From Candidatus Saccharimonadales bacterium (lineage in GTDB: Bacteria; Patescibacteriota; Saccharimonadia; Saccharimonadales; 2-12-FULL-41-12), in the NCBI GenBank assembly GCA_041600715.1, contig JBFIJM010000001.1:192387-256386 (forward strand): a stretch of DNA of 64,000 nucleotides, written 5' to 3'. A model generated the notes under the pieces. That model ran no database searches. It was not told where the DNA came from and was given only the letters and a program-made list of their open reading frames with translations. The translations under genes and the position numbers were made by a program. Of the stretch, positions 1 through 64,000 are shown one piece after another (within the stretch, counting starts at the first letter, position 1; every line of letters starts with the position of its first letter).

Positions 1-56
1 ACGACAAACCAGAGAGCGCATTCTATATGAAGGGTAGTATTAAAGAAGTTAAGTAA
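1..56 (+). CDS. atpD: ATP synthase F1 beta subunit, C-terminal fragment (gene begins upstream of window)
   Basis: Frame 3 reads DKPESAFYMKGSIKEVK-stop ending at 56. The ..AFYM.G.I.E.. tail resembles the AtpD C-terminus, and atpC follows about 100 nt downstream as in atp operons. Confidence 0.55.
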   Translation, partial: DKPESAFYMKGSIKEVK

Positions 57-159
57 CTTCTTTAATAAACAAATAGTAATTAGGAAATAGAAAATAGGTA
101 AACATCATGCAAATTACAAGTTACCAATTCCGAATTCCTGAGCGACTAGAGGTCGCATC

Positions 160-588
160 ATGATTCAGCTTAAGGTCATAACTCTTACTGGCGTGTTTGT
201 GGATAAGGAAGTTCATGAAGTTGCGGTGCCGACGACTGCGGGCACCATTGCAATCAACGGTGGCCATGCTCCGTTGCTAGGTGCTGTAAAACCAGGCGTT
301 CTCAGTATCCAATATAGCAAAAGCGATCGGCACGAAGACCGCGAACAAGTAGCTGTATACGACGGCACAATAGAAGTTCTCGACAACACGATAACAATAT
401 TAGTAGATGATGTAGAAACACCTGATGATATTAGTGAAGCCGAAGCCGAAAGAGCTTTGGCACGAGCAAAAGAACTTAAAGATAAGGCACCAGATGCTGT
501 TGGACTTGCTGAAGCTCAGGCAATGATGGACCGCTCTGCAGTTCGATTGCAGTTAGCCGGCCTTAAAAAACGTTCTAAACGCAGATAA
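160..588 (+). CDS. atpC: ATP synthase F1 epsilon subunit
   Basis: 142-aa ORF. It has an N-terminal beta-sandwich-like pattern (TTAGTIAINGGHAPLLGAVKPGVLSI) and a C-terminal helical AEAERALARAKEL segment typical of epsilon, and it sits after the atpD tail. Confidence 0.85.
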   Translation: MIQLKVITLTGVFVDKEVHEVAVPTTAGTIAINGGHAPLLGAVKPGVLSIQYSKSDRHEDREQVAVYDGTIEVLDNTITILVDDVETPDDISEAEAERALARAKELKDKAPDAVGLAEAQAMMDRSAVRLQLAGLKKRSKRR

Positions 589-590
589 AC

Positions 591-902
591 TTACTCGATA
601 TTAAATTGTTTAGTCGCGTCTTCACGCCATTTAATTCGTTGGTCAGTAAGGGTTATAACTCCAATAAGCCTTTCGACCCTGTCTCTGAGCTCTGGTGAAA
701 GGTCACTTAATTCTTCAGTTATGATTTTATGGTGTGCATAATACAGAGCAGGGTCTGATCTATACAGTGATTTAATCCTGGTAAGCTCTGCCTCTGGAGA
801 ATCGACATCTCTGCGCACTGCTTCGTAGTCAGTCAGATGTCTATCGACATCAGCTTCAAACTCTTGTGAAGCTTTGAGGAAATGTTCATGATTGTACTTC
901 AT
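591..902 (-). CDS. hypothetical protein (103 aa)
   Basis: Only long ORF here and convergent with atpC. No motif recognised. A palindromic operator is centred about 68 nt upstream of its ATG. Confidence 0.5.
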   Translation of the reverse strand: MKYNHEHFLKASQEFEADVDRHLTDYEAVRRDVDSPEAELTRIKSLYRSDPALYYAHHKIITEELSDLSPELRDRVERLIGVITLTDQRIKWREDATKQFNIE

Positions 903-962
903 GTATTCTCCTTACGCTATATGTAGTGTAGCTACATATTACCACACGCTAGGTATGTAATT

Positions 963-978
963 TGTGATACAGATCACA
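963..978. promoter_or_regulatory. perfect palindrome TGTGATACAGATCACA (TGTGA-N6-TCACA, CRP-family-type operator)
   Basis: Read directly. It lies in the divergent intergenic region between 591..902(-) and 1069..2079(+). The -10-like TGTAAT at 956-961 ends 1 nt before it. The extended match TTTGTGATACnnATCACAGAATG is shared with the site at 8263. Confidence 0.55.
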
Positions 979-1068
979 GAATGGGCTTGAATATGAATTA
1001 TTTGAGGAGTATAGTAAAAAATTGTTTAAAATTACTAAGCCACATACAAATCTAGAAAAAAAGGTGTT

Positions 1069-2079
1069 ATGAACGAAGGATATCCCATAATGAATGATAG
1101 CATTGACGAGCAAGTGCGCCCTAGCGTTGACTACGGTGTAATTGCTGACGAAGCAAGACAACAACACATACAGGAGCGAGCTACAGAATTAAACGAAAAA
1201 GATCGTGTGAGGGGCGATCTTATTCGCGTTGCTAGCATGAGCGACCTTGCGACAGGTGCTGAGTGGGCTGGAGATATTAGCAAAAACGGTGCAGGTTCGC
1301 TCAACGCGAGACAAGAAGGGCGCTATCATCACTTCATAAAGTGTTCTGTCGTAAATACTGCAGAAGGTGGCCAGGTGGGCTGTATGGATGGTCGGATACT
1401 GACATTGCTCATGTTACTTGGTCCCAAAATGGCTAGTGGAACTCACGGGAATGCCATACGACTAATGCTTGCAACTGTTGCGGACCCATACGAAAAACAG
1501 CTGAACTACAGAGACGCATTTAATGTTATGGCAGACATTGACCAAAAGTACGGCTTTAAGTCAGGGACTCATGCTCTAGATCAGTGTGGTGCACAAAAAT
1601 TTGCTCCTTACGCTATACAAACAGTCGCAACACAAGGAAAGATGGTTTCTGGTGCTACTAAGACTTTTTTGGGCTCGGTGGGTTATACCTATAATCAGGA
1701 AAAGCAATCTGGTCTTATTGTTGGCGCAAAACAACTCATTGGCTTACCTGAAAGTGATAAAGCTACTCAGGTTTTAACTTCCAGAAATGCAACAGCATGC
1801 CCGAACTTACCTAAATCTCATAAAGAAAAATCAATCGTTGTATTCATGGATCACGACGTAACGCTAGACAATAATCATCTTGTAAAACTTACTACAGAAG
1901 AACTTGGCATCGAGGCGCAAGCGTTTGGGTACTCTTGGGGATATCATCTTAAGATCGCCCAGGAGCTTGGTGGGTCACTTGGTGATTACTATCTGCACTC
2001 CGTTGCTTCCCAAGATGTCCCTGTTCTCACACGCCTCACCGACGGATCTTTAGATATACTGGCTTACAAGAAGAACTAA
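1069..2079 (+). CDS. hypothetical protein (336 aa) with CxDxR ... HxxxxCGA motif pair
   Basis: Long ORF with GCMDGR and, about 60 residues later, SGTHALDQCGAQK. This is reminiscent of, but spaced differently from, the beta-carbonic-anhydrase zinc ligand motifs. Function not assigned. Confidence 0.6.
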   Translation: MNEGYPIMNDSIDEQVRPSVDYGVIADEARQQHIQERATELNEKDRVRGDLIRVASMSDLATGAEWAGDISKNGAGSLNARQEGRYHHFIKCSVVNTAEGGQVGCMDGRILTLLMLLGPKMASGTHGNAIRLMLATVADPYEKQLNYRDAFNVMADIDQKYGFKSGTHALDQCGAQKFAPYAIQTVATQGKMVSGATKTFLGSVGYTYNQEKQSGLIVGAKQLIGLPESDKATQVLTSRNATACPNLPKSHKEKSIVVFMDHDVTLDNNHLVKLTTEELGIEAQAFGYSWGYHLKIAQELGGSLGDYYLHSVASQDVPVLTRLTDGSLDILAYKKN

Positions 2080-5000
2080 ACCGATAGATCTTTTATGAAC
2101 TGCTTACTGCCGGACAGAGTTTGATCGTAGGCAGTTACGTCCGGTAAATCTAGTGTTTGAATTATGTTCCATACAGCATTAATTAACTGTTTCATCTCGG
2201 TTTCCTCTGTAGAGTCAAAGTCTATGAGAAGTGGTTGCTTAATTTCATTACTTCCAGTGCTTGAAGGTTCTATGAACTCGAGTCTGGCCTCTATAACCGA
2301 ATAATCCCGAAAGCTGTGGCTACCTTCGATAAGAAGCTTGTAAAAGTATAATTGTTGTTTGTATTTTAACGCTTTGATACTATTGTCCCACTTGCTAAGC
2401 GGTGAACCAGTTTTGTAGTCTGCGATTTTTATAGTTTTGTTAATCGTATCAATTTCTAAACGATCAATTTTGCCACTTAAGCGCGCGTTGCCTACAATAA
2501 CTCCTTCATTATAGAAATTCACTTCTGTTTGAGCAGTTTGTTTAAACATGCCTTCTCTTGCAATCAGATATTTTTGTAAAGTGTTTCTACCTTTGGCTCT
2601 AGAATGATCACGGTCAGAATCACTCATGTAGCGCCTCTTAAGCTGATAATCGAACTGTTTTAAGACGTCTTGAATACTGGTTATTTTCCCTGCATTGCAT
2701 TGGTTTTGATACCACTCAAGCGAATTATGGATAGCGGTTCCGTATTCTCCACTTACACTCGGAGCTTGAGGGAATCTGAGTAAAGTTTGTACAAGAAATG
2801 TTTCAGGACCTCCGTGCTCGAGGTCTATGAACGAATTTAGGTGTGTAGGGCTCATTTGGTAGCGTTTTAGTCGATCTTTTAGCAGGCTCCTAAAGTCTGC
2901 AGGTAATTTAATCTGACCAGCTTGCCATAAAGTCTCTATGTCTTCTGCTAAATCTTCAGGTTTAGCCGACTCCTTAATGATATTCTGGGAATGTTCAGGT
3001 AAGTGGGCTGATATACTTCCGTTTTCGCTAAGATATTTAAGAGGCGTAGTGCTTTTGCCACTATCTTTATTACTGTGTGAGGTTATGTATAAAGCATGCT
3101 TTGCCCGTGTAATTGCTACGAAGAATAGTCGTAGGCGTTCATCATTGCTCGACCCGACATAACGGATATGACTTAGATTGGCTGGTAGACTCAGTTTATT
3201 ATTCCCTCCTCTACTTGCGCTACCCCACACATCATCATGTGCTTGCAGAATGAATACATGTTCAAACTCTAAGCCCTTTGCTTTATAGGCAGTCATTAAC
3301 TGAACTGACTCAGTTTTTTGGGCAATCGGATGAATATTTGTAAGTGTTGCATCACCTGCTTCGTACATAGAAAAAAAGTCCAAAAAGTCCTTTATGCTTA
3401 GTTGATTCTCTTGTGTTAACTGATAATCTCGTAGCTTTGTGCGTATAACACTAAGGTGTGAGATTGCTTCGTAATACTTAAGGGCATTTTCAGTACGGTT
3501 TTTGGGCTCAAAGTAGTAGCTTTTTAGTGGTGCTTCTAGTTTGTCCTCCCCATTAATTACAGGGATAGTTCCTATAAGTTTGTCTAATGTAATCTCAAGT
3601 GGTTCGGCAGTAGCAGTGCTCGCAACGGATAGATAAAATAACGTAGCTTTTGCAGTTGAGTTTGCTTCAAGTGCAATCTCGGGCCACTGCCTTTTTTCGT
3701 CATAGGAGCTAAACTGCCAATTAATCTTCCATACTTCTTGTGCTGGTATCTTCCAAAATGGTAGTGAGAGCACCAACGGAAAATACTTGTTAATAGCTGG
3801 CCTGTCATTGTTGTTCAACGCTTGTATAAGTTCCGCACAGAGACGAATCCCTTGAACAATCTCTGTTTCTAAAATATTCTCCCTCTTTTCATAAGAGATA
3901 GGAATTTTATTTTTGTGCATGAAAGGCACAATATTCTCTAAAATCTTATGTTTTGGCGCTAGTATGGCAATTTCAGTTGGGTTTATTCCCTCATCTACTA
4001 GTGTCCGTACTTTATCAGCAACCCAGGAGTACTCACTGGCTTGTGCTATAAATTCATGTCTTGCGATAGTAGCTTGTTCTGGCAATGCTTTTGATTCAGC
4101 CACGAGCACTTTATTTATATTAGAAATCTGAGCATGAAGACGGTCTTCGATTTGGCCGGCAATGCCGTGAGCGACATGTAGAATATCTGCGTGAGAACGG
4201 TAGTTACTCAATAGATTAACAATAGTAACACCAGAGAATGTTACTAGGAATTCTTTCATGTTTCCAATGTTAGCCCCCTGGAAAGCGAATATCGCCTGGT
4301 CGTCATCCCCTACAGCCATAATATTGGGACGTCCTTCATGAACTGGATGGTTTGCAATCTGCTTTACCAACTCGAACTGTGAAGGGTTGGTATCTTGAAA
4401 CTCATCAAGCAAGATATATTGGTATCGTTCTTGCAAGTTGTATCTTAACTCGTCGTTTTTGTTAATACCTTCTATTGCGCGTAGGATCATGTCATCAAAA
4501 TCATACGAAGCCTGGGCTTGTAAGTGTTCTTGATACTTCTGATAAATATTTGCTAACTCTGTCAATTTATAACTTTTTTGTGCGTCTGTAAGTGTAAACT
4601 TATCGTTCTCATCTTTGTGTAGCCATTCATTCTTCCATTTTGTAAGTGGTGTAGGAGAACCAGTATCGTGTGATTCTTGATGAGCTTTCTGTAGCGCAAT
4701 GGTAGCTTGGTTACAGAGTTCGCCTTTTAGAAATTGCAAAGCGGTTAGTAGCGCATCATACTGAGCGAGTTTTTGAGCTTTTTTTGAAGATATGCCTCCA
4801 GCATTATTAACAATACTGTCTAGAATGGGCTGAGCAGACTTGATTGATAAAAGGTTGTCATTAGCCAACTTCTTTAGTGATTCAGGTGTAATGAGGTTTT
4901 GCTTTAGATCACTTATGGTATTCACAACACTTTTTATATAGTATCGAGCCCCAAGAAGAGGGCTGTCAAAAGGTAGCTTACTGATTATTTCACTTACAAT

Positions 5001-5387
5001 TTGAATCTGAGATAGTTCGTCTATTGGTCTTTCTAGGCGTACATCATCTGACCGGTCGATGCTAATTGTCTGGAAGTAGTCTGAATACTGTTTGATAATA
5101 TCACTACCAAAACTATGATAGGTGCTGATTGTTACATCGTATGCGTCATCCCCAATAAAATTTCTTAGACGCTCTCGCATGTTTGTTGCACCGCTTTCGG
5201 TAAAAGTCAGACATAATATATTACGAGCCTCAATGTCAGTCTGGTCAAGAATATGGGCAACACGAGCACTAAGGAGTTGAGTTTTTCCTGTCCCCGGCCC
5301 CGCTATTACTAATACTGGCCCATCGATAGCCTCGACGGCCTGTCTTTGCGCAGGATTCAACTTATCCAAATAACTAGCATCACTCAT
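2076..5387 (-). CDS. UvrD/PcrA-type superfamily 1 helicase fused to a C-terminal PD-(D/E)XK (RecB-like) nuclease
   Basis: 1103 aa. Walker A GPGTGKTQ, helicase motifs (LLDEFQDTN, VGDDDQAIFAFQGA, NYRS, TAYKAKGLEFEHVF, FFVAITRAK) and a C-terminal GKIDRLE...IADYKTG...QQLYFY nuclease motif set. Confidence 0.85.
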   Translation of the reverse strand: MSDASYLDKLNPAQRQAVEAIDGPVLVIAGPGTGKTQLLSARVAHILDQTDIEARNILCLTFTESGATNMRERLRNFIGDDAYDVTISTYHSFGSDIIKQYSDYFQTISIDRSDDVRLERPIDELSQIQIVSEIISKLPFDSPLLGARYYIKSVVNTISDLKQNLITPESLKKLANDNLLSIKSAQPILDSIVNNAGGISSKKAQKLAQYDALLTALQFLKGELCNQATIALQKAHQESHDTGSPTPLTKWKNEWLHKDENDKFTLTDAQKSYKLTELANIYQKYQEHLQAQASYDFDDMILRAIEGINKNDELRYNLQERYQYILLDEFQDTNPSQFELVKQIANHPVHEGRPNIMAVGDDDQAIFAFQGANIGNMKEFLVTFSGVTIVNLLSNYRSHADILHVAHGIAGQIEDRLHAQISNINKVLVAESKALPEQATIARHEFIAQASEYSWVADKVRTLVDEGINPTEIAILAPKHKILENIVPFMHKNKIPISYEKRENILETEIVQGIRLCAELIQALNNNDRPAINKYFPLVLSLPFWKIPAQEVWKINWQFSSYDEKRQWPEIALEANSTAKATLFYLSVASTATAEPLEITLDKLIGTIPVINGEDKLEAPLKSYYFEPKNRTENALKYYEAISHLSVIRTKLRDYQLTQENQLSIKDFLDFFSMYEAGDATLTNIHPIAQKTESVQLMTAYKAKGLEFEHVFILQAHDDVWGSASRGGNNKLSLPANLSHIRYVGSSNDERLRLFFVAITRAKHALYITSHSNKDSGKSTTPLKYLSENGSISAHLPEHSQNIIKESAKPEDLAEDIETLWQAGQIKLPADFRSLLKDRLKRYQMSPTHLNSFIDLEHGGPETFLVQTLLRFPQAPSVSGEYGTAIHNSLEWYQNQCNAGKITSIQDVLKQFDYQLKRRYMSDSDRDHSRAKGRNTLQKYLIAREGMFKQTAQTEVNFYNEGVIVGNARLSGKIDRLEIDTINKTIKIADYKTGSPLSKWDNSIKALKYKQQLYFYKLLIEGSHSFRDYSVIEARLEFIEPSSTGSNEIKQPLLIDFDSTEETEMKQLINAVWNIIQTLDLPDVTAYDQTLSGSKQFIKDLSV

Positions 5388-5421
5388 CTATATATAGCGT
5401 ACGGGTTAAAGCCTAAAATAA

Positions 5422-6669
5422 CTAGACTTTTAATAGTTCTTCATCTGATAGATATTTCTTAGCCAAGTCTGTAAATACGGCGTTTGTCCATCCAAAACCT
5501 ACTTGGGGCGGATACACGCCATGAGCTGGGTCGGCGTGAATATCCGTAACGTTATAGGCTTCACGGAATACGCCATACTCTTTAAAGTATTGAAGGTTAG
5601 TATTAATCCATCTCCGTGCTATTTGCTCGGCTTTTTCATGATAGCCATAATTAGATAAAGCCTCTGTTACTATCCATTGTAATGGAGCCCAGCCATTAGG
5701 ATATGCCCACTGATGAGCAATCATGCGTGCGATTTCATTTTCGTTGCTAGTAGTCGTACTGAGTCCGCCCTCGTACATAAAATTATCTAGATTAGCGACA
5801 ACACGCTCAGCCTGTTCTTGAGTAGCGACCCCTGCCCAAAGAGGATATAAGCTTGCAAGTGACCATATATCGGAATGAGCTCCTGCCACATAATCTAGGT
5901 CAAAATAAAAACCTTTTCTGTCGTCCCACATTTCCGCATTCATTGTCTGGGCACGTAAAGCACCCTTGCCTCGCCATATTTCAGCGGTGTCACTATCTCC
6001 GAGAATATCGTATGTTTTAGCAAAGTCTAATTCGTACTTATGAAGCAATGAATTGAGATCAATCGGAACATAAGATAAACAGTTGCCGTAAAAGCGTGTA
6101 GTCATGTCCCATCCGGATTCGCACTCTGCAAGATCGTCGAGCACATTAATATCGTAATAACGACTTAATCCTTTATAGATATTTCTACGGCTAGGCTGAA
6201 TGTCTCTCAACCAGACGTTATTGTATTCGCGCTCAGCAATCTCCATACGCTCCCTTAGCCAGTTTGTATCCTTTTGGCAGTGCTCGTATATATCCATAAT
6301 ATAACTTGTTAGTAAGGGCGGTTGAGATCTGCTTGTGAAGTAGAACCTGCTGGCATTTGGAATGATATGGAAACGCTTATATAGAAAAAGCAAGTTCTCG
6401 AGCATTCCTTCGGCCAACTCATGTCTGCCTGATTGTAGTAGCCCCTGAGCTGTAAAATAACTATCCCAGTAGTACATTTCTTCAAAAACAAACCCATTTT
6501 GAGGTTCTGCGCTCGGAACAATGTACGGAAAAGGTAGCCCTATAAGTGTACCGTCATCAAATTCTTGTGATTTAGTTAAGGCTGGCCATGTTAACTCAAT
6601 ATGGGCGAAAGCACCGGCAATTTCGTCGGCGTTAAAACGGATTGTTTGATTTATGGGAGCGTTAAGCAT
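5422..6669 (-). CDS. trehalase, glycoside hydrolase family 37 (cytoplasmic type, no signal peptide)
   Basis: 415 aa. EEMYYWDSYF and RSQPPLL match trehalase signature 1 and the conserved core. QWAYPNGWAPLQW matches signature 2 (QWDxPxxWxP). Confidence 0.8.
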   Translation of the reverse strand: MLNAPINQTIRFNADEIAGAFAHIELTWPALTKSQEFDDGTLIGLPFPYIVPSAEPQNGFVFEEMYYWDSYFTAQGLLQSGRHELAEGMLENLLFLYKRFHIIPNASRFYFTSRSQPPLLTSYIMDIYEHCQKDTNWLRERMEIAEREYNNVWLRDIQPSRRNIYKGLSRYYDINVLDDLAECESGWDMTTRFYGNCLSYVPIDLNSLLHKYELDFAKTYDILGDSDTAEIWRGKGALRAQTMNAEMWDDRKGFYFDLDYVAGAHSDIWSLASLYPLWAGVATQEQAERVVANLDNFMYEGGLSTTTSNENEIARMIAHQWAYPNGWAPLQWIVTEALSNYGYHEKAEQIARRWINTNLQYFKEYGVFREAYNVTDIHADPAHGVYPPQVGFGWTNAVFTDLAKKYLSDEELLKV

Positions 6670-6724
6670 ATCCAGTAATTGTAAAGAGACGTCTGTCTCA
6701 CTGCAAATGGAAATTCATAAAATC

Positions 6725-6740
6725 TGTGACAATTTTCACA
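6725..6740. promoter_or_regulatory. perfect palindrome TGTGACAATTTTCACA (TGTGA-N6-TCACA)
   Basis: Read directly. It lies between the trehalase start (6669, minus) and the small ORF at 6858 (plus). The -10-like TAAAAT at 6718-6723 ends 1 nt before it. Confidence 0.5.
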
Positions 6741-6857
6741 GCCGGTAAATAAATGTGAAGTTAACATAAGAAAGTTCAGCTTAAGTATGTTTTTATGGCT
6801 GTGGTTTAGGCAGTAACTGCTTAAGCTGGACACAGGCAAATAAAGGAGGGTATATTT

Positions 6858-7037
6858 GTGAAATCAAACGCACCAAAACAATATCGCGCGGATCAGCTTG
6901 CTAAAAAAATTAGCAGTCTAAATAAATCCCAAGATGAAGAACGTCATGGTCGAAAAATAAAGCGTCATTTACATGATTTCCGAGATATTTCAGCGCAACA
7001 ATTGCTGACAAACAACAACGCCTACGATATTGCATAA
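6858..7037 (+). CDS. small basic hypothetical protein (59 aa, GTG start)
   Basis: Below the ORF-track length cutoff. A strong SD AAGGAGG (6844-6850) lies 7 nt before the GTG. It reads VKSNAPKQYRADQLAKK...AYDIA-stop and is followed by a clean intrinsic terminator. Confidence 0.45.
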   Translation: MKSNAPKQYRADQLAKKISSLNKSQDEERHGRKIKRHLHDFRDISAQQLLTNNNAYDIA

Positions 7038-7067
7038 CTGACAAAACTTGTTGAGCTCTTAAACTGG

Positions 7068-7100
7068 CCGGACGTACTCCATCACGTCCGGTCTGTTTTT
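7068..7100 (+). terminator. rho-independent terminator
   Basis: Stem CCGGACGT (7068-7075) pairs with ACGTCCGG (7084-7091), 8-nt loop, then TCTGTTTTT. Confidence 0.7.
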
Positions 7101-7117
7101 GATTTATAATGGTCTAG

Positions 7118-7657
7118 ATGGATAAAGATATAGGCGAGATAATTTTGAGTGGTGGCGTAGGAACAATGCCTACTGACACAATTTATGGGATGGTTTGCTC
7201 AGCAATGGACACTGGTGCTGTAAAAAGGATATATGACTTAAAATCTCGAGCTCCTTATAAACCATTAATAATTTTAGTATCTAACTCCTCCCAGATAGGA
7301 GATTGCGGTGTCTCACTGGACAATTTGAATTTGCATATTTTAGATGAAAAGTGGCGCCGATCTCCTAGTAGCATAATATTGCCTGCAGACAATACTCTTC
7401 AACACGTACATAAGGGGTTAAATACGATAGCACTTAGAATTCCCTACTCAAAACCAGAACTATTAAAGCTACTGTCCATTACAGGGCCAATTGTCGCAAC
7501 AAGTGTAAATATCAGCGGTGAATCACCACTGCTAAACCTAGAAGAGATCAAGCAAGAATTTCCTAATCTGGATTTTTATATAGGCGGTAGGTCAGGTCAG
7601 GTTCCCTCAGCACTTTATAGACTTATTAATGACAGCTTGGAGCCGATTGAGCGCTAG
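7118..7657 (+). CDS. tsaC: L-threonylcarbamoyladenylate synthase (YrdC/TsaC family)
   Basis: 179 aa. PTDTIYGMVCSA matches the YrdC-domain signature PTDTxYG, and the size fits the single-domain TsaC type. Confidence 0.75.
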   Translation: MDKDIGEIILSGGVGTMPTDTIYGMVCSAMDTGAVKRIYDLKSRAPYKPLIILVSNSSQIGDCGVSLDNLNLHILDEKWRRSPSSIILPADNTLQHVHKGLNTIALRIPYSKPELLKLLSITGPIVATSVNISGESPLLNLEEIKQEFPNLDFYIGGRSGQVPSALYRLINDSLEPIER

Positions 7658-8214
7658 TGTCTAGTGCGTACAGCGTTCCAAGCTATCGCACCGATAGAAA
7701 GTAATAAAGCGCTATAAAATCCTAGCTCGCCATATAGTTCTAATTTATAACCTTCATTAAAGTTCAGGACAAAATATGCGACGGCTGTTACGCTATAGGC
7801 TACTACTGATGCTACTGCGGTCAGATAAACCATGCCTTTCTTTGCCAACACAGACGCAACCAAAATTGGTATTACAAATAGTATGACTGCCCTACTAGCC
7901 ATCCCTCTGGTGGTGTAAACATAAAAGGATGCTAAGGCGATATCAGTTGCGATCAATACCCATGCAATACGATGAATTTCTTTAGGGGTATCACTAAGCC
8001 TTGCGATATACCAACACATACTCGCTACAATTATTAGTACGCTTGTAGCAAGCCAGCGTTTAAGTACGATCTCTGGAGTTATGAGTTTACCGGCATCATA
8101 AGCGATAATTTGGGCAGTAAATAACAACCCAATAACGACATGAATTTTACATATGCGAATAAAATTTGAGCGCATATTATTGTGCTGACGTATTTCTGAA
8201 CCCATGTCAAGCAT
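7654..8214 (-). CDS. hypothetical polytopic membrane protein (186 aa)
   Basis: Five or six hydrophobic segments. Overlaps the tsaC end by 4 nt (convergent). A palindromic operator is centred about 56 nt upstream of its ATG. Confidence 0.55.
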   Translation of the reverse strand: MLDMGSEIRQHNNMRSNFIRICKIHVVIGLLFTAQIIAYDAGKLITPEIVLKRWLATSVLIIVASMCWYIARLSDTPKEIHRIAWVLIATDIALASFYVYTTRGMASRAVILFVIPILVASVLAKKGMVYLTAVASVVAYSVTAVAYFVLNFNEGYKLELYGELGFYSALLLSIGAIAWNAVRTRH

Positions 8215-8262
8215 TTAACCATAACTGTTAAACGGGGGTCAAATAAAGCGATTATAATTATT

Positions 8263-8278
8263 TGTGATACTTATCACA
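8263..8278. promoter_or_regulatory. perfect palindrome TGTGATACTTATCACA (TGTGA-N6-TCACA)
   Basis: Read directly. TATAAT at 8253-8258 ends 4 nt before it. Its flanks are shared with the site at 963. Confidence 0.55.
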
Positions 8279-8573
8279 GAATGAAAAGTTATAAGCAAAT
8301 ACACTATAGATACGCACATTTCACAAGAGGTTGCAGGCACAGAAGTCAACGCAGTAATTTGGTCGCTTAGCGTTAGACCCAGCCAATAGCGAAACCGGGC
8401 AACAGAACGATTCTAATCGCCTAAACCCATGGAGTTTTAAGAGTGTGGAGGTGCTCATATAAAGATAACTCAGTGAAAGCAAGATTCGTTCTGGCCGTAT
8501 GTAACCAGAACGGAAGTGCTTAACAAAGCGTAAGTCTTAGAGACACTTACGCAGTAATTAGGAGGAGGGTTAT
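8279..8573 (+). promoter_or_regulatory. long structured 5' leader or candidate cis-regulatory RNA of unknown class
   Basis: About 290 nt without an ORF and visibly more GC-rich than its surroundings. Hairpins CGTTCTGG...CCAGAACG (8487-8512) and GCGTAAGT...ACTTACGC (8528-8552) precede the SD GGAGGAGGG (8561-8569) and the ATG at 8574. Confidence 0.3.
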
Positions 8574-8873
8574 ATGACAGATGCAGCAATGCGAAACATC
8601 ATCGCAGGTGAGTTTCGTGCACTACAACAACGTATGCTTCAACAGTCAGTAACTAAGGCAGATTTAATGAACATGACTGACAGAATACTAGCCGTAACTG
8701 CGACTAGACGAGATCAGGAGTCCATTAGAGCATTAATTGAGGATTTACGATCCGAGGTAAAGAGTCAGCAACAGATGATACGCCAACACTCAACACACAT
8801 AGAATCGCTTAACCAAAATACAAAAAACACCACGAACCAGCTTGGCTCGCTGTGGAGATTTGTCCAGCAGTAA
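8574..8873 (+). CDS. hypothetical coiled-coil protein (99 aa)
   Basis: Strong SD GGAGGAGGG. Heptad-like Q/E/R-rich sequence. A terminator follows. Confidence 0.55.
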   Translation: MTDAAMRNIIAGEFRALQQRMLQQSVTKADLMNMTDRILAVTATRRDQESIRALIEDLRSEVKSQQQMIRQHSTHIESLNQNTKNTTNQLGSLWRFVQQ

Positions 8874-8895
8874 CTGTACGAATGTATACCAAAAT

Positions 8896-8929
8896 AGAGG
8901 ATTTAAATATCAATTTAGATCCTCTTTTT
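8896..8929 (+). terminator. intrinsic terminator shared by convergent genes
   Basis: AGAGGAT (8896-8902) pairs with ATCCTCT (8919-8925), followed by TTTT. On the minus strand it sits just after the VanY-like stop codon and is followed by TATTTT. Confidence 0.55.
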
Positions 8930-9779
8930 ATTCAGTCAATGAATCTTTTCCTACCCAGACGTATTCCCAGCTTTCAGGCTCTGGGCCCTGCATGTCAGTA
9001 CCTTCAGGGTAGCTTGGTATCCATCCATGTGTTTTTGCGTTCTTATAATTATCTTGACTAAGCCATTCGAAACAATCTGTGAGTTCAAAAGCATTTGATA
9101 AATTGCCGTCACAGCTTATGTCGACTGTGTAGCCACTATGATGACGTGAATAGCTGGGTGGTGCTGTTATACTCATTAAGTCATTAAGTTGTTTGTCATA
9201 AGCTCCAGAAGCTATTCTCGATATCTGAATGCCCAGGGCATGTAATCTTCCCAAGAATATATCCCGTTGAGCATCTGCCGAACGATAGCCATCTGTTAGC
9301 GTAAGGTTTATGCCATCTTTGGAAGCAGAATCGACCATATCTCTCCAGCCTTCTGCTGATTTTTGTTGCAAGCGAAAGCTCTTATCTATATTTATGAATA
9401 CATTGCTAACAGGAGCGCTTCTAACTTTATAACCTCTTTCCTCTGCAATATCTCGAATTCTTTCATCTGCTTCTGTGTTTCCGGTTATTGGTTGGTTACT
9501 AGCTATAATCTTAGTGTTTGGCCATGCAAAATCATTGTAAAGATCACGAAATTCTTCTGCAGAGAACACTTTAAGGGTTCCTTTTTTTAATGGGGGTTCT
9601 GGAAGGTCCTGTTTTACTATTGTTATATCATTATTTTTGCTAGCATCGGGTTCGTTAGGTTTCGTAGTGAGATAAATACCAGCGCCACCAATTACAACTA
9701 TTACTATCAATATCCACCCGTAATTCTTTGGGTTCTTTTGTTTAACCTTAGGTGCTTGTTTATGGTTTATTACTCTCAT
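8928..9779 (-). CDS. D-alanyl-D-alanine carboxypeptidase, peptidase M15B (VanY-like), membrane anchored
   Basis: 283 aa with an N-terminal TM (GWILIVIVVIGGAGIYL). SRHHSGYTVDI matches the SxHxxGxAxD zinc motif. A C-terminal EPESWEYVWVG resembles the ExWHxxYVG motif. Confidence 0.7.
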   Translation of the reverse strand: MRVINHKQAPKVKQKNPKNYGWILIVIVVIGGAGIYLTTKPNEPDASKNNDITIVKQDLPEPPLKKGTLKVFSAEEFRDLYNDFAWPNTKIIASNQPITGNTEADERIRDIAEERGYKVRSAPVSNVFINIDKSFRLQQKSAEGWRDMVDSASKDGINLTLTDGYRSADAQRDIFLGRLHALGIQISRIASGAYDKQLNDLMSITAPPSYSRHHSGYTVDISCDGNLSNAFELTDCFEWLSQDNYKNAKTHGWIPSYPEGTDMQGPEPESWEYVWVGKDSLTE

Positions 9780-9888
9780 TCTTTAGAATTATTATAGATT
9801 AAATAATGAATCAAGACCACAAGATACCATTAGCAGTTTTGATCTGTTATACTTTTTGTAAAGATATACAAATTAACATAGGAACAAA

Positions 9889-10197
9889 ATGGAACCGTAT
9901 TATAATCAGCCACCTACTTCTTATCATCCCCACACTCTGATCACACCTCAACAAAAGACCTCGTCTTCCTATAATAAGCCTCCAGATCAGAATGCTATAC
10001 CTCTAGTTCTACCAAAAACCCTAGACGGTCCTAATATTTACCAAGAACATACAACTTCCGATCACCATCCGCTACTTGCGTCCATGCCAAAAGATTTAAC
10101 TAGTAATGATTCCACAAGTAGGAGGGCATTATATAGGTATTTTTTGGTCACCGGCCCTCCTCTGTTAATGCTTGCATATTTTTTATTTACTAAATAG
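9889..10197 (+). CDS. hypothetical proline-rich, C-terminally anchored protein (102 aa)
   Basis: Only ORF in this gap. Low-complexity P/S/T-rich with a C-terminal hydrophobic tail. Weak RBS. Confidence 0.3.
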   Translation: MEPYYNQPPTSYHPHTLITPQQKTSSSYNKPPDQNAIPLVLPKTLDGPNIYQEHTTSDHHPLLASMPKDLTSNDSTSRRALYRYFLVTGPPLLMLAYFLFTK

Positions 10198-10245
10198 TAC
10201 CTCCTAATAATATTAATAATCATAAGTCTGCTCGGCTACTATTGA

Positions 10246-10274
10246 TTGACATTTTATTACGGTTGTGCTACTAT
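10246..10274 (+). promoter_or_regulatory. sigma70-type promoter for the DEAD-box helicase gene
   Basis: TTGACA (10246-10251), 17-nt spacer, TACTAT (10269-10274). Implies a 5' UTR of about 100 nt. Confidence 0.4.
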
Positions 10275-10381
10275 AGATACGATAGAGTGTAATAAATGAA
10301 TCTGGAAGTTTAGAGAAAAGTATCTATGATTTCATTAATGACAATCTAGATAACAGTAACTAAATCGAAGGATTATTTTTT

Positions 10382-11620
10382 ATGGCACAGTATTCTACTG
10401 CACCTCGACGCGCATCACGTTCGCGCTCAAGTTTTAGCAACGTAAATAGCGGTGGTCGTTCACGATCGTTTGGTGGCGGTAATCGCTCCAGCGGTGGTAA
10501 CAGACGTCGCTCAAAGGCTTATATTCATCCATCTAGATTCGTGCAGGTTGCAAAACCAAGCGAAGTAGTGGCTTATGAGTCAACTAACCAATTCAGTGAT
10601 TTTGATATGCATGATCTTATTAAAGACAATGCTACTAAAAAAGGATTGATCACTCCTACGCCAATACAAGATCAATCGATTCCTCATGGATTGAATGGTT
10701 CTGATATTGTTGGGATAGCAAACACCGGCACAGGTAAAACTATCGCATTTGCAATGCCAGTACTACACAAGTTAATGTCAGATCCCGAGGCTTTCGCTTT
10801 GATCATGGCGCCTACCCGAGAGTTAGCCCAACAGATCGAAGATGAGTGTCGTGTTATCGGTAAAGGCAGTGGACTAAACGGAGCATTGCTAATTGGTGGA
10901 TCTCCTATGGGTGTTCAGCTTCGTGACTTACGAGCTAATCCACGTATTGTTATCGGTACACCAGGAAGAATAAAGGACCACATAGAACGAGGGACTTTAA
11001 CCATTTCTCAGTTTAATGTCATTGTTCTTGACGAAGTTGACCGCATGCTAGACATGGGCTTTATCGAGGATATGTGCGACATACTAGAAAAAGCTAGTCC
11101 AGTTCGTCAGTCATTCTTTTATTCTGCAACTATGGACAATAAAGTCGCAGATCTTATCAAGGCCTTTACTGCAGATGCTATTACGGTTTCAGTTAAGACT
11201 GGAGAAACAAGTGAAAATGTTCATCAGGATATAGTGCCTTATCAAACCTCAGGCCAGAAGATCCAGCAGCTACATGATTTACTTGATAGCGATGCAGTGG
11301 TAAAAGCTTTGGTATTTGACGAGACTCAACGTAGTGTTGAACGACTCAGTGATGAGTTGTTGTCTCGTGGGTTTAAGGCTGATGCTATACATGGCGGTAA
11401 AAGCCAGGGTCAGCGAACTCGAGCACTCGGTAAATTTAAGAAGAACCAGATTAATATATTAGTTGCGACAGACGTTGCAGCGAGAGGTATTGACGTATCA
11501 GACATTACTCATGTAATTAATTATTCTGAGCCACAAGCTTACGATGATTATGTGCATCGTATTGGACGAGCCGGACGTGCTGGTCGGGTTGGATACGCTT
11601 ACACTTTTGTGAAAGCATAG
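10382..11620 (+). CDS. DEAD-box ATP-dependent RNA helicase with N-terminal R/G/S-rich tail
   Basis: 412 aa. Q-motif region (TPTPIQ), AxTGTGKT, PTRELA, DEVD (DEAD variant), SAT and HRIGRAGRAG. The first ~45 residues are RSRS/GG-rich. Confidence 0.9.
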   Translation: MAQYSTAPRRASRSRSSFSNVNSGGRSRSFGGGNRSSGGNRRRSKAYIHPSRFVQVAKPSEVVAYESTNQFSDFDMHDLIKDNATKKGLITPTPIQDQSIPHGLNGSDIVGIANTGTGKTIAFAMPVLHKLMSDPEAFALIMAPTRELAQQIEDECRVIGKGSGLNGALLIGGSPMGVQLRDLRANPRIVIGTPGRIKDHIERGTLTISQFNVIVLDEVDRMLDMGFIEDMCDILEKASPVRQSFFYSATMDNKVADLIKAFTADAITVSVKTGETSENVHQDIVPYQTSGQKIQQLHDLLDSDAVVKALVFDETQRSVERLSDELLSRGFKADAIHGGKSQGQRTRALGKFKKNQINILVATDVAARGIDVSDITHVINYSEPQAYDDYVHRIGRAGRAGRVGYAYTFVKA

Positions 11621-11637
11621 TATTCTTAATCAAATAA

Positions 11638-12495
11638 CTAAGAAAATGTCGTCAGTGATTTGGCGACATTTTTAATTGTAACTTTATAACCTGGTTTTAG
11701 CTTGTAAACTTCACCATCCATTTGCACAGGGACAGAACTAAGCATAGTGAAAACAAGTTCTTTTTCGCAGGTAGCACTTACTTGTTTGAAATGTGCAGTA
11801 GCAAAGAAGTTGAGTAAATTAATCCGTGTTTTATGCTCGTGTAAAGTTAGCCCAAAACAACCGTCGTTTGGACTTATGTTATCGGCTACTGTTAGTGTTT
11901 TTGCCATCTCTGGGATATTGTTCGCCATAAGGCTGTCTACACGTATTTTCTTGTTCCCAATTTGGATCTTAAAAGACTTAAAGTTAAAAAAAGTCTTAAT
12001 TCCTGCCAGCTTCTCTGTAATTAAAGACTTAGCGCCTAGGTTGATAGCTTGGGCAACTTCGGCGCTTACACCGATTCCAATGTAGCTGTGAGCATATTTA
12101 TCTAGAACGATCGATCCCTTATGCTCCGCTGTTAGATGAATTAGATCAATTTTCTTAAATTGCCTTTTGTTTATGCTTTCAGCAACAGGTTGCTTGTATG
12201 CATTACGGTGATGGTCATTAGCATTTCCGCTTGGGATAGTCCCTGCAATTATCTTTTTATTCCCTGCTCTAATTATTCCGTTAATAACTTCGTGGTAACC
12301 GCCGTCCCCGCTTGACGCAACTATAATCATGGGCTTCTTCTGTTTTGCTAAATCGTAAGCGATTTCCTCGGCGTGCCCAGCGTTTTTGGTTGGCACCAAG
12401 ATAGTTTTATCTTGTTTAATTTCTTTCTGAAGTTTTACTGCATTCTTTTTACTGTCACCGGTGCTTTTGGGGTTGTATATAATTGTGACATTCAT
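11638..12495 (-). CDS. diacylglycerol/lipid kinase family protein (DAGK catalytic domain, YegS-like)
   Basis: 285 aa. ASSGDGGYHEVINGI corresponds to the GGDGT..EV.NG motif of the DAGK_cat domain. Confidence 0.7.
   Translation of the reverse strand: MNVTIIYNPKSTGDSKKNAVKLQKEIKQDKTILVPTKNAGHAEEIAYDLAKQKKPMIIVASSGDGGYHEVINGIIRAGNKKIIAGTIPSGNANDHHRNAYKQPVAESINKRQFKKIDLIHLTAEHKGSIVLDKYAHSYIGIGVSAEVAQAINLGAKSLITEKLAGIKTFFNFKSFKIQIGNKKIRVDSLMANNIPEMAKTLTVADNISPNDGCFGLTLHEHKTRINLLNFFATAHFKQVSATCEKELVFTMLSSVPVQMDGEVYKLKPGYKVTIKNVAKSLTTFS
11643..11673 (+). terminator. terminator-like hairpin after the helicase gene
   Basis: AAAATGTCG (11643-11651) pairs with CGACATTTT (11664-11672), then T. It overlaps the 3' end of the convergent lipid kinase gene. 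Confidence 0.4.
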
Positions 12496-12514
12496 AACAG
12501 ACTATTTCATAGCT

Positions 12515-13225
12515 TTAAACTACGTCTACACCTAGCAAAGTTCCTATTGCATAAGTAATGCTCATTGCCACCATGCCCCCGATAACTACACGGACTGTTG
12601 CTCTGCGTGCGCTAGCGCTCCCGAGACGGGCGCTTATGTATCCAGTGAGAACAAGTGCTATGATCACAGCAATGTAGGTGGCTGGCACTCTGTAATCTAT
12701 CGTTGGGAGCATTATAGCTGTTAGTGGGATACTGGCACCAAATGTGAAGGAGACAGCCGATGCAGTCGCCGCGTGAACAGGGTTTGTCAGCTCATCCTCT
12801 TTCATCCCAAGCTCTGCCTCGAGGTGAGCCCTAATTGGATCGTGTTGTGTAAGTTCATGCGCAACACTTTTAGCTGTTTCTTTGCTCAAACCCTTTTCTT
12901 CATAAATATGAGCTAATTCTTCTAACTCTCTTTCTGGGTGGTGCTCGAGTTCGTAAATTTCTTTGTCGATAAGTGCTTTCTCTGCGTCCTTTTGGCTACT
13001 CACAGAGACGTATTCACCCGCAGCCATGGAAAGAGCTCCCGCAACAAGTCCAGCTAATCCGGCAGTAAAAATGGTGGCTTGATTTGTAGTCGCTCCTGCT
13101 ACGCCTACCACCAAACCAGCAACTGACACAATTCCGTCGTTAGCTCCAAGTACTCCTGCCCTAATCCAGTTAAGTCGAGAATTAACTTGGCGGGTATCAT
13201 GCTGTATGTGTTGTTCGTTTTTCAC
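12515..13225 (-). CDS. VIT1/CCC1-family iron/manganese transporter
   Basis: 236 aa. GANDGIVSVAGLVVG motif, a central acidic helical region, and C-terminal TM segments typical of the VIT family. Confidence 0.75.
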   Translation of the reverse strand: MKNEQHIQHDTRQVNSRLNWIRAGVLGANDGIVSVAGLVVGVAGATTNQATIFTAGLAGLVAGALSMAAGEYVSVSSQKDAEKALIDKEIYELEHHPERELEELAHIYEEKGLSKETAKSVAHELTQHDPIRAHLEAELGMKEDELTNPVHAATASAVSFTFGASIPLTAIMLPTIDYRVPATYIAVIIALVLTGYISARLGSASARRATVRVVIGGMVAMSITYAIGTLLGVDVV

Positions 13226-13281
13226 CGACCTATCTTAACAGAAATACCTCTAATATGTAATGATTATTTTGCTCAACCTTA

Positions 13282-13821
13282 CTACTGTCCCGTTGGTGTG
13301 GCTTGTTCCTCGGGTTTAGTTGGCTGATCTTGTGGTGGTGGAGTTTCATCCTCGGGTCGTTCTGGTTTTTCAACAACCGGCTTATCTTCTTTTTCTTCAA
13401 CTGGTTTAGGTTTGTCGACTTTTTCGGGTTCCTTCTTTTCAGGGTTTGCGTCTTCTTGCTTTTTATCCTGTTTTTGAACAGGCCCAGGTGGGACAATTTC
13501 CTTATATTCGAGTAATTTCCAGGTACGATCAAAGAACAGGTATTTTCCATCGTATCCACTCGATACGTCATCTCTGTCTGCCAATAGTCTTATGACCTCA
13601 GCATTATTCAGAGTCGTTTTTTGAGCTTTCGTGACTGCGTAGCCCTGATATTCCATCTGAGCGTACATCAGAACAGATAAAGGCACGTCGATTCCATTTA
13701 TTGGAACGCTAGGCACATCCTGCTTATACTCAGATGTAGTTGGTTGCGTTGTTTGTGCTGATACTATGCTTCCCCATGCTAAAATTGCAATACTTATACC
13801 AAAACTGACAAGTAATTTCAT
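13282..13821 (-). CDS. secreted hypothetical protein with P/E/K-rich C-terminal tail
   Basis: Start moved to the Met of MKLLVSFGISIAILAWGSIVSAQ (signal-peptide-like) because GGAGG lies 7 nt upstream. The longer track start at 13890 has no RBS. Confidence 0.55.
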   Translation of the reverse strand: MKLLVSFGISIAILAWGSIVSAQTTQPTTSEYKQDVPSVPINGIDVPLSVLMYAQMEYQGYAVTKAQKTTLNNAEVIRLLADRDDVSSGYDGKYLFFDRTWKLLEYKEIVPPGPVQKQDKKQEDANPEKKEPEKVDKPKPVEEKEDKPVVEKPERPEDETPPPQDQPTKPEEQATPTGQ

Positions 13822-14127
13822 AAAAGTTCCTCCGTGTAACACAACAACTGTAACAAGCAGTACCTCGGAGGCATATGAAATATTTAACAAGGTAAAATCT
13901 ACACGATTTGAAGTGGCCTTTCAGGATGTGCCACTACAAGTTATTAACAGGCTAAGAATTATATGAACCCCCTTCCATATAACAGAAATTTATGTTTTGC
14001 ACTACATGGTTGAGGATTATAATCTAGGTTTTTTGGATAGCTTTGGTTTAAGGGGTTTCTTTAGAGATGTAGTTACTTTCCAGCTGTGAGTCCAGCTCAA
14101 ATCGACATCAGCAAAAATTTCACTTTT

Positions 14128-14517
14128 CTACGATCGACCGTCTGCATCTGTGTAATTGACTGTGAGTGAAACATGATTTTCACCATTCTGCGGAAGTTGC
14201 ACCTGATACCAGTGTGCTTCAGCTTGCGAATAAGTTGACAGTAAAATATGACCGTTGAGCTTATAAAGCTTTCCATTGAAACGATATGAATCAATTTAAA
14301 TAATTCGTGTACCAACATTCTGGATGCGTATATAAGAAGCGTAGGTTTTGGAGCCATTCTCATTTTCATACATTTCAACCCAAAGTGAACCGTGGATCTC
14401 TACAACGTCTTGAATTTGCTTCAACTTGTCATTTATTTTCCACGCAAAAAAACCAATAATCAAGGTGATTATTGGTGTCGTGATAGTTGCAATATTATTC
14501 CAAAATTCCGAACTCAA
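14128..14517 (-). pseudogene. membrane-anchored hypothetical gene interrupted by one in-frame TAA (14296-14298)
   Basis: AAGGAG (14524-14529) sits 6 nt before a TTG start at 14517. The reading frame continues sensibly through the TAA (...IRIQNVGTRII-stop-IDSYRFNGKLYKLNGH...TDADGRS-stop at 14128). Confidence 0.4.
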
Positions 14518-14540
14518 ATGAGTCTCCTTTAGTACTATCC

Positions 14541-14615
14541 TGGCTGGGATGGAGGGATTCGAACCCCCGAATGCCTGGACCAAAACCAGGTGCCTTACCA
14601 CTTGGCCACATCCCA
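14541..14615 (-). tRNA. tRNA-Gln (anticodon UUG), CCA encoded
   Basis: Manual cloverleaf: acceptor TGGGATG/CATCCCA, anticodon arm CCTGG-TTTTGGT-CCAGG, T arm GGGGG-TTCGAAT-CCCTC, 3' GCCA. Close to my recollection of E. coli tRNA-Gln. Confidence 0.9.
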
Positions 14616-14762
14616 TTAAATGTTATTTGCCAATAGATCACTGCTAAATGATGTAAAATAACAGATTGCATTGTAGCAATTTATTACAAGAAATAGAAGT
14701 AGTACAGTGCTAATTAATAAGTGTTACCTCATGAGTGCTTATGTTATGATTTAACTATTACC

Positions 14763-15683
14763 ATGAGCATAAAAACCAAGACTATAATTATTGGCTTGCT
14801 ATTTTTAGGAGTGATGGTGTCGGCAGTGCTGTTCTTTCAGGGCAGTAATATTGCTGTACTTAATCCAAAAGGCACTATTGCGTCACAGCAAAGAGATCTA
14901 ATATGGATTGCGACTGGGCTTATGCTGATCGTCGTATTGCCTGTTTTTGCTCTAACCGGTTACATCTCTTGGAAATACAGATCAAGTAACAAAAAAGCGT
15001 TATATATGCCAGAGTGGGATGGTAGTCGGGCTCTAGAGCTAACATGGTGGGGGTTTCCACTGTTAATCATCGTCATATTGTCGGGGATTATATGGAGAAG
15101 CTCACATGATCTTGACCCGTTCAAGCCAATATCTTCTAATCAACAACCTTTAACTATCCAAGTTGTTGCTATGCAGTGGAAATGGTTATTTATTTATCCA
15201 GATCACAATATAGCCACGGTAAATTTCATCCAGATTCCAGAGGATACACCAGTTAAATTTGAGATAACGTCTGATGCGCCAATGAATTCGTTTTGGATTC
15301 CCCAATTAGGTGGGCAAGTATATGCAATGTCTGGCATGGAGACAAATCTCAACCTTATTGCTAATGAGCCCGGAGAATACGACGGTGTCTCGGCCAATAT
15401 TAGTGGAGAAGGTTTTGCTAATATGCGATTTAAGACAAAAGTTAGTTCGCACGACGACTATTTACAGTGGCTATCTTATGTTAAGCAGTCATCAGATGCC
15501 CTGGACTTTGAATTATACAAATCTCTTGCCGAGCCAAGCGTTCAGGGTGCACCTCTTCTATACAGCTCAGTGGAGCCATTATTATTTAAAGCAGTGCTAG
15601 AAAAGTTTATGCACCCAACCGCAGACTTACGTCAGAATTCAGGTTTGCCAATATTTGAAGAACATAACGAAGGGAGCCACTAA
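14763..15683 (+). CDS. cyoA: cytochrome o (bo3) ubiquinol oxidase subunit II
   Basis: Start placed at MSIKTKT (N-terminal TM). [51 protein letters not shown] closely parallels my recollection of E. coli CyoA. No CuA Cys/His ligands, so a quinol-oxidase type. Confidence 0.9.
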
Positions 15684-15684
15684 C

Positions 15685-17646
15685 ATGTGGGGTCGACTAA
15701 ACCTGGACGCATTACCCTCTGATCCGATCACTATAGGAGGAGCGTTGGGTGCGCCGATGACTGCACTCGCAGTTATTTTAGCTCTTACCTACTTTAAGAA
15801 ATGGAAATGGCTTTATAAAAACTGGTTGACAACTCTTGACCCTAAGAGGATTGGTGTCATGTATCTTATCGTAGCAGTGCTTATGTTATTTAAGGCAGGT
15901 GTAGAAGCGATGCTTATGCGACTACAGCAAGCTGTGGCCTCTGGAAATAACGGTTTTATTGACGCTGAGCATTATCAGCAAATGTTCTCGGCACATGGAA
16001 CGATAATGATATTTTTTGTCGCAATGGGACTTATGTTCGGACTAATAAACTTGATTATGCCATTGCAGATTGGCGCCAGAGATGTCGCCTTCCCCTTCCT
16101 AAACTCAGTAAGTTTCTGGTTGTTCGTTGCAGGTATGCTTTTGATAAATATATCACTAGCTGTGGGGGAATTTTCTGCTGCAGGCTGGCTGGCTTATCCT
16201 CCATTATCAGGGCTAGAATACAGTCCTGGTGTGGGAGTAGATTATTGGATATGGAGCCTTCAGATTGCAGGAATCGGTAGTCTATTATCTGGAGTTAACT
16301 TTCTAGTAACCATACTAAAGATGCGTGCACCAGGCATGACACTTATGAAAATGCCGGTATTTGTGTGGAGTGTCTTGTGTGCAATGGTACTAGTAATTTT
16401 TGCCTTCCCAATACTAACAGGCACGCTTGCAATGCTTTCTCTAGATAGACTTATGGGGATGCATTTCTTTACTGCTGATGGCGGTGGTAATGCCATGATG
16501 TACATAAATCTCATTTGGGCATGGGGACACCCAGAAGTTTATATACTTATATTGCCAGCATTTGGCGTATTTTCAGAAGTAGTAGCCACTTTTGCTAAGA
16601 AGAGACTGTTTGGCTATACATCAATGGTTGTTGCGTTAGGAGCGATTACATTCTTGTCGTTTGTTGTTTGGCTTCACCACTTCTTTACGATGGGAGCAGG
16701 AGCAAATGTTAACGCATTTTTTGGCATAATGACAGCAGTTATTGCTGTGCCAACAGGTGTAAAAATATTTAACTGGTTATTTACTATGTACCGCGGTCGA
16801 ATTGACTTTAAATCGCCAATGCTATGGTTTCTTGGTTTTGTTCTTACCTTCACAATTGGCGGAATGACAGGCGTACTAATGTCGGTACCAGCTATAGACT
16901 TCCAGACGCATAATAGCCTATTCCTTGTTGCTCATTTCCATAACGTGATTATAGGTGGAGTATTGTTCGGTTACTTCTCGGCCATTGTTTACTGGTTCCC
17001 GAAGATATTTGGATTTAGACTCAATGAAGCTCTTGGGAAGGTCGCATTCACTAATTGGATAGTGGGCTTCCTGCTAGCGTTTATGCCACTATATGCGCTG
17101 GGACTTATGGGAGCTACCCGAAGAATAAATACATATGACGCTTCGATGGGTTGGCAATGGTTATTTATAATCTCTGCTATTGGAGTATTATTCATCGGCA
17201 TGGGAGCCCTGACTCAAGTTGCTCAGATTGGCTACAGCTTCTTAAAACGAAAAGAGTACAAAGATCTAACCGGAGACCCGTGGGATGGTAGAACACTTGA
17301 ATGGTCGACGCCGTCTCCTGTGCCGGTTTATAATTTTGCTGTCACCCCAATGGTAGATTCACGTGACGCGTGGTGGGCAGAAAAACTTAGGGCTAAAAGA
17401 TCAGAACAGATATACGAAGATATCTACTTGCCTAAAAACAGTCCTGCGGGTCTGGTTATTGCTAGCTTTAGTTTCTTAATGGGTTTTGGGCTTATCTGGC
17501 ACATGTGGTGGTTAGTAGTTCTCGGAGGGTTAGGCGCAATCGTTACTTTGATAATACGTACTTCAAATGATGATAGCGAATATGTGATCCCGGCAAAACA
17601 GGTAAAACTTATGGACTCAAAATACAGAACACAGGCAGGACTATGA
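15685..17646 (+). CDS. cyoB: cytochrome o ubiquinol oxidase subunit I (heme-copper oxidase)
   Basis: Start at [10 protein letters not shown], right after the cyoA stop, with GAAGGGAG upstream. Long runs match CyoB ([83 protein letters not shown]). Confidence 0.95.
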
Positions 17647-18242
17647 ATAACGAGTTAACAACCATTAAGCACGTTTCAGATCACGACAATATCTCTAAAA
17701 CGACCTTTGGCTTCTGGGTATACTTGATGACAGACTGTGTATTGTTCGCTAGTCTCTTTGCTACCTATGCTGTCTTAAAAAACAATACTTTTGGTGGGCC
17801 ATCAGCATCGCAGTTATTCGAACTAGATTTCGTATTATTAGAAACTGTTCTACTGCTTACTAGTAGCTTTGCGTGTGGCTTAGCGATGTTGTCCGTTTGG
17901 AAACGCAATTCAAGCGCAGTGCTTAATTGGATGGCTGTAACTATACTCCTCGGCCTCGGCTTCCTTTCTATGGAATTGTATGAGTTTACACATCTTGTTA
18001 ATGAGGGTTATAGCTGGGAACGAAGCGGTTTCTTGTCTGCATACTTTACTTTAGTGGGTACACATGGACTACATATAACTGTTGGACTGATTTGGTCAGT
18101 TGTCCTTATTGGTCAAATAATGAAAAGAGGTCTGACATCAGGAGTTGTTAGAAGGCTGACACTTTTTAGTCTCTTCTGGCATTTCTTGGATATTATATGG
18201 ATATTTATTTTCACATTCGTTTATTTACTGGGAGGAGCGTAA
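17643..18242 (+). CDS. cyoC: cytochrome o ubiquinol oxidase subunit III
   Basis: 199 aa with 5 TM segments. [15 protein letters not shown] and [14 protein letters not shown] are conserved subunit III motifs. 4-nt overlap with cyoB. Confidence 0.9.
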
Positions 18243-18243
18243 C

Positions 18244-18630
18244 ATGACTCGACATAAAAGTATTGTGTCTCGACATAAGTTAGTTTCTGCAACTAGTTCT
18301 CAGTATATAAAGGGTTATATTGCTTCGATGGCGATAACAGGCCTAGCTTTCTATCTTGCAATGAACTATTCAGTAAAAGAACCAGAAGTTATTTTATCTA
18401 TTGTTGGGTTAGCCCTAGTCCAGTTAATCGTACAACTACGTTTCTTCATTCACTTAGACCATGAAACCGGAGTAAAATGGAACAAAGTCATCTTTTCATT
18501 CATGGCTCTTGTTGTATTTGTTATTGTCGCAGGGAGTTTATGGATAATGTTCAACTTAGACTATCACCACGAGATGACTCCTCAAGAAACTGAACATTAC
18601 CTTCTTGTGGAAGAAGGATTAAAACCTTGA
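18244..18630 (+). CDS. cyoD: cytochrome o ubiquinol oxidase subunit IV
   Basis: 128 aa with 3 TM segments. Its position between cyoC and cyoE and the GYI.S......AFYL pattern support the call. Confidence 0.75.
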   Translation: MTRHKSIVSRHKLVSATSSQYIKGYIASMAITGLAFYLAMNYSVKEPEVILSIVGLALVQLIVQLRFFIHLDHETGVKWNKVIFSFMALVVFVIVAGSLWIMFNLDYHHEMTPQETEHYLLVEEGLKP

Positions 18631-19490
18631 ACTCTCATATAATCGATTATTACAGGCTTACTAAACCCGGAATTATTAGAGGAAACATAATAGCTTCACT
18701 AGCTGGGTTCTTTCTGGCTTCGCGCGGTGAAATAAACATTCAAAATCTGGTATTTCTTGTCATTGGACTATCTATGGTAATCGCATCTGCTTGTGTTTTT
18801 AATAATATTTTAGATCGCTCATTAGATTCGAAAATGCTCAGAACCCGCAAGAGAGCTATGGTCGAAAAGAGGGTGTCGGTTAAGTCTGGAGTAATCTACG
18901 GTATAAGTCTTGGGTTTGCAGGATTTATAATCTTGGCATGGTTTACAACCGTTCACGCAGTTGTCCTTGCATTTATTGCCCACTTTTTATACGTCTTTGT
19001 ATACGGCTACGCTAAGCGCGTAAGTCACTGGGGCACCCTAGTAGGAGCGTTCCCAGGCAGTTTACCGCCTGTGATTGGTTACACCGCAGTAACGGGCGCT
19101 CTCGATATAATAGCCTTTGGACTATTTATACTACTGTTTGTTTGGCAAATGCCTCATTTCTATGCAATTGCTATCTTCCGAAAGAAAGATTACCAGTCAG
19201 CTGGTATTCCTGTGCTGACAATAGTTAGGGGCAATAAGATTGTTACGAGACGAATACTCTACTATGTCTACGGATTACTTGCAGTCACGCTTTGGTTTGG
19301 ATTTATATCAGGACTTTCTATGCTGTATTTTATACTTTCAGTTACTGTTGTTATTTTTTGGCTTAGGGTAGCTTATAAGAATGCAACTTCAAATGATTTG
19401 CTATGGTCTAAAAAAATGTTCGGAGCGTCTTTAATCGTACTGCTAACTCTGTGTATAGCAATTAGCCTAGATTCGAGCCTCATTAACTAA
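18627..19490 (+). CDS. cyoE: protoheme IX farnesyltransferase (heme O synthase)
   Basis: 287 aa, TTG start overlapping the cyoD stop. UbiA-family motifs NNILDRSLDSKMLRTRKR and WQMPHFYAIAIFRKKDYQSAGIPVL. Confidence 0.9.
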   Translation: MNSHIIDYYRLTKPGIIRGNIIASLAGFFLASRGEINIQNLVFLVIGLSMVIASACVFNNILDRSLDSKMLRTRKRAMVEKRVSVKSGVIYGISLGFAGFIILAWFTTVHAVVLAFIAHFLYVFVYGYAKRVSHWGTLVGAFPGSLPPVIGYTAVTGALDIIAFGLFILLFVWQMPHFYAIAIFRKKDYQSAGIPVLTIVRGNKIVTRRILYYVYGLLAVTLWFGFISGLSMLYFILSVTVVIFWLRVAYKNATSNDLLWSKKMFGASLIVLLTLCIAISLDSSLIN

Positions 19491-19553
19491 ATTCAATACC
19501 CATTAATTCTAAACTGATTTGTAAAGCTGACAATGCAATACTTAAAAATAAAG

Positions 19554-19602
19554 TTAATCGGTGTACCTAGACCAAGTTACATTGCCCAAATACACCGATT
19601 AA
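19554..19602. other. 12-bp inverted repeat between convergent cyoE and glsB-like genes
   Basis: TTAATCGGTGTA (19554-19565) pairs with TACACCGATTAA (19591-19602), 25-nt loop, no clear U-tract. Possible bidirectional terminator. Confidence 0.3.
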
Positions 19603-19673
19603 ATAACTGTCGCCCCGAATTTTTAAGTCTTACGATTCTGCTAAAAATCTGATCAGATTAAATTTTTCAAGGT

Positions 19674-19934
19674 TTAGAATACTATCTTGAGAATCACCAA
19701 GAATAATATCGCACCAAGAACGGCCACTACAAAGCTCTGTAAATTAAAACCTGTAACACCTTCTGCTCCCATTTTAGTTGCTATATAGCCTCCCAGCATA
19801 GCACCTATGATACCTACTACAATGTTGGCTAGTATTCCCTGCTCAGCATCAGTGCCAGCAAACATTGATGCGATCCAGCCAGCTAAACCACCAAAAATTA
19901 TCCAGATTAGTATATTCATATTGATTGTCTCCAT
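19674..19934 (-). CDS. GlsB/YeaQ/YmgE-family small membrane stress protein
   Basis: 86 aa. IIFGGLAGWIASMF and GIIGAMLGGY glycine-zipper TM pattern typical of this family. Confidence 0.7.
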   Translation of the reverse strand: METINMNILIWIIFGGLAGWIASMFAGTDAEQGILANIVVGIIGAMLGGYIATKMGAEGVTGFNLQSFVVAVLGAILFLVILKIVF

Positions 19935-20018
19935 ACGTTAATATTGTTAATATTGTACGCTTAGATTAATAACCATGAGGTAAGATTTTTTACAACCTAT
20001 GGCATACTATTTATAAGT

Positions 20019-21173
20019 ATGTCGTTACTTCACACACTAAGTTTGTTATTTACATCATTCTTGTTGCGTTTTACTCTTTTTGCGACTTTTAGCACAACTG
20101 CCTTGGTACTAGTGTTTAGTAACGGAGAGATCTTCAAGAATGCACTCGTAGATACTAACGCCTATGAAAGGGCTGTAGACTCGATAATAGCTACAGGTGC
20201 TAAACAGTCGAATGTCGATCCTGATAACCAGATACTTAATGATCCTGAAGTACGGTCAATAATTAAGAACAGTTTCAATTCTGGCTCTATATCTCCTCAG
20301 GTTGAAAGATCTATCGATAATATATACTCATGGCTAAATAATGATAGCCCTGAATTAAAGTTTTCTATCGACCTTACTTCTAATAAGGATAATGCTTCGC
20401 GACAATTAGCAGAGTACTCAATAAATAGGTTGTCGGGCTTACCCGTATGTACTGAAATTCCACAGAATAAAACGATATTTTCGCTGACTTGCATACCACC
20501 TTATGTTGATCTATCAGAACAGAAAATTGAAGTATATAAAGCCATACTTAACGATCCGACTTTTTTACCAGATGCTAAAATTACCCAAAACACCTTACCT
20601 GAAGTAGAAGGAAAAAGAGTCTATGAAAAATATAGTGACTCACCAAAATATTTTTCGCTATTTAAGGCATCCCCGTGGGTTTTATTAGCTTTATCTTTAG
20701 CTCTTTCTATCATTGTAGTGCTATTGTCTAGAACGCGACGTAATGGTCTTAAACGTGTTGCAAGTGCCTTGATAACGACAGGTATTGTTCTGGCTGTGAC
20801 CCCTCTGATTGGCAACTTTATAACCCCTCGCATTAATAACACTGTTCAGTCTGCGCTTACTGACGAGTCAAGCATCGGATTTATCTTAAATGACATAAAT
20901 AATCACCTGTATAAAGATGTAAACTCTATGCTGATCAACATGGCCATCATCGCTTTAGTTGTAGGCGTTAGTATGCTGTTGGTATTGAAGATAACCAGAG
21001 ATAGTATGGGCCCATATAGAATGGCAGAGGAGAGAGCTGGGCTAGCAACTAGTATATCTCCACCCTCTTCGACAAAGGGGATAAAGCAACATGACGTTCC
21101 AGTTCAAAGCAGTGAGCGAAAGTATAAACCGCGCAAACCTGGTAAAAAACAAAAGAAGTATCGTAAACTATAA
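20019..21173 (+). CDS. hypothetical membrane protein (384 aa) with basic C-terminal tail
   Basis: N-terminal TM, an extracytoplasmic domain of about 190 aa, 3-4 further TMs, and a C-terminal KYKPRKPGKKQKKYRKL. Confidence 0.55.
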   Translation: MSLLHTLSLLFTSFLLRFTLFATFSTTALVLVFSNGEIFKNALVDTNAYERAVDSIIATGAKQSNVDPDNQILNDPEVRSIIKNSFNSGSISPQVERSIDNIYSWLNNDSPELKFSIDLTSNKDNASRQLAEYSINRLSGLPVCTEIPQNKTIFSLTCIPPYVDLSEQKIEVYKAILNDPTFLPDAKITQNTLPEVEGKRVYEKYSDSPKYFSLFKASPWVLLALSLALSIIVVLLSRTRRNGLKRVASALITTGIVLAVTPLIGNFITPRINNTVQSALTDESSIGFILNDINNHLYKDVNSMLINMAIIALVVGVSMLLVLKITRDSMGPYRMAEERAGLATSISPPSSTKGIKQHDVPVQSSERKYKPRKPGKKQKKYRKL

Positions 21174-21175
21174 CA

Positions 21176-21820
21176 ATGAAGATAGGTATTGTTGGATCTG
21201 GTGTTGTTGCGCAAAGTTTGGGTAAAGGGTTCGTTGATGCTGGTTACCGAGTAATGCTTGGCAGTAGAAACCCCGATAAAAAAGAACTGAAAGAATGGAA
21301 GAAGAATGCCGGCAAACACGGGCAACTTGGGAGCACTACTCAGGCGGCACAGTTTGGTGAAGTGTGCATTTTGGCTGTAGCGTGGCATGCAGGAGAGGAT
21401 GTTATGGCACAAGTGAGACCAGAACTAGCAGGTAAAATTGTTATTGATGTAACAAACCCGTTGATATTTAACGATGACGCACCTCCTACCCTAGCTGTCG
21501 GGCATACTATTAGTGGAGGCGAAATTGTACAGCAAAATTTACCAGATAGTCACGTTGTTAAGGCATTAAACATTATTAGTCATACCCATATGGTTCAGCC
21601 GAAATATAAATCTGGCACACCAACAATGTTTATTTGTGGTAATAATTCGTCAGCCATAACTCACACATCAGAATTGCTACAAGAGTTAGGGTGGCAAGAT
21701 ATTATTGATCTTGGTGGTATAGAAAAAAGTCGTCTGCTCGAACCTCTGTGTCTGTTATGGGTAGAGTATGGAGTTGCCAGGAATACCTGGGCTCATGCGT
21801 TCGCAGTGTTAGAACGTTAA
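21176..21820 (+). CDS. NAD(P)-binding oxidoreductase (F420-dependent NADP reductase / ProC-like fold)
   Basis: 214 aa. N-terminal Rossmann motif MKIGIVGSGVVAQSLG. Size and pattern fit the NADP_oxidoreductase_coenzyme_F420-dependent family. Confidence 0.6.
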   Translation: MKIGIVGSGVVAQSLGKGFVDAGYRVMLGSRNPDKKELKEWKKNAGKHGQLGSTTQAAQFGEVCILAVAWHAGEDVMAQVRPELAGKIVIDVTNPLIFNDDAPPTLAVGHTISGGEIVQQNLPDSHVVKALNIISHTHMVQPKYKSGTPTMFICGNNSSAITHTSELLQELGWQDIIDLGGIEKSRLLEPLCLLWVEYGVARNTWAHAFAVLER

Positions 21821-23028
21821 CTAGTGAGTGAAAGATCGTCTATGCATAGCGGACAGGACTCTTCTCTATTATTTTCTGCTATGAATCGTTTCGAAGCCTG
21901 AACCCATGGTTCGTAATCATTGTAAGCAATATAATCAGCGATTCTTCGTAGCATCCACCCCATTCGACCGTATATCCTTGCTCGGCCCCAGACTACTGCT
22001 GCCCATTTTGGTCCCGCAGGCATTACGTAGATAGGCTTTTTTGGCCTGTAAGGTAGCGGTTCCTGCTTGTCTGCAAGTCGTTTTAAGTTACTTGCTATAA
22101 ATTTGCCATCATGAAGCGCAGTTTGAGCCATGCCACTATATGGAGTGTCGGCATTATCGCCAAGAACATATATTCCACGTTCAGCCTGAAGAAAAAGATC
22201 AACACGAACTTTCCCGCTAGATGTCAGTTGAAAATTATTTTCTTTGAAAAAACTGTTATTTGCCATACCAGCGGTCCACACAACTGTATGGCTCCGTATG
22301 GGTTTACCGTGAACAATCAGTGCGTCAGCAGTTTGGGCCTGCACAATGGTGTTCAAGTATATTTTCACCCCTTGTTTGCGTAGATTCTTACTAACCGAGC
22401 GAGACACAGATTTAGGCATCCTCGGCAATAATCTTGGCGCTGCTTCGATTAAGTCTATATGAATTTTTTGGTCGGGCAGGTCATGGTACTTACTGATTTC
22501 ACGTATGTATTTTGGTAAAACGCCAGCCAGTTCTATGCCGGTAGGACCACCCCCTACAACGACGTAATTACTATCACGCGTACCATTCTGCAGTAATTGT
22601 GTGTGAAGATGGGCCTTTAGCTTCTCTGCTTCATCTAGTGTTTTTATTCCATATGAATATTCTGACAGGCCCTCTATGCCAAAGTAGTTTGTTTTGACAC
22701 CCAGCGCCAACACAAGAGCACTATATGATATTTTATTACCACGCTTGGTTATTAGTTCTTGTTTGGTTCTATCTACTGATACGGCCGTATCATAGATAAT
22801 CTCAACATTCTTACCTGAAAAAATATTTTTTAGTGGTACATCCGCCACTTCTTTCGATCCACCGGTCGCTGTGTGATAGAGAGAGGGATATACCCTCATC
22901 GAGGGATAATCTGTTACTAGCGTAACTTTTATTTTAGAATGCTTGGATAGTTCTAGGGATGCTTTTATGCCGGCATACCCTCCCCCTGCTACCACTACGT
23001 GTAATTTTTTATTAGACATACTTACCAC
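21817..23028 (-). CDS. ndh: type II NADH dehydrogenase (NDH-2), FAD-dependent
   Basis: 403 aa. Two dinucleotide-binding motifs (VVVAGGGYAGIKA and VVVGGGPTGIELAG) and the GDNA motif region (YVLGDNA). Confidence 0.8.
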   Translation of the reverse strand: MVSMSNKKLHVVVAGGGYAGIKASLELSKHSKIKVTLVTDYPSMRVYPSLYHTATGGSKEVADVPLKNIFSGKNVEIIYDTAVSVDRTKQELITKRGNKISYSALVLALGVKTNYFGIEGLSEYSYGIKTLDEAEKLKAHLHTQLLQNGTRDSNYVVVGGGPTGIELAGVLPKYIREISKYHDLPDQKIHIDLIEAAPRLLPRMPKSVSRSVSKNLRKQGVKIYLNTIVQAQTADALIVHGKPIRSHTVVWTAGMANNSFFKENNFQLTSSGKVRVDLFLQAERGIYVLGDNADTPYSGMAQTALHDGKFIASNLKRLADKQEPLPYRPKKPIYVMPAGPKWAAVVWGRARIYGRMGWMLRRIADYIAYNDYEPWVQASKRFIAENNREESCPLCIDDLSLTS

Positions 23029-23075
23029 AGTGTACTAAATGCTTATACTTAGTGTAAACTTGTTATTAACGACTT

Positions 23076-24728
23076 ATGAAGCATTTAAAATCAGATCTAC
23101 AGGCCATTCTTCAAGGTGAAGTACAAAACAGTGCAAAAATACGTGACGATTTTAGTCATGATGCAAGCATGTTTGAAGTCAGGCCAGACGTGGTGGTATC
23201 CCCAAAAAATAGCAGTGATATCAAGGCAGTCGTAAAATATGTTTCCAAAAATAAATCAGAAAACCCAGATTTATCTATTACTGCACGTAGTGCAGGCACA
23301 GACATGAGTGGTGGAGCTATCGGTGAGTCTATTATTCTTAACATGCGAAAGCATTTTACTAATATTCATAACGTTGACAGTACATCTGCTCATGTACAAC
23401 CTGGTGTACTGTATCGCGATTTCGAAGCAGAAACTTTGAAACACGGGGCATTACTACCACCCTTCCCAGCTAGTCGTGATCTGTGTAGCGTTGGTGGTAT
23501 GGTAAACAATAATTCAGGCGGAGAAAAGTCGCTAGTTTATGGAAAGACAGAGAAATTCGTTGATGAATTATCAGTAATTTTTGCCGATGGTAATGAATAT
23601 ATTGTTAAGCCTCTTAACAAACACGAGCTAGATCATAAAATGAGTCTGCAAACCTTTGAAGGTAACGTCTATAAACAAGTTTTTGACCTAGTAAATAAAA
23701 ACTATGATGAAATAAAGAATGCTAAACCTAAAGTGAGTAAGGACTCAACCGGATACCATCTCTGGAATATCTGGGATAAAGAAACTGGCATATTTGATCT
23801 GACACAAGCGATAATTGGTGCTCAAGGGACTCTAGGAATTGTTACTGATATAAAGTTCAGGCTAGTTAATGCGCCTAAACATTCCGGTACTCTCGTAATA
23901 TTCATGAAGAAAACAGATAATTTAGGGAATATTATCAATGATGTTCTAAGGCATAAACCCGCAACGTTCGAAGGCTTCGACAACTATACTTTGATGCTTA
24001 GCTTCAAGCTTTTCTTCTATTTTCATAAAAAACTTGGGTGGTGGAATACGATAAAATTAGGAATTCAGCTTATACCAGACGCTCTACTATTACTAAGAGG
24101 CATCCCAAAGATGGTCTTATTGGTAGAATTTAATGCTGATTCACCCTTAGAAGTCTCTAAAAATGTTCATGAGCTAAGAGTTGATCTAGCAAGTTATGGC
24201 AATGATATGTTGTTCGAAGAAGATGAGACTGAAGCTAAGGCACGTAAATTCTGGATCATGCGCAGAGAAAGCTTTAATTTACTTCGTCAGAAAGTAAAAG
24301 ACAAACATACTGCACCATTTATAGACGATCTAGTTGTACCCCCAAAACATTTGTCTAAATTTTTACCGGAATTAAGAGCAATACTTAAAAAATACAAACT
24401 TTTAGCAACAATCGCTGGACATTATGGCGATGGTAACTTCCACGTTATACCCTTGATGAAGATTGAGGATCCATTGGAACGTATCAAAATAGAACCAGTA
24501 ATGAAAGAAGTAAATGAGCTGGTTATGAAGTATGGAGGAAGCCTGAGTGGAGAACATAACGATGGAATGTCTAGAGGCCCATGGCTACATCAAATGTATC
24601 CACCCGAAATTATCAATCACTTTAAATCTCTAAAGAGTATATTCGACGCTCAAAATATATTTAATCCTAATAAAAAAACAGATGCTGATTGGGAGTATAG
24701 TTTAAGTCACATTCGTGAGCATTTTTAA
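23076..24728 (+). CDS. FAD-linked oxidase (GlcD / D-lactate dehydrogenase family)
   Basis: 550 aa. FAD_binding_4-type N-terminal domain (ITARSAGTDMSGGAIG, GGMVNNNSGG, GAQGTLGIVT) and a C-terminal GSLSGEHNDG motif. Confidence 0.75.
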   Translation: MKHLKSDLQAILQGEVQNSAKIRDDFSHDASMFEVRPDVVVSPKNSSDIKAVVKYVSKNKSENPDLSITARSAGTDMSGGAIGESIILNMRKHFTNIHNVDSTSAHVQPGVLYRDFEAETLKHGALLPPFPASRDLCSVGGMVNNNSGGEKSLVYGKTEKFVDELSVIFADGNEYIVKPLNKHELDHKMSLQTFEGNVYKQVFDLVNKNYDEIKNAKPKVSKDSTGYHLWNIWDKETGIFDLTQAIIGAQGTLGIVTDIKFRLVNAPKHSGTLVIFMKKTDNLGNIINDVLRHKPATFEGFDNYTLMLSFKLFFYFHKKLGWWNTIKLGIQLIPDALLLLRGIPKMVLLVEFNADSPLEVSKNVHELRVDLASYGNDMLFEEDETEAKARKFWIMRRESFNLLRQKVKDKHTAPFIDDLVVPPKHLSKFLPELRAILKKYKLLATIAGHYGDGNFHVIPLMKIEDPLERIKIEPVMKEVNELVMKYGGSLSGEHNDGMSRGPWLHQMYPPEIINHFKSLKSIFDAQNIFNPNKKTDADWEYSLSHIREHF

Positions 24729-24798
24729 AAAGCTGTTTTGCTTATGATTGCCTTTAACTACTCTCATCGGTTACATTCTATAATGTGAGTTACCAGAA

Positions 24799-25704
24799 AT
24801 GAAAGATTATATAGAACCATTAAACATGAATGGATTAAAGGGGCGTATGTTGCGCATGCCTTCCCCGCCAAACAGGAAGCGCGAAATACTGCTTCTATAC
24901 GGGCATCATGCAAGCTTAGAGCGTATGTTTGGGTTTGCTGAGGTTCTTAACAAGTATGGTGCTGTTACAATGCCTGACCTGCCGGGTCTGGGAGGTATGG
25001 AAAGTTTCTATAAGATAGGCCAAAAACCCACATTTGATACTTATGCAGACTACCTAGCAGCGTTTATGAAACTGCGCTACAAAAGACGGAGAGTAACGAT
25101 TGTAGCAATGTCCTTCTCAGTACCCTTAGTGATTCGTACACTGCAGAAGTATCCTGAACTAGAAAAAAAAGTTGATATTTTAGTAAGTACCGTAGGTTTT
25201 GTTCATAGCGAAGATTTTGTGTTTACTCGTTCGCAGAGGATTTCATTGCTAGTATTGTCCAAGATAGGGTCATTGGCTATACCGTCTGCTATTATGCAAA
25301 ATCTGATACTGAGGGGGCCTATCATACGTGCCTGTTACCAGGTCGTCATAGATCGACATAGTAAATTAAAAGACGCAAATACTGCAGAGAGAAAAAAGCG
25401 AATTGATTTTGAAGTCACATTATGGCGGATTAATGATGCCAGAACTCGGCTATTTACGATTGGCCAAATGTTAAAAGTTGATGTCTGTTCTAAAAAACTT
25501 AACGTTAAAATGTACCATGTCGCTCCAGAAGTAGACAGATACTTTAATAGGCATGTAGTTGAGCAACACATGCAAATTATATTTGACCAATTTGAATCTA
25601 TTAATACATCTATGCCAGCCCATGCACCAAGTATCATTGCTTCTGCTAAAGACGCTTCCCCTTACGTTCCTAAGAGGATACAAAAACTGCTTGCCGAGCA
25701 GTAA
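24799..25704 (+). CDS. alpha/beta hydrolase fold protein
   Basis: 301 aa. LLLYGHHASLERM...MPDLPGLGGM resembles the N-terminal alpha/beta-hydrolase pattern. The nucleophile-elbow region (VAMSFS) is atypical. Confidence 0.45.
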   Translation: MKDYIEPLNMNGLKGRMLRMPSPPNRKREILLLYGHHASLERMFGFAEVLNKYGAVTMPDLPGLGGMESFYKIGQKPTFDTYADYLAAFMKLRYKRRRVTIVAMSFSVPLVIRTLQKYPELEKKVDILVSTVGFVHSEDFVFTRSQRISLLVLSKIGSLAIPSAIMQNLILRGPIIRACYQVVIDRHSKLKDANTAERKKRIDFEVTLWRINDARTRLFTIGQMLKVDVCSKKLNVKMYHVAPEVDRYFNRHVVEQHMQIIFDQFESINTSMPAHAPSIIASAKDASPYVPKRIQKLLAEQ

Positions 25705-25728
25705 AGTGATATAATTAATCATAAGATT

Positions 25729-26859
25729 ATGATTAAAGTTGGATTAGTATGCCCGTATAACATGTTCCGCGGAGGTGGCGTACAAGAGTGCGTTATGGCG
25801 CTCCGTGACGGGATTGAAGCTCGAGGACATGAAGCCTATATAATTACTCCTCAGCCAAGTGACTATGACGGGCAGTCCATTAAGGGTCTGATCATGATAG
25901 GAAGTGCTCGTCCATTTCGTGCTGCTAGAACAACCGCACAAATCTCTGCTAGCGTAGACCTAGAAAAGCTTAATACCATGCTAAAAGAAGAAGACTTCGA
26001 TGTTCTGCATTTCCACGAACCATGGGTGCCAATGTTATCAATGCAGATATTGCAACGATCAAGTGCGATTCATGTTGGCACATTCCATGCCGCTATGTCA
26101 GAACGTCGCACTTCTCGTACAGTAGAAAAAGTCATCACTCCCTACACCAAGTCAATCTTAAAATACCTCGATGTTCTAACTGCTGTATCCCCTACCGCAA
26201 CAAATTACGTACAAACTCTGACAGATCGGAATATATCAATTGTTCCAAATGGTATAGATCTCAAGAAGTATCATAATGGGAATATTGACCACCCCACTAA
26301 AAAACACAGAACTATCCTGTATATCGGAAGGTTAGAGAAAAGAAAGGGCGTAAAACATTTAATCACAGCATTTTCGATCCTTAAACATGCTCACCCAGAA
26401 TATAGGCTGGTTATCGCGGGCGATGGCCCTGACAGAGAAAAGTTAGAGACTCAAGTTGATGAATTTGGGATAAAAGACGTTAACTTCTTAGGCTATATAG
26501 AAGAAAATCAAAAATTACAATTACTACAAGAAGCAACTATATTTTGCTCCCCAGCATTGTATGGTGAAAGTTTTGGTATTGTATTACTCGAAGCAATGGC
26601 ATCGGGTTGCGTTACAGTAGCAGGCAATAACTCTGGGTATGAAAGCGTCCTAGAAGGTAGAGGGCAATTATCACTCGTTAATCCAAAAGATAGTGTTGAG
26701 TTTGCGCGCCGATTAGCGATCCTTGGTAATGATAGCGTGCTCCGTGGCGCGTGGCGAGAATGGGCCAAGAATAGTGTATCAAAATATGATTATGACATTG
26801 TCATTGATCAATACGTAAAGATTTACGAGGCTGCTTGTGCCAAAAGAAACAAAACATAG
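25729..26859 (+). CDS. glycosyltransferase family 4 (GT-B, PimA-like)
   Basis: 376 aa. N-terminal GGVQ motif and a C-terminal EX7E-type region (PALYGESFGIVLLEAMASG). Confidence 0.8.
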   Translation: MIKVGLVCPYNMFRGGGVQECVMALRDGIEARGHEAYIITPQPSDYDGQSIKGLIMIGSARPFRAARTTAQISASVDLEKLNTMLKEEDFDVLHFHEPWVPMLSMQILQRSSAIHVGTFHAAMSERRTSRTVEKVITPYTKSILKYLDVLTAVSPTATNYVQTLTDRNISIVPNGIDLKKYHNGNIDHPTKKHRTILYIGRLEKRKGVKHLITAFSILKHAHPEYRLVIAGDGPDREKLETQVDEFGIKDVNFLGYIEENQKLQLLQEATIFCSPALYGESFGIVLLEAMASGCVTVAGNNSGYESVLEGRGQLSLVNPKDSVEFARRLAILGNDSVLRGAWREWAKNSVSKYDYDIVIDQYVKIYEAACAKRNKT

Positions 26860-27988
26860 TAAAACTATCGGTTTCGTACTTGATGATGGTCTTGATAGCT
26901 CAGACGGAGTCCAGCAGTATGTACTTACTCTGGGCAAGGAGTATAAAGACTCAGGCCATAACGTACATTATCTTGTTGGAGAAACCAAGCGTAAAGACAT
27001 TGCTAACGTTCACTCACTCGCACGTAATATCAAAGTCAGATTTAATGGCAACAGACTAACCGTTCCCCTCCCCGCCTCAAAAAGGAAAATACAGACAATC
27101 TTAACTAGGTATAATTTCGATGTACTGCATGTGCAGATGCCTTACAGCCCTTTCTTAGGTGCCAGAGTTATAAAGCTAGCAGATTCCAAAACGGTCATTG
27201 CAGGCACATTTCACATATATCCGTATGGTCTGCTCGCCAAAGTGGGCACTAGATTTTTAGGATTATCACTTCGTTCATCTCTTAAAAGATTCGATTTAAT
27301 GTTTAGCGTGTCTTCGGTTGCCCGTGATTTTGCAAAAGAGAGTTTTGGAATACAGACATCCATCGTCCCTAACGTAGTTTCGCTTTCTAAATATACTCAG
27401 TTAAATAATCAGATTAAGCCAAAAGACGACATTATAAATATTGTTTATGTTGGCAGGCTAGTAGAACGAAAAGGCTGCAAAATGCTACTTGAGGCTTTCA
27501 TGAATTGCGCTAAAGACAGCCCAAATCTTAAAATCAAGTTAACTGTATGCGGTAAAGGCCCTCAGCTAGCTGACTTGAAAGAAGCGGTCGTTAAAAATAA
27601 TCTAGAAGATAAGGTTAAATTCCTAGGGTTTGTTACTGAGGAAGACAAGATTAAATATTTACAAACTGCAGATATAGCAATATTCCCTTCTTATGGAGGA
27701 GAAAGTTTCGGGATTGTATTAATCGAGGCCATAGCTTCTGGATCGGGATGTGTTATTGGAGGCAATAACCCTGGGTACGCAAGCGTGCTGAAAGATATAC
27801 CAAAAAGTATTATTGACGTGCAGGATCAGAAGGTTTTTACAGCTCAATTAAATGAACTAATACACAATCAGGGACTGAGGGCTGATATTCACAGTGCCCA
27901 GCAGAAAATAATTAAACAGTATGATAGCAAAGCTGTAGCGAGTAAATTGCTCAACATATACGATTGCAAAATAATCAAGAACGAATGA
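26837..27988 (+). CDS. glycosyltransferase family 4, tandem paralogue
   Basis: 383 aa. PSYGGESFGIVLIEAIASG. Overlaps the upstream GT4 gene by 23 nt. Confidence 0.8.
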   Translation: MPKETKHSKTIGFVLDDGLDSSDGVQQYVLTLGKEYKDSGHNVHYLVGETKRKDIANVHSLARNIKVRFNGNRLTVPLPASKRKIQTILTRYNFDVLHVQMPYSPFLGARVIKLADSKTVIAGTFHIYPYGLLAKVGTRFLGLSLRSSLKRFDLMFSVSSVARDFAKESFGIQTSIVPNVVSLSKYTQLNNQIKPKDDIINIVYVGRLVERKGCKMLLEAFMNCAKDSPNLKIKLTVCGKGPQLADLKEAVVKNNLEDKVKFLGFVTEEDKIKYLQTADIAIFPSYGGESFGIVLIEAIASGSGCVIGGNNPGYASVLKDIPKSIIDVQDQKVFTAQLNELIHNQGLRADIHSAQQKIIKQYDSKAVASKLLNIYDCKIIKNE

Positions 27989-28000
27989 TAATACATAGTA

Positions 28001-29077
28001 ATGAAACTCTCTAGAGGAAAAGAAACCACAATAACTGTCGAATCAAGAACAGTAATACAAGTTCTCGCGCTGGTAGTTTTAGCCTTATTCGTAGTCGGGG
28101 TCATACATGCAATAGTCCAGCCACTAACGTTAATACTGATTTCAGGGTTCCTTGCACTTGCTCTAAACCCAGCAGTCTCCTGGATTGCAAGCAAGCTAAA
28201 AAGCAAGAGTCGGATTAGGGCAACCGGAGCAGCTTACTTAATGGTAATAACATTTTTGGTAGCTTTTTTCTCATTCGTTTTCCCGCCAATTGTTGCTCAA
28301 ACGGTTGATTTTATTAAAGACGTGCCAGCGACAATACAAGATTTTAAAAGAAACGATTCATCTGTAAGTAAATTCATCAATAATTATGATCTTGAGAGTG
28401 AGGTAGATCAGTTCACAGAAGACTTTGGCTCACGCTTCCAGGACTTAGGTAAACCAGCATTATCTACAGCAGGGAAAATTGGCACAATGGTAGTTAGCGT
28501 AATTACAGTATTTGTCCTGACATTTATGATGTTAGTCGAGGGCCCAATGTGGCTTGAGAAATACTTCAAAGCACTACCTAAGAGACGCAGAGAACACCAA
28601 GAGGTTCTTGCAAAAAAAATGTACCGTGTGGTAGTAGGCTATGTTAATGGCCAGGTTATTATCGCTGCTATTGGAGGTGTGTTTACTACAATTGCTCTGT
28701 TTATTGCTAGTACTTTACTCGATGTGCAAATTAACGCTATTGCACTAGGTGGAATTATTGCATTGTTTGCCCTTCTGCCACTCGTTGGCACAATAATAGG
28801 AGCAACGCTTGTTATTCTATCAAGTTTATTTGTTTCACTACCGCTAGCATTGGTCATGACTATCTTCTTCATCATTTACCAGCAGATAGAAAATGTTACC
28901 ATCCAGCCTTACGTACAAGCCAGGAGCAATAATCTAACTCCGCTTATAGTATTTCTAGCAGCGATATTAGGGGTCGGTTTAGGTGGATTACTTGGAGTTT
29001 TCCTTGCAATCCCTACCGCTGGCTGTATTAAAGTGTTAGTAGAAGACTACTACGATCAGCGATCGACAGTTAAGTAA
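28001..29077 (+). CDS. AI-2E family transporter (PerM/YhhT-like permease)
   Basis: 358 aa with 7-8 TM segments. The central soluble loop and the QQIENVTIQPYV motif are typical of UPF0118/AI-2E. Confidence 0.75.
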   Translation: MKLSRGKETTITVESRTVIQVLALVVLALFVVGVIHAIVQPLTLILISGFLALALNPAVSWIASKLKSKSRIRATGAAYLMVITFLVAFFSFVFPPIVAQTVDFIKDVPATIQDFKRNDSSVSKFINNYDLESEVDQFTEDFGSRFQDLGKPALSTAGKIGTMVVSVITVFVLTFMMLVEGPMWLEKYFKALPKRRREHQEVLAKKMYRVVVGYVNGQVIIAAIGGVFTTIALFIASTLLDVQINAIALGGIIALFALLPLVGTIIGATLVILSSLFVSLPLALVMTIFFIIYQQIENVTIQPYVQARSNNLTPLIVFLAAILGVGLGGLLGVFLAIPTAGCIKVLVEDYYDQRSTVK

Positions 29078-29080
29078 TAA

Positions 29081-30487
29081 TTATTTTCTATGCCAAAGTT
29101 GACCGTACTTACTGTCACTAAGAGCAATGCCTTGTTCTAAGAGCTGGTCCCTTAGTTTATCTGATTCGCTCCAATCTTGTGCATTTCGGACTAACTCTCT
29201 CTTAATAATAAGATTTTTTTGTAAGTTTGTGATATCAGGTTCCTCGCTTAGCTTCATGCCAAATAGTGCATCTATAGTATTTAAGAATTTAACAAATGGC
29301 TCTTTCTCGTCTTTGGATATTCCAGTATTACATATATCGAAAACTGAGTGAATTATAGTTAACGCGGTTATAGTATCTAAGTCGTTTCTCATAGCATTAA
29401 CAATTTGATCAGTCATGGACTCAATTTTATTTACCAGACTTTCCCTATTAACAGTCTTGATAGGTTGATGTTGTAAAACTGATAATCGTTTGAACCCTTC
29501 GTATCTGTTGTTTGAAGATTCCATAATATCCCATGAGAAATTACCTTCTACACGGTAATGGCTACTTGCTACCAGTAATTTAAAAGCCTCCAGAGAATAG
29601 CCCTTGTCTATAATGTCCTGTAATGTGAAGCTGTTTTCTAAAGATTTAGATAACTTTGTCCCGTTGATTTTAATGTGGTTATTATGAAACCAGTGTTTTG
29701 ATAATGGCACGTCAAGTAGTGATTCGCTTTGGGCGATTTCGTTTGTATGATGAACTGGTATATGATCAATCCCTCCAGTATGAACATCTATTGTTTTACC
29801 AAGTTCGTTCAATATGATCGCTGAGCATTCTAAATGCCAACCCGGAAAACCTATTCCCCAAGGGCTGTCCCACTCCATATCACGCTTGCCAGTCAAGGGA
29901 GAAAACTTCCATAATGCAAAGTCAGTGATATTTCGCTTACCTTTTACTGGAACTCTAGCTCCTGCCATCAACCCTTCAGTGTCGACTCGACCCAATCGTC
30001 CGTAATTTTTAAACAAGCTCGTATCGAAGTAAACACCTTCGTCATCAATGATATACGTGTAACCTTTTTCCTCTAAACCTCGAACGAACTCAATTTGCTC
30101 AGGTATAAGTGATGTTGCTCGCACGATTTTATCTGGACGTATTAATCCTAGCAATTCATAAGCTTCTATGTCTGCAACTTTAATATATTTATCTGCAACC
30201 TGCCATGCTGTTAAGCCTTCTCTCTTTGCACCCTTTTCCATCTTATCTTCACCGTCATCATCATCGCTGACAAGGTGTCCGACATCAGTAATGTTTTGCA
30301 CCCGTTCAACCTTAAACCCTGAATGCACTAAAGTGCGGACTAGCATATCACAATAAATATAAGCCACCCAATTGCCTATGTGTGGCTGGCTATATACAGT
30401 AAGCCCACAGGAGTATATTTTAAAGGGGCGATCACTAGGTGGTGTGATCTTCTCAACTGTTCTTGTCATTGTATTGTACAGATGCAT
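29081..30487 (-). CDS. cysS: cysteine--tRNA ligase
   Basis: 468 aa. Class I HIGN motif (QPHIGNWVAY), KLSKS (KMSKS variant), and conserved GFPGWHLECSA. Confidence 0.95.
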   Translation of the reverse strand: MHLYNTMTRTVEKITPPSDRPFKIYSCGLTVYSQPHIGNWVAYIYCDMLVRTLVHSGFKVERVQNITDVGHLVSDDDDGEDKMEKGAKREGLTAWQVADKYIKVADIEAYELLGLIRPDKIVRATSLIPEQIEFVRGLEEKGYTYIIDDEGVYFDTSLFKNYGRLGRVDTEGLMAGARVPVKGKRNITDFALWKFSPLTGKRDMEWDSPWGIGFPGWHLECSAIILNELGKTIDVHTGGIDHIPVHHTNEIAQSESLLDVPLSKHWFHNNHIKINGTKLSKSLENSFTLQDIIDKGYSLEAFKLLVASSHYRVEGNFSWDIMESSNNRYEGFKRLSVLQHQPIKTVNRESLVNKIESMTDQIVNAMRNDLDTITALTIIHSVFDICNTGISKDEKEPFVKFLNTIDALFGMKLSEEPDITNLQKNLIIKRELVRNAQDWSESDKLRDQLLEQGIALSDSKYGQLWHRK

Positions 30488-30504
30488 AGTGTTGGCCCTT
30501 AAGG

Positions 30505-31500
30505 TTACAAGTCTTTGAGTAATTCGCTAGCTTTTATTATGCATTCTTTCTCAACTTGCTCAAGGCTCCGACCCTCACTGATCTTAAACCCTGAAGCATA
30601 TGCATGACCCCCGCCTCCGAAGTGAGACGCTAGCGTGCTAGCTACTGCAAAGCCGTAATTAGCACGTATTTTCGCGGTTATTTTACCATCAGGGTAGGTT
30701 TTTAGTGCTATTGCAAGACAAACTCCCTGGGTCATCCTCATATCATCAATAACCAAGATTGAAGGGTTGTACTCGTGGCTGTACTGTTCTATCTCTTTCC
30801 AGGGGATGTTGACTAATGCAATTTTGCCATCATCACTAAATTTTACCCTGCTCAAGAGCGTTCCTTTATATAGAAGTATGCGTTGAGATTTTTTCTGTAG
30901 TTGCTTTCTTGCATTATCTAATTTTGCAAGAGATACGCCTCGTTCAATAAAATCGCCTATCAGACGTACAGCATCGCTAGTAACTGCTTCACTTGTAAGA
31001 CCTAGGCTATCAGATAGTATCGAGTAAGTTATAAATTCTGATGTCTGTAATGATATAGGCCAATTTAATTCTTCTGATATACGATAAAGTATTTCCCCAG
31101 TAGAAACGGCCTTTTCATTAATAGTTATCGTCGCAAAAGGGATTTCACTCGCTGTTTCATGGTGGTCGATTACTATACACGGTTTAGTAGCAATCTGGTT
31201 GATAAGATTTTGTTTCTCAAGGGTTTCTAATAGAGTTAAAGAAGCCGTGTCTACGATTATCGTAAGATCAAAATTATTTGGAAGCTCAGAAACAACACGA
31301 TCCCAGCCATTCATGTAATGAAGGTAGCCAGGAATTATGACACCGCAGTACATTGTTACTTTTTTGCCCAATGTCTCTAGAATATCTTCTAGAGCAAGGG
31401 CGCTAGATAAACTGTCACCATCAGGGTTATCTGCTTGGATGACAACAATATGATTTGCCTTAGTTATTATTTGATTAAGACTGTCATATTTATTTTTCAT
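30505..31500 (-). CDS. DHH/DHHA1 phosphoesterase (NrnA-like oligoribonuclease/pAp phosphatase)
   Basis: 331 aa. DHH motifs NPDGDSLSSALAL and VIDHHE, and the DHHA1 motif GGGGHAYASGF. Confidence 0.8.
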   Translation of the reverse strand: MKNKYDSLNQIITKANHIVVIQADNPDGDSLSSALALEDILETLGKKVTMYCGVIIPGYLHYMNGWDRVVSELPNNFDLTIIVDTASLTLLETLEKQNLINQIATKPCIVIDHHETASEIPFATITINEKAVSTGEILYRISEELNWPISLQTSEFITYSILSDSLGLTSEAVTSDAVRLIGDFIERGVSLAKLDNARKQLQKKSQRILLYKGTLLSRVKFSDDGKIALVNIPWKEIEQYSHEYNPSILVIDDMRMTQGVCLAIALKTYPDGKITAKIRANYGFAVASTLASHFGGGGHAYASGFKISEGRSLEQVEKECIIKASELLKDL

Positions 31501-32102
31501 AATAACCTTCTTCCCTCGAGCGCCTTACCTAGAGTGATCTGGTCAGCATACTCAAGATCAAGCCCTATAGGTAGACCTTGGGCCAAACGCGTCAATTTAA
31601 CGGAAGTGTTTTCTAGCTGTTTTTGCAGATAGAGTGCTGTAGATTCACCCTCTACACTGGCGCTAGTTGCTAGAATAACCTCCGTAACATTATCTTTCTT
31701 AATACGTAAAAGTAATTGATCTATGTGCAGTGAGTCTGGCCCGATACCATCTATAGGTGAAATTAGACCGCCAAGTACATGGTAAGTCCCCTTAAAATGT
31801 CCTGTATTTTCTAAGGCAACGACATCAAAAGCGTCTTCTACTATCGCTACGATGGATTTATCGCGCCTGGTGTCAGTATATAGAGAAGACAATTCTTCTG
31901 ATTTGCTAATAAGTGCAAATGTTATTGGGCAATAAGTAACATTTTTGTGAAGATTTTGAAGGGCGTTTGCTATTGCATCTGTTCTGCTACTGTCTCTACG
32001 TAATAGATAATAGGCATAACGCTCTGCTGACCTGCGACCTACGCCTGGTAAGGTGGTTAAAGCATCGATAAGATCTTCTAAGGCTTTGGGTAGTAGTGCC
32101 AT
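31497..32102 (-). CDS. recR: recombination protein RecR (zinc-finger cysteines absent)
   Basis: 201 aa. HhH LPGVGRRSAERYAY and a Toprim region (VAIVEDAFDVVALENTG, EVILATSASVEGESTA). Only one Cys remains where the C4 finger normally lies. Confidence 0.9.
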   Translation of the reverse strand: MALLPKALEDLIDALTTLPGVGRRSAERYAYYLLRRDSSRTDAIANALQNLHKNVTYCPITFALISKSEELSSLYTDTRRDKSIVAIVEDAFDVVALENTGHFKGTYHVLGGLISPIDGIGPDSLHIDQLLLRIKKDNVTEVILATSASVEGESTALYLQKQLENTSVKLTRLAQGLPIGLDLEYADQITLGKALEGRRLL

Positions 32103-32113
32103 ATAGATACTAT

Positions 32114-32407
32114 TTAAAGACCAAGATTCCCAAGCATGCCCATCATAGGTTGCATTTTTTCTGCAGCAACTCTCTGGCTCTCAGCAATAGCTTGCTTTAC
32201 TGCTTCTTCTACATACTTCTCAGTTTGTCTAATGTCGTCAACGTCAACTCTTTCAGGATCTATATGAATACGTTTAATCTTTTGTTCACCAGTTATTTCA
32301 ACACGAACTGCATCGTCACCAGCTGACACTGTGATTATTTGTTTCTGCAATTCTTTTTGCATTTTCTTAACTTTCATCAACATTTTCGCTTGGTCAAATT
32401 TACTCAT
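32114..32407 (-). CDS. ybaB: YbaB/EbfC nucleoid-associated protein
   Basis: 97 aa. MQKELQKQ...SAGDDAVRVEITGEQKIKRIHIDPE pattern, upstream of recR as usual. Confidence 0.85.
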   Translation of the reverse strand: MSKFDQAKMLMKVKKMQKELQKQIITVSAGDDAVRVEITGEQKIKRIHIDPERVDVDDIRQTEKYVEEAVKQAIAESQRVAAEKMQPMMGMLGNLGL

Positions 32408-32439
32408 TACTAATACTCCTCTTTTTATAAATTATAACA

Positions 32440-33636
32440 TTATTCAATTTGCGCTTGTGGCTCCAAAGATCTTGTGGTCGACGGTGCAATAGGCCATGCT
32501 TCAAAGTATCGTTGAGTATGATAATTAACAATAAAGCCACAAACGATCACCAAAACTATTACGCCTACTGAACGAGCTGCCGGATTCTTAGGGAATACCG
32601 TAAACCATGTCTGCAGTAGAAATGCTATACCATTAGCAATCACTAAATATATGGCTGGGATTAGTAGAGCCATCGCATTAAATGATGATGTGCCTGCTAA
32701 GAGCACTGAAAACACGATTATTCCACCTAATAACCTAGCTCGTAACGGATGATAACCGCGTACATAGCTATAAATCCCAAAAAGAAGCAGTACTGCGCTT
32801 GCTAAGTCAAGTATAGGTGTTCCTGTGAGCCATCTATACGGTTCATCGTAGCCGTTAAACACTAAACTAGAAGGGATTTCTGATACTGATGAAATAAAGC
32901 TTTTATGACCTTCTTCAAAGAGCTGATCGAAACCTAATAACCGGGTAAACTGAGATGAATTAACGTAAAGTCCATACAACAAAGGCGAAACAATAGCTAT
33001 GAAACTTAATAATCCTATCCATCTTTGCTTAGGCTGGACGAACCGCCAAGCAAGAAGGAGTCTTTTTTTAAAGATTATTGCAAGTGTGCCAAGAAATAAT
33101 AACATGCCAGGGATGTAGAGCATCAGTCCTGCCATGCTCATAGCTATAGGTAACCGGCTGACAGTTTTTTTAGATTTCAACCATGTGCCAGCTAGCAATA
33201 GTATAGGAACAACAGCATACATCATCGTTTCTGTATGCGAGAACCTGCCTAGATGAAGGCTATAACTACTTGTTGCAAAGAGGATAGTCGCAAGTACTGC
33301 AACCCTTACGGTATGCCATTTTTTTAATAATAAAAATAGCGCAACAGTGGCAATGAATATTATACCTACTGAAATGAGTCTAAGGAGAGTTGCATTAGGA
33401 TCATCAATTTTGACCATAATTAATTCAAGCATCTTGTGAGGTGCAAATGCTATGTCCTGCAAGATAGCTTCTTTACCATTTATCCCTAAGAATTCGTGGC
33501 TTTCGTAAATGGTATCACCTCGTATAAACGCACCAAGCTTGAAAAAGTAAAAGCCTGAAAAACCAGAAATTAGTAAAATCCCCAGCAGAATAGAACGCCA
33601 ACTATCTTTAAAGTTGTCTATTATTTTTTTCACCAT
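32440..33636 (-). CDS. polytopic membrane protein, possibly a GT-C-type glycosyltransferase
   Basis: 398 aa with about 10 TM segments and an architecture resembling ArnT/PMT-like enzymes. No motif verified. Confidence 0.45.
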   Translation of the reverse strand: MVKKIIDNFKDSWRSILLGILLISGFSGFYFFKLGAFIRGDTIYESHEFLGINGKEAILQDIAFAPHKMLELIMVKIDDPNATLLRLISVGIIFIATVALFLLLKKWHTVRVAVLATILFATSSYSLHLGRFSHTETMMYAVVPILLLAGTWLKSKKTVSRLPIAMSMAGLMLYIPGMLLFLGTLAIIFKKRLLLAWRFVQPKQRWIGLLSFIAIVSPLLYGLYVNSSQFTRLLGFDQLFEEGHKSFISSVSEIPSSLVFNGYDEPYRWLTGTPILDLASAVLLLFGIYSYVRGYHPLRARLLGGIIVFSVLLAGTSSFNAMALLIPAIYLVIANGIAFLLQTWFTVFPKNPAARSVGVIVLVIVCGFIVNYHTQRYFEAWPIAPSTTRSLEPQAQIE

Positions 33637-33678
33637 GTCGCTTAATATATTAACAGATATTAAGCGTTTAATGTTTGT

Positions 33679-35043
33679 TTATGAATCAAATGGAGTTGAA
33701 TGTTTAGTGTCTAAGCTTCTAATTTGTTGACGTTCCATATCAAAGTAAAGCTCAACCGCGCCTGTAGGACCGTTACGATGCTTTTTAATAAACACGTCCA
33801 TGATATTCTTGCGCTCTGTTTCTGGGTTGTAGTACTCTTCCCTATAAAGGAACGCGACTACGTCAGCATCTTGTTCGATTGATCCTGATTCTCGTAAGTC
33901 TGCTAGCTGAGGAATCTGAGGGCTACGACTTTCAACAGATCGGCTAAGCTGGCTCAAGGCAATAAGCGGGACATTTAGCTCTCTTGCAATACCTTTAAGC
34001 CCTCGTGATATTTCGGAAATTTCCTGAACACGATTACCGTCACCGCCGAACTTAGACCCACCGCTCATTAGCTGTAAATAATCTACGATAATTAATCCTA
34101 ATGGCCGCTGATGAGCCTCACGTCTTGCCTTTGTTCTCATGTCACTAACTGTAATACCTGGTGTATCGTCAATGTACACCTGAGCTTCACTGAGCGTTCC
34201 CATTGCATGACCTATTTTTTCAAAATCTCTATCTGTCAGATTGCCAGTTCTAAGCGCCCATGCGTTCACGCCAGATTCTTTAGCCAGTATTCTATCTACT
34301 AGCTGTTCCTTACTCATCTCAAGGCTGAACATTAGTACCGGCTGACCTGCTTTAACCGCTATATTATGAGCTAGATTCAATACCATTGCAGTTTTACCCA
34401 TACTTGGTCGACCGGCTAAAATAAAGAGGTCACTTCTCTGTAAGCCGGCAAGAATAGCGTCAAGATCTTTATAACCCGTAGGAATACCACGAATAGTTCC
34501 TTTATCCTTGTGGAGTTCGTCTAGTCGGTCAAAGCTCTCGGTGAGGATATCTTCCATGCTCACTATGTCTTGCTTAACATGCTGTTGGCTAACTTCGAAC
34601 AAACGAGTTTCTGCAGTTTCGATGAGCTCTCTAAGTTCTTTATTCTCGTCATAACCAATTTCAGTTATGTCCCTACTTGCATCTATAAGTCTCCTACGCA
34701 TGGCTTTGCTAGCAACAATCTCAGCGTATTGCTGAACATGCGCTGCGGAAGGAACGAAGTTTGTAAGTTCTGTTAAATAGCTTGCGCCTCCGACGTCTTT
34801 GAGCTGTCCGGTGTTCTTTAAGCGATCCGAAAGTGTTAGCACGTCAATAGGGCTGTGTGATTCATACAAGTGGACTACTGCTTCGTATATATGTTTATGA
34901 CGTGGATCGTAAAAATCTCGTCCTGATACGACATCTGCAACCTTAACAATTGCATCTCCGTCGATCATTAGAGCTCCGAGAAGACTTGCTTCTGCCTCAA
35001 GATTCTGAGGAGGTATATTTGGGCTAGTTATGTTTCGGTCCAT
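33679..35043 (-). CDS. dnaB: replicative DNA helicase DnaB
   Basis: 454 aa. N-terminal PPQNLEAEASLLGA, Walker A GRPSMGKT, IIVDYLQLM, and SQLSR. Confidence 0.95.
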   Translation of the reverse strand: MDRNITSPNIPPQNLEAEASLLGALMIDGDAIVKVADVVSGRDFYDPRHKHIYEAVVHLYESHSPIDVLTLSDRLKNTGQLKDVGGASYLTELTNFVPSAAHVQQYAEIVASKAMRRRLIDASRDITEIGYDENKELRELIETAETRLFEVSQQHVKQDIVSMEDILTESFDRLDELHKDKGTIRGIPTGYKDLDAILAGLQRSDLFILAGRPSMGKTAMVLNLAHNIAVKAGQPVLMFSLEMSKEQLVDRILAKESGVNAWALRTGNLTDRDFEKIGHAMGTLSEAQVYIDDTPGITVSDMRTKARREAHQRPLGLIIVDYLQLMSGGSKFGGDGNRVQEISEISRGLKGIARELNVPLIALSQLSRSVESRSPQIPQLADLRESGSIEQDADVVAFLYREEYYNPETERKNIMDVFIKKHRNGPTGAVELYFDMERQQIRSLDTKHSTPFDS

Positions 35044-35048
35044 TGTAT

Positions 35049-36527
35049 CTAAGATTCTAACACTTCATGACTACCAAAAATATTGCTTACGCTCTCTAAA
35101 TTAGTAACTTTTGTTAGTTTTACAGTTTCAGGAGCTACTGACTCGACTTTTGCCAACTCTACTCGTAAGGTTTTATGACCTGCGCCTAGGTTAGTCATAA
35201 TAGTATTAAATATTGCTTTATTTTTAGAATCATTCATTTGTTTGTAATGGAAAGGAAAGGTAAAGGTTAAGCAAACTTCATCTTTAGTCTCGTTAACTTC
35301 GGCCATTCTAGCTATTGCGTATAGAGTATTATTCTTGCTTCTAACTGTATCTATAACTAAATTCCAACAATCATCTTCCCGTGGCTCTACAGAATTTTCA
35401 TTAATTTCAGACGAAGTAACTTCTGTACTGTGCGGTTTTTTAGTAATTTTTGGTACAGCAACATCTGTTTCATGCGTCCGTTCTGGTTGCTTATGATTTT
35501 TCTTCTCTGTTTTTTTCGTAGCCACGTCTTGTTGAATTGGCGATTCTTTTGGCACAGTTTGTTTTACTCCATCAACCACGACCCTAAACAAGGCAAGCTC
35601 CAGACAAACACGCGGGTTAGTAGAGCCCGCTACATCGAGTAAATCATGCTGTAGCGATAATACATCCCGGTAAGGTATAACAGTAGCCTGGTTGATGAGG
35701 AGGTCTCTTAAGTTGCGAGAAAGCTGTCCAGCAAAGATAGCTTCGTTCACTCCTTGACTATATAAACTTTGAAGTGTCTCTTCTAGTATTGTTAGATCTG
35801 ATTTCTCTAAAGCTTTTATAATATCGGTTATTGTAGAACCTGAAGCTAGGCCAAGCATGTTTTGTACATCTGATAAACCAACAGAGGATCCGTGGTGCGA
35901 TACTTGCTCTAATAATGTAATAGAGTCTCGGAAGCTTCCTCGTGCATGCTCAGCCAAAAGAGCTAGCGCATCGTCGTCTATCTTAATAGACTCTTTATCG
36001 GCAATAAAACGCAAATGAGCTGTGAGTGCATTATTTTCTATAGGCAAGAATGTTAACCTCAAACATCGACTAATTATAGTCTCGGGCACTTTGTGTAACT
36101 CGGTTGTAGCAAGTATAAAAATAACATGGGCTGGAGGTTCTTCGAGAGTTTTTAAGAGTGCATTGAATGCTTCTCTTGTGAGCATATGTACTTCGTCAAT
36201 AATATAAACTTTATACTGGCTACTGGTTGGGGCAATATTAACCCGCTCACGTATCTCACGTATCTCATCGATTCTTCTGTTTGAGGCCGCATCTATCTCT
36301 ATGATATCAAGATGTGAATCTCCTTCTGTGTAAGGTATTTTATTAACTTCATATGCAAGAATCCTGGCGACACTAGTCTTCCCTACACCCCTTGGGCCAG
36401 TAAGTAAATATGCATGACTGATTCTATTTTTAGCCAGTGCATTCTTTAGAGTTGTAGTTATGTGATCCTGACCAATTACCTCATCAAAAGAGGTCGATCT
36501 ATAAGAACGATATAGTGCTTTGCCCAT
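35049..36527 (-). CDS. dnaX: DNA polymerase III subunit gamma/tau
   Basis: 492 aa. GPRGVGKTS Walker A, IIDEVHML, LLKTLEEPP, SRC motif (IISRCL). Confidence 0.9.
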   Translation of the reverse strand: MGKALYRSYRSTSFDEVIGQDHITTTLKNALAKNRISHAYLLTGPRGVGKTSVARILAYEVNKIPYTEGDSHLDIIEIDAASNRRIDEIREIRERVNIAPTSSQYKVYIIDEVHMLTREAFNALLKTLEEPPAHVIFILATTELHKVPETIISRCLRLTFLPIENNALTAHLRFIADKESIKIDDDALALLAEHARGSFRDSITLLEQVSHHGSSVGLSDVQNMLGLASGSTITDIIKALEKSDLTILEETLQSLYSQGVNEAIFAGQLSRNLRDLLINQATVIPYRDVLSLQHDLLDVAGSTNPRVCLELALFRVVVDGVKQTVPKESPIQQDVATKKTEKKNHKQPERTHETDVAVPKITKKPHSTEVTSSEINENSVEPREDDCWNLVIDTVRSKNNTLYAIARMAEVNETKDEVCLTFTFPFHYKQMNDSKNKAIFNTIMTNLGAGHKTLRVELAKVESVAPETVKLTKVTNLESVSNIFGSHEVLES

Positions 36528-36700
36528 AGTCTACTTAGTATAGAGTCTTACAAAGAAAGATTAAAGGTTCAATCCAAATCTAACAACAGTTTATGAATTC
36601 CTAAAAGATCGGTTGGATAATAGTATTGCTTCGAGTGCTTTCCTATACAATGCCGGTTTACATTGTTATGTCTTCACCAACAACGCGTCATTATCTCCTG

Positions 36701-37210
36701 TTACAGGGCGGCTTCCAGGGCAGCCCATTCGGCATTCGGATCTTCTTGAGGGACGTTCACGCTTACCTGGTCGCCTGGCTTTGCTTTAAAATAGGTAACA
36801 CTAGCAAGTAATACTCTGTATTCACGATCAGCCACCTTAACAAAGTAATGTCCGTCTACGAGCTCTAGAGTGCCCACAATTTGTTTACGTGGTATTGGAC
36901 CAATTTGTTTATATAAGAACGTGCCATCATCAGAAATTGTAAGCTTAAGAATATCACCTTGCACAAGCTTAGATTTGCTAGCGTAATTTGCTGGAACAGG
37001 GTATGTCTTACTATCACTGCCAACCATGTTTTGTCCGTCGAAAACACCTTCTATAACTTTCCCAATGTTCTCTTCTTTAGTTACAGATGTGGCACTTGGG
37101 TCTTCTCCGAGTAAACTAAGAAGTAACTCCTTAGCTGCCGCTAATGAAGTTTCCGCTTCTACAATAAGTGCTCGAAGCCTTTTTATTTGTTTATCTGGTA
37201 CATCCGCCAT
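36701..37210 (-). CDS. hypothetical protein (169 aa)
   Basis: N-terminal helical region and a C-terminal beta-rich region. Located between rplL and dnaX. No motif recognised. Confidence 0.55.
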   Translation of the reverse strand: MADVPDKQIKRLRALIVEAETSLAAAKELLLSLLGEDPSATSVTKEENIGKVIEGVFDGQNMVGSDSKTYPVPANYASKSKLVQGDILKLTISDDGTFLYKQIGPIPRKQIVGTLELVDGHYFVKVADREYRVLLASVTYFKAKPGDQVSVNVPQEDPNAEWAALEAAL

Positions 37211-37345
37211 AATTTTGTCTCTATATCACTTAGTTTCATGAAAGCTTTTGTTTCCATCGGCTCTTCTAGGCAAAGAGTACCACGTAAGGTTTACATTGTA
37301 AACCAATGATGTGGATAACTCTATACCCGCTTTGTAGCTCATGTA

Positions 37346-37373
37346 GGACGACTACTGGCGTCCAGTGTCGTCC
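37346..37373 (-). terminator. hairpin downstream of rplL
   Basis: On the minus strand, GGACGACACTGG-ACG-CCAGTAGTCGTCC forms a 12-bp stem with one bulge starting 12 nt after the rplL stop. No clear U-tract. Confidence 0.4.
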
Positions 37374-37384
37374 CGTATTAGCTA

Positions 37385-37762
37385 CTAAGCTAGTTCAACA
37401 GTTGCGCCAGCGCCTTCAAGGGCTATCTTAGCGTTTTCTGCGTCGTCTTTCTTAGCTTTCTCAAGAACAGGCTTTGGAGCTCCGTCTACGATAGCTTTTG
37501 CTTCACCAAGACCAAGTCCGGTAATATCTTTAACAGCTTTAATGACAGCTACTTTTTGAGCACCTGCATCCTTAAGAATTACGTCATATTCGCTCTTCTC
37601 TTCTGCTACAGGAGCATCGCCACCTGCAGATGGCCCAGCAACTACGGCTGCTGCAGCAGCTGGTTCGATTCCGTATTCATCTTTTAATATAGTTTTTAGT
37701 TCGTTTACTTCAAGAACGCTAAGGTTAACTAGCTGTTCTGCAAATTTTTTTAGATCTGCCAT
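37385..37762 (-). CDS. rplL: 50S ribosomal protein L7/L12
   Basis: 125 aa. N-terminal dimerisation helix, an Ala/Pro hinge ([16 protein letters not shown]), and a C-terminal [20 protein letters not shown]. Confidence 0.95.
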
Positions 37763-37811
37763 TGTAATTTCTCCTTTATAAAAATTAGCGATTTGTTAAT
37801 ATTGGCGTTTT

Positions 37812-38336
37812 TTAGGCGCTTGCTTTTGCTTCTACGCCGTCAAGTAAAGCATGAAGGTTACCACTGAGACCGCTCATCACACCATCTAATGGACTTGATA
37901 GTGTCGCCAAAAGACTTGCGATAAGTTCATTCTTGCTCGGTAGACTTGCTAGTGCTTTTACTTCTTCGGCGCCTATAAAAGAGCCCTCAGTAGTAAATGC
38001 TCCAACAAACTTAATACTTGGATTTGTTTTGGCAAAGACATGTAATGCTTTTGCTGGTGCAACTTCATCTTCACTATTGAATGCAAATAGAAGTTGAGAG
38101 TTTAGTGCACTAGTATCCGCATCTTTATATAGGTCACTATTTTTAAGCGCCTGCTTTACTAATCGGTTTTTTACTACTTTAACAGCAGTTCCGTCAGACT
38201 TAGCGTCTTTACGAAGAGCCTGGAGTTGCTTTACGCTAGTTCCTTTGTATTCGGCTACTACGGTTAGCTTAGAATCTGCGAGAAGTGTTGCAACTTCATC
38301 GATTACTTCTTGCTTTTTTGCTTTTGATAAAGCCAT
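37812..38336 (-). CDS. rplJ: 50S ribosomal protein L10
   Basis: 174 aa. KKQEVIDEV...VAEYKGTSVKQLQALR pattern, directly upstream of rplL. Confidence 0.9.
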   Translation of the reverse strand: MALSKAKKQEVIDEVATLLADSKLTVVAEYKGTSVKQLQALRKDAKSDGTAVKVVKNRLVKQALKNSDLYKDADTSALNSQLLFAFNSEDEVAPAKALHVFAKTNPSIKFVGAFTTEGSFIGAEEVKALASLPSKNELIASLLATLSSPLDGVMSGLSGNLHALLDGVEAKASA

Positions 38337-38500
38337 AAACTTAGTTATCCTAATCTTATGTTACTTACTAAAGGGATTATCGACCATTAAAAAAGTCCCT
38401 GGTTGTAACCAAAGACATTGCTAAAATACTAAAAGTTTAGATTTTAACCTCGGTGACAAATTAAGGATTTCTCCAGTCACTGTCTTCGGTAACTTCTTTT

Positions 38501-38530
38501 ATTATAGCACACTAAGCGAAGTCTGGTCAA
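38501..38530 (-). promoter_or_regulatory. candidate rplJL promoter followed by a leader of about 160 nt
   Basis: On the minus strand: TTGACC (38530-38525), 18-nt spacer, TATAAT (38506-38501). The leader contains GTGAC/GTCAC and AGGGA/TCCCT hairpins. An L10-leader-type autoregulatory role is plausible but unverified. Confidence 0.4.
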
Positions 38531-38546
38531 CCGAGCTTACTCTTGC

Positions 38547-38882
38547 TTAAGCGACTTCATCATACTCTGCATAAAACCCAGGGTTATCAAATGGCTGAAC
38601 TGCTTCAAATAACAGCTTCTTGTTATCAGTTTCTTGAGTGGATACAGGGGTGACTAAAATTTCAACTACGTGCGCTCTTCCATAATCAGTTATTCTTCTC
38701 CGTTCACCACTTAGATATGTCTCTACTACTGTTTTGCCGATCCTACATAGTTCTAAATCTTCATTTTTGCTCATTATTTCCTTACGCGAGGGAGTGTGGT
38801 GAGACATATCCGGAAACTTAAACCCACTTTTAGACATCTCTGCCTGCCAAGTTGATCTTGAGAACCGATTTGAACTATCCAT
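38547..38882 (-). CDS. hypothetical protein (111 aa)
   Basis: Only ORF in this interval. RBS AAAGGA lies 8 nt before the ATG. It is preceded by an attenuator-like leader. Confidence 0.5.
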   Translation of the reverse strand: MDSSNRFSRSTWQAEMSKSGFKFPDMSHHTPSRKEIMSKNEDLELCRIGKTVVETYLSGERRRITDYGRAHVVEILVTPVSTQETDNKKLLFEAVQPFDNPGFYAEYDEVA

Positions 38883-39057
38883 TTTACTATCCTTTCAATT
38901 AAAAAACCTCGGTTTTCCGAGGCTTGCATCTATACTTTTCGTTGTGTGGATGAATATTAAAAGCAAGCCTACTCGAGTGAATCGAGGAGAAGAATTTGCT
39001 TTTGAATATTCTTGAATACCATAAATCTAAGTTAGCAATGATTCAAAGTCATGTCAA
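38883..39057 (-). promoter_or_regulatory. candidate transcription-attenuation leader (riboswitch-like, class unknown)
   Basis: TTGACA (39057-39052), 17 nt, TAACTT (39034-39029). P1 is AAAGCAA/TTGCTTT (39002-38996 with 38966-38960). The antiterminator is AGGCTTGC/GCAAGCCT (38970-38963 with 38927-38920) and overlaps both P1 and the terminator 5' arm. Confidence 0.4.
38901..38922 (-). terminator. intrinsic terminator located 18 nt upstream of the 111-aa gene start (attenuator)
   Basis: Minus strand: CCTCGG-AAAA-CCGAGG followed by TTTTTT (38906-38901). No upstream minus-strand gene ends here, so it is read as leader termination. Confidence 0.6.
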
Positions 39058-39064
39058 ATAAAGA

Positions 39065-39092
39065 TTGACACACATAATAATGGGTATATAAT
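39065..39092 (+). promoter_or_regulatory. near-consensus sigma70 promoter
   Basis: TTGACA (39065-39070), 16-nt spacer, TATAAT (39087-39092). Drives the 188-aa gene through a leader of about 155 nt. Confidence 0.6.
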
Positions 39093-39099
39093 TGGCAAT

Positions 39100-39115
39100 T
39101 GTGAAAACATTTACA
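39100..39115. promoter_or_regulatory. 9/10 match to the TGTGA-N6-TCACA palindrome (TGTGAAAACATTTACA)
   Basis: Starts 7 nt after the -10 box, at the predicted transcription start. Confidence 0.3.
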
Positions 39116-39256
39116 CAAGCATTTGTACGCATGAAGATGGGCTCTGTGAAGCACATTCTCATTGTCGTTGCATAAAGCTTGGATTTCGCATAAATGAAAA
39201 GATAAGAGGGCTCCAAGCGATATGCTTAGGAGCTTATTTAATTAAAAGAGGATGTT

Positions 39257-39823
39257 ATGAGTCGTTTTGACGGGCCCAGAGCAGATAGATTAATTAGAGT
39301 ATCTCGCGCTGAATCAGGATGCATCTCTTTAAGTAGAGATACAGATAAAACTAACAAGTATCTTAGTTTACTTGATGAGCCTACTATTAAGAACGCACAA
39401 GACGTTCTTTCCGAAATCTTTACTAACGGAAAACGAATTAATTCTGTGATGGCAACTGGTGAATTGTCCCCGGACAATGCCAGCATAGCTCTTGGCGCAT
39501 TAGCTACCAAGTATTACGGTGTCGATGTGATGATAATTGATCCAATTATTGCCACCTTAGGCCCTGACAACCTAGAAAAGACCAGTGCCCATGTCCGATC
39601 AGACTATAAAGATAAGGCGTTGTGCATAATCGACTACGCACAGACTCAGGATTCTGACATATTAGCTCCAAATGTTCGAGATTTAATGCTCTGTATCGCG
39701 AAGTTTACACCTAATTACTGTGGTCAAGGTGGGACTATAATCTCCGTAGAGACAGACGAGTCATTAAAAATCGATATGCTGGATGATGTGCGTGAAATTC
39801 AGCCAGCACCAATGTATGTCTAA
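39257..39823 (+). CDS. hypothetical protein (188 aa)
   Basis: RBS AGAGGA lies 5 nt upstream, with a consensus promoter further upstream. Convergent with the tmk-thyX fusion and overlapping it by 4 nt. No motif recognised. Confidence 0.55.
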   Translation: MSRFDGPRADRLIRVSRAESGCISLSRDTDKTNKYLSLLDEPTIKNAQDVLSEIFTNGKRINSVMATGELSPDNASIALGALATKYYGVDVMIIDPIIATLGPDNLEKTSAHVRSDYKDKALCIIDYAQTQDSDILAPNVRDLMLCIAKFTPNYCGQGGTIISVETDESLKIDMLDDVREIQPAPMYV

Positions 39824-42138
39824 CTTTGATTCAATTTAAACTGAGTGTATCTTTCTGCAGCTAATCGAGTTAGCTTGGGGTCCTCATCCTGATTTACGAA
39901 TTTCATCGCTGAACCGAGCATTGGATGAACTTCACAAATTTTCTCATGCATAGACTGAGCGATTTTTCTGTATCCTGGGTGTCCCTGAGGTGCACTTCTT
40001 AGCTCAATTAACTGGAAGGCTTCCCTAGCATTAAATGTTAACTTCCATCGCATTCTATGACCGAGCAAGGTAGCGTATTGAGCTTCTAATTCGTATCCTG
40101 TCGATTGTAACTGGCTGTAAAGACCAAGACTGAGGTCAAAACAACTTTCATACAAATCACTAAGACCGGCATCCTCGACCAGTTGAGGTACTTCATATCC
40201 ATATCGTGGGGTAAGCAGTTGCCAAGCGAGATCATCTACCATTCGATGTCTCTGTAAATCACGAAAAATCCCGTAGTCACAAAGTATGTCCCAGCTATAA
40301 TGAGCTTTTTCTAGAGCCCTTCCAGGTCGCTGTCTTCTGTTTAGCCGTTTCCCTATGTATGCATCAATAACTTCTGCTCGTTTATCAAATGACCAATTAT
40401 CTACTTGCTTCTTTATATCAGACAGGGGCGCTTGTGCGTGCTCATATAGCATATCAGGCACTAGATCGAGCTCATTACGAGGCCATACACTAGTTAACTG
40501 AACTGGTTCACCTGGCGTACTGTGTGTTGAGTCTAGATGTTTAGTAGCTAATTTCTGAACTTCTTTTGAAGTTTCAGCACGGTATGCAACCCATGCTCCT
40601 CCGCGGTCTGGCCTGTCTGCTCTTTCAAGGAAGGTAGGTATGACTTTGCGTGCTTCGTCTAGAAGTTTTTTACCGGTAGTTCGTGCCTCATGAAGTTCAT
40701 CACTTAGTAGGTGCATAATTAGACTCTCTAGTGCTTGACCAGACGCATATATGCCAACCGTAGATTTTGTTGCTACTGGTAATACCGCCCTTACCGCATC
40801 GCAAGCTTGAGCTCTAGTTGCGCCTTTCCAGGCTACATCCTGTTCAGATTTAGGCACTTTAGAATTGACTCGTACATAATCGGTTAGATCGCGAACAAGC
40901 TTTGAATAGCGCGTAAATAGTTCGTCCATAGCTTGGTTGTAGCTCGACTTCATATCATCGTCTAAATGCTCAGGAGTAAAGTACTTATACTTCCCATCTT
41001 TGTCCTTTTGGTCGAAGTAAATGTATCTGGTCGATTGCTCAAGATAAGACGCTAGCCGACCCCATTCTAGTTTTTTAGTCAAAAGATTACTGGCACCCTC
41101 TACGACAACATGTTGTCCAACTAGTTGCTGAACTGAATCATCCCCATATGCAGTTATTACACGGCGAAGTAATGCGTCATCCTTGCCAGCGTCGCCCATA
41201 AACTCGTCGAGTAGTGTAATCCGCATGTCATCTCCCCTTCGACTGAGTCGTGCCATGGCTGCAGCGATTGTTGTTGGTGTTAAAGCCTCATTAAACGCAT
41301 AAACATTGCTCTCGACATCTGTTACATACTTAGCTAGTTCTTTTTTACCTGTGGCAGATATCTCTAAACCATACTCTCCTTCTTGCAGAAACTTACCTTT
41401 TTTTATAGTTTGTTTTGTGTTGCCAGAGTTATTAGAAGGTAGCATTGGTGTTAAAATCTCCCATATTAAATTATGTATACTATCGATCGGCATTAATTTA
41501 TTGTTTCTGACACAGTCAATCTGCTTGAAATCCCGTGGAAATAATTCACATATAGCATCAAAAACTTTCAGTGATTTACTCAAATGATCTGGATCTGACT
41601 CATGCAAGTCTTTAGACTCTCCTCTTTTCTTGATAAGTTCGGCCGATATTTCAGGATCAACCCTAAGCACTAGATTTATATCCGGACGAGGTATGCCAAG
41701 CATTTTGTATTCTATTGCGTCCAGCCAAGTAAAGTACCCGTTTCTTTCCTCATCAGAATTGATCATAAGTCCTTGATGTGCCATATTTGCACCTACGTAC
41801 CGATCAGCTAGTACAACCTTCCCAGCTAATAAGGCTTTTCTGATTTTGCTTGCACCCGAGTATCTATCTACTGAAAAGAATATTGAGCCAGTATACGGAC
41901 CAACCTCTTTTGCAGTTCCATATTTTCCTGCCAAGTACTCCCTAACAAAATAGCTAGATTCTTCATTATATTGAGGAAATTTAATAATTTCTACATCGTA
42001 ACCTTCTTTTACTAAACGACTGGCTAGTAAATCAAATTGAGTAGATTTGCCAGATCCATTAGCTCCGTCAATTACAATAAAAACCCCAGATTGTTTAAAA
42101 GACCCACCCCCGTTTACTGGTCGGGCGTGGTTAGTCAT
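39820..42138 (-). CDS. fusion protein: dTMP kinase (Tmk) plus a tandem ThyX-like flavin-dependent thymidylate synthase
   Basis: 772 aa. N-terminal IVIDGANGSGKSTQ ... LADRYVGANMAHQG matches Tmk. Residues ~250-772 carry two ThyX-like repeats: WGRLASYLEQSTRY (Ser/RY part of the ThyX motif, RHR lost) and QRHRMVDD...TPRYGY (RHR kept, Ser lost). Confidence 0.75.
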   Translation of the reverse strand: MTNHARPVNGGGSFKQSGVFIVIDGANGSGKSTQFDLLASRLVKEGYDVEIIKFPQYNEESSYFVREYLAGKYGTAKEVGPYTGSIFFSVDRYSGASKIRKALLAGKVVLADRYVGANMAHQGLMINSDEERNGYFTWLDAIEYKMLGIPRPDINLVLRVDPEISAELIKKRGESKDLHESDPDHLSKSLKVFDAICELFPRDFKQIDCVRNNKLMPIDSIHNLIWEILTPMLPSNNSGNTKQTIKKGKFLQEGEYGLEISATGKKELAKYVTDVESNVYAFNEALTPTTIAAAMARLSRRGDDMRITLLDEFMGDAGKDDALLRRVITAYGDDSVQQLVGQHVVVEGASNLLTKKLEWGRLASYLEQSTRYIYFDQKDKDGKYKYFTPEHLDDDMKSSYNQAMDELFTRYSKLVRDLTDYVRVNSKVPKSEQDVAWKGATRAQACDAVRAVLPVATKSTVGIYASGQALESLIMHLLSDELHEARTTGKKLLDEARKVIPTFLERADRPDRGGAWVAYRAETSKEVQKLATKHLDSTHSTPGEPVQLTSVWPRNELDLVPDMLYEHAQAPLSDIKKQVDNWSFDKRAEVIDAYIGKRLNRRQRPGRALEKAHYSWDILCDYGIFRDLQRHRMVDDLAWQLLTPRYGYEVPQLVEDAGLSDLYESCFDLSLGLYSQLQSTGYELEAQYATLLGHRMRWKLTFNAREAFQLIELRSAPQGHPGYRKIAQSMHEKICEVHPMLGSAMKFVNQDEDPKLTRLAAERYTQFKLNQS

Positions 42139-42895
42139 TCGGCGTTAGGCCCTCGATTTCTATGGGAAATTTACGTAAATCCTTGTATGCACGAGGTAGC
42201 ATCTGTTCAGGCTTCCAATTTTTAATCAAATCCTTAAGACTATCGCTAGCGCCTGTTTGGTATTTTCCGCTTAACTTTTTATACTCACCATCAACTTCGC
42301 CTGTTTCATAGAAAACAACCTGAGCAATCCGCTCGCCTACTGGCAATACGACACTTTCATGTTGGTTCATGTTGTATATTTCCATAGTCCAACGATTAAT
42401 ATATCCAGGATCGCCCCATCCAGCATCTAGACAAACAGCAACACCGTTCCTACCCCATGTGCTTCTAGCTTGCATTGTGCTAGTTCCCGGGGCTTTAATT
42501 CCAATAAATTCATGAGTATGCGCAAGAATCCTCTCGTGAGGTCGGAGCACTATTATAGGCTGGTCTGGGGGGATATTTACAAAAAGACTACGACCATGTT
42601 TTTTCGCCCATTTTTTATGGATCTCTGCTTTCATGGCGCCACTAAAGTATTCATCTACAGCTTGTTTGTCGAATGGATTATAAAACCCACCTTCGCTTGG
42701 ACGCTCTGTACGGTAATACCAATCTCCAAGAGTAACATCAACACTGCTACCCGCAACATGCTCCGCAATATAAGGATGAATGACTACATGGCCTGATTTC
42801 AGTCCTTCACGGATTTGTTTATTACTATATACACTCACGTGCAATGTTCTCCCTCTGTTTAGTACATTGTACAGAGAAGAGCCACTAATCTGCAA
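42131..42895 (-). CDS. dcd: dCTP deaminase family protein (Dcd/Dut fold)
   Basis: 254 aa. SSVDVTLG, ARSTWGRNGVAV, DAGWGDPGY..RWTMEIYN and GERIAQVVF match Dcd motifs. About 20 N-terminal residues may be spurious (an in-frame GTG gives MSVYSNKQIREGL). 8-nt overlap with the fusion gene. Confidence 0.8.
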   Translation of the reverse strand: MQISGSSLYNVLNRGRTLHVSVYSNKQIREGLKSGHVVIHPYIAEHVAGSSVDVTLGDWYYRTERPSEGGFYNPFDKQAVDEYFSGAMKAEIHKKWAKKHGRSLFVNIPPDQPIIVLRPHERILAHTHEFIGIKAPGTSTMQARSTWGRNGVAVCLDAGWGDPGYINRWTMEIYNMNQHESVVLPVGERIAQVVFYETGEVDGEYKKLSGKYQTGASDSLKDLIKNWKPEQMLPRAYKDLRKFPIEIEGLTPND

Positions 42896-42925
42896 GCTTA
42901 CTAGTACTATTTAGCAACGTTTTAT

Positions 42926-43939
42926 TTAAGACAGTTCGCTTATCAGGACTTTGACACCTGGCCCCATAGTAGTCGTCAATGTGATTGACTTTACGTATGT
43001 ACCTTTGAGGCTGGCTGGTTTATTAGCTTTTAGGCTTGTGAATACTGCTTCTGTGTTCTTTTGAATTTTTGCATTCCCAAAACTCACTTTGCCAATTCCT
43101 AAATGGACAATACCAGTACTATCAACACGGTATTCTACTTTACCGGCTTTTGATTGAGAAATGGCTTTATTAACTTCTTTAGTAACCGTGCCACTCTTAG
43201 GATTAGGCATCAAGCCTTTTGGTCCTAATATCCGGGCGTATTTACTAAGTTTAGCCATAACATTCGGTGTAGAGATCAAGACATCAAAGTTAATTTCACC
43301 CTTATCTAGTTGCTTCAAGAAATCTTCATAACCAGCAACATCTGCACCAGCTTTAATTGCGTCCTTAGCCACATCTTCTTCTGCAAAAACAGCTACACGA
43401 ACGCTTTTGCCAGTTCCTGACGGAAGCACGATATTATCACGAAGATTCTGGTCTGCTTGCCTTGGGTCAACACCGAGTCGAACATGAATCTCTACAGTGG
43501 CGTCAAATTTTGTAGGGCTAGTTTTTAATGCTAAATCTATTGCCTCAGCTAATGGATAGTGTTTTGTGGTATCAACTTCTTCTGACGCCTTACGAAATTT
43601 CTTACCTCGGCGCTCTAATCTGGAACGTGCAGGTTTTATTGGTTGCTTAGGAATGTCTGATTGCTCAGCTTTTGCTTCTGAGGCATGTTTTTGTCGATCG
43701 ATTTTCTCTTGCTTTTCTTCGGCTTCTTTTTGGCCTTTTTCACTTCGTTTACCAGCCTTGGCTAAAGCGGTCTCCTGTCCCTTTTCTTTAGTCTCTAGGG
43801 TGTCGTCTTCACTAGTGACCGGTGACTGTTTGCTCGGAGCTGAATCCAGCGCAGCTTGAATCTCCGCTATCGTATTTTTCTCAGTTACTTCTAGTTTTAG
43901 TTTCTGTGCTTGTTCTAATAGTTCTGCTTTTTTTGCCAT
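42926..43939 (-). CDS. rplA: 50S ribosomal protein L1 with an N-terminal K/E-rich extension of about 105 aa
   Basis: 337 aa. Canonical L1 begins near RGKKFRKASEEVD..YPLAEAIDL. The ATG lies 2 nt after the rplK stop, and no alternative start exists near the canonical N-terminus. Confidence 0.9.
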   Translation of the reverse strand: MAKKAELLEQAQKLKLEVTEKNTIAEIQAALDSAPSKQSPVTSEDDTLETKEKGQETALAKAGKRSEKGQKEAEEKQEKIDRQKHASEAKAEQSDIPKQPIKPARSRLERRGKKFRKASEEVDTTKHYPLAEAIDLALKTSPTKFDATVEIHVRLGVDPRQADQNLRDNIVLPSGTGKSVRVAVFAEEDVAKDAIKAGADVAGYEDFLKQLDKGEINFDVLISTPNVMAKLSKYARILGPKGLMPNPKSGTVTKEVNKAISQSKAGKVEYRVDSTGIVHLGIGKVSFGNAKIQKNTEAVFTSLKANKPASLKGTYVKSITLTTTMGPGVKVLISELS

Positions 43940-43941
43940 AA

Positions 43942-44373
43942 TTAACCTTCAATCTCCACGCCCATACTACGTGCTGTTCCTGCGACCATCTTTTTAACAG
44001 CTTCAATATCTTCAGTGTTCATGTCATGAGCTTTGGCTTCAGCAATAGAAATAAGGTCAGCTTGACTTAACTTTTTTGAAACTTTCTCTGTGTTAGGGCG
44101 TCCTGAGCTCTTTTTTATGCCTAGTTTTTCGCGAATCTGCTCATCGGTTGCAGAGCTAACTACACGAAAAGCCATGGTGCGATCATCATAAATCGTAATA
44201 TGAGCAGTCAGTATGCCCTTCATCTCCTTTGTTGCGTCGTTAAAAGGCTGTATGAAGTCCATCATATTAACTCCGTACTGCCCTAACGTGCTACCTACTG
44301 GAGGTGCAGCTGATGCTTTCCCTGCCGGAATACGCATCTTTAAATTTGCTTTAATCTTTTTTGCGTCTGCCAT
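43942..44373 (-). CDS. rplK: 50S ribosomal protein L11
   Basis: 143 aa. IPAGKASAAPPVGSTLGQYGVNMMDF is the L11 N-terminal signature. Confidence 0.95.
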   Translation of the reverse strand: MADAKKIKANLKMRIPAGKASAAPPVGSTLGQYGVNMMDFIQPFNDATKEMKGILTAHITIYDDRTMAFRVVSSATDEQIREKLGIKKSSGRPNTEKVSKKLSQADLISIAEAKAHDMNTEDIEAVKKMVAGTARSMGVEIEG

Positions 44374-44492
44374 AATAATTTACGAACGGGAGCCTAGCTC
44401 AACCGTTCTCCTTCCCTTTCTTTAATTATTTAATAAAGACAGAAGTGCGTAACTAACTTATTCTAGCACTTTTCGGGGTTTTAATCTAGTGC

Positions 44493-44801
44493 TTAATAAT
44501 ATTGTGGTTCTGGACGATTCCTTGATATTGTCCGGCCACTTATTGGCTCCAAAGTAGTACTTACACCTCCAGTGTAGCCATCAAGATTATTATGTCTAAT
44601 ACATACTGCAGAAAGTTGTAGTAGCGTTTTTAAGCGGTTAGTTTCTGGTGCAGAGTCAATGTTTTCTCCATGAATAATAGCCAGTTCACGTTCGGTTTGA
44701 TGAATCCCATCTATTAAGATCTCAGGGTTAGTTATTAGGTTCTTTACATCGTGAGGGGATAGTGGGGCTCCTTCAAGGACATATTGTTGAATACTGTTCA
44801 T
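44493..44801 (-). CDS. hypothetical protein (102 aa) inserted between nusG and rplK
   Basis: ATG lies 2 nt after the nusG stop. Only ORF filling this 430-nt interval. No motif recognised. Confidence 0.4.
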   Translation of the reverse strand: MNSIQQYVLEGAPLSPHDVKNLITNPEILIDGIHQTERELAIIHGENIDSAPETNRLKTLLQLSAVCIRHNNLDGYTGGVSTTLEPISGRTISRNRPEPQYY

Positions 44802-44803
44802 GT

Positions 44804-45346
44804 CTAAACTTTCTTTACCTGTAAGCTATCTAGTTCTACGGGCGTTTCCCGGCCGAACATATTTACTAATACTTTAATCTTACCTTTAGTGTGATCAATC
44901 TCATTTATAGAGCCATCAAATCCTTTGAACGGTCCGTCGGTGATACTCACAACCTCTCCTACACTGAAATCAATCTTGTGTTTAGGCTGTTCGAGACCCA
45001 TTCGCTTATTTATCTTCTCCATTTCATCGTCCTCAATAGGACTTGGGTCGATCCCAGTTCCAACAAATCCTGTCACATTAGGGGTATTCCTGACTATATA
45101 CCAAGCGTCTTCACTGAGTTTCATCTGCACTAGTACGTACCCTTGGAAGATTTTCTTCTCTACAACTTTACGCTTACCATTTTTAATTTCTATCATCTTT
45201 TCTTTTGGTACTAAGATTTGATATATCTTATCAGCCATGTCAAGACTATCCGCACGTTGCCTAATGCTCTCAGCTACTTTTTCTTCATAACCACTATAAG
45301 TGTGTATGGCGTACCAATGTTTGCTAGAATCGTATCTTTTACTCAT
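44804..45346 (-). CDS. nusG: transcription termination/antitermination protein NusG
   Basis: 180 aa. WYAIHTYSGYEEKV (NGN domain) and the KOW region GEVVSITDGPFKGFDGSINEID. Confidence 0.95.
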   Translation of the reverse strand: MSKRYDSSKHWYAIHTYSGYEEKVAESIRQRADSLDMADKIYQILVPKEKMIEIKNGKRKVVEKKIFQGYVLVQMKLSEDAWYIVRNTPNVTGFVGTGIDPSPIEDDEMEKINKRMGLEQPKHKIDFSVGEVVSITDGPFKGFDGSINEIDHTKGKIKVLVNMFGRETPVELDSLQVKKV

Positions 45347-45355
45347 AAAATGTCC

Positions 45356-45766
45356 TTAATTAATAATAAATTCTCTAAATAACTTATCTAGTGCAAAGTC
45401 CAGTATGCCAACAAAAATGGCAAAGATAGTCGCAAATATGAACACAGCCAGCGTGAGCCGGAGAGTGTCCTTTTTATTCGGCCATACAACTTGGCTTATT
45501 TCGCTAAAGGCTTCTTTAACAAATACCGGTATTAGATTTACGCGCTTATTCAATATTTGGCCAACCTTGTTGTCTGGAAGTGGAAGATTTACTTCTTTTT
45601 TCCCCGCTTTATGAAAACGTGATAATGGTGACTTAATTTTACCGGCAGTTTTTCTAATACGTCGCGGTTTTTCTGTCGGCCCTTTGTTTGCTCGTTCACG
45701 AACAGTCTGAGTCTTTTTATTATTAACAGGTCGAATCGACTTCTTTGTCTTCTTCACATCTGCCAC
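45356..45766 (-). CDS. secE: preprotein translocase subunit SecE with a basic N-terminal extension (GTG start)
   Basis: 136 aa. C-terminal FVKEAFSEISQVVWPNKKDTLRLTLAVFIFATIFAIFVGILD is the SecE TM signature. Located upstream of nusG. Confidence 0.8.
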   Translation of the reverse strand: MADVKKTKKSIRPVNNKKTQTVRERANKGPTEKPRRIRKTAGKIKSPLSRFHKAGKKEVNLPLPDNKVGQILNKRVNLIPVFVKEAFSEISQVVWPNKKDTLRLTLAVFIFATIFAIFVGILDFALDKLFREFIIN

Positions 45767-45798
45767 TATTATTCTCCACTTAATTATGATTTTAAATT

Positions 45799-45829
45799 AA
45801 AAAAACCTACCATAAAGGTAGACTTTTCG
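45799..45829. terminator. terminator-like hairpin in the secE / GT2 divergent intergenic region
   Basis: A7, CTACC (45807-45811), loop, GGTAG (45817-45821), then ACTTTTCG. On the minus strand the hairpin is followed by T7, about 30 nt upstream of the secE GTG. Confidence 0.35.
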
Positions 45830-45904
45830 CTTCTGTAGTCAAGACTACTTCATTTGGCAACTCTAGTCAATACTTGTTATAGTCATAAGAATTAATGAGG
45901 GCGT

Positions 45905-47413
45905 ATGTCAGAGGCACATTTATCCGTTTTTGACCCATACTGGTGGGCACTATTAACTTCAATCATATCTATATCTTTGAGTTTAATCATGCATACATCA
46001 ATTCTGTGGAAGTATAGAGTATTTACATCTGTGGTTAATACTATTTTCATAGGGGCATCAACAGGACTAATGTTAGTTAGTTTTAATCCTTTGTTCGCTG
46101 TGATTGCTACTATAGTTCAGACTTTCAGATTGATCACTGAACTAAGAATTGCTAAGAATCGTCACCAGGAAAAGTCTTTGTTTTCTAAATCCATAAGAAG
46201 TGAAGTCTGGTTGGGAGCCTGGTTAATAGGTGTAATACTGATAGAAAGAATTTTCAACGAAATTACCCCTACTATTGCGCTGATCTTGGTTCTTATTCAG
46301 CTTATTGTTGTGTCTGTTCTCTATAGACACACACTAGCTATGCGCAGATCTACGCACTTAGATTTACCAAAGAAATTTAGCGCGGAAACTGATTTGCCAA
46401 GCCTGACTATTGCGATCCCTGCGCGGAATCAAACATTCGATTTAATAGAATGCCTTCATTCAGTCCTAAGATCAACCTACCCAAAATTAGAGATATTAGT
46501 ACTAGATGATTGTTCGCAAGATAAAACATCAGACATTATACGCAAATACGCACACAGAGGTGTTAGATTCCTGGAAGGAACTCCTCCAACCAAAAGCTGG
46601 ATAGCAAAGAATCACGCCTACGACCAATTACTGGACAACGCTAGCGGTGAACTTATCTTATTTTGTGGAACCGATGTGAGGTTTGAACCACAATCTTTCA
46701 GACTCTTGATAGAAACCTTTATTTCTAACCAATATTCAATGATGAGTGTATTGCCGACACGACTGGTCAGTTATGATAGACATTTCTTGTTGCAACCAAT
46801 GAGGTATTATCGTGAGTTAGTTTTACCAACAAAGGACCCTCCCGCAATAAGCTCATGCTGGATTGCTAAACGTAAGATGCTCCTTAAGCACGGAGGGTTT
46901 GAAGCGTTAAGAAAGTCTATCAGACCAGAGCGTATCATTGCCAGAGGTGTTAACTCACAAGGTAATTACTCGTTTGTTAGCGCAAGTTCTGGGCTAGGGA
47001 TTAAAAGCCAGAAAGACCTAAGAGCACAATGGATGACAGCTGTCAGGACAAGATACCCAGAGCTTAAGAACAGACCTGAATCAGTACTTTTTAGTTTGAT
47101 ATGGCAACTTTTTATCTTGAGCGGGCCGTTTATTAGCTTATTATATGGTTTAAGAACTGCTGAGATCTTAATTATTTTCCTTAGCGTAATAAGTATAATG
47201 TACCTTTTCGCAGTTCATCTTCTAGTGAGCTGGATTGCTACTGGCAAGCCAAGGCTCCACACTCTGCTACTCTATCCCTTAAGTATAATCCTTGAGATTT
47301 CTGTAACAGTATACTCAATGATCGCTTACGAGTTTATGGACGTTATATGGAGGGGCAGAAATGTATGCCTGCCAGTTATCCAATCAAATTTACGCTTGCC
47401 AAGACTGCCATAA
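45905..47413 (+). CDS. membrane-embedded glycosyltransferase family 2
   Basis: 502 aa. N-terminal TMs, the GT-A core LTIAIPARNQ...LEILVLDDCSQDKT...GTDV, and C-terminal TMs. Confidence 0.7.
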   Translation: MSEAHLSVFDPYWWALLTSIISISLSLIMHTSILWKYRVFTSVVNTIFIGASTGLMLVSFNPLFAVIATIVQTFRLITELRIAKNRHQEKSLFSKSIRSEVWLGAWLIGVILIERIFNEITPTIALILVLIQLIVVSVLYRHTLAMRRSTHLDLPKKFSAETDLPSLTIAIPARNQTFDLIECLHSVLRSTYPKLEILVLDDCSQDKTSDIIRKYAHRGVRFLEGTPPTKSWIAKNHAYDQLLDNASGELILFCGTDVRFEPQSFRLLIETFISNQYSMMSVLPTRLVSYDRHFLLQPMRYYRELVLPTKDPPAISSCWIAKRKMLLKHGGFEALRKSIRPERIIARGVNSQGNYSFVSASSGLGIKSQKDLRAQWMTAVRTRYPELKNRPESVLFSLIWQLFILSGPFISLLYGLRTAEILIIFLSVISIMYLFAVHLLVSWIATGKPRLHTLLLYPLSIILEISVTVYSMIAYEFMDVIWRGRNVCLPVIQSNLRLPRLP

Positions 47414-47433
47414 CATAGAACAATAAGCCTATT

Positions 47434-47709
47434 ATGAAATTCATTGACATACTGCCTGACGAAATTGAACGTCACGAATCATTAGCCCATCACCATAACA
47501 GTATCGGAATAGGTATCGGCATAGCGACAGTTGCTTCCTTTACACTCAGCGGATTATTGCTAGAAAAGAATGAAAATCATTTACTCAGTACGGCACTTTT
47601 AATTTTTAGTGCTGTCGGAGCAGTTGCAACGGCACGCAGTCTTATTACATCATCTGACCACAGCCGAAACGTGTATCGCCTAAAGCATGTGCTTAATAAT
47701 TGCTCCTAG
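47434..47709 (+). CDS. small hypothetical membrane protein (91 aa)
   Basis: Two hydrophobic segments. Follows the GT2 gene by 20 nt. Confidence 0.45.
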   Translation: MKFIDILPDEIERHESLAHHHNSIGIGIGIATVASFTLSGLLLEKNENHLLSTALLIFSAVGAVATARSLITSSDHSRNVYRLKHVLNNCS

Positions 47710-47758
47710 CGTTTCAAGCATTTCTGATTATTGAGCTGACATATTCCTAATAAAATCT

Positions 47759-48907
47759 TCACAAAGACAAATTGGGTATATAAATACTAAAAACTGAGCC
47801 TTTATTTATTTCACTGTCTAGCGTGATCTCAGCATGGATTAATCGAGCGAGCTTCATTGTCACATAAAGTCCTAAACCTGTCCCATTATTGGCACGAGTT
47901 CTGAAATCTTCTGATCTAAAGAATTTATCAAAGATTTTTTCCTGATCAGATTTACTAATTCCTATGCCAGTGTCACTTACCTCGAATAGCACACCACCTT
48001 TTTTATAATGTGCGCCAATAGTTATACTGCCTTTTTCTGTGTATTTTATTGAGTTAGTAATAAAGTTTTGGAGCACCTCACGTACATATAATTTTGAGGA
48101 GTGAAGAATCTCAAGTTTTGGATCTAGGTCTGTCTTGATAGTTAGATCTTTTTTTTCTGCATCAGGTTCATAAGTTTTTGTTAGCTCATGCACTAGGTCA
48201 TGAGCGTTAATAGGTTCAGGAGCCACTTCTAGCACCCCCCGTTCTGCTCTTGACAAGGTAGATAGATCATTAATCATTCCAGCTAAAAAAACTACTTGCT
48301 CATGGGCAATCTCGAGCGCGCCTTTAATTTGTTTTATGTCCCCTGTTTTCTCTGCTATGAACTGAGCATTTCCAATGTTCCCTTCGGCTATTGCAATTGG
48401 AGTTCTGAGTTCATGGCTGACTACACTTATAAATTCATCTCTTTCCTCTTCTAGCGATTTTTCACGAGTAATATCGCGCATTAGGATTACAAAGCCCTTA
48501 GTGCCCTTTTTACCGAAACCAAGCCTCACAGGAGCAATACTTATGTACAGGTTGCTGGTGCTTCCATCTGGATATTTTATTTTGTAATCACGGGTTGTTG
48601 TTTGGTGCTGGGTTGATGTGATTTCATGATTAATATCAACATCTTGGTTATTGGCATCAACGATTTTACATACTGACTTAAAGCCTTTACCTTCCAGACT
48701 AGTGTTTACATCAAGCACGTTAAGAGCCGCACCATTATATAACATTATTTTTGCATGCTCATCGGTTGCGATCACTCCATCAGCCATACTGTTGATAAGA
48801 CTAATTAATCTTTCACGTTCTAACTCTGCCGAAGCAGGAGAATTAGCTTTCTGCTCAGTAATTAGTGTCATTAATGGGTTCGAATCTGCTTTATCTGATT
48901 TTTTCAT
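47759..48907 (-). CDS. soluble PAS-domain sensor histidine kinase
   Basis: PAS-like LINSMADGVIATDE..., H-box SHELRTPI, N box (QNFITNSIKYT) and G boxes (DTGIGI, GTGLGL). No TM segment. Start set at the ATG after GGAGAG rather than the track GTG at 48910. Confidence 0.85.
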   Translation of the reverse strand: MKKSDKADSNPLMTLITEQKANSPASAELERERLISLINSMADGVIATDEHAKIMLYNGAALNVLDVNTSLEGKGFKSVCKIVDANNQDVDINHEITSTQHQTTTRDYKIKYPDGSTSNLYISIAPVRLGFGKKGTKGFVILMRDITREKSLEEERDEFISVVSHELRTPIAIAEGNIGNAQFIAEKTGDIKQIKGALEIAHEQVVFLAGMINDLSTLSRAERGVLEVAPEPINAHDLVHELTKTYEPDAEKKDLTIKTDLDPKLEILHSSKLYVREVLQNFITNSIKYTEKGSITIGAHYKKGGVLFEVSDTGIGISKSDQEKIFDKFFRSEDFRTRANNGTGLGLYVTMKLARLIHAEITLDSEINKGSVFSIYIPNLSL

Positions 48908-48916
48908 CACTCTCCA

Positions 48917-49633
48917 TTATGCCATAAGCGTGTTGTGCTCGTAGATTTTTGGATCTGCAGACTTTAGTCGACTTCTTAATTTTTTATAATCAGTGCAGTA
49001 AATTGCTAGATGAGACCAGAACTCTGCACTGTGATTCATATATTTCGTATGAGCGAGTTCATGAAGTATTACATAATCAATAAGCTCCTCTGGTAACTGA
49101 ACTAAATAGACATTTAAAGTAATATTCTGTTTACTGTCGCAACTTCCCCATCTACTGGTTAGTCGTTTTGCAAAAGCTTGCTCAAACGAATGACCAGTTA
49201 ATTTTGCTAAATATTCGAGTCTTGGCAATAGTTCAAGCTCTGCCTTTTCTAGCATAATCTTAACAATTTTCTTCTCAATGTATGCAATCTGCTCAGGTCT
49301 GTTCTCGAATTTTGTGCTACTAAAAGACACAATCAAGTATTTATCTACTATTTTAGAACTGTTTCTTGGCGCTCCGTTCTTAATGGATAATATAAGTCCA
49401 ATTTGTAAAGCCATGCCGTCATAATATGACGTTTGCATACCTGTGCCGTGGTGAATCATCCATTCACGGCGTTCATTCACAAATTTTTCGATTGAGGAAC
49501 GAGGGACAAACCATGGAGCAGATACCTTATATTCGCCACGGGGCGAAATCTTTAACCTTACTGATTTCATCCCATGTTTTTTAGTTACCGATACTGTTCC
49601 AACATCTTTTACTTGTATTTCGTAGGTCGACAT
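48917..49633 (-). CDS. YgjP-like (DUF45) zinc metallopeptidase-fold protein
   Basis: 238 aa. C-terminal HELAHTKYMNHSAEFW matches the DUF45 HExxH...NHsxxFW signature. Its ATG abuts the upstream stop (TAGATG). Confidence 0.75.
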   Translation of the reverse strand: MSTYEIQVKDVGTVSVTKKHGMKSVRLKISPRGEYKVSAPWFVPRSSIEKFVNERREWMIHHGTGMQTSYYDGMALQIGLILSIKNGAPRNSSKIVDKYLIVSFSSTKFENRPEQIAYIEKKIVKIMLEKAELELLPRLEYLAKLTGHSFEQAFAKRLTSRWGSCDSKQNITLNVYLVQLPEELIDYVILHELAHTKYMNHSAEFWSHLAIYCTDYKKLRSRLKSADPKIYEHNTLMA

Positions 49634-50299
49634 CTACCGGATGGATATATTCCGCCGAATAATATCACCTCGTGTTTGTACCATAGGTTTTGGAACATGA
49701 TTCATAAGTTCTGGCTTGATGACCTTATTGCTAGCTGTTTCAGGAGTTACAATGCCCAGATCATACAATTTCTTCATGACAGTAGATCTTTGTGAAGAGA
49801 ACGTATGCTTACCGCTAACGACAATGTAATCTTCTGTATACCCAGGATTTTGCATGTACGCCAATATCTCTCTATAAGTTGACTCGTCGTACTCAAATGC
49901 GTACTTATCATCTGCTTTACGCTTATCTCTTTTCTGGGTTCTTGCAAAGGTAGTTTCTGGATCTACTTGAAGCCAGACAAGAACAGGTGATGCCTTACAT
50001 TCTAGAGCCAGTTCTTTTACTGCCCTTCTGTCAGCGCTACGAAGTACGCTTGCATCATAGATAATAGGGAGCCCCGCCCGTAGGTATTCTCTAGCCATGT
50101 AGTTCATAATTTTTCGTGAACCTTTATTTGCGCCTTGTGATGTCTGTGCTCCGAATAATTCATGCCTAATTTTATCTTCTTGGAGATGAATAATACCTAA
50201 TTCTTCGGATAACTGACGCGCAAACGAAGTTTTACCTGCTCCAGGAAATCCGTACATTGTTACGACAAATGGTCTAGTAGAAGTGAAAGTAGTGCTCAT
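49634..50299 (-). CDS. P-loop kinase-like ATPase (AAA_33 / zeta-toxin-like clan)
   Basis: 221 aa. Walker A GFPGAGKTSFA followed by IIHLQEDKIRHELFG, an Asp/Arg pattern seen in small-molecule and nucleotide kinases of this clan. Confidence 0.65.
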   Translation of the reverse strand: MSTTFTSTRPFVVTMYGFPGAGKTSFARQLSEELGIIHLQEDKIRHELFGAQTSQGANKGSRKIMNYMAREYLRAGLPIIYDASVLRSADRRAVKELALECKASPVLVWLQVDPETTFARTQKRDKRKADDKYAFEYDESTYREILAYMQNPGYTEDYIVVSGKHTFSSQRSTVMKKLYDLGIVTPETASNKVIKPELMNHVPKPMVQTRGDIIRRNISIR

Positions 50300-50391
50300 A
50301 ACTTACTCTATTGTATACCAGATTAGTCGATAAGAATAAAGGAGTCTACTTCGTAATGACCCAGAAATCTGCTACAATACTTCGGTATTAA

Positions 50392-50467
50392 AGGGGTGTA
50401 GTGTTAGTGGCTAGCACGGAGGTCTCCAAAACCTCAAGGTCGGGTTCAAATCCTGGCACCCCTGCCA
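50392..50467 (+). tRNA. tRNA-Trp (anticodon CCA), CCA encoded
   Basis: Manual cloverleaf: acceptor AGGGGTG/CACCCCT, anticodon arm GAGGT-CTCCAAA-ACCTC, T loop TTCAAAT, 3' GCCA. Confidence 0.9.
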
Positions 50468-50491
50468 TTAGCTATTATTCAACATAGTAAG

Positions 50492-50507
50492 TGTGATAAG
50501 TAGCACA
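50492..50507. promoter_or_regulatory. 9/10 match to the TGTGA-N6-TCACA palindrome (TGTGATAAGTAGCACA)
   Basis: Lies between tRNA-Trp and the 175-aa gene. It shares the TGTGATA core with the sites at 963 and 8263. The -10-like CATAGT (50483-50488) lies just upstream. Confidence 0.3.
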
Positions 50508-50561
50508 CTTGTTCTCCGTTAACTACTGTATAGTTAACAGTACCATCGGAGGTAACAAGCG

Positions 50562-51089
50562 ATGCATACGAATCTAGCTGGGTATCAAAGTCCCCTTCAA
50601 AGAAATAGAAATCATATACCTCCTCAACCTTCACGACCTAGGACCATACATCAAGCTTCTAATAATGACGATCAAAACCAAAAGTTAGACCGACTAATGC
50701 GAAATGCTCATGAAGTGCTGGCGAAAGCAGATACAGTTTTCCCGTTCACTCTGTTTAGAGATACAATAATTGTTGACAGAGCAAAAGTCACCATCATCAA
50801 AAGAAACTTCTTTATGATGGCAGAGACCTTCAGTATTCGTATTGAAGATATACTCAACGTCGGCACAACTGTTGGCCCCTTTTTGGGTTCGATCGAGATT
50901 ATAACTAGGGTGTTCAACGCTGATAAGCCACATGTTGTTAATTTCCTGCAGAGAAATGATGCAATCAAGATCAAACATCTTATACATGGTTACGTTATTG
51001 CTACACACAATAATATTGACTGCAATTCACTGGATAAAGAACAGCTTATAGTCACTTTATCCAAATTAGGACATGAAGAAAACAAGTAA
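50562..51089 (+). CDS. hypothetical protein (175 aa)
   Basis: RBS GGAGGT lies 8 nt upstream. The C-terminal two thirds are beta-rich. No motif confidently recognised. Confidence 0.5.
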   Translation: MHTNLAGYQSPLQRNRNHIPPQPSRPRTIHQASNNDDQNQKLDRLMRNAHEVLAKADTVFPFTLFRDTIIVDRAKVTIIKRNFFMMAETFSIRIEDILNVGTTVGPFLGSIEIITRVFNADKPHVVNFLQRNDAIKIKHLIHGYVIATHNNIDCNSLDKEQLIVTLSKLGHEENK

Positions 51090-51179
51090 AAGTTAGTAAA
51101 GTAGGTTGAGCTTTAATCTGTTAACGCTTATACTTAATTAAAGAATAAATTAAGTAAAACAAACGGGGTCAAGAGAACG

Positions 51180-52373
51180 GTGAAAGTTCTTATGCTAGGG
51201 TGGGAACTACCTCCACATAACAGTGGTGGACTAGGTGTCGCTTGCTATCAGTTATGTAAGACACTAGCTAGGAAAGGTGTCGAAATTAAGTTTGTAGTAC
51301 CGTACACCGCCGAGCACAACCTTGATTTTATGGATGTTATATCTGCAAAAATTGCGAATGTATCAGCTATAAATGGAGTTTATGATTCATCTGAGTTTAT
51401 TGACAATAAAGATCTGTCGGGTAATGTTTTCGAGATCCAGGACCGTTACGTGCATGCTATAGAAAATATAGTAAATGAATCCGATTTTCATGTCATTCAT
51501 GCTCACGATTGGCTTACTTTCAGAGCTGCACTGCGGGCTAGAGAGATAAGTGGTAAACCTTTAATCCTTCATATTCATTCCATCGAAAGCGATCGTGCAG
51601 GTGATAAAAAAGGTAACCCATTGGTCCATGAGATTGAACAAATGGGATTATTACTTGCCGACAGAATAGTTGCTGTAAGTGAATTGACCAAACAAAAGAT
51701 TGTGGACGAATACAATATCCCAGCATCCAAAATAGTCGTTGCACACAACAGTATTGATATTGATGATATGCATGATCTTGATCCACACAATAGTTACACA
51801 TATTTAGAAGAGCGTAAGTCACATGGCTATAAAATAGTTGTAAACATTGGCAGACTCACAATACAAAAGGGGCTTACTAATCTACTCGTTGCAGCTCGTT
51901 CTGTTATTGACGTTCAGCCCAAAACAATATTTCTGATTGTTGGTTCTGGAGATCAATATTACGAACTCATAGAGCTCTCAGCCAAGCTTGGGATATCACA
52001 AAATGTTATGTTTACAGGATTCCAAAGAGGTAAGCAATGGCGGGACGCTTTTGGTGTAGCAGATTTGTTTGTTATGCCATCTGTTTCTGAGCCATTTGGC
52101 TTAACACCCTTAGAGGCTATTGTTTACGATACCCCGTCGTTAATCAGTAAACAGTCAGGAGTATCTGAAGTATTAAATAATTGTTTAAAGACCGATTTTT
52201 GGGACACAGACAAAATGGCTAACGATATTGTGGCCACGCTCAGGTATGATTCACTGCGAGAAACGCTCCGCGACAACGCTCGAGATGAGTTAAAGAAATT
52301 AAACTGGGATAATACTGCCCGTAAACTAATGAATACTTATAACGAGCACCATAAGCTAGAGGTTGTATCATGA
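51180..52373 (+). CDS. glycogen synthase-like glycosyltransferase (GT-B)
   Basis: 397 aa. N-terminal GWELPPHNSGGLGVA motif and a C-terminal PSVSEPFGLTPLEA (EX7E-type). First gene of the GT-GH57-GH15 operon. Confidence 0.7.
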   Translation: MKVLMLGWELPPHNSGGLGVACYQLCKTLARKGVEIKFVVPYTAEHNLDFMDVISAKIANVSAINGVYDSSEFIDNKDLSGNVFEIQDRYVHAIENIVNESDFHVIHAHDWLTFRAALRAREISGKPLILHIHSIESDRAGDKKGNPLVHEIEQMGLLLADRIVAVSELTKQKIVDEYNIPASKIVVAHNSIDIDDMHDLDPHNSYTYLEERKSHGYKIVVNIGRLTIQKGLTNLLVAARSVIDVQPKTIFLIVGSGDQYYELIELSAKLGISQNVMFTGFQRGKQWRDAFGVADLFVMPSVSEPFGLTPLEAIVYDTPSLISKQSGVSEVLNNCLKTDFWDTDKMANDIVATLRYDSLRETLRDNARDELKKLNWDNTARKLMNTYNEHHKLEVVS

Positions 52374-53572
52374 ACGATAAGTCGATTGTTCTATACATGC
52401 ACGTCCACCAGCCTTTTCGCGTAAAACAATATAGTATTTTTGATATAGGGAATGATTCTGCATACTTTGATGCACCCTATCACGATCGAACTAGCAACGA
52501 ACGAATCATGCATAAAGTTGCCGAGAAATCCTACATACCTACAAACCAACGTTTACTCGCTCTTCTAGAAAGGTTCCCTGATTTTAGACTAAGTCTTTCA
52601 ATAACAGGCACAGCCATAGAACAAATGCAATTGTACGCTCCTCACGCTCTTGAGTCATTTCAGGCATTAACTAGGACTGGACGGGTTGAGATTGTTGGCG
52701 AAACCTATCACCATAGCTTAGCCTTTTTTTATGACAGGCATGAATTTGAATTACAAGTTCTCAGACACAAGCGTCTTGTTGAAGAATTATTCAATCAAAC
52801 CCCTACTGCTTTCAGAAATACAGAGCTTGCCTACAATAACGATCTTGCATGGTGGGCTGACAAAGCAGGCTATAAGGTTATATTAGCCGAAGGCTGGGAT
52901 CCAGTCCTTGACTGGAGAAGTCCAAATTTTGTTTATCAGCCAACCTACACTGAAGGAAACCTCAAGCTTCTCATGAAGAATTATAAATTAAGTGATGACA
53001 TCGCCTTCAGGTTTGGTAACCAGTCTTGGCCTGAATGGCCTCTTACCGCAGACAAATTTACCCACTGGCTAAGGGAATCTGGTGAAGCAACTAACTTTAA
53101 TCTATTTATGGATTATGAGACATTCGGAGAACATCAATGGCATGAGTCTGGTATTTTTGATTTTCTCGATCATTTACCAGAAAAATGGTTAACACAGAAC
53201 AATCATACATTTAAGACAGTTACGCAGGTTGCTAACGACCATGATGCAGTTGACCGCGTCGATATGCCGAATATTGTTACCTGGGCAGATACAGAACGGG
53301 ATCTTTCTGCTTGGACAGGAAATGCAATGCAAAACGAAGCACTTTCTGCGCTATACAGTTTAAAAGATAGTATTTTAAACTCAAATGACCAAAGGCTTAT
53401 TGAAGACTGGCGTCGACTACAAACATCAGATCATGTTTATTATATGTGCACTAAATGGTTTAACGATGGTGATATTCACGCATATTTTAGTCCCTACGAG
53501 AATCCGTATGACGCATTCATTGCATTTATGAACTCTTGGCACGATGTAAGAAGAAGATGTGAGACGCAGTAA
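52370..53572 (+). CDS. glycoside hydrolase family 57 (alpha-glucan acting)
   Basis: 400 aa. HVHQPFR, GRVEIVGETYHHS, and DYETFGEHQW resemble the GH57 conserved regions. 4-nt overlap with the upstream gene. Confidence 0.75.
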   Translation: MNDKSIVLYMHVHQPFRVKQYSIFDIGNDSAYFDAPYHDRTSNERIMHKVAEKSYIPTNQRLLALLERFPDFRLSLSITGTAIEQMQLYAPHALESFQALTRTGRVEIVGETYHHSLAFFYDRHEFELQVLRHKRLVEELFNQTPTAFRNTELAYNNDLAWWADKAGYKVILAEGWDPVLDWRSPNFVYQPTYTEGNLKLLMKNYKLSDDIAFRFGNQSWPEWPLTADKFTHWLRESGEATNFNLFMDYETFGEHQWHESGIFDFLDHLPEKWLTQNNHTFKTVTQVANDHDAVDRVDMPNIVTWADTERDLSAWTGNAMQNEALSALYSLKDSILNSNDQRLIEDWRRLQTSDHVYYMCTKWFNDGDIHAYFSPYENPYDAFIAFMNSWHDVRRRCETQ

Positions 53573-55524
53573 TGGCAAGAGCAGTTATACTCGGTAATGG
53601 ACGACTGACAGCAGGACTTAATGAAACTGGACACATACACGATTTCTACTACCCTTATGTTGGGCTTGATAATTTAACCACATCTCGTAGTATTCATCAC
53701 CGAATAGGGCTCTGGGTAGATGGAATTTTTTCCTGGACAGACGAAGACCATTGGACAGCGACTGTTAATTTTTCCGACAAAGCACTTATAGGTGAGGTCA
53801 TTCTTAGCTCACAAAAACTAGGTATTGAACTTCGCACCCAAGATTTTATAGATTATGAATATGATGCTTTATGTAGAATTATCCAAGTCATAAATACTAC
53901 AGATATTACGAAACAGGTCAGACTTTTCATGCACCAAGTATTCGAGATATCTCGTGGCGGACGCGCAGATACTGCGCTTTATGTACCCGACGGAAATTAC
54001 ATTCTAGATTATAAAGGACGGTGTTGCTTACTAATTTCTGGCTCTGATCAATACGACCAATCATTTGATCAATTTGCTGTTGGCAACTATGGTATTGAGG
54101 GAAAGCTCGGCACATACAAAGATGCAGAAGACGGCGAACTATCCGGACATGCGGTTGAACATGGCGGAGTGGATTCGGTAATACGTTTTTCCATAAACTT
54201 ACAACCGAAAGAAACTAAATCAATCGACTATTGGATCGTGGCATCCGATACACAGTATAAATGTGAAGATATTCATGCAGTACTAAAAAATGGCCTTGAT
54301 AAAAGACTAGCTTCAAATCAAATGTACTGGAACAGTTGGTTTTCTATTTCTGAAGAAAGGTTGAGTAAGATTGACCCCAAAAAACGAGGTTTAGCCAGAA
54401 AATCCCTCATGGTTATTAAGGCTCATACAGACGCAAGAGGCGGAATTATCGCTTCCTGTGACTCTTCTATCTACAATTTTGGCAGAGATTACTATAGTTA
54501 CGTATGGCCAAGAGACGGGGCATACGCAATGTGGCCACTAATAAGACTAGGATATAAAGAAGAGCCAAAAGCATTTTTTAAGTTTTGCGCTGATATTATT
54601 AACCCGGAAGGGTATTTAATGCATAAATATCAGCCCGACAGAGCCATCGGCAGTACCTGGCACCCACTTGTACACGGAAAAAGGCGTGAGCTAGCTATTC
54701 AAGAAGACGAAACAGCTAGTGTACTGATTATGCTCGGAGAGTACCTTGAGTACTCAAAAGATGAAATATTTGTAAAGGAGATGTACGAGCGTTTTGTCGT
54801 AAAGGCATCGAACTTTATGTCAGGCTTTATCGATGATGCTACCGGACTACCGCATGCAAGCTATGATCTATGGGAAGAAAAGTTCATTACTAGTACATAC
54901 ACGACTGCCACTGTTTATAGAGCTCTACTGGTTGCGAGCGACATGGCAGAGCAATTTGGTGATTCTCGTTCGAAAGATATGTGGACAGCAAGTGCTTCTA
55001 GCTTATTAGAAAAGTATGAAGTTTTTGTTAATCCAGACCGCGCTGGGTACAGAAAAGGATTCTACCTAAATGAAGCTGGCGAGCTGGACTTTGATAACAC
55101 ACTAGATGTTTCTAGCTTCTATGGAGTTATGACGTTTGGATACTTCCCTGCTGGCTCACAGGATCTAGAATCTGGAGCACGTGAAATCGTCAATACTCTC
55201 TTAGACAAGAATAACTCAGGCGGGTCTCCTAGGTATGAAAATGATAACTATTTTCGTGTATCTGATGAATTTTTAGGGAATCCGTGGATAATCACCACTC
55301 TTTGGATGGCACAGTACTATGTAAGAGCGGGTAATGCCCACGAGGCTGACAGACTTGTGACTTGGGCAGAGTCTAAAACGTTGCCAAGCGGTGTGATGTC
55401 AGAGCAAATAAATCCAGAAACTGGTGATTTAATTTCTGTAACACCTTTGGTTTGGAGCCATGCAGAGTACATTAATACTGTACTTGACCTTGCGCAACTA
55501 CACTACAAGCAGTCGAAAACTTAA
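53572..55524 (+). CDS. glycoside hydrolase family 15 (glucoamylase/glucodextranase-like)
   Basis: 650 aa. An N-terminal beta-sandwich plus an (alpha/alpha)6 domain with YSYVWPRDGAY, DLWEE, and PLVWSHAEY. Confidence 0.8.
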   Translation: MARAVILGNGRLTAGLNETGHIHDFYYPYVGLDNLTTSRSIHHRIGLWVDGIFSWTDEDHWTATVNFSDKALIGEVILSSQKLGIELRTQDFIDYEYDALCRIIQVINTTDITKQVRLFMHQVFEISRGGRADTALYVPDGNYILDYKGRCCLLISGSDQYDQSFDQFAVGNYGIEGKLGTYKDAEDGELSGHAVEHGGVDSVIRFSINLQPKETKSIDYWIVASDTQYKCEDIHAVLKNGLDKRLASNQMYWNSWFSISEERLSKIDPKKRGLARKSLMVIKAHTDARGGIIASCDSSIYNFGRDYYSYVWPRDGAYAMWPLIRLGYKEEPKAFFKFCADIINPEGYLMHKYQPDRAIGSTWHPLVHGKRRELAIQEDETASVLIMLGEYLEYSKDEIFVKEMYERFVVKASNFMSGFIDDATGLPHASYDLWEEKFITSTYTTATVYRALLVASDMAEQFGDSRSKDMWTASASSLLEKYEVFVNPDRAGYRKGFYLNEAGELDFDNTLDVSSFYGVMTFGYFPAGSQDLESGAREIVNTLLDKNNSGGSPRYENDNYFRVSDEFLGNPWIITTLWMAQYYVRAGNAHEADRLVTWAESKTLPSGVMSEQINPETGDLISVTPLVWSHAEYINTVLDLAQLHYKQSKT

Positions 55525-55526
55525 GT

Positions 55527-56618
55527 TCAAGCTAGTAGCGCCATAATTGACGCCCCTTCAAGACATGCGTTAGAGTCTTGAGCGCCAAAATCCTTTGTCA
55601 TTATCATTTTAACCTTTACATCTTGATCTTTGGCAAGTACCTGGACTACTCGTTCGCCATAATAAGGAAATTTAAATGCCCCTCCATGAAAAACAATCGT
55701 TAGAGAGGGATCATTCAATGACATATTGTATGCTTTCATCCCGCCGTTAATCATATGTGCAATAACGAAAGCCGAGTGGTCATATAGTTCACCGGCAAAC
55801 TCATTACCGGCTTTATAACAGTCTTCAATATCACGAGCACGCAAATACTCGCCAGTTTTATGTTGCCATTGAGTCTCAATACCAGCCTTATTGGCTCCTA
55901 ATCGTTCTAAGCACACATACTTGGCTCCAAAGACACCACAAGGGGTGTCCTGATCGTATTTATTCAATTCTTGCACAGCCTCCACATGACCAGCTTCATT
56001 AGAATAAATCATTCCATCAACTAATGTAGCAAGGGCTATCCCGCCTCCGTTTATTACGAATAGAACATTTTTTGAGTTAAATTTCTTATATGCCTCAACT
56101 GCCCCCCTGACTAACCCATCAGGACCATCATTTAAGCAAGCTTTTATGCTAGGAGATATATTCTTTAAATCACCTCCATAATGATCATTTAATTCTCCTA
56201 TGAACTGCTTTGCTTTGGGGTGGAATAGCACTTTTGAGCCGTCCATTGGACCACCCCATGTAAGACCAAAAGGAATATTATTTGATGAGGCAAATGCACC
56301 TGCCCGCTCAATAGTCTGCAAATAACCCCTACCATCATCACCTTGGATATCATCCCTGTAGCCATCAATGGTCTTCAGTAATCCATCTTGTACCTTAAAT
56401 AATCTGACAATACCTTTATCTCCTCCAAAGTCAGCTCCCAAGACGTTCGAACCTTCTTTGGAACGTAATATTCTCATAACCTCACCCGCATTAAAGTCAA
56501 ATATGAACTGTGAGTGCATAGAATCTTTACTAAATTTATCTATTTGAAATTCAACAAGATCTGGCACGGGTCTATCAATCAGTAGCTCAACACCACTTTT
56601 GTTATCCCATGTACCCAC
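55527..56618 (-). CDS. ROK-family sugar kinase (glucokinase-like)
   Basis: 363 aa. ADFGGDKG (phosphate-1), LNDGPDGLVRGAVEAY, INGGGIA, and EAGHVE...PCG..G...VCLE resembling the ROK zinc motif. Confidence 0.6.
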   Translation of the reverse strand: MGTWDNKSGVELLIDRPVPDLVEFQIDKFSKDSMHSQFIFDFNAGEVMRILRSKEGSNVLGADFGGDKGIVRLFKVQDGLLKTIDGYRDDIQGDDGRGYLQTIERAGAFASSNNIPFGLTWGGPMDGSKVLFHPKAKQFIGELNDHYGGDLKNISPSIKACLNDGPDGLVRGAVEAYKKFNSKNVLFVINGGGIALATLVDGMIYSNEAGHVEAVQELNKYDQDTPCGVFGAKYVCLERLGANKAGIETQWQHKTGEYLRARDIEDCYKAGNEFAGELYDHSAFVIAHMINGGMKAYNMSLNDPSLTIVFHGGAFKFPYYGERVVQVLAKDQDVKVKMIMTKDFGAQDSNACLEGASIMALLA

Positions 56619-56679
56619 TTAAGACTCCTAGTTTTTATTTACATAAGCTTTATATAAGTCTATTATGATGGATTTAACC

Positions 56680-56718
56680 AAAAAATAAAACCACAGAACT
56701 TATTACTAATCTGCGGTT
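56680..56718 (-). terminator. rho-independent terminator after rpmG
   Basis: Minus strand: AACCGCAGA, 12-nt loop, TCTGTGGTT (one G-U pair), then TTATTTTTT. Confidence 0.6.
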
Positions 56719-56736
56719 AAATTAAATAGGTTTGTC

Positions 56737-56943
56737 TTATTTCTTACGGGGCTTAACTTCGTTTCGACCGAGGTTCTTTTTTGTCTCAGTGAATACAACG
56801 TGTTTACGTAACTTTGGACTGTATTTTTTCAAGCTAAGCTTGTCAGGAGTATTCATTGTGTTTTTTGTGGTGTAATACACTCGCTCACCTGATTCTTCAG
56901 ACACAAGTCCTACTAATTTTCGTTTATCGGTTTTCTTTGCCAT
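56737..56943 (-). CDS. rpmG: 50S ribosomal protein L33 with a short basic C-terminal extension
   Basis: 68 aa. MAKK...[41 protein letters not shown] matches the L33 pattern. Confidence 0.85.
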
Positions 56944-56983
56944 AGGGGTTTATTCTAACAGATTGGATAACCTATGTAAATAC

Positions 56984-57346
56984 TCAAAAGTTGGTCCATG
57001 GGTGCTCAAGCGAACCATAATATACATCAGGCCCGCCAAACTGATCGGCAGTAATGTCAACAATCTCAAATTTAGAAAGCTTAAGTACTGTGTGACCATA
57101 CCCATTATATCGCCCGTACTTAATTTGTCCTGCGCCAATTTCTTCTCTTAAGTATGCACTGGCCATACTACAGCATCCGTTAGGAAAATCATCTCGCGCA
57201 CCATCAATATATTCCTGAATATTTGCCACTCCTGGGTACCATATTCCAAACCTAGCCTTCAGTAAACTACTGTCAATAGAGCCATCTTCAAACGCATTTC
57301 TGGTTTGACTTACTATATTTAAAATTTCTGGTTTATTCACGATCAC
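56984..57346 (-). CDS. hypothetical protein (120 aa) with a Cys...His...Asp arrangement
   Basis: NGCCSMASAYL, GYGHTVLKL, and IVDITADQF are spaced like a small papain/NlpC-P60-type thiol hydrolase. No signal peptide. Unverified. Confidence 0.5.
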   Translation of the reverse strand: MIVNKPEILNIVSQTRNAFEDGSIDSSLLKARFGIWYPGVANIQEYIDGARDDFPNGCCSMASAYLREEIGAGQIKYGRYNGYGHTVLKLSKFEIVDITADQFGGPDVYYGSLEHPWTNF

Positions 57347-57444
57347 GAGATATATTAATCAAATAATGAATATATGTAACAAGTCTAAAGAGTTATTCCG
57401 TGACTTTAGGGATAAATTTTCATTAATGATACAGCAACTAAGAC

Positions 57445-57521
57445 TGGAGCCACCTGTCGGATTCGAACCGACGACCCTCTGTTTACAAAACAGATGCTCT
57501 AACCAACTGAGCTAAGGTGGC
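57445..57521 (-). tRNA. tRNA-Thr (anticodon UGU), CCA encoded
   Basis: Manual cloverleaf: acceptor GCCACCT/AGGTGGC, D arm GCTC-AGTTGGTTA-GAGC, anticodon arm TCTGT-TTTGTAA-ACAGA, T arm GTCGG-TTCGAAT-CCGAC, 3' TCCA. Confidence 0.9.
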
Positions 57522-57553
57522 GTAATACAATACTAACTGTTAATTCCTGCTTC

Positions 57554-57621
57554 CAGTTGGTTAGAGCTTAATGCACTCTACTTATTTTGCAACGAAGTTG
57601 CGCCAACTGAGCTAAGGTGGC
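57554..57621 (-). repeat. duplicated tRNA-Thr(UGU) fragments (not a functional tRNA)
   Basis: A 19-nt direct copy of the tRNA 5' end (57603-57621 = 57503-57521, exactly 100 nt apart) and a 14-nt inverted copy of the D-arm (57554-57567 versus 57496-57509). No T arm or 3' acceptor strand. Confidence 0.6.
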
Positions 57622-57682
57622 AGATTGTATTAAAGTACCAATAGATTCTACCAATTAACACTAGTTTTAACAATAGTTTTTA

Positions 57683-57904
57683 TTAAAAGTCAGCCTCATC
57701 ATCAGGGTCTCTATTTTCTTTGAAAGCGACTTGATGGAATAAATCATAAAGTGACATTTTTTCATCTTGGATATGGGCAAACGTAAAATTATGCAGACCA
57801 AGTCGTCTGTCCAATACCTCGAGCTCATCATCATTCCATGCCCTATCAGAAATTATTAATCTGCGTGAATTACCATAATTTTCTCTAATCTCATTTTCAG
57901 TCAT
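57683..57904 (-). CDS. small acidic hypothetical protein (73 aa)
   Basis: Follows the 113-aa ORF by 9 nt. D/E-rich. No motif recognised. Confidence 0.45.
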   Translation of the reverse strand: MTENEIRENYGNSRRLIISDRAWNDDELEVLDRRLGLHNFTFAHIQDEKMSLYDLFHQVAFKENRDPDDEADF

Positions 57905-57913
57905 TGTCTGTAG

Positions 57914-58255
57914 CTAGTTATAGCTATTACTCCAGTCCCATATACCCATAAGTGAATCATCTATGACAAGCCCGAGACCATCAGCGCCCTTACTTGTTTG
58001 TGTAAGAAAACATCCTATTATACAAAACTCAAATAAATTTCCATCCTTGAATAGTTCTTGCATCTCTTCAAAGGAATAGGTTTGTACGTCTTCGCAGACA
58101 CTTGTCTGATAAGTATGAGAATTAATAATGATATCTTCGCGATCGATAAATCTCATGTCACCTGCCTTCATATCGCGGACTAATGTTTCAAGCTGTATTG
58201 GTTGCACTTCGTATGGCTCGCCGTACACGTAGCCTTTAGGTTCCATGGATTCCAT
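57914..58255 (-). CDS. acidic hypothetical protein (113 aa)
   Basis: Only long ORF between the tRNA genes. D/E-rich. No motif recognised. Confidence 0.5.
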   Translation of the reverse strand: MESMEPKGYVYGEPYEVQPIQLETLVRDMKAGDMRFIDREDIIINSHTYQTSVCEDVQTYSFEEMQELFKDGNLFEFCIIGCFLTQTSKGADGLGLVIDDSLMGIWDWSNSYN

Positions 58256-58340
58256 AGAACTATAGTAAACGAGATCGTCTTTATTATGCTACTTATGCTT
58301 TATTTATATCTGTTTTTCTGATATATTAGTCAGGTCTCAG

Positions 58341-58415
<75 letters not shown>

Positions 58416-58523
58416 TGCTAAGATAGTTGTAAGCTATTAACAAATATGCCCAGTAGTGAACTTATGCTCGCACTAACGATGCACACGTTCACATATTACG
58501 GACTAGTAAAAGTCTACTACTGG

Positions 58524-58609
58524 GCAGGGTTAGTGAAGCGGTCAAACACGTCAGACTGTAAATCTGATGGCTTATGCCTTCGCAGGTTCGAATCCTGCAC
58601 CCTGCACCA
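58524..58609 (+). tRNA. tRNA-Tyr (anticodon GUA), class II with long variable arm, CCA encoded
   Basis: Manual cloverleaf: acceptor GCAGGGT/ACCCTGC, D stem GTG/CAC, anticodon arm TCAGA-CTGTAAA-TCTGA, variable arm TGGCTTATGCCTTC, T arm GCAGG-TTCGAAT-CCTGC, 3' ACCA. Confidence 0.9.
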
Positions 58610-58617
58610 AATTAACA

Positions 58618-58641
58618 ACCCGACGTTCATATCGGGTTTTT
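58618..58641 (+). terminator. rho-independent terminator after tRNA-Tyr
   Basis: ACCCGA (58618-58623) pairs with TCGGGT (58632-58637), 8-nt loop, then TTTT. Confidence 0.65.
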
Positions 58642-58649
58642 AATTTGCT

Positions 58650-58790
58650 TTAGAGCCGTACGTGTCCGAACCTTAAGAAGGCGAGTTGTCGCGAGACAAC
58701 ACCTTAGCAGGTTCGGTCATCAAAGCCACGCACAGAAGCTCGCTTCGAGCATGGCTACAGGTGTGCGCTAGTCTGCACCCTGCACCTTAG
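58650..58790 (+). other. GC-rich structured element containing a split copy of the tRNA-Tyr 3' third
   Basis: CCTTAGCAGGTTCG (58702-58715) is 13/14 identical to tRNA 58577-58590. CTGCACCCTGCACC (58773-58786) equals tRNA 58595-58608. They are separated by 57 nt. Stems: CCGAACC/GGTTCGG, GTTGTC-GCGA-GACAAC, CGCACA/TGTGCG, GCTCG-CTT-CGAGC. Confidence 0.4.
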
Positions 58791-58813
58791 CACGTATTTG
58801 GTATAATAAAGCT

Positions 58814-58984
58814 ATGAAATGTCTTAAATGTAATAAAACAATGCGTAAAGTACGTTGGGAAATTACAAACAACTTTAAGACTGGTAAAGACTTCACAGAG
58901 TATGATAAATATACATATGAGTGCAAAGTGGATGATATTTGGGTAACAACTGAAACACCTATAGCTATCAAATCTGCTAGCTAA
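58814..58984 (+). CDS. small Cys-containing hypothetical protein (56 aa), probably leaderless
   Basis: Below the ORF-track cutoff. Reads MKCLKCNKTMRKVRWEITNNFKTGKDFTEYDKYTYECKVDDIWVTTETPIAIKSAS. An extended -10 TGgTATAAT (58799-58807) ends 6 nt before the ATG (A of the ATG at +7), and there is no SD. Confidence 0.4.
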   Translation: MKCLKCNKTMRKVRWEITNNFKTGKDFTEYDKYTYECKVDDIWVTTETPIAIKSAS

Positions 58985-59649
58985 ACAACAACCCGACGTG
59001 CGCGCTTGATTTTTCTATGTAGCTTACGACCACTAGGCGTTTTGACCGGTTTTAGCTTCTTTAAGATATCTTCTGTGAGATCTGCTTTTTCTACCGCTCC
59101 TACACTTTGATAGGCTCTTGCAAGGATAGTATAGGTTTCACGTGTTGGCTCCAGCTCAGTAGCACGCTCAAGCTCCTCGATCATACGTTTTTCGTTACCG
59201 AGCTTCTCGTGTGCCTTTGCTATCGCTATGTGTCTCGCAGCCATTGTGTCATCTAGCTTTAATGCTTCGTCAAAAGCAGTAACTGCTTTTGGATAATTTT
59301 CAGTTTCATAATATATAAGTCCCAAGTTATGGAGACTAGATGCAGTTGGCTCAATACTACATGCGATTTCGAAGCAATCAATAGCATCCCGATACTCCTT
59401 TTGTTTAGCATACAAAATTCCCAAACGATTATATGCTGCTGCATTTTTTTCATCTATTTTTAGGATAGTTAGCAATGCTTTTTCAGCACGCAGTAAACGG
59501 TTTTCTCGCATCCCTTGATGAACAACATCCCAAAGTTTGCCCATTCTGTCGCTAATTTTGTGGGGTACATCGGGCTCTTCTTCGTCGTGTTTTACGAATG
59601 ATCGAAAAGTTAATACACCAACACCTGCTAAAATAATTAGTTCATACAT
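58981..59649 (-). CDS. TPR-repeat protein with N-terminal membrane anchor
   Basis: 222 aa. N-terminal TM (MYELIILAGVGVLTF) and about four TPR-like repeats (AAAYNRLGILYAKQKEYRDAIDCFE ...). Confidence 0.65.
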   Translation of the reverse strand: MYELIILAGVGVLTFRSFVKHDEEEPDVPHKISDRMGKLWDVVHQGMRENRLLRAEKALLTILKIDEKNAAAYNRLGILYAKQKEYRDAIDCFEIACSIEPTASSLHNLGLIYYETENYPKAVTAFDEALKLDDTMAARHIAIAKAHEKLGNEKRMIEELERATELEPTRETYTILARAYQSVGAVEKADLTEDILKKLKPVKTPSGRKLHRKIKRARRVVV

Positions 59650-59673
59650 AATTTCAGATACAATTATAGCATT

Positions 59674-60507
59674 TTATAGTGCCAAAAATAACCTTGAAAG
59701 GACTAGCTTCTGATGCACTCCGGAGTGAATGTCCTCGTTTGCTTCTAGTATACTCTTAAGTCTAACCTGTTGTTGCTTGATCAATTTATTATCTTTATGA
59801 CTGCTTATTGCCAATGCATAGGATGCATTGATCAGTCTTAGCATGCCATCTAGGAATATTTTTGTGTCTAGTTCTTTATCTTTCAACAAAACATCGATAG
59901 CCGATAACCTCTGGTATTTTTCTAAAGATAGCAACTCCTTAGATTTAGACACTGCTTTGGCTAGGGGATGGTCTTTAGAATCCGCGAGCAATGAAACAAA
60001 TAAGCCAGCTGATCCACCGCTTAAATAAAATGAACTCTCAGCTTTTGGACTACTGCTGAAAGCGAGAGCATGGGTGCGGGTCACAGGCCGTACATATAGC
60101 TGAGGCACTCGCGAGAATATTGTTGGTAACACAGATTTCGTATCACTAATAGTGAGGATTAACACTGTGTCCAGGGGCGGTTCTTCAAGCGTTTTTAGCA
60201 GTGCATTTTGAGCCTCGTGTCCTAAAGAATCAAAATCATTAAATATAACTATTCTTCTAACTTGCTTATCCCCAGGGACTTGTAAAGTGAGCTTTTTCTG
60301 TATTTTTCTCACATCATCTATACCACTGTCCAGTCCGTAAATCTCATATAAATGAGGGCTTTTATTGCCGATCAGATTAGTGGCGATTGTCCTGGCCAAA
60401 TGCGATTTACCTGCCCCCATTACACCGGTTAGTATAATTCCATTACTAGGTGATCTAATGAATGAATCTATCTGTTTTTTGGTTTTATCGTGCAGAAGTA
60501 GGCTCAT
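59674..60507 (-). CDS. holB: DNA polymerase III delta-prime subunit
   Basis: 277 aa. GVMGAGKSHLA Walker A-like, QNALLKTLEEPP, and IFSRV (SRC-like). Confidence 0.75.
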   Translation of the reverse strand: MSLLLHDKTKKQIDSFIRSPSNGIILTGVMGAGKSHLARTIATNLIGNKSPHLYEIYGLDSGIDDVRKIQKKLTLQVPGDKQVRRIVIFNDFDSLGHEAQNALLKTLEEPPLDTVLILTISDTKSVLPTIFSRVPQLYVRPVTRTHALAFSSSPKAESSFYLSGGSAGLFVSLLADSKDHPLAKAVSKSKELLSLEKYQRLSAIDVLLKDKELDTKIFLDGMLRLINASYALAISSHKDNKLIKQQQVRLKSILEANEDIHSGVHQKLVLSRLFLAL

Positions 60508-61340
60508 AATATCGACTCATAAAAGATCTCAGGAACAGAGGCTGAAAAAGTCATTCTTTCGCTTGAAGGGACAGTAATCTCTAGCTCATGAGCGTGCAAA
60601 AATAAACGTGAAGCTGATCGTCCATCATATAAAACATCACCTACTATCGGGTGTTTTAAATAATTCATATGAACCCTCAATTGATGAGTCCTGCCAGTAA
60701 CCGGCCGTAACTCCAGGATACTGTCTGAACCTATCTTGTCGAGTACTTTGTATTCTGTTTGGGCCAACTTACCATTATTACCCACCCTGAAGGTCTGAGG
60801 TTTACGCGGATTACGCTCTATTGGCAAGTCAATTACTGCATGGTGTTGCTGGAGTATGCCTTCAACTCTAGCTATATAGACTTTTTTTGCCTTCCGGAGT
60901 TGAAACTGCTTTTGTAGCTTACCTAACGCTACACGGTTTTTTGCGCAGATCATAACCCCACTGGTGGCTCTGTCCAATCGATGCACAATACCACCTCTGT
61001 CATTTTCACTAGTAAATGTGAAGTCTTTTCTCTCGCGTAGCCAAGTTGCTACCGTCTGCTCAGGATTATATTCGCCCTTGCTATGAACCAAAACTCCTAG
61101 TGGCTTGTTGATGACTACACAATCAGAATCTTCATATAATACTTCTAGTTTTAGAGGCTTCTGGTCATTAATACTAAGGGCAGATGTATCCAGTTCAATA
61201 GACTGGCCATCTTTAACTTTTTCCTTAGGAATTGTTTTTATCTTGCCATTTATTGTCACATGCTCATTAAGTATCATTTTCTGCAACAATGACCGACTAT
61301 ACTGTGGGTACTTTTGTTGCAAAAAAACATCCAGTCTCAT
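60504..61340 (-). CDS. rluD: RluA-family 23S rRNA pseudouridine synthase (RluD-like)
   Basis: 278 aa. N-terminal S4-like domain, the catalytic HRLDRATSGVMICAK motif, and GRTHQLRVH. Confidence 0.85.
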   Translation of the reverse strand: MRLDVFLQQKYPQYSRSLLQKMILNEHVTINGKIKTIPKEKVKDGQSIELDTSALSINDQKPLKLEVLYEDSDCVVINKPLGVLVHSKGEYNPEQTVATWLRERKDFTFTSENDRGGIVHRLDRATSGVMICAKNRVALGKLQKQFQLRKAKKVYIARVEGILQQHHAVIDLPIERNPRKPQTFRVGNNGKLAQTEYKVLDKIGSDSILELRPVTGRTHQLRVHMNYLKHPIVGDVLYDGRSASRLFLHAHELEITVPSSERMTFSASVPEIFYESIL

Positions 61341-61345
61341 TACGT

Positions 61346-62359
61346 CTACCGTAGGCCGACAGCTTTTTGAACACGTAGCAAGGTCTCATTTGCAATCTTG
61401 TTCATGGTCTGTTCGCTCTTTACAAGATTCTTCTCAAGTTCAGTCACATCGACCTGTTCGTAAGCATGATTAAAATCAGAAAGGAACGCTGACAACTTAT
61501 CTGCTAGTGCTGTTTTGAACGGCCCATATTGTTCTTGCCCGATGAATTCTTCTTTGTTACCACCTAGTAACTCATAAAGATCTAGTAAGTTAGCAAGGCC
61601 AGGCTGGTTTATCTGATCATAATTAATTTTTCCTATAGAATCTGTAGTGGCGCTCATAATCTTTTTTCGGGCTGATTCTGGATCATCACTTAAAAAGACT
61701 ACACCTTTGCCAGATTCATCGCTTTTGCTCATCTTTTTGGTAGGGTCTTGCAAGTCCATTATTCTGAGTCCCTCATGTTTTCCAAAGAATTTATGTTGCT
61801 CTGGTACAGACTTTGGAACGAGGAAAATGTCCCCAAACTTATTATTAATCCTCTGTGCAATGTCTCTAGTAAACTCTAGATGCTGTGTCTGATCGTCGCC
61901 AACTGGCACATATACAGCGTTATAAAGCAGAATATCAGAAGCCATCAACACTGGGTAGTTGAACAAGCCAACTGATGTTCTTTCATCTCCATACTTACCA
62001 GTCTTATCTTTGAATTGTGTCATACGAGCCATTTCACCGACTCCCGTGAAGCAACTTAGTATCCAGGTAAGCTCGCTGTGAGCTGACACGTAACTTTGAC
62101 GATAAATATGCACATCAGGGTTACCAAGTGGCATACCAGAAGCCACAAACAGCCTGAGGTTGTTCATTATCTGTTCCTGTAATTGTCTATGATCTATAGG
62201 TGTGGTAAAACTGTGAAGATCTGGAACAAATATATTGATTTGATACTCACCTGCATTACTTCTAGCCATCTCTACCATAGGTAATATAGCTCCAAAATAG
62301 TTACCTATATGAAGATCGTTATTAGCCCGCAGGCCCGTCAAAACTACTGGTTTACTCAT
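61346..62359 (-). CDS. trpS: tryptophan--tRNA ligase
   Basis: 337 aa. DLHIGNYFG (HIGH-type), GDDQTQHLEFTRDIA, and KMSKS. Confidence 0.95.
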   Translation of the reverse strand: MSKPVVLTGLRANNDLHIGNYFGAILPMVEMARSNAGEYQINIFVPDLHSFTTPIDHRQLQEQIMNNLRLFVASGMPLGNPDVHIYRQSYVSAHSELTWILSCFTGVGEMARMTQFKDKTGKYGDERTSVGLFNYPVLMASDILLYNAVYVPVGDDQTQHLEFTRDIAQRINNKFGDIFLVPKSVPEQHKFFGKHEGLRIMDLQDPTKKMSKSDESGKGVVFLSDDPESARKKIMSATTDSIGKINYDQINQPGLANLLDLYELLGGNKEEFIGQEQYGPFKTALADKLSAFLSDFNHAYEQVDVTELEKNLVKSEQTMNKIANETLLRVQKAVGLR

Positions 62360-62442
62360 GTCTTAGTCTATTATACCCCATCTGATACCCGCCAAGCTGC
62401 ATATGCTTGCTACGAGGGGTGAAAAGAGAGATACTAAGATCC

Positions 62443-63072
62443 ATGAGCGAGAGATTTAATAGCCCTAACGTACATGTACGGCCTATGACGTGGGTATGCG
62501 ATCTATTTGAGCGAGTCCAATTAGATGAAGCAATGACAGCCATCCAACACTTTAACGAGTCTGGAGAGCCAACATCAGTGTGGTCTCATAGCCAGTGGAG
62601 CGACTCAAGACGAAGTTCTGCATTATCAAATTACGAAATCAATCAGCAAATCTCCTCAATTTTTGAACTGTGTGGTGTTACTGACAATTTTCATCAGCAA
62701 ATTAAGCTACTACGAAAGCCGAATGACGATTTTATTCCAACTGAACAAACATTTGGAACTCACACACCAAAACCAACTGAAATTGTGCAGTGGCTTGGCG
62801 ACTTTGACACATTCACACGAGACGATGTGAATGATTTTGAGACAGGATTCATTATTGATACGCCTAAAGCGCTAGTAGCATTTAAGTATCGCTCAGAAGA
62901 AGCCGGCGTGTGTTGCAACGACTGTAATCTTCATGACCTTGATCCTGGCAAGTCGTGCGACCATTTCATAGAGGAGTTCGACATTGAATCTACCTACCAA
63001 ATATGTCTGTACCCGAAAGACGCACTTAATCAAATTAGTTTCTACGCAGACAAATTTGGTCGAGTGTATTGA
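62443..63072 (+). CDS. hypothetical protein (about 209 aa; start uncertain)
   Basis: The track ORF starts at a TTG (62407). The first ATG (MSERFN) is at 62443. A C-terminal Cys cluster is present (CCNDCNLHDLDPGKSCDH). No family recognised. Confidence 0.5.
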   Translation: MSERFNSPNVHVRPMTWVCDLFERVQLDEAMTAIQHFNESGEPTSVWSHSQWSDSRRSSALSNYEINQQISSIFELCGVTDNFHQQIKLLRKPNDDFIPTEQTFGTHTPKPTEIVQWLGDFDTFTRDDVNDFETGFIIDTPKALVAFKYRSEEAGVCCNDCNLHDLDPGKSCDHFIEEFDIESTYQICLYPKDALNQISFYADKFGRVY

Positions 63073-63080
63073 AGTAAAAT

Positions 63081-63113
63081 AAATAATCCCGGAATATACT
63101 TCCGGGATTATTT
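63081..63113. terminator. strong bidirectional intrinsic terminator
   Basis: A 14-bp perfect stem AAATAATCCCGGAA / TTCCGGGATTATTT with loop TATAC. On the minus strand it is followed by TTTATTTT. Confidence 0.75.
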
Positions 63114-63119
63114 CCACCA

Positions 63120-63307
63120 TAATTTAAACAGAATTAACGCTTGGCTGGCCAAAAGTTAGGATGTTGAGCTATTTCGGCTGTTCTTCTCACGAAAAGCACA
63201 GGAAGGCGTACATGCGGTACGTCGACTGAGCATTTTCTGAGAAAACAGACGAAATAGCCGACAAAGCAACAATGCATCTGGCTTTGCCAAATGGTGAGTT
63301 GCTAGTC
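63120..63307 (-). other. structured region of about 190 nt between the rpsI stop and the terminator (long 3' UTR or candidate ncRNA)
   Basis: No ORF. There is an imperfect hairpin of about 18 bp (63166-63186 with 63239-63260) enclosing CGTAC-N5-GTACG, plus GGCAAAGC/GCTTTGTC and TTGG/CCAA stems. More GC-rich than the flanks. Confidence 0.3.
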
Positions 63308-63697
63308 CTATCTTTTGGTGAACTGGCGTTGTTTACGAGCGCCTTTAAGGCCGAACTTCTTACGTTCTTTCTCGCGCGGGTCACGGCCTAATAAGTCAGC
63401 CCGGCGTAGGGTGTTTTTAAGACCTTCATCCATCTCGACTAATGCTTTCGCTATGCCGAGTCTAATTGCATCTACTTGACCAGATGTTCCACCACCAGAA
63501 ATACGTACAGTTACGTCGTACTTTCCGTTAAGTTCTAATACATCAAATGGCTTAGTTATTTCACTTAACAACGATTTACTGCCTGCGAAGTACTCTTCTG
63601 CGGGTTTATCATTAATGGTCACAGTGCCCTTACCTTTTAGGACACGTACTCTTGCAGTAGCTCGCTTGCGTCGGCCTAGTCCGTAAAAATATGCCAT
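63308..63697 (-). CDS. rpsI: 30S ribosomal protein S9
   Basis: 129 aa. GRRKRATARV, GGGTSGQVDAIRLGIAKAL, and a C-terminal RKKFGLKGARKQRQFTKR. Confidence 0.95.
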   Translation of the reverse strand: MAYFYGLGRRKRATARVRVLKGKGTVTINDKPAEEYFAGSKSLLSEITKPFDVLELNGKYDVTVRISGGGTSGQVDAIRLGIAKALVEMDEGLKNTLRRADLLGRDPREKERKKFGLKGARKQRQFTKR

Positions 63698-64000
63698 TAC
63701 TTCTTACCTTTCATACTGATACTTACGGGTTTTTGTGCTTCATGCTCATGGGAGTCACCAGCGTATATCTTTAGTCTTTTAAGTCTTTCGTCTCTGAGTT
63801 TATTAACTGGCAACATACCACGGATAGACTGTTTTATAACCTTTGTAGGATCCTTTTCAAGCTCATACTTAAGCGTAGTCTCAGTAAGTCCACCAGGAAA
63901 ATTACTGTGCTTATAATACATCTTATCTTCGATCTTCTTACCTGTTACCACAAGCTTTTCGGCATTAATGACAATCACATAATCACCGCAGTCAATATGC
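63697..64000 (-). CDS. rplM: 50S ribosomal protein L13 (N-terminus beyond the window edge)
   Basis: The frame stays open to the window end (..CGDYVIVINAEKLVVTGKK..YYKHSNFPGG..). The track start at 63978 is an internal GTG. 1-nt overlap with rpsI. Confidence 0.9.
   Translation of the reverse strand, partial: HIDCGDYVIVINAEKLVVTGKKIEDKMYYKHSNFPGGLTETTLKYELEKDPTKVIKQSIRGMLPVNKLRDERLKRLKIYAGDSHEHEAQKPVSISMKGKK

Follow-up and report, generated by a model that had tools for sequence, protein, structure and literature searches.

The palindrome TGTGA-N6-TCACA is a consensus common to GlxR of Corynebacterium, Crp/Rv3676 of Mycobacterium, CRP and SdrP of Thermus and SYCRP1 of cyanobacteria. These regulators have a recognition helix of the form R-E-(T/S), and several of them activate from about -41.5, the classic class II position of CRP/FNR activators. 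Activator-dependent promoters typically miss a -35 element. G at positions 2 and 4 together with T at position 6 distinguishes CRP-type sites from FNR-type (TTGAT) and Rex-type (GTGAA) ones, and the Rex consensus, TTGTGAA-N4-TTCACAA, is formally also TGTGA-N6-TCACA.

Here we describe a set of such palindromes in a stretch of 64,000 nucleotides (hereafter, the window) from an uncultured Saccharibacterium of the candidate phyla radiation. On balance, we read them as the sites of one dimeric class II activator of CRP type, probably a Crp/Fnr protein encoded outside the window.

Results

Three perfect TGTGA-N6-TCACA palindromes are present in the window, at positions 963-978 (site 1, TGTGATACAGATCACA), 6725-6740 (site 2, TGTGACAATTTTCACA) and 8263-8278 (site 3, TGTGATACTTATCACA), where a first-pass annotation of the sequence had reported them, none within a coding sequence. 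All three fall in the intergenic 8.9% of the window, each amid divergently transcribed genes. By chance, 0.13 such sites would be expected in the window, whose measured GC content is 40.2%, so that the earlier estimate (about 0.07 at roughly 40% GC) was about right, and none of 100 dinucleotide shuffles contained three or more perfect sites. Sites 1 and 3 indeed share a longer core, TTTGTGATACNNATCACAGAATG, identical at 961-983 and 8261-8283. The three variants matching at nine of ten positions that had been listed alongside, at 12484-12499, 39100-39115 and 50492-50507, are also present, giving six sites with at most one mismatch against 2.2 expected; this number was reached by 3 of 100 shuffles, and as a class the variants are not clearly in excess over chance.

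Across up to six species, the palindromes keep their orthologous positions upstream of orthologous genes amid diverging flanks. Moreover, when the window was scanned with a position weight matrix (PWM) built from eight sites of other species only, the four best distinct positions were 8263, 963, 6725 and 50492, all intergenic. Enrichment, conservation and core sequence together support the view of the first-pass annotation that the palindromes are a cis-regulatory set of CRP/GlxR type. In the related contig L030, sites 2 (L030:7713, TGTGATATTTTTCACA) and 3 are perfect and site 1 is altered at its outer positions only (L030:1963, CGTGATATAGATCACT); an ortholog of site 1 is also retained in L032 (L032:9861, TGTGAGAACTATTACA). 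Orthologs of site 3 precede p99 homologues in L030, L039, L040, L042 and L043, with GTGA....TATCAC invariant in six species. GTGA-N6-TCAC is the invariant core among sites. Of the 12 sites, 10 have T at position 6 and 9 have A at position 11 (GTGAT/ATCAC), and T at position 10 is universal (…TATCAC); orthologous sites among them are statistically non-independent. Judged by these bases, the predicted specificity is of CRP type and not of FNR or Rex type. Since the stem bases are invariant and never covary, recognition by a protein is favoured over an RNA hairpin. The site is absent from most distant relatives (79 of 80 p175 loci lack it, as do L037 and L003-L018), which limits the regulon to a narrow lineage.

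Downstream of every palindrome, and on one side only, there is a TAnnnT hexamer, spaced by 21 nt in 10 of the 12 sites and by 22 nt in the remaining 2, across seven contigs and four different genes. As background, TAnnnT occurs in intergenic DNA with a frequency of 0.035 per position, or about 0.07 per site when either side is allowed, and the chance of finding the spacing at the four window sites is about 2e-5. Some of these predicted -10 hexamers are weak (TAACAT, TACACT, TACGAT), and no TTGACA-like -35 element was found 16-18 nt upstream of them. Counted from the starts predicted off the -10 hexamers, the site centre would be at -41.5.

Site 1 separates p103 (591-902, minus strand), a small helical protein without a match in a Pfam scan and with 36% identity to p113 of L030, from p336 (1069-2079, plus strand). 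An extended -10 (TGgTAATAT, 936-944, minus strand) is predicted for p103 at 21 nt from the site, placing the site centre at -41.5 relative to a predicted start at about A929, and p103 is accordingly a predicted class II target. In a three-species alignment that is gap-free from site 1 to both flanking promoters, the 21-nt spacing and TGG-TAnnnT are kept in L030 (TACTAT) and L032 (TAATGT), and the intervening sequence differs. On the other side, the p336 promoter (TTGAAT-17-TATAGT, 987-1015, plus strand) keeps both hexamers and a 31-nt spacing in the three species, with the site centred at -51.5; because it has its own -35, its dependence on site 1 is uncertain. The conserved p336 protein has invariant residues C105xD107xR109, H168 and C173, and its predicted structure (pLDDT 88.6) finds its best PDB matches in the carbonic anhydrase repeats of CDCA1 (E 8.6e-4), suggesting a possible zeta/beta-carbonic-anhydrase-like fold.

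Site 2 lies between the genes for trehalase (PF01204; 5422-6669, minus strand) and p59 (6858-7037, plus strand). The p59 protein is small and basic, with 54% identity in L030, and its gene has a strong Shine-Dalgarno sequence and its own terminator (7066-7093). The -10 predicted for p59 (TAACAT, 6762-6767, plus strand) is 21 nt from the site (centre at -41.5), and its L030 equivalent, TAGTAT, is at 22 nt. Transcription is predicted to start at about 6774, just ahead of a conserved leader hairpin (6775-6833, plus strand; 19 predicted pairs) whose apical part is invariant in two species and for which no Rfam match was found. Relative to the predicted trehalase promoter (TTGCAG-17-TACAAT, 6678-6706, minus strand), site 2 is centred at -61.5, a class I-like position, and the trehalase ATG follows the predicted -10 by 8 nt, hence the transcript would be nearly leaderless. 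Hexamers and a 41-nt spacing are kept in L030 (two species only); in distant relatives, the context upstream of trehalase is different and the site is absent. Trehalase may thus be co-activated from -61.5 via site 2, as a possible secondary target.

Site 3 lies upstream of the p99 transcription unit, whose predicted -10 (TACACT, 8300-8305, plus strand) is 21 nt away, again centring the site at -41.5; the TAnnnT spacing of this promoter is 21 nt in five species and 22 nt in one. A conserved box, GCAC(A/G)TTTCA, comes after the predicted start (about A8312). The gene (8574-8873, plus strand) encodes a conserved 99-aa coiled-coil protein and has its own terminator (8896-8925); identity is 86% in L030, and homologues occur in 9 clusters at 55-100% identity, always with vanY adjacent. 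The p99 leader contains a c-di-GMP-II-like riboswitch aptamer (8324-8409, plus strand), which scores 40.5 bits against RF01786 (E 2.6e-5, calculated over the entire window), short of the gathering threshold of 53.5. Its orthologs score 51.8 bits in L030 and, above threshold, 55.8 bits in L042, and that of L040 exceeds the threshold of RF03169, the GAG variant, with 41.3 bits. As in both families, the match spans the full model length, P1-P2-P3 are backed by covariation (compensatory changes in 10 of 17 pairs) and a pseudoknot-forming loop is complementary to a 3' segment. The UCGC/GCGA pseudoknot of the window copy is like that of the GAG variant, whereas the AAACC following it is nearer to AACC of c-di-GMP-II than to GAGACC of the GAG variant. 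These mixed features point to an intermediate subtype with a putative ligand. A conserved hairpin seen by inspection at 8487-8512 (plus strand) is a putative expression platform, and the 3' strand of P1 in the aptamer (CAGAACG, 8403-8409) may be an alternative pairing partner for its 5' arm, CGTTCTG.

The three nine-of-ten variants fared differently. That at 50492-50507 (site 4, TGTGATAAGTAGCACA, plus strand), which had been noted upstream of a 175-aa gene, ranks fourth among distinct positions with 12.8 bits in the other-species PWM and has the 21-nt geometry, with a predicted -10 (TATAGT) at 50529-50534 (plus strand). A similar arrangement, TGTGACTAGTATCACG-22 nt-TATACT, precedes a 45%-identical homologue in L048, and this variant can be retained in the set. 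Its gene, p175 (50562-51089, plus strand), encodes a bacterial PH-domain-like protein (predicted structure pLDDT 75.7; best PDB matches the bacterial PH domains 3dcx and 3hsa) of a family widespread in Saccharibacteria (238 clusters). The site at 39100-39115 (TGTGAAAACATTTACA; PWM 10.8 bits), upstream of p188, is ambiguous: it spans about +1 to +16 of a plus-strand promoter (TTGACA 39065-39070, 16 nt, TATAAT 39087-39092), the sole place where the repressor geometry proposed in the first-pass annotation holds, and it also has TATTAT 20 nt away on its minus side. Finally, the match at 12484-12499, over the start codon of a lipid kinase gene, scores at most 9.0, overlaps the coding sequence and lacks a -10 on both sides at a distance of 20-22 nt; this match looks like chance.

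As had been anticipated, the window does not code for the cognate regulator: four Crp/Fnr queries had zero matches by tblastn, and Pfam scans of 20 unassigned window proteins revealed neither a Crp/Fnr nor another DNA-binding domain. Nor was it found in the 10 kb past the right end or in the site-bearing related contigs. In L053, a Crp-like protein of 213 aa with PF00027 and PF13545 domains is encoded directly upstream of a p175 homologue (L053:1781-2422). However, its recognition helix reads RESTAM, not RETVGR, and no matching palindrome occurs near its gene, so it shows the presence of the family and not the identity of the regulator. Five FNR-family regulators are reported for a soil Saccharibacterium (Starr et al., 2018, PMC6031116).

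Discussion

We propose that one dimeric factor with CRP-type specificity (GTGA-N6-TCAC) would bind all the palindromes. With the missing -35 replaced by a palindrome at -41.5, the bound dimer would stand in for that element and so recruit RNA polymerase directly, and the target promoters would express small, self-contained transcription units. The class II targets would be p103 (site 1, minus strand), p59 (site 2), p99 (site 3) and p175 (the site at 50492), and site 2 may also aid the divergent trehalase promoter from the class I position. After activation, the p99 transcript would pass the c-di-GMP-II-like riboswitch, so that a gene with both an activator site and a riboswitch would integrate two signals. 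The stress or carbon-status regulon suggested in the first-pass annotation is a candidate role; the firm targets are small proteins of no assigned function rather than metabolic genes. The first-pass annotation had also considered activation of the minus-strand genes, whose start codons it correctly placed 56-69 nt from the centres of the sites (68.5, 63.5 and 56.5 nt). This holds at site 1, for p103, and may hold for trehalase; it does not extend to the membrane-protein gene, which is probably no stereospecific target because its spacing varies between species (-64.5, -52.5 and about -30).

Its main proposal, that the palindromes are operators of a dimeric repressor, either blocking plus-strand promoters whose -10 ends 1-7 nt before TGTGA or, alternatively, occluding the -35 region, is in our view unlikely, if the most serious of the competing explanations. 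The -10-like hexamers do occur where reported (TGTAAT 956-961, TAAAAT 6718-6723, TATAAT 8253-8258, TATAAT 39087-39092), the site 7 nt after the consensus promoter at 39100 is in a textbook operator position, and a protein covering -49 to -34 could equally well be a repressor. Bound over the -35 region, such a repressor would leave an identical footprint, though it would account neither for the strict spacing nor for the missing -35. However, the boxes upstream of sites 1 and 3 are not conserved in the orthologous regions: that of site 1 is lost (TAGTGA in L030, TTTCGT in L032), and that of site 3 falls in a 12-nt deletion in L030. Moreover, a repressor does not depend on a fixed distance of 21 nt to a -10 downstream, whereas all 12 sites keep 21-22 nt, and, as the downstream promoters have no -35, there would be little to repress without an activator. 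Geometry by itself does not fix the family of the protein, and an activator of another family working near -41/-42 on palindromes, such as a LuxR/TraR-type or winged-helix dimer, would fit both the absence of a Crp/Fnr gene near any site examined and a narrow-lineage regulon, as is the case with many accessory regulators. We nevertheless hold this to be rather improbable, as half-site, 6-bp spacer and A/T-rich flanks are nearly identical to the CRP consensus, down to the G by which CRP is told from FNR, and Crp/Fnr proteins are known in Saccharibacteria.

Redox-sensing Rex operators share the half-site arrangement and spacing and four of five half-site bases, site 2 (…TTTTCACA) and the 39100 site (TGTGAAAA…) resemble Rex half-sites, and a respiratory chain is present in the window (cytochrome bo3, 14721-19490; type II NADH dehydrogenase, 21817-23028). 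But positions 6 and 11 are mostly T and A here, where Rex sites have A and T, the usual Rex targets in the window (ndh, cytochrome oxidase) carry no site, and the geometry is activator-like, with a fixed spacing and an absent -35 that a repressor such as Rex does not require; we regard Rex as very improbable. Lastly, the palindromes could have no protein behind them, being AT-rich palindromes that arose by chance, hairpins of an RNA, terminators, or the scars or ends of inserted gene cassettes. A terminator scan does mark 6741-6724 as a weak hairpin, and the site regions look like insertions because the adjoining small genes are absent in syntenic L003, L004 and L018. Such an origin is strongly disfavoured: three sites never arose in the shuffles, the 5-bp stems are invariant and without covariation, the sites lie between divergent genes where termination is needless, their surroundings hold neither a longer or direct repeat nor a gene of a mobile element, and they are kept across species at 55-86% protein identity.

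The preferred reading, a CRP-type class II activator, can be set against several described systems. CRP-like sensors of c-di-GMP, Clp of Xanthomonas and Bcam1349 of Burkholderia, also have CRP-type sites, and the p99 riboswitch offers a link to cyclic-di-GMP. A regulator sensing this effector, as they do, would be a lead only, and a search of the window for a GGDEF motif was negative. A close likeness is to class II promoters of Escherichia coli CRP (e.g. galP1) and FNR, with which the sites share a 16-bp TGTGA-N6-TCACA, A/T-rich flanks and a centre at -41.5 (here predicted) that overlaps and replaces the -35. The p103 promoter has an extended -10 TGn as galP1 does, and the divergent trehalase promoter, at -61.5, resembles class I. 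The differences are that the genome here is the reduced one of a Saccharibacterium, that every one of the 12 sites has T at position 10 where the E. coli site has G, and that small uncharacterised proteins take the place of the catabolic operons targeted by E. coli CRP. Likewise, whereas the regulons of GlxR and the other actinobacterial and Gram-positive-type CRP proteins are large and made up mainly of central metabolism, there are here only 4-5 sites in 64 kb, all beside small or orphan genes and limited to a narrow lineage.

Palindromes in the window

The pattern TGTGA-N6-TCACA was found exactly three times in the window, at 963-978, 6725-6740 and 8263-8278 (sites 1, 2 and 3), against 0.13 occurrences expected, and none of 100 dinucleotide-preserving shuffles contained three or more. 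These coordinates, already listed by the first-pass annotation, are exact, and all three sites are intergenic as it had claimed, in a window of 40.2% GC whose intergenic share is 8.9%. Each lies between a divergent gene pair: p103(-)/p336(+), trehalase(-)/p59(+) and mem186(-)/p99(+), where proteins are named by their length in residues and mem186 is a membrane protein. An extended core, TTTGTGATACNNATCACAGAATG, is present exactly at 961-983 and 8261-8283. No sequence common to the sites was found beyond this 23-nt core, and an origin from a longer repeat or a mobile element was rejected because the shared sequence ends there.

Allowing one mismatch added the positions 12484, 39100 and 50492. 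The resulting six sites compare with 2.2 expected, and 3 of 100 shuffles reached six, so the three 9/10 variants are not significant by themselves. The window was also scored with a position weight matrix (PWM) built solely from eight sites of other species, for which the best four distinct positions in the window are 8263, 963, 6725 and 50492. All four are intergenic, which bears out, within the window, the expected intergenic enrichment of the motif. The 39100 variant scored 10.8 bits and the 12484 variant 9 bits or less. The earlier suggestion that such variants also mark 5' regions thus holds for 50492-50507 (site 4), which ranks among the top four, has a promoter hexamer at 21 nt and has a counterpart in the related contig L048. 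It fails for 12484-12499, which was rejected for its low score, its overlap with a coding sequence and the lack of a -10 hexamer at the right spacing.

Across 12 sites (four from the window and eight from other species), G2, T3, A5, T10, C13, A14 and C15 are invariant, G4 and T12 are each present in 11, T6 in 10 and A at position 11 in nine, and the outermost T and A are variable. These invariant columns and variable outer bases define GTGA-N6-TCAC as the functional core, with a GTGAT/ATCAC flavour. Two matches in other contigs were dismissed: a perfect palindrome at L017:16555, which lies inside a TatD-like coding sequence and, as one perfect match in some 0.5 Mb of DNA from other Saccharibacteria, is what chance predicts, and a motif match at L073:1589, inside a pilin-like coding sequence. 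Given their number, placement and conservation, we consider the palindromes very probably to be transcription-factor binding sites.

Conservation in related Saccharibacteria

A trehalase search of species-representative genomes returned close relatives that are all Saccharibacteria, with identities of at most 65%; the same DNA as in the window is present in the Logan assemblies of SRR29257383 and SRR29257392. The trehalase comparison covered 19 Saccharibacteria genomes. The distant relatives (trehalase 50-65% identical) keep the order vanY-mem186-sua5-trehalase-uvrD-atpC, and p103, p336, p59, p99 and the palindromes are absent from them. At such identities, and with a different upstream context, their lack of sites is uninformative about conservation. 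That the small genes and the palindromes are missing together indicates that the sites travel with patchily distributed small genes. Three otherwise syntenic contigs (L003, L004 and L018) lack p103, p336, p59 and p99, and the flanking genes lie there about 30-40 nt apart. Compared with these contigs (window regions 591-2079, 6670-7117 and 8215-8927), the members of the regulon resemble accessory cassettes: every one has a promoter to itself, and p59 and p99 also have terminators of their own.

Closer relatives were found through homologues of p336 and p99. In the closest, L030 (p336 77% identical; GC 45.7%), the orthologues of sites 2 and 3 are the perfect palindromes TGTGATATTTTTCACA and TGTGATTGTTATCACA, with different spacers and diverged flanks, and the orthologue of site 1, CGTGATATAGATCACT, is changed at the two outermost bases only. 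In L032 (p336 50% identical) the orthologue of site 1 is TGTGAGAACTATTACA. The palindrome also lies upstream of p99 homologues (55-61% identity) in four further contigs, as AGTGATGAGTATCACG in L039, CGTGAGCAATATCACA in L040, AGTGATCAATATCACG in L042 and TGTGATCAATATCACG in L043, and in an alignment of the p99 upstream regions of six species the GTGA and TATCAC columns are invariant amid diverged sequence. Conservation of the site with diverging flanks is hence observed in six species for p99, three for p103 and two for p59, and for p175 through L048. Of 80 metagenomic loci that carry a p175 homologue (39-55% identity), L048 alone has a good and correctly placed site: there TGTGACTAGTATCACG is followed after 22 nt by TATACT, a Shine-Dalgarno sequence and the ATG of the p175 homologue. 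This single case supports the site at 50492 and indicates that the regulon is lineage-restricted.

Promoter geometry

The first-pass annotation had noted -10-like hexamers directly upstream of TGTGA on the plus strand and read their placement as repressor-like, with activation of the minus-strand genes as a further possibility. Its hexamers and distances are correct as sequence facts. The boxes are not conserved: that of site 1 reads TAGTGA in L030 and TTTCGT in L032, and L030 has a 12-nt deletion at the place corresponding to that of site 3. What recurs instead, in all 12 sites, is a TAnnnT hexamer on one side of the palindrome, 21 nt past it in 10 and 22 nt in two, and repression of plus-strand promoters is accordingly not favoured. 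In the window these hexamers are TAATAT for site 1 (941 to 936, minus strand, preceded by TGn), TAACAT for site 2 (6762-6767, plus), TACACT for site 3 (8300-8305, plus) and TATAGT for site 4 (50529-50534, plus). In the relatives, the 21-nt spacing is found for site 1 of L030 (TACTAT) and L032 (TAATGT), site 3 of L030 (TATACT), L039 (TACGAT), L040 (TATATT) and L042 (TATACT), and the 22-nt spacing for site 2 of L030 (TAGTAT) and L043 (TATACT). TAnnnT has a background of 3.5% of intergenic positions, and for all four window sites to have it at precisely this offset, on one side or the other, has a p of about 2e-5. A generic sigma-70 promoter scan was not enriched over shuffles (16 vs 21.5) and serves only to cross-check individual promoters.

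With the hexamer set at -12 to -7, the palindrome covers -49 to -34 from the predicted start, centred at -41.5. Transcription is predicted to begin at A929 on the minus strand (site 1) and, on the plus strand, at about 6774 (site 2), A8312 (site 3) and about 50541 (site 4). No TTGACA-like -35 was found 16-18 nt upstream of the hexamers, and the intervening 21 nt vary in sequence among species at a fixed length. Fixed spacing is expected where an activator makes a stereospecific contact with RNA polymerase and is no requirement for a repressor, and a palindrome centred at -41.5 without a -35 is the textbook class II CRP/FNR architecture. Class II activation at -41.5 is thus the mechanism most consistent with the geometry: one CRP-type factor would activate small genes on whichever strand bears the -10. 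Taken as a whole, we regard this mechanism as modestly favoured. Repressor geometry holds in a single place, the variant at 39100-39115, which spans roughly +1 to +16 relative to the promoter of p188, a consensus TTGACA-16-TATAAT.

A minus-strand TATTAT (39079 to 39074) lies 20 nt past the 39100 site. About 150 nt beyond this hexamer we observed a clean intrinsic terminator, GCCTCGGAAAACCGAGG followed by TTTTTT (about 38928-38903). Just past the terminator comes the orphan gene p111 (38547-38882), and after p111 the L10 leader. The element at 38895-39099 (minus strand) may represent a small RNA or else an attenuator.

The opposite sides of the divergent sites also carry promoters. That of p336 (TTGAAT-17-TATAGT, 987-1015) is conserved in three species, with site 1 at -51.5. 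A trehalase promoter is predicted on the minus strand (TTGCAG-17-TACAAT, 6706 to 6678), with the ATG 8 nt past the -10; this promoter sets site 2 at -61.5, where class I sites classically lie, and its spacing from site 2 is the same in the two species compared (window and L030). For mem186, the predicted extended -10 TGgTTAAAT (8221 to 8213, minus strand) overlaps the annotated ATG (8214), so the true start is probably the ATG at 8205, and one of two Logan gene calls fits this start (183 aa). The distance of this promoter from the palindrome varies among species (-64.5 in the window, -52.5 in L030, about -30 in L039), and mem186 was therefore rejected as a stereospecific target. In both trehalase (6667-6683, minus strand) and mem186 (8203-8221, minus strand) the conserved -10 lies 7-8 nt before the ATG, with no Shine-Dalgarno sequence, and the mRNAs are predicted to be leaderless or nearly so.

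Target genes and neighbours

The genes p59 and p99 are self-contained units ending in terminators at 7066-7093 and 8896-8925, respectively. The p99 product is a coiled-coil protein of 99 aa, 86% identical in L030, which is above the identity of its neighbours, and its gene always adjoins vanY; p103 evolves fast (36% identity in L030). The p175 gene (50562-51089, plus strand) belongs to a family present throughout Saccharibacteria (at least 238 clusters); the protein had no Pfam match and is predicted to be a bacterial PH-domain (pleckstrin-homology) protein with a disordered N-terminus. The p59 leader (6775-6833, plus strand) can form a long hairpin that is conserved in L030, with an apical AUGGCUGUGGUUUAGGCAGUA invariant between the two sequences, and gave no Rfam match.

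On the other side of site 1, p336 (1069-2079, plus strand) represents a small family of 15 representatives in which the CxDxR, H and CG motifs, with C105, D107, R109, H168 and C173, never vary. The best PDB matches of its confident AlphaFold model are repeats of CDCA1 (Foldseek E 8.6e-4, probability 1.0, target TM 0.5-0.59), the zeta-class (cadmium) carbonic anhydrase of a diatom. CDCA-like carbonic anhydrases are recognised by Cys-His-Cys metal ligands and an Asp-Arg pair. This structural match makes p336 a possible zeta/beta-like carbonic anhydrase of Saccharibacteria. In L037 and L038 the p336 homologue is followed by a MIP-family channel.

Other genes and elements in the window include a cytochrome bo3 oxidase, ribosomal-protein operons and an L10 leader. 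Between p59 and sua5, L030 encodes a 695-aa protein with matches to sigma-70 regions 2 and 4 (L030:8079-10166, minus strand), for which tblastn found no counterpart in the window.

A c-di-GMP-II-like aptamer in the p99 leader

Positions 8324-8409 (plus strand), which lie after the predicted p99 start (about 8312) and before the p99 Shine-Dalgarno sequence, matched the c-di-GMP-II riboswitch model (RF01786, a member of clan CL00127) over its full length. The score, 40.5 bits (E 2.6e-5 for the whole window), is below the gathering score of 53.5, and the element is missed at that threshold. Its counterparts score 51.8 bits in L030 (11419-11503), again below 53.5, and 55.8 bits in L042 (420-502), above it; the one in L040 (857-942) best matched the GAG variant RF03169, with 41.3 bits against a threshold of 40. 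RNAalifold recovered P1-P2-P3 from the four species, with 17 pairs, 10 of which show compensatory double changes, and the P3 stems differ wholly in sequence among species. The pseudoknot and junction nucleotides depart from the family consensus (GGUCGC…GCGAAACC versus GGGCAC…GUGCAACC); the pseudoknot segments stay complementary and are, in sequence, intermediate between RF01786 and RF03169. On these grounds the leader element is a c-di-GMP-II-like riboswitch aptamer, whose ligand binding is putative. The 3' strand of P1 has an alternative pairing partner in a conserved hairpin at 8487-8512, which is plausibly the expression platform.

Scanning 694 kb of Saccharibacteria loci with a covariance model of the four aptamers brought up no additional copy. 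Literature searches returned nothing on the ligand of c-di-GMP-II-GAG and nothing linking Saccharibacteria to c-di-GMP signalling, and the window showed neither a cyclase nor a GGDEF motif. The p99 riboswitch suggests cyclic-dinucleotide signalling in the Saccharibacteria phylum.

The regulator, its probable family and comparable systems

The claim that the regulator is not encoded in the window was upheld. Searches by tblastn with E. coli CRP, E. coli FNR, M. tuberculosis Crp and a Crp-like protein from L053 found no Crp/Fnr gene in the window or in the 10 kb past its right end, where the DNA encodes ribosomal proteins, and the same four queries had no match in the site-bearing contigs of relatives. 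Pfam scans of 20 unassigned window proteins yielded no DNA-binding domain and no HTH. The L053 protein (1781-2422, plus strand; 213 aa) matches PF00027 (49.4 bits) and PF13545 (39.8 bits), both above threshold, and its gene, of the Crp/Fnr family (cNMP-binding plus HTH_Crp_2), lies directly upstream of a p175 homologue on the same strand, an arrangement seen again at L045:3-122. Its recognition helix is RESTAM, not RETVGR, and it has no matching palindrome nearby, so it shows the presence of the family and not the identity of the regulator.

CRP and FNR sites are told apart by GTGA versus TTGA, and the GTGA core in the 12 sites agrees with the CRP-type assignment of the first-pass annotation. 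Five FNR-family regulators have been described in a soil Saccharibacterium (Starr et al., 2018; PMC6031116). Judged from sequence, a Crp/Fnr protein is a plausible regulator, since the sites carry the CRP-specific base and the family occurs in the phylum. A more elaborate possibility, which we hold to be unlikely, is that the regulator is a Clp/Bcam1349-like cyclic-dinucleotide sensor of the CRP family, which together with the p99 riboswitch would form a two-layer second-messenger circuit (activation from -41.5 and riboswitch gating) over p103, p59, p99 and p175, that is, over small, fast-evolving proteins in one lineage of episymbiotic Saccharibacteria. Should this prove true, the Candidate Phyla Radiation (CPR) would gain its first defined transcription-factor regulon and, with it, its first circuit of cyclic-dinucleotide signalling.

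To our knowledge, how transcription is regulated in Saccharibacteria, or in CPR bacteria more widely, has hardly been described, and a full-text literature search for Saccharibacteria together with transcription factor, binding motif and regulon found no paper. The regulon proposed here is concrete and makes testable predictions: four promoters with predicted starts, a PWM, a strict -41.5 architecture and lineage-specific small proteins.

Among known systems, the literature on LexA in Patescibacteria concerns a different regulator and was set aside. Rex binds TTGTGAA-N4-TTCACAA, so that positions 6 and 11 of the 16-mer are A and T, respectively, whereas our sites have T (10/12) and A (9/12) there. 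Rex operators overlap the core promoters of respiratory and fermentation genes, whereas the palindromes here sit at a fixed -41.5 without a -35, and no PWM match was found near the cytochrome bo3 or ndh genes in the window. On sequence and, within the window, on target placement, Rex operators are very unlikely here. The window sites are near-consensus E. coli CRP sites, which makes the predictions testable heterologously as well as in the few cultivable Saccharibacteria-host systems. The system is of a familiar type, in a phylum for which we are not aware of any described regulon.
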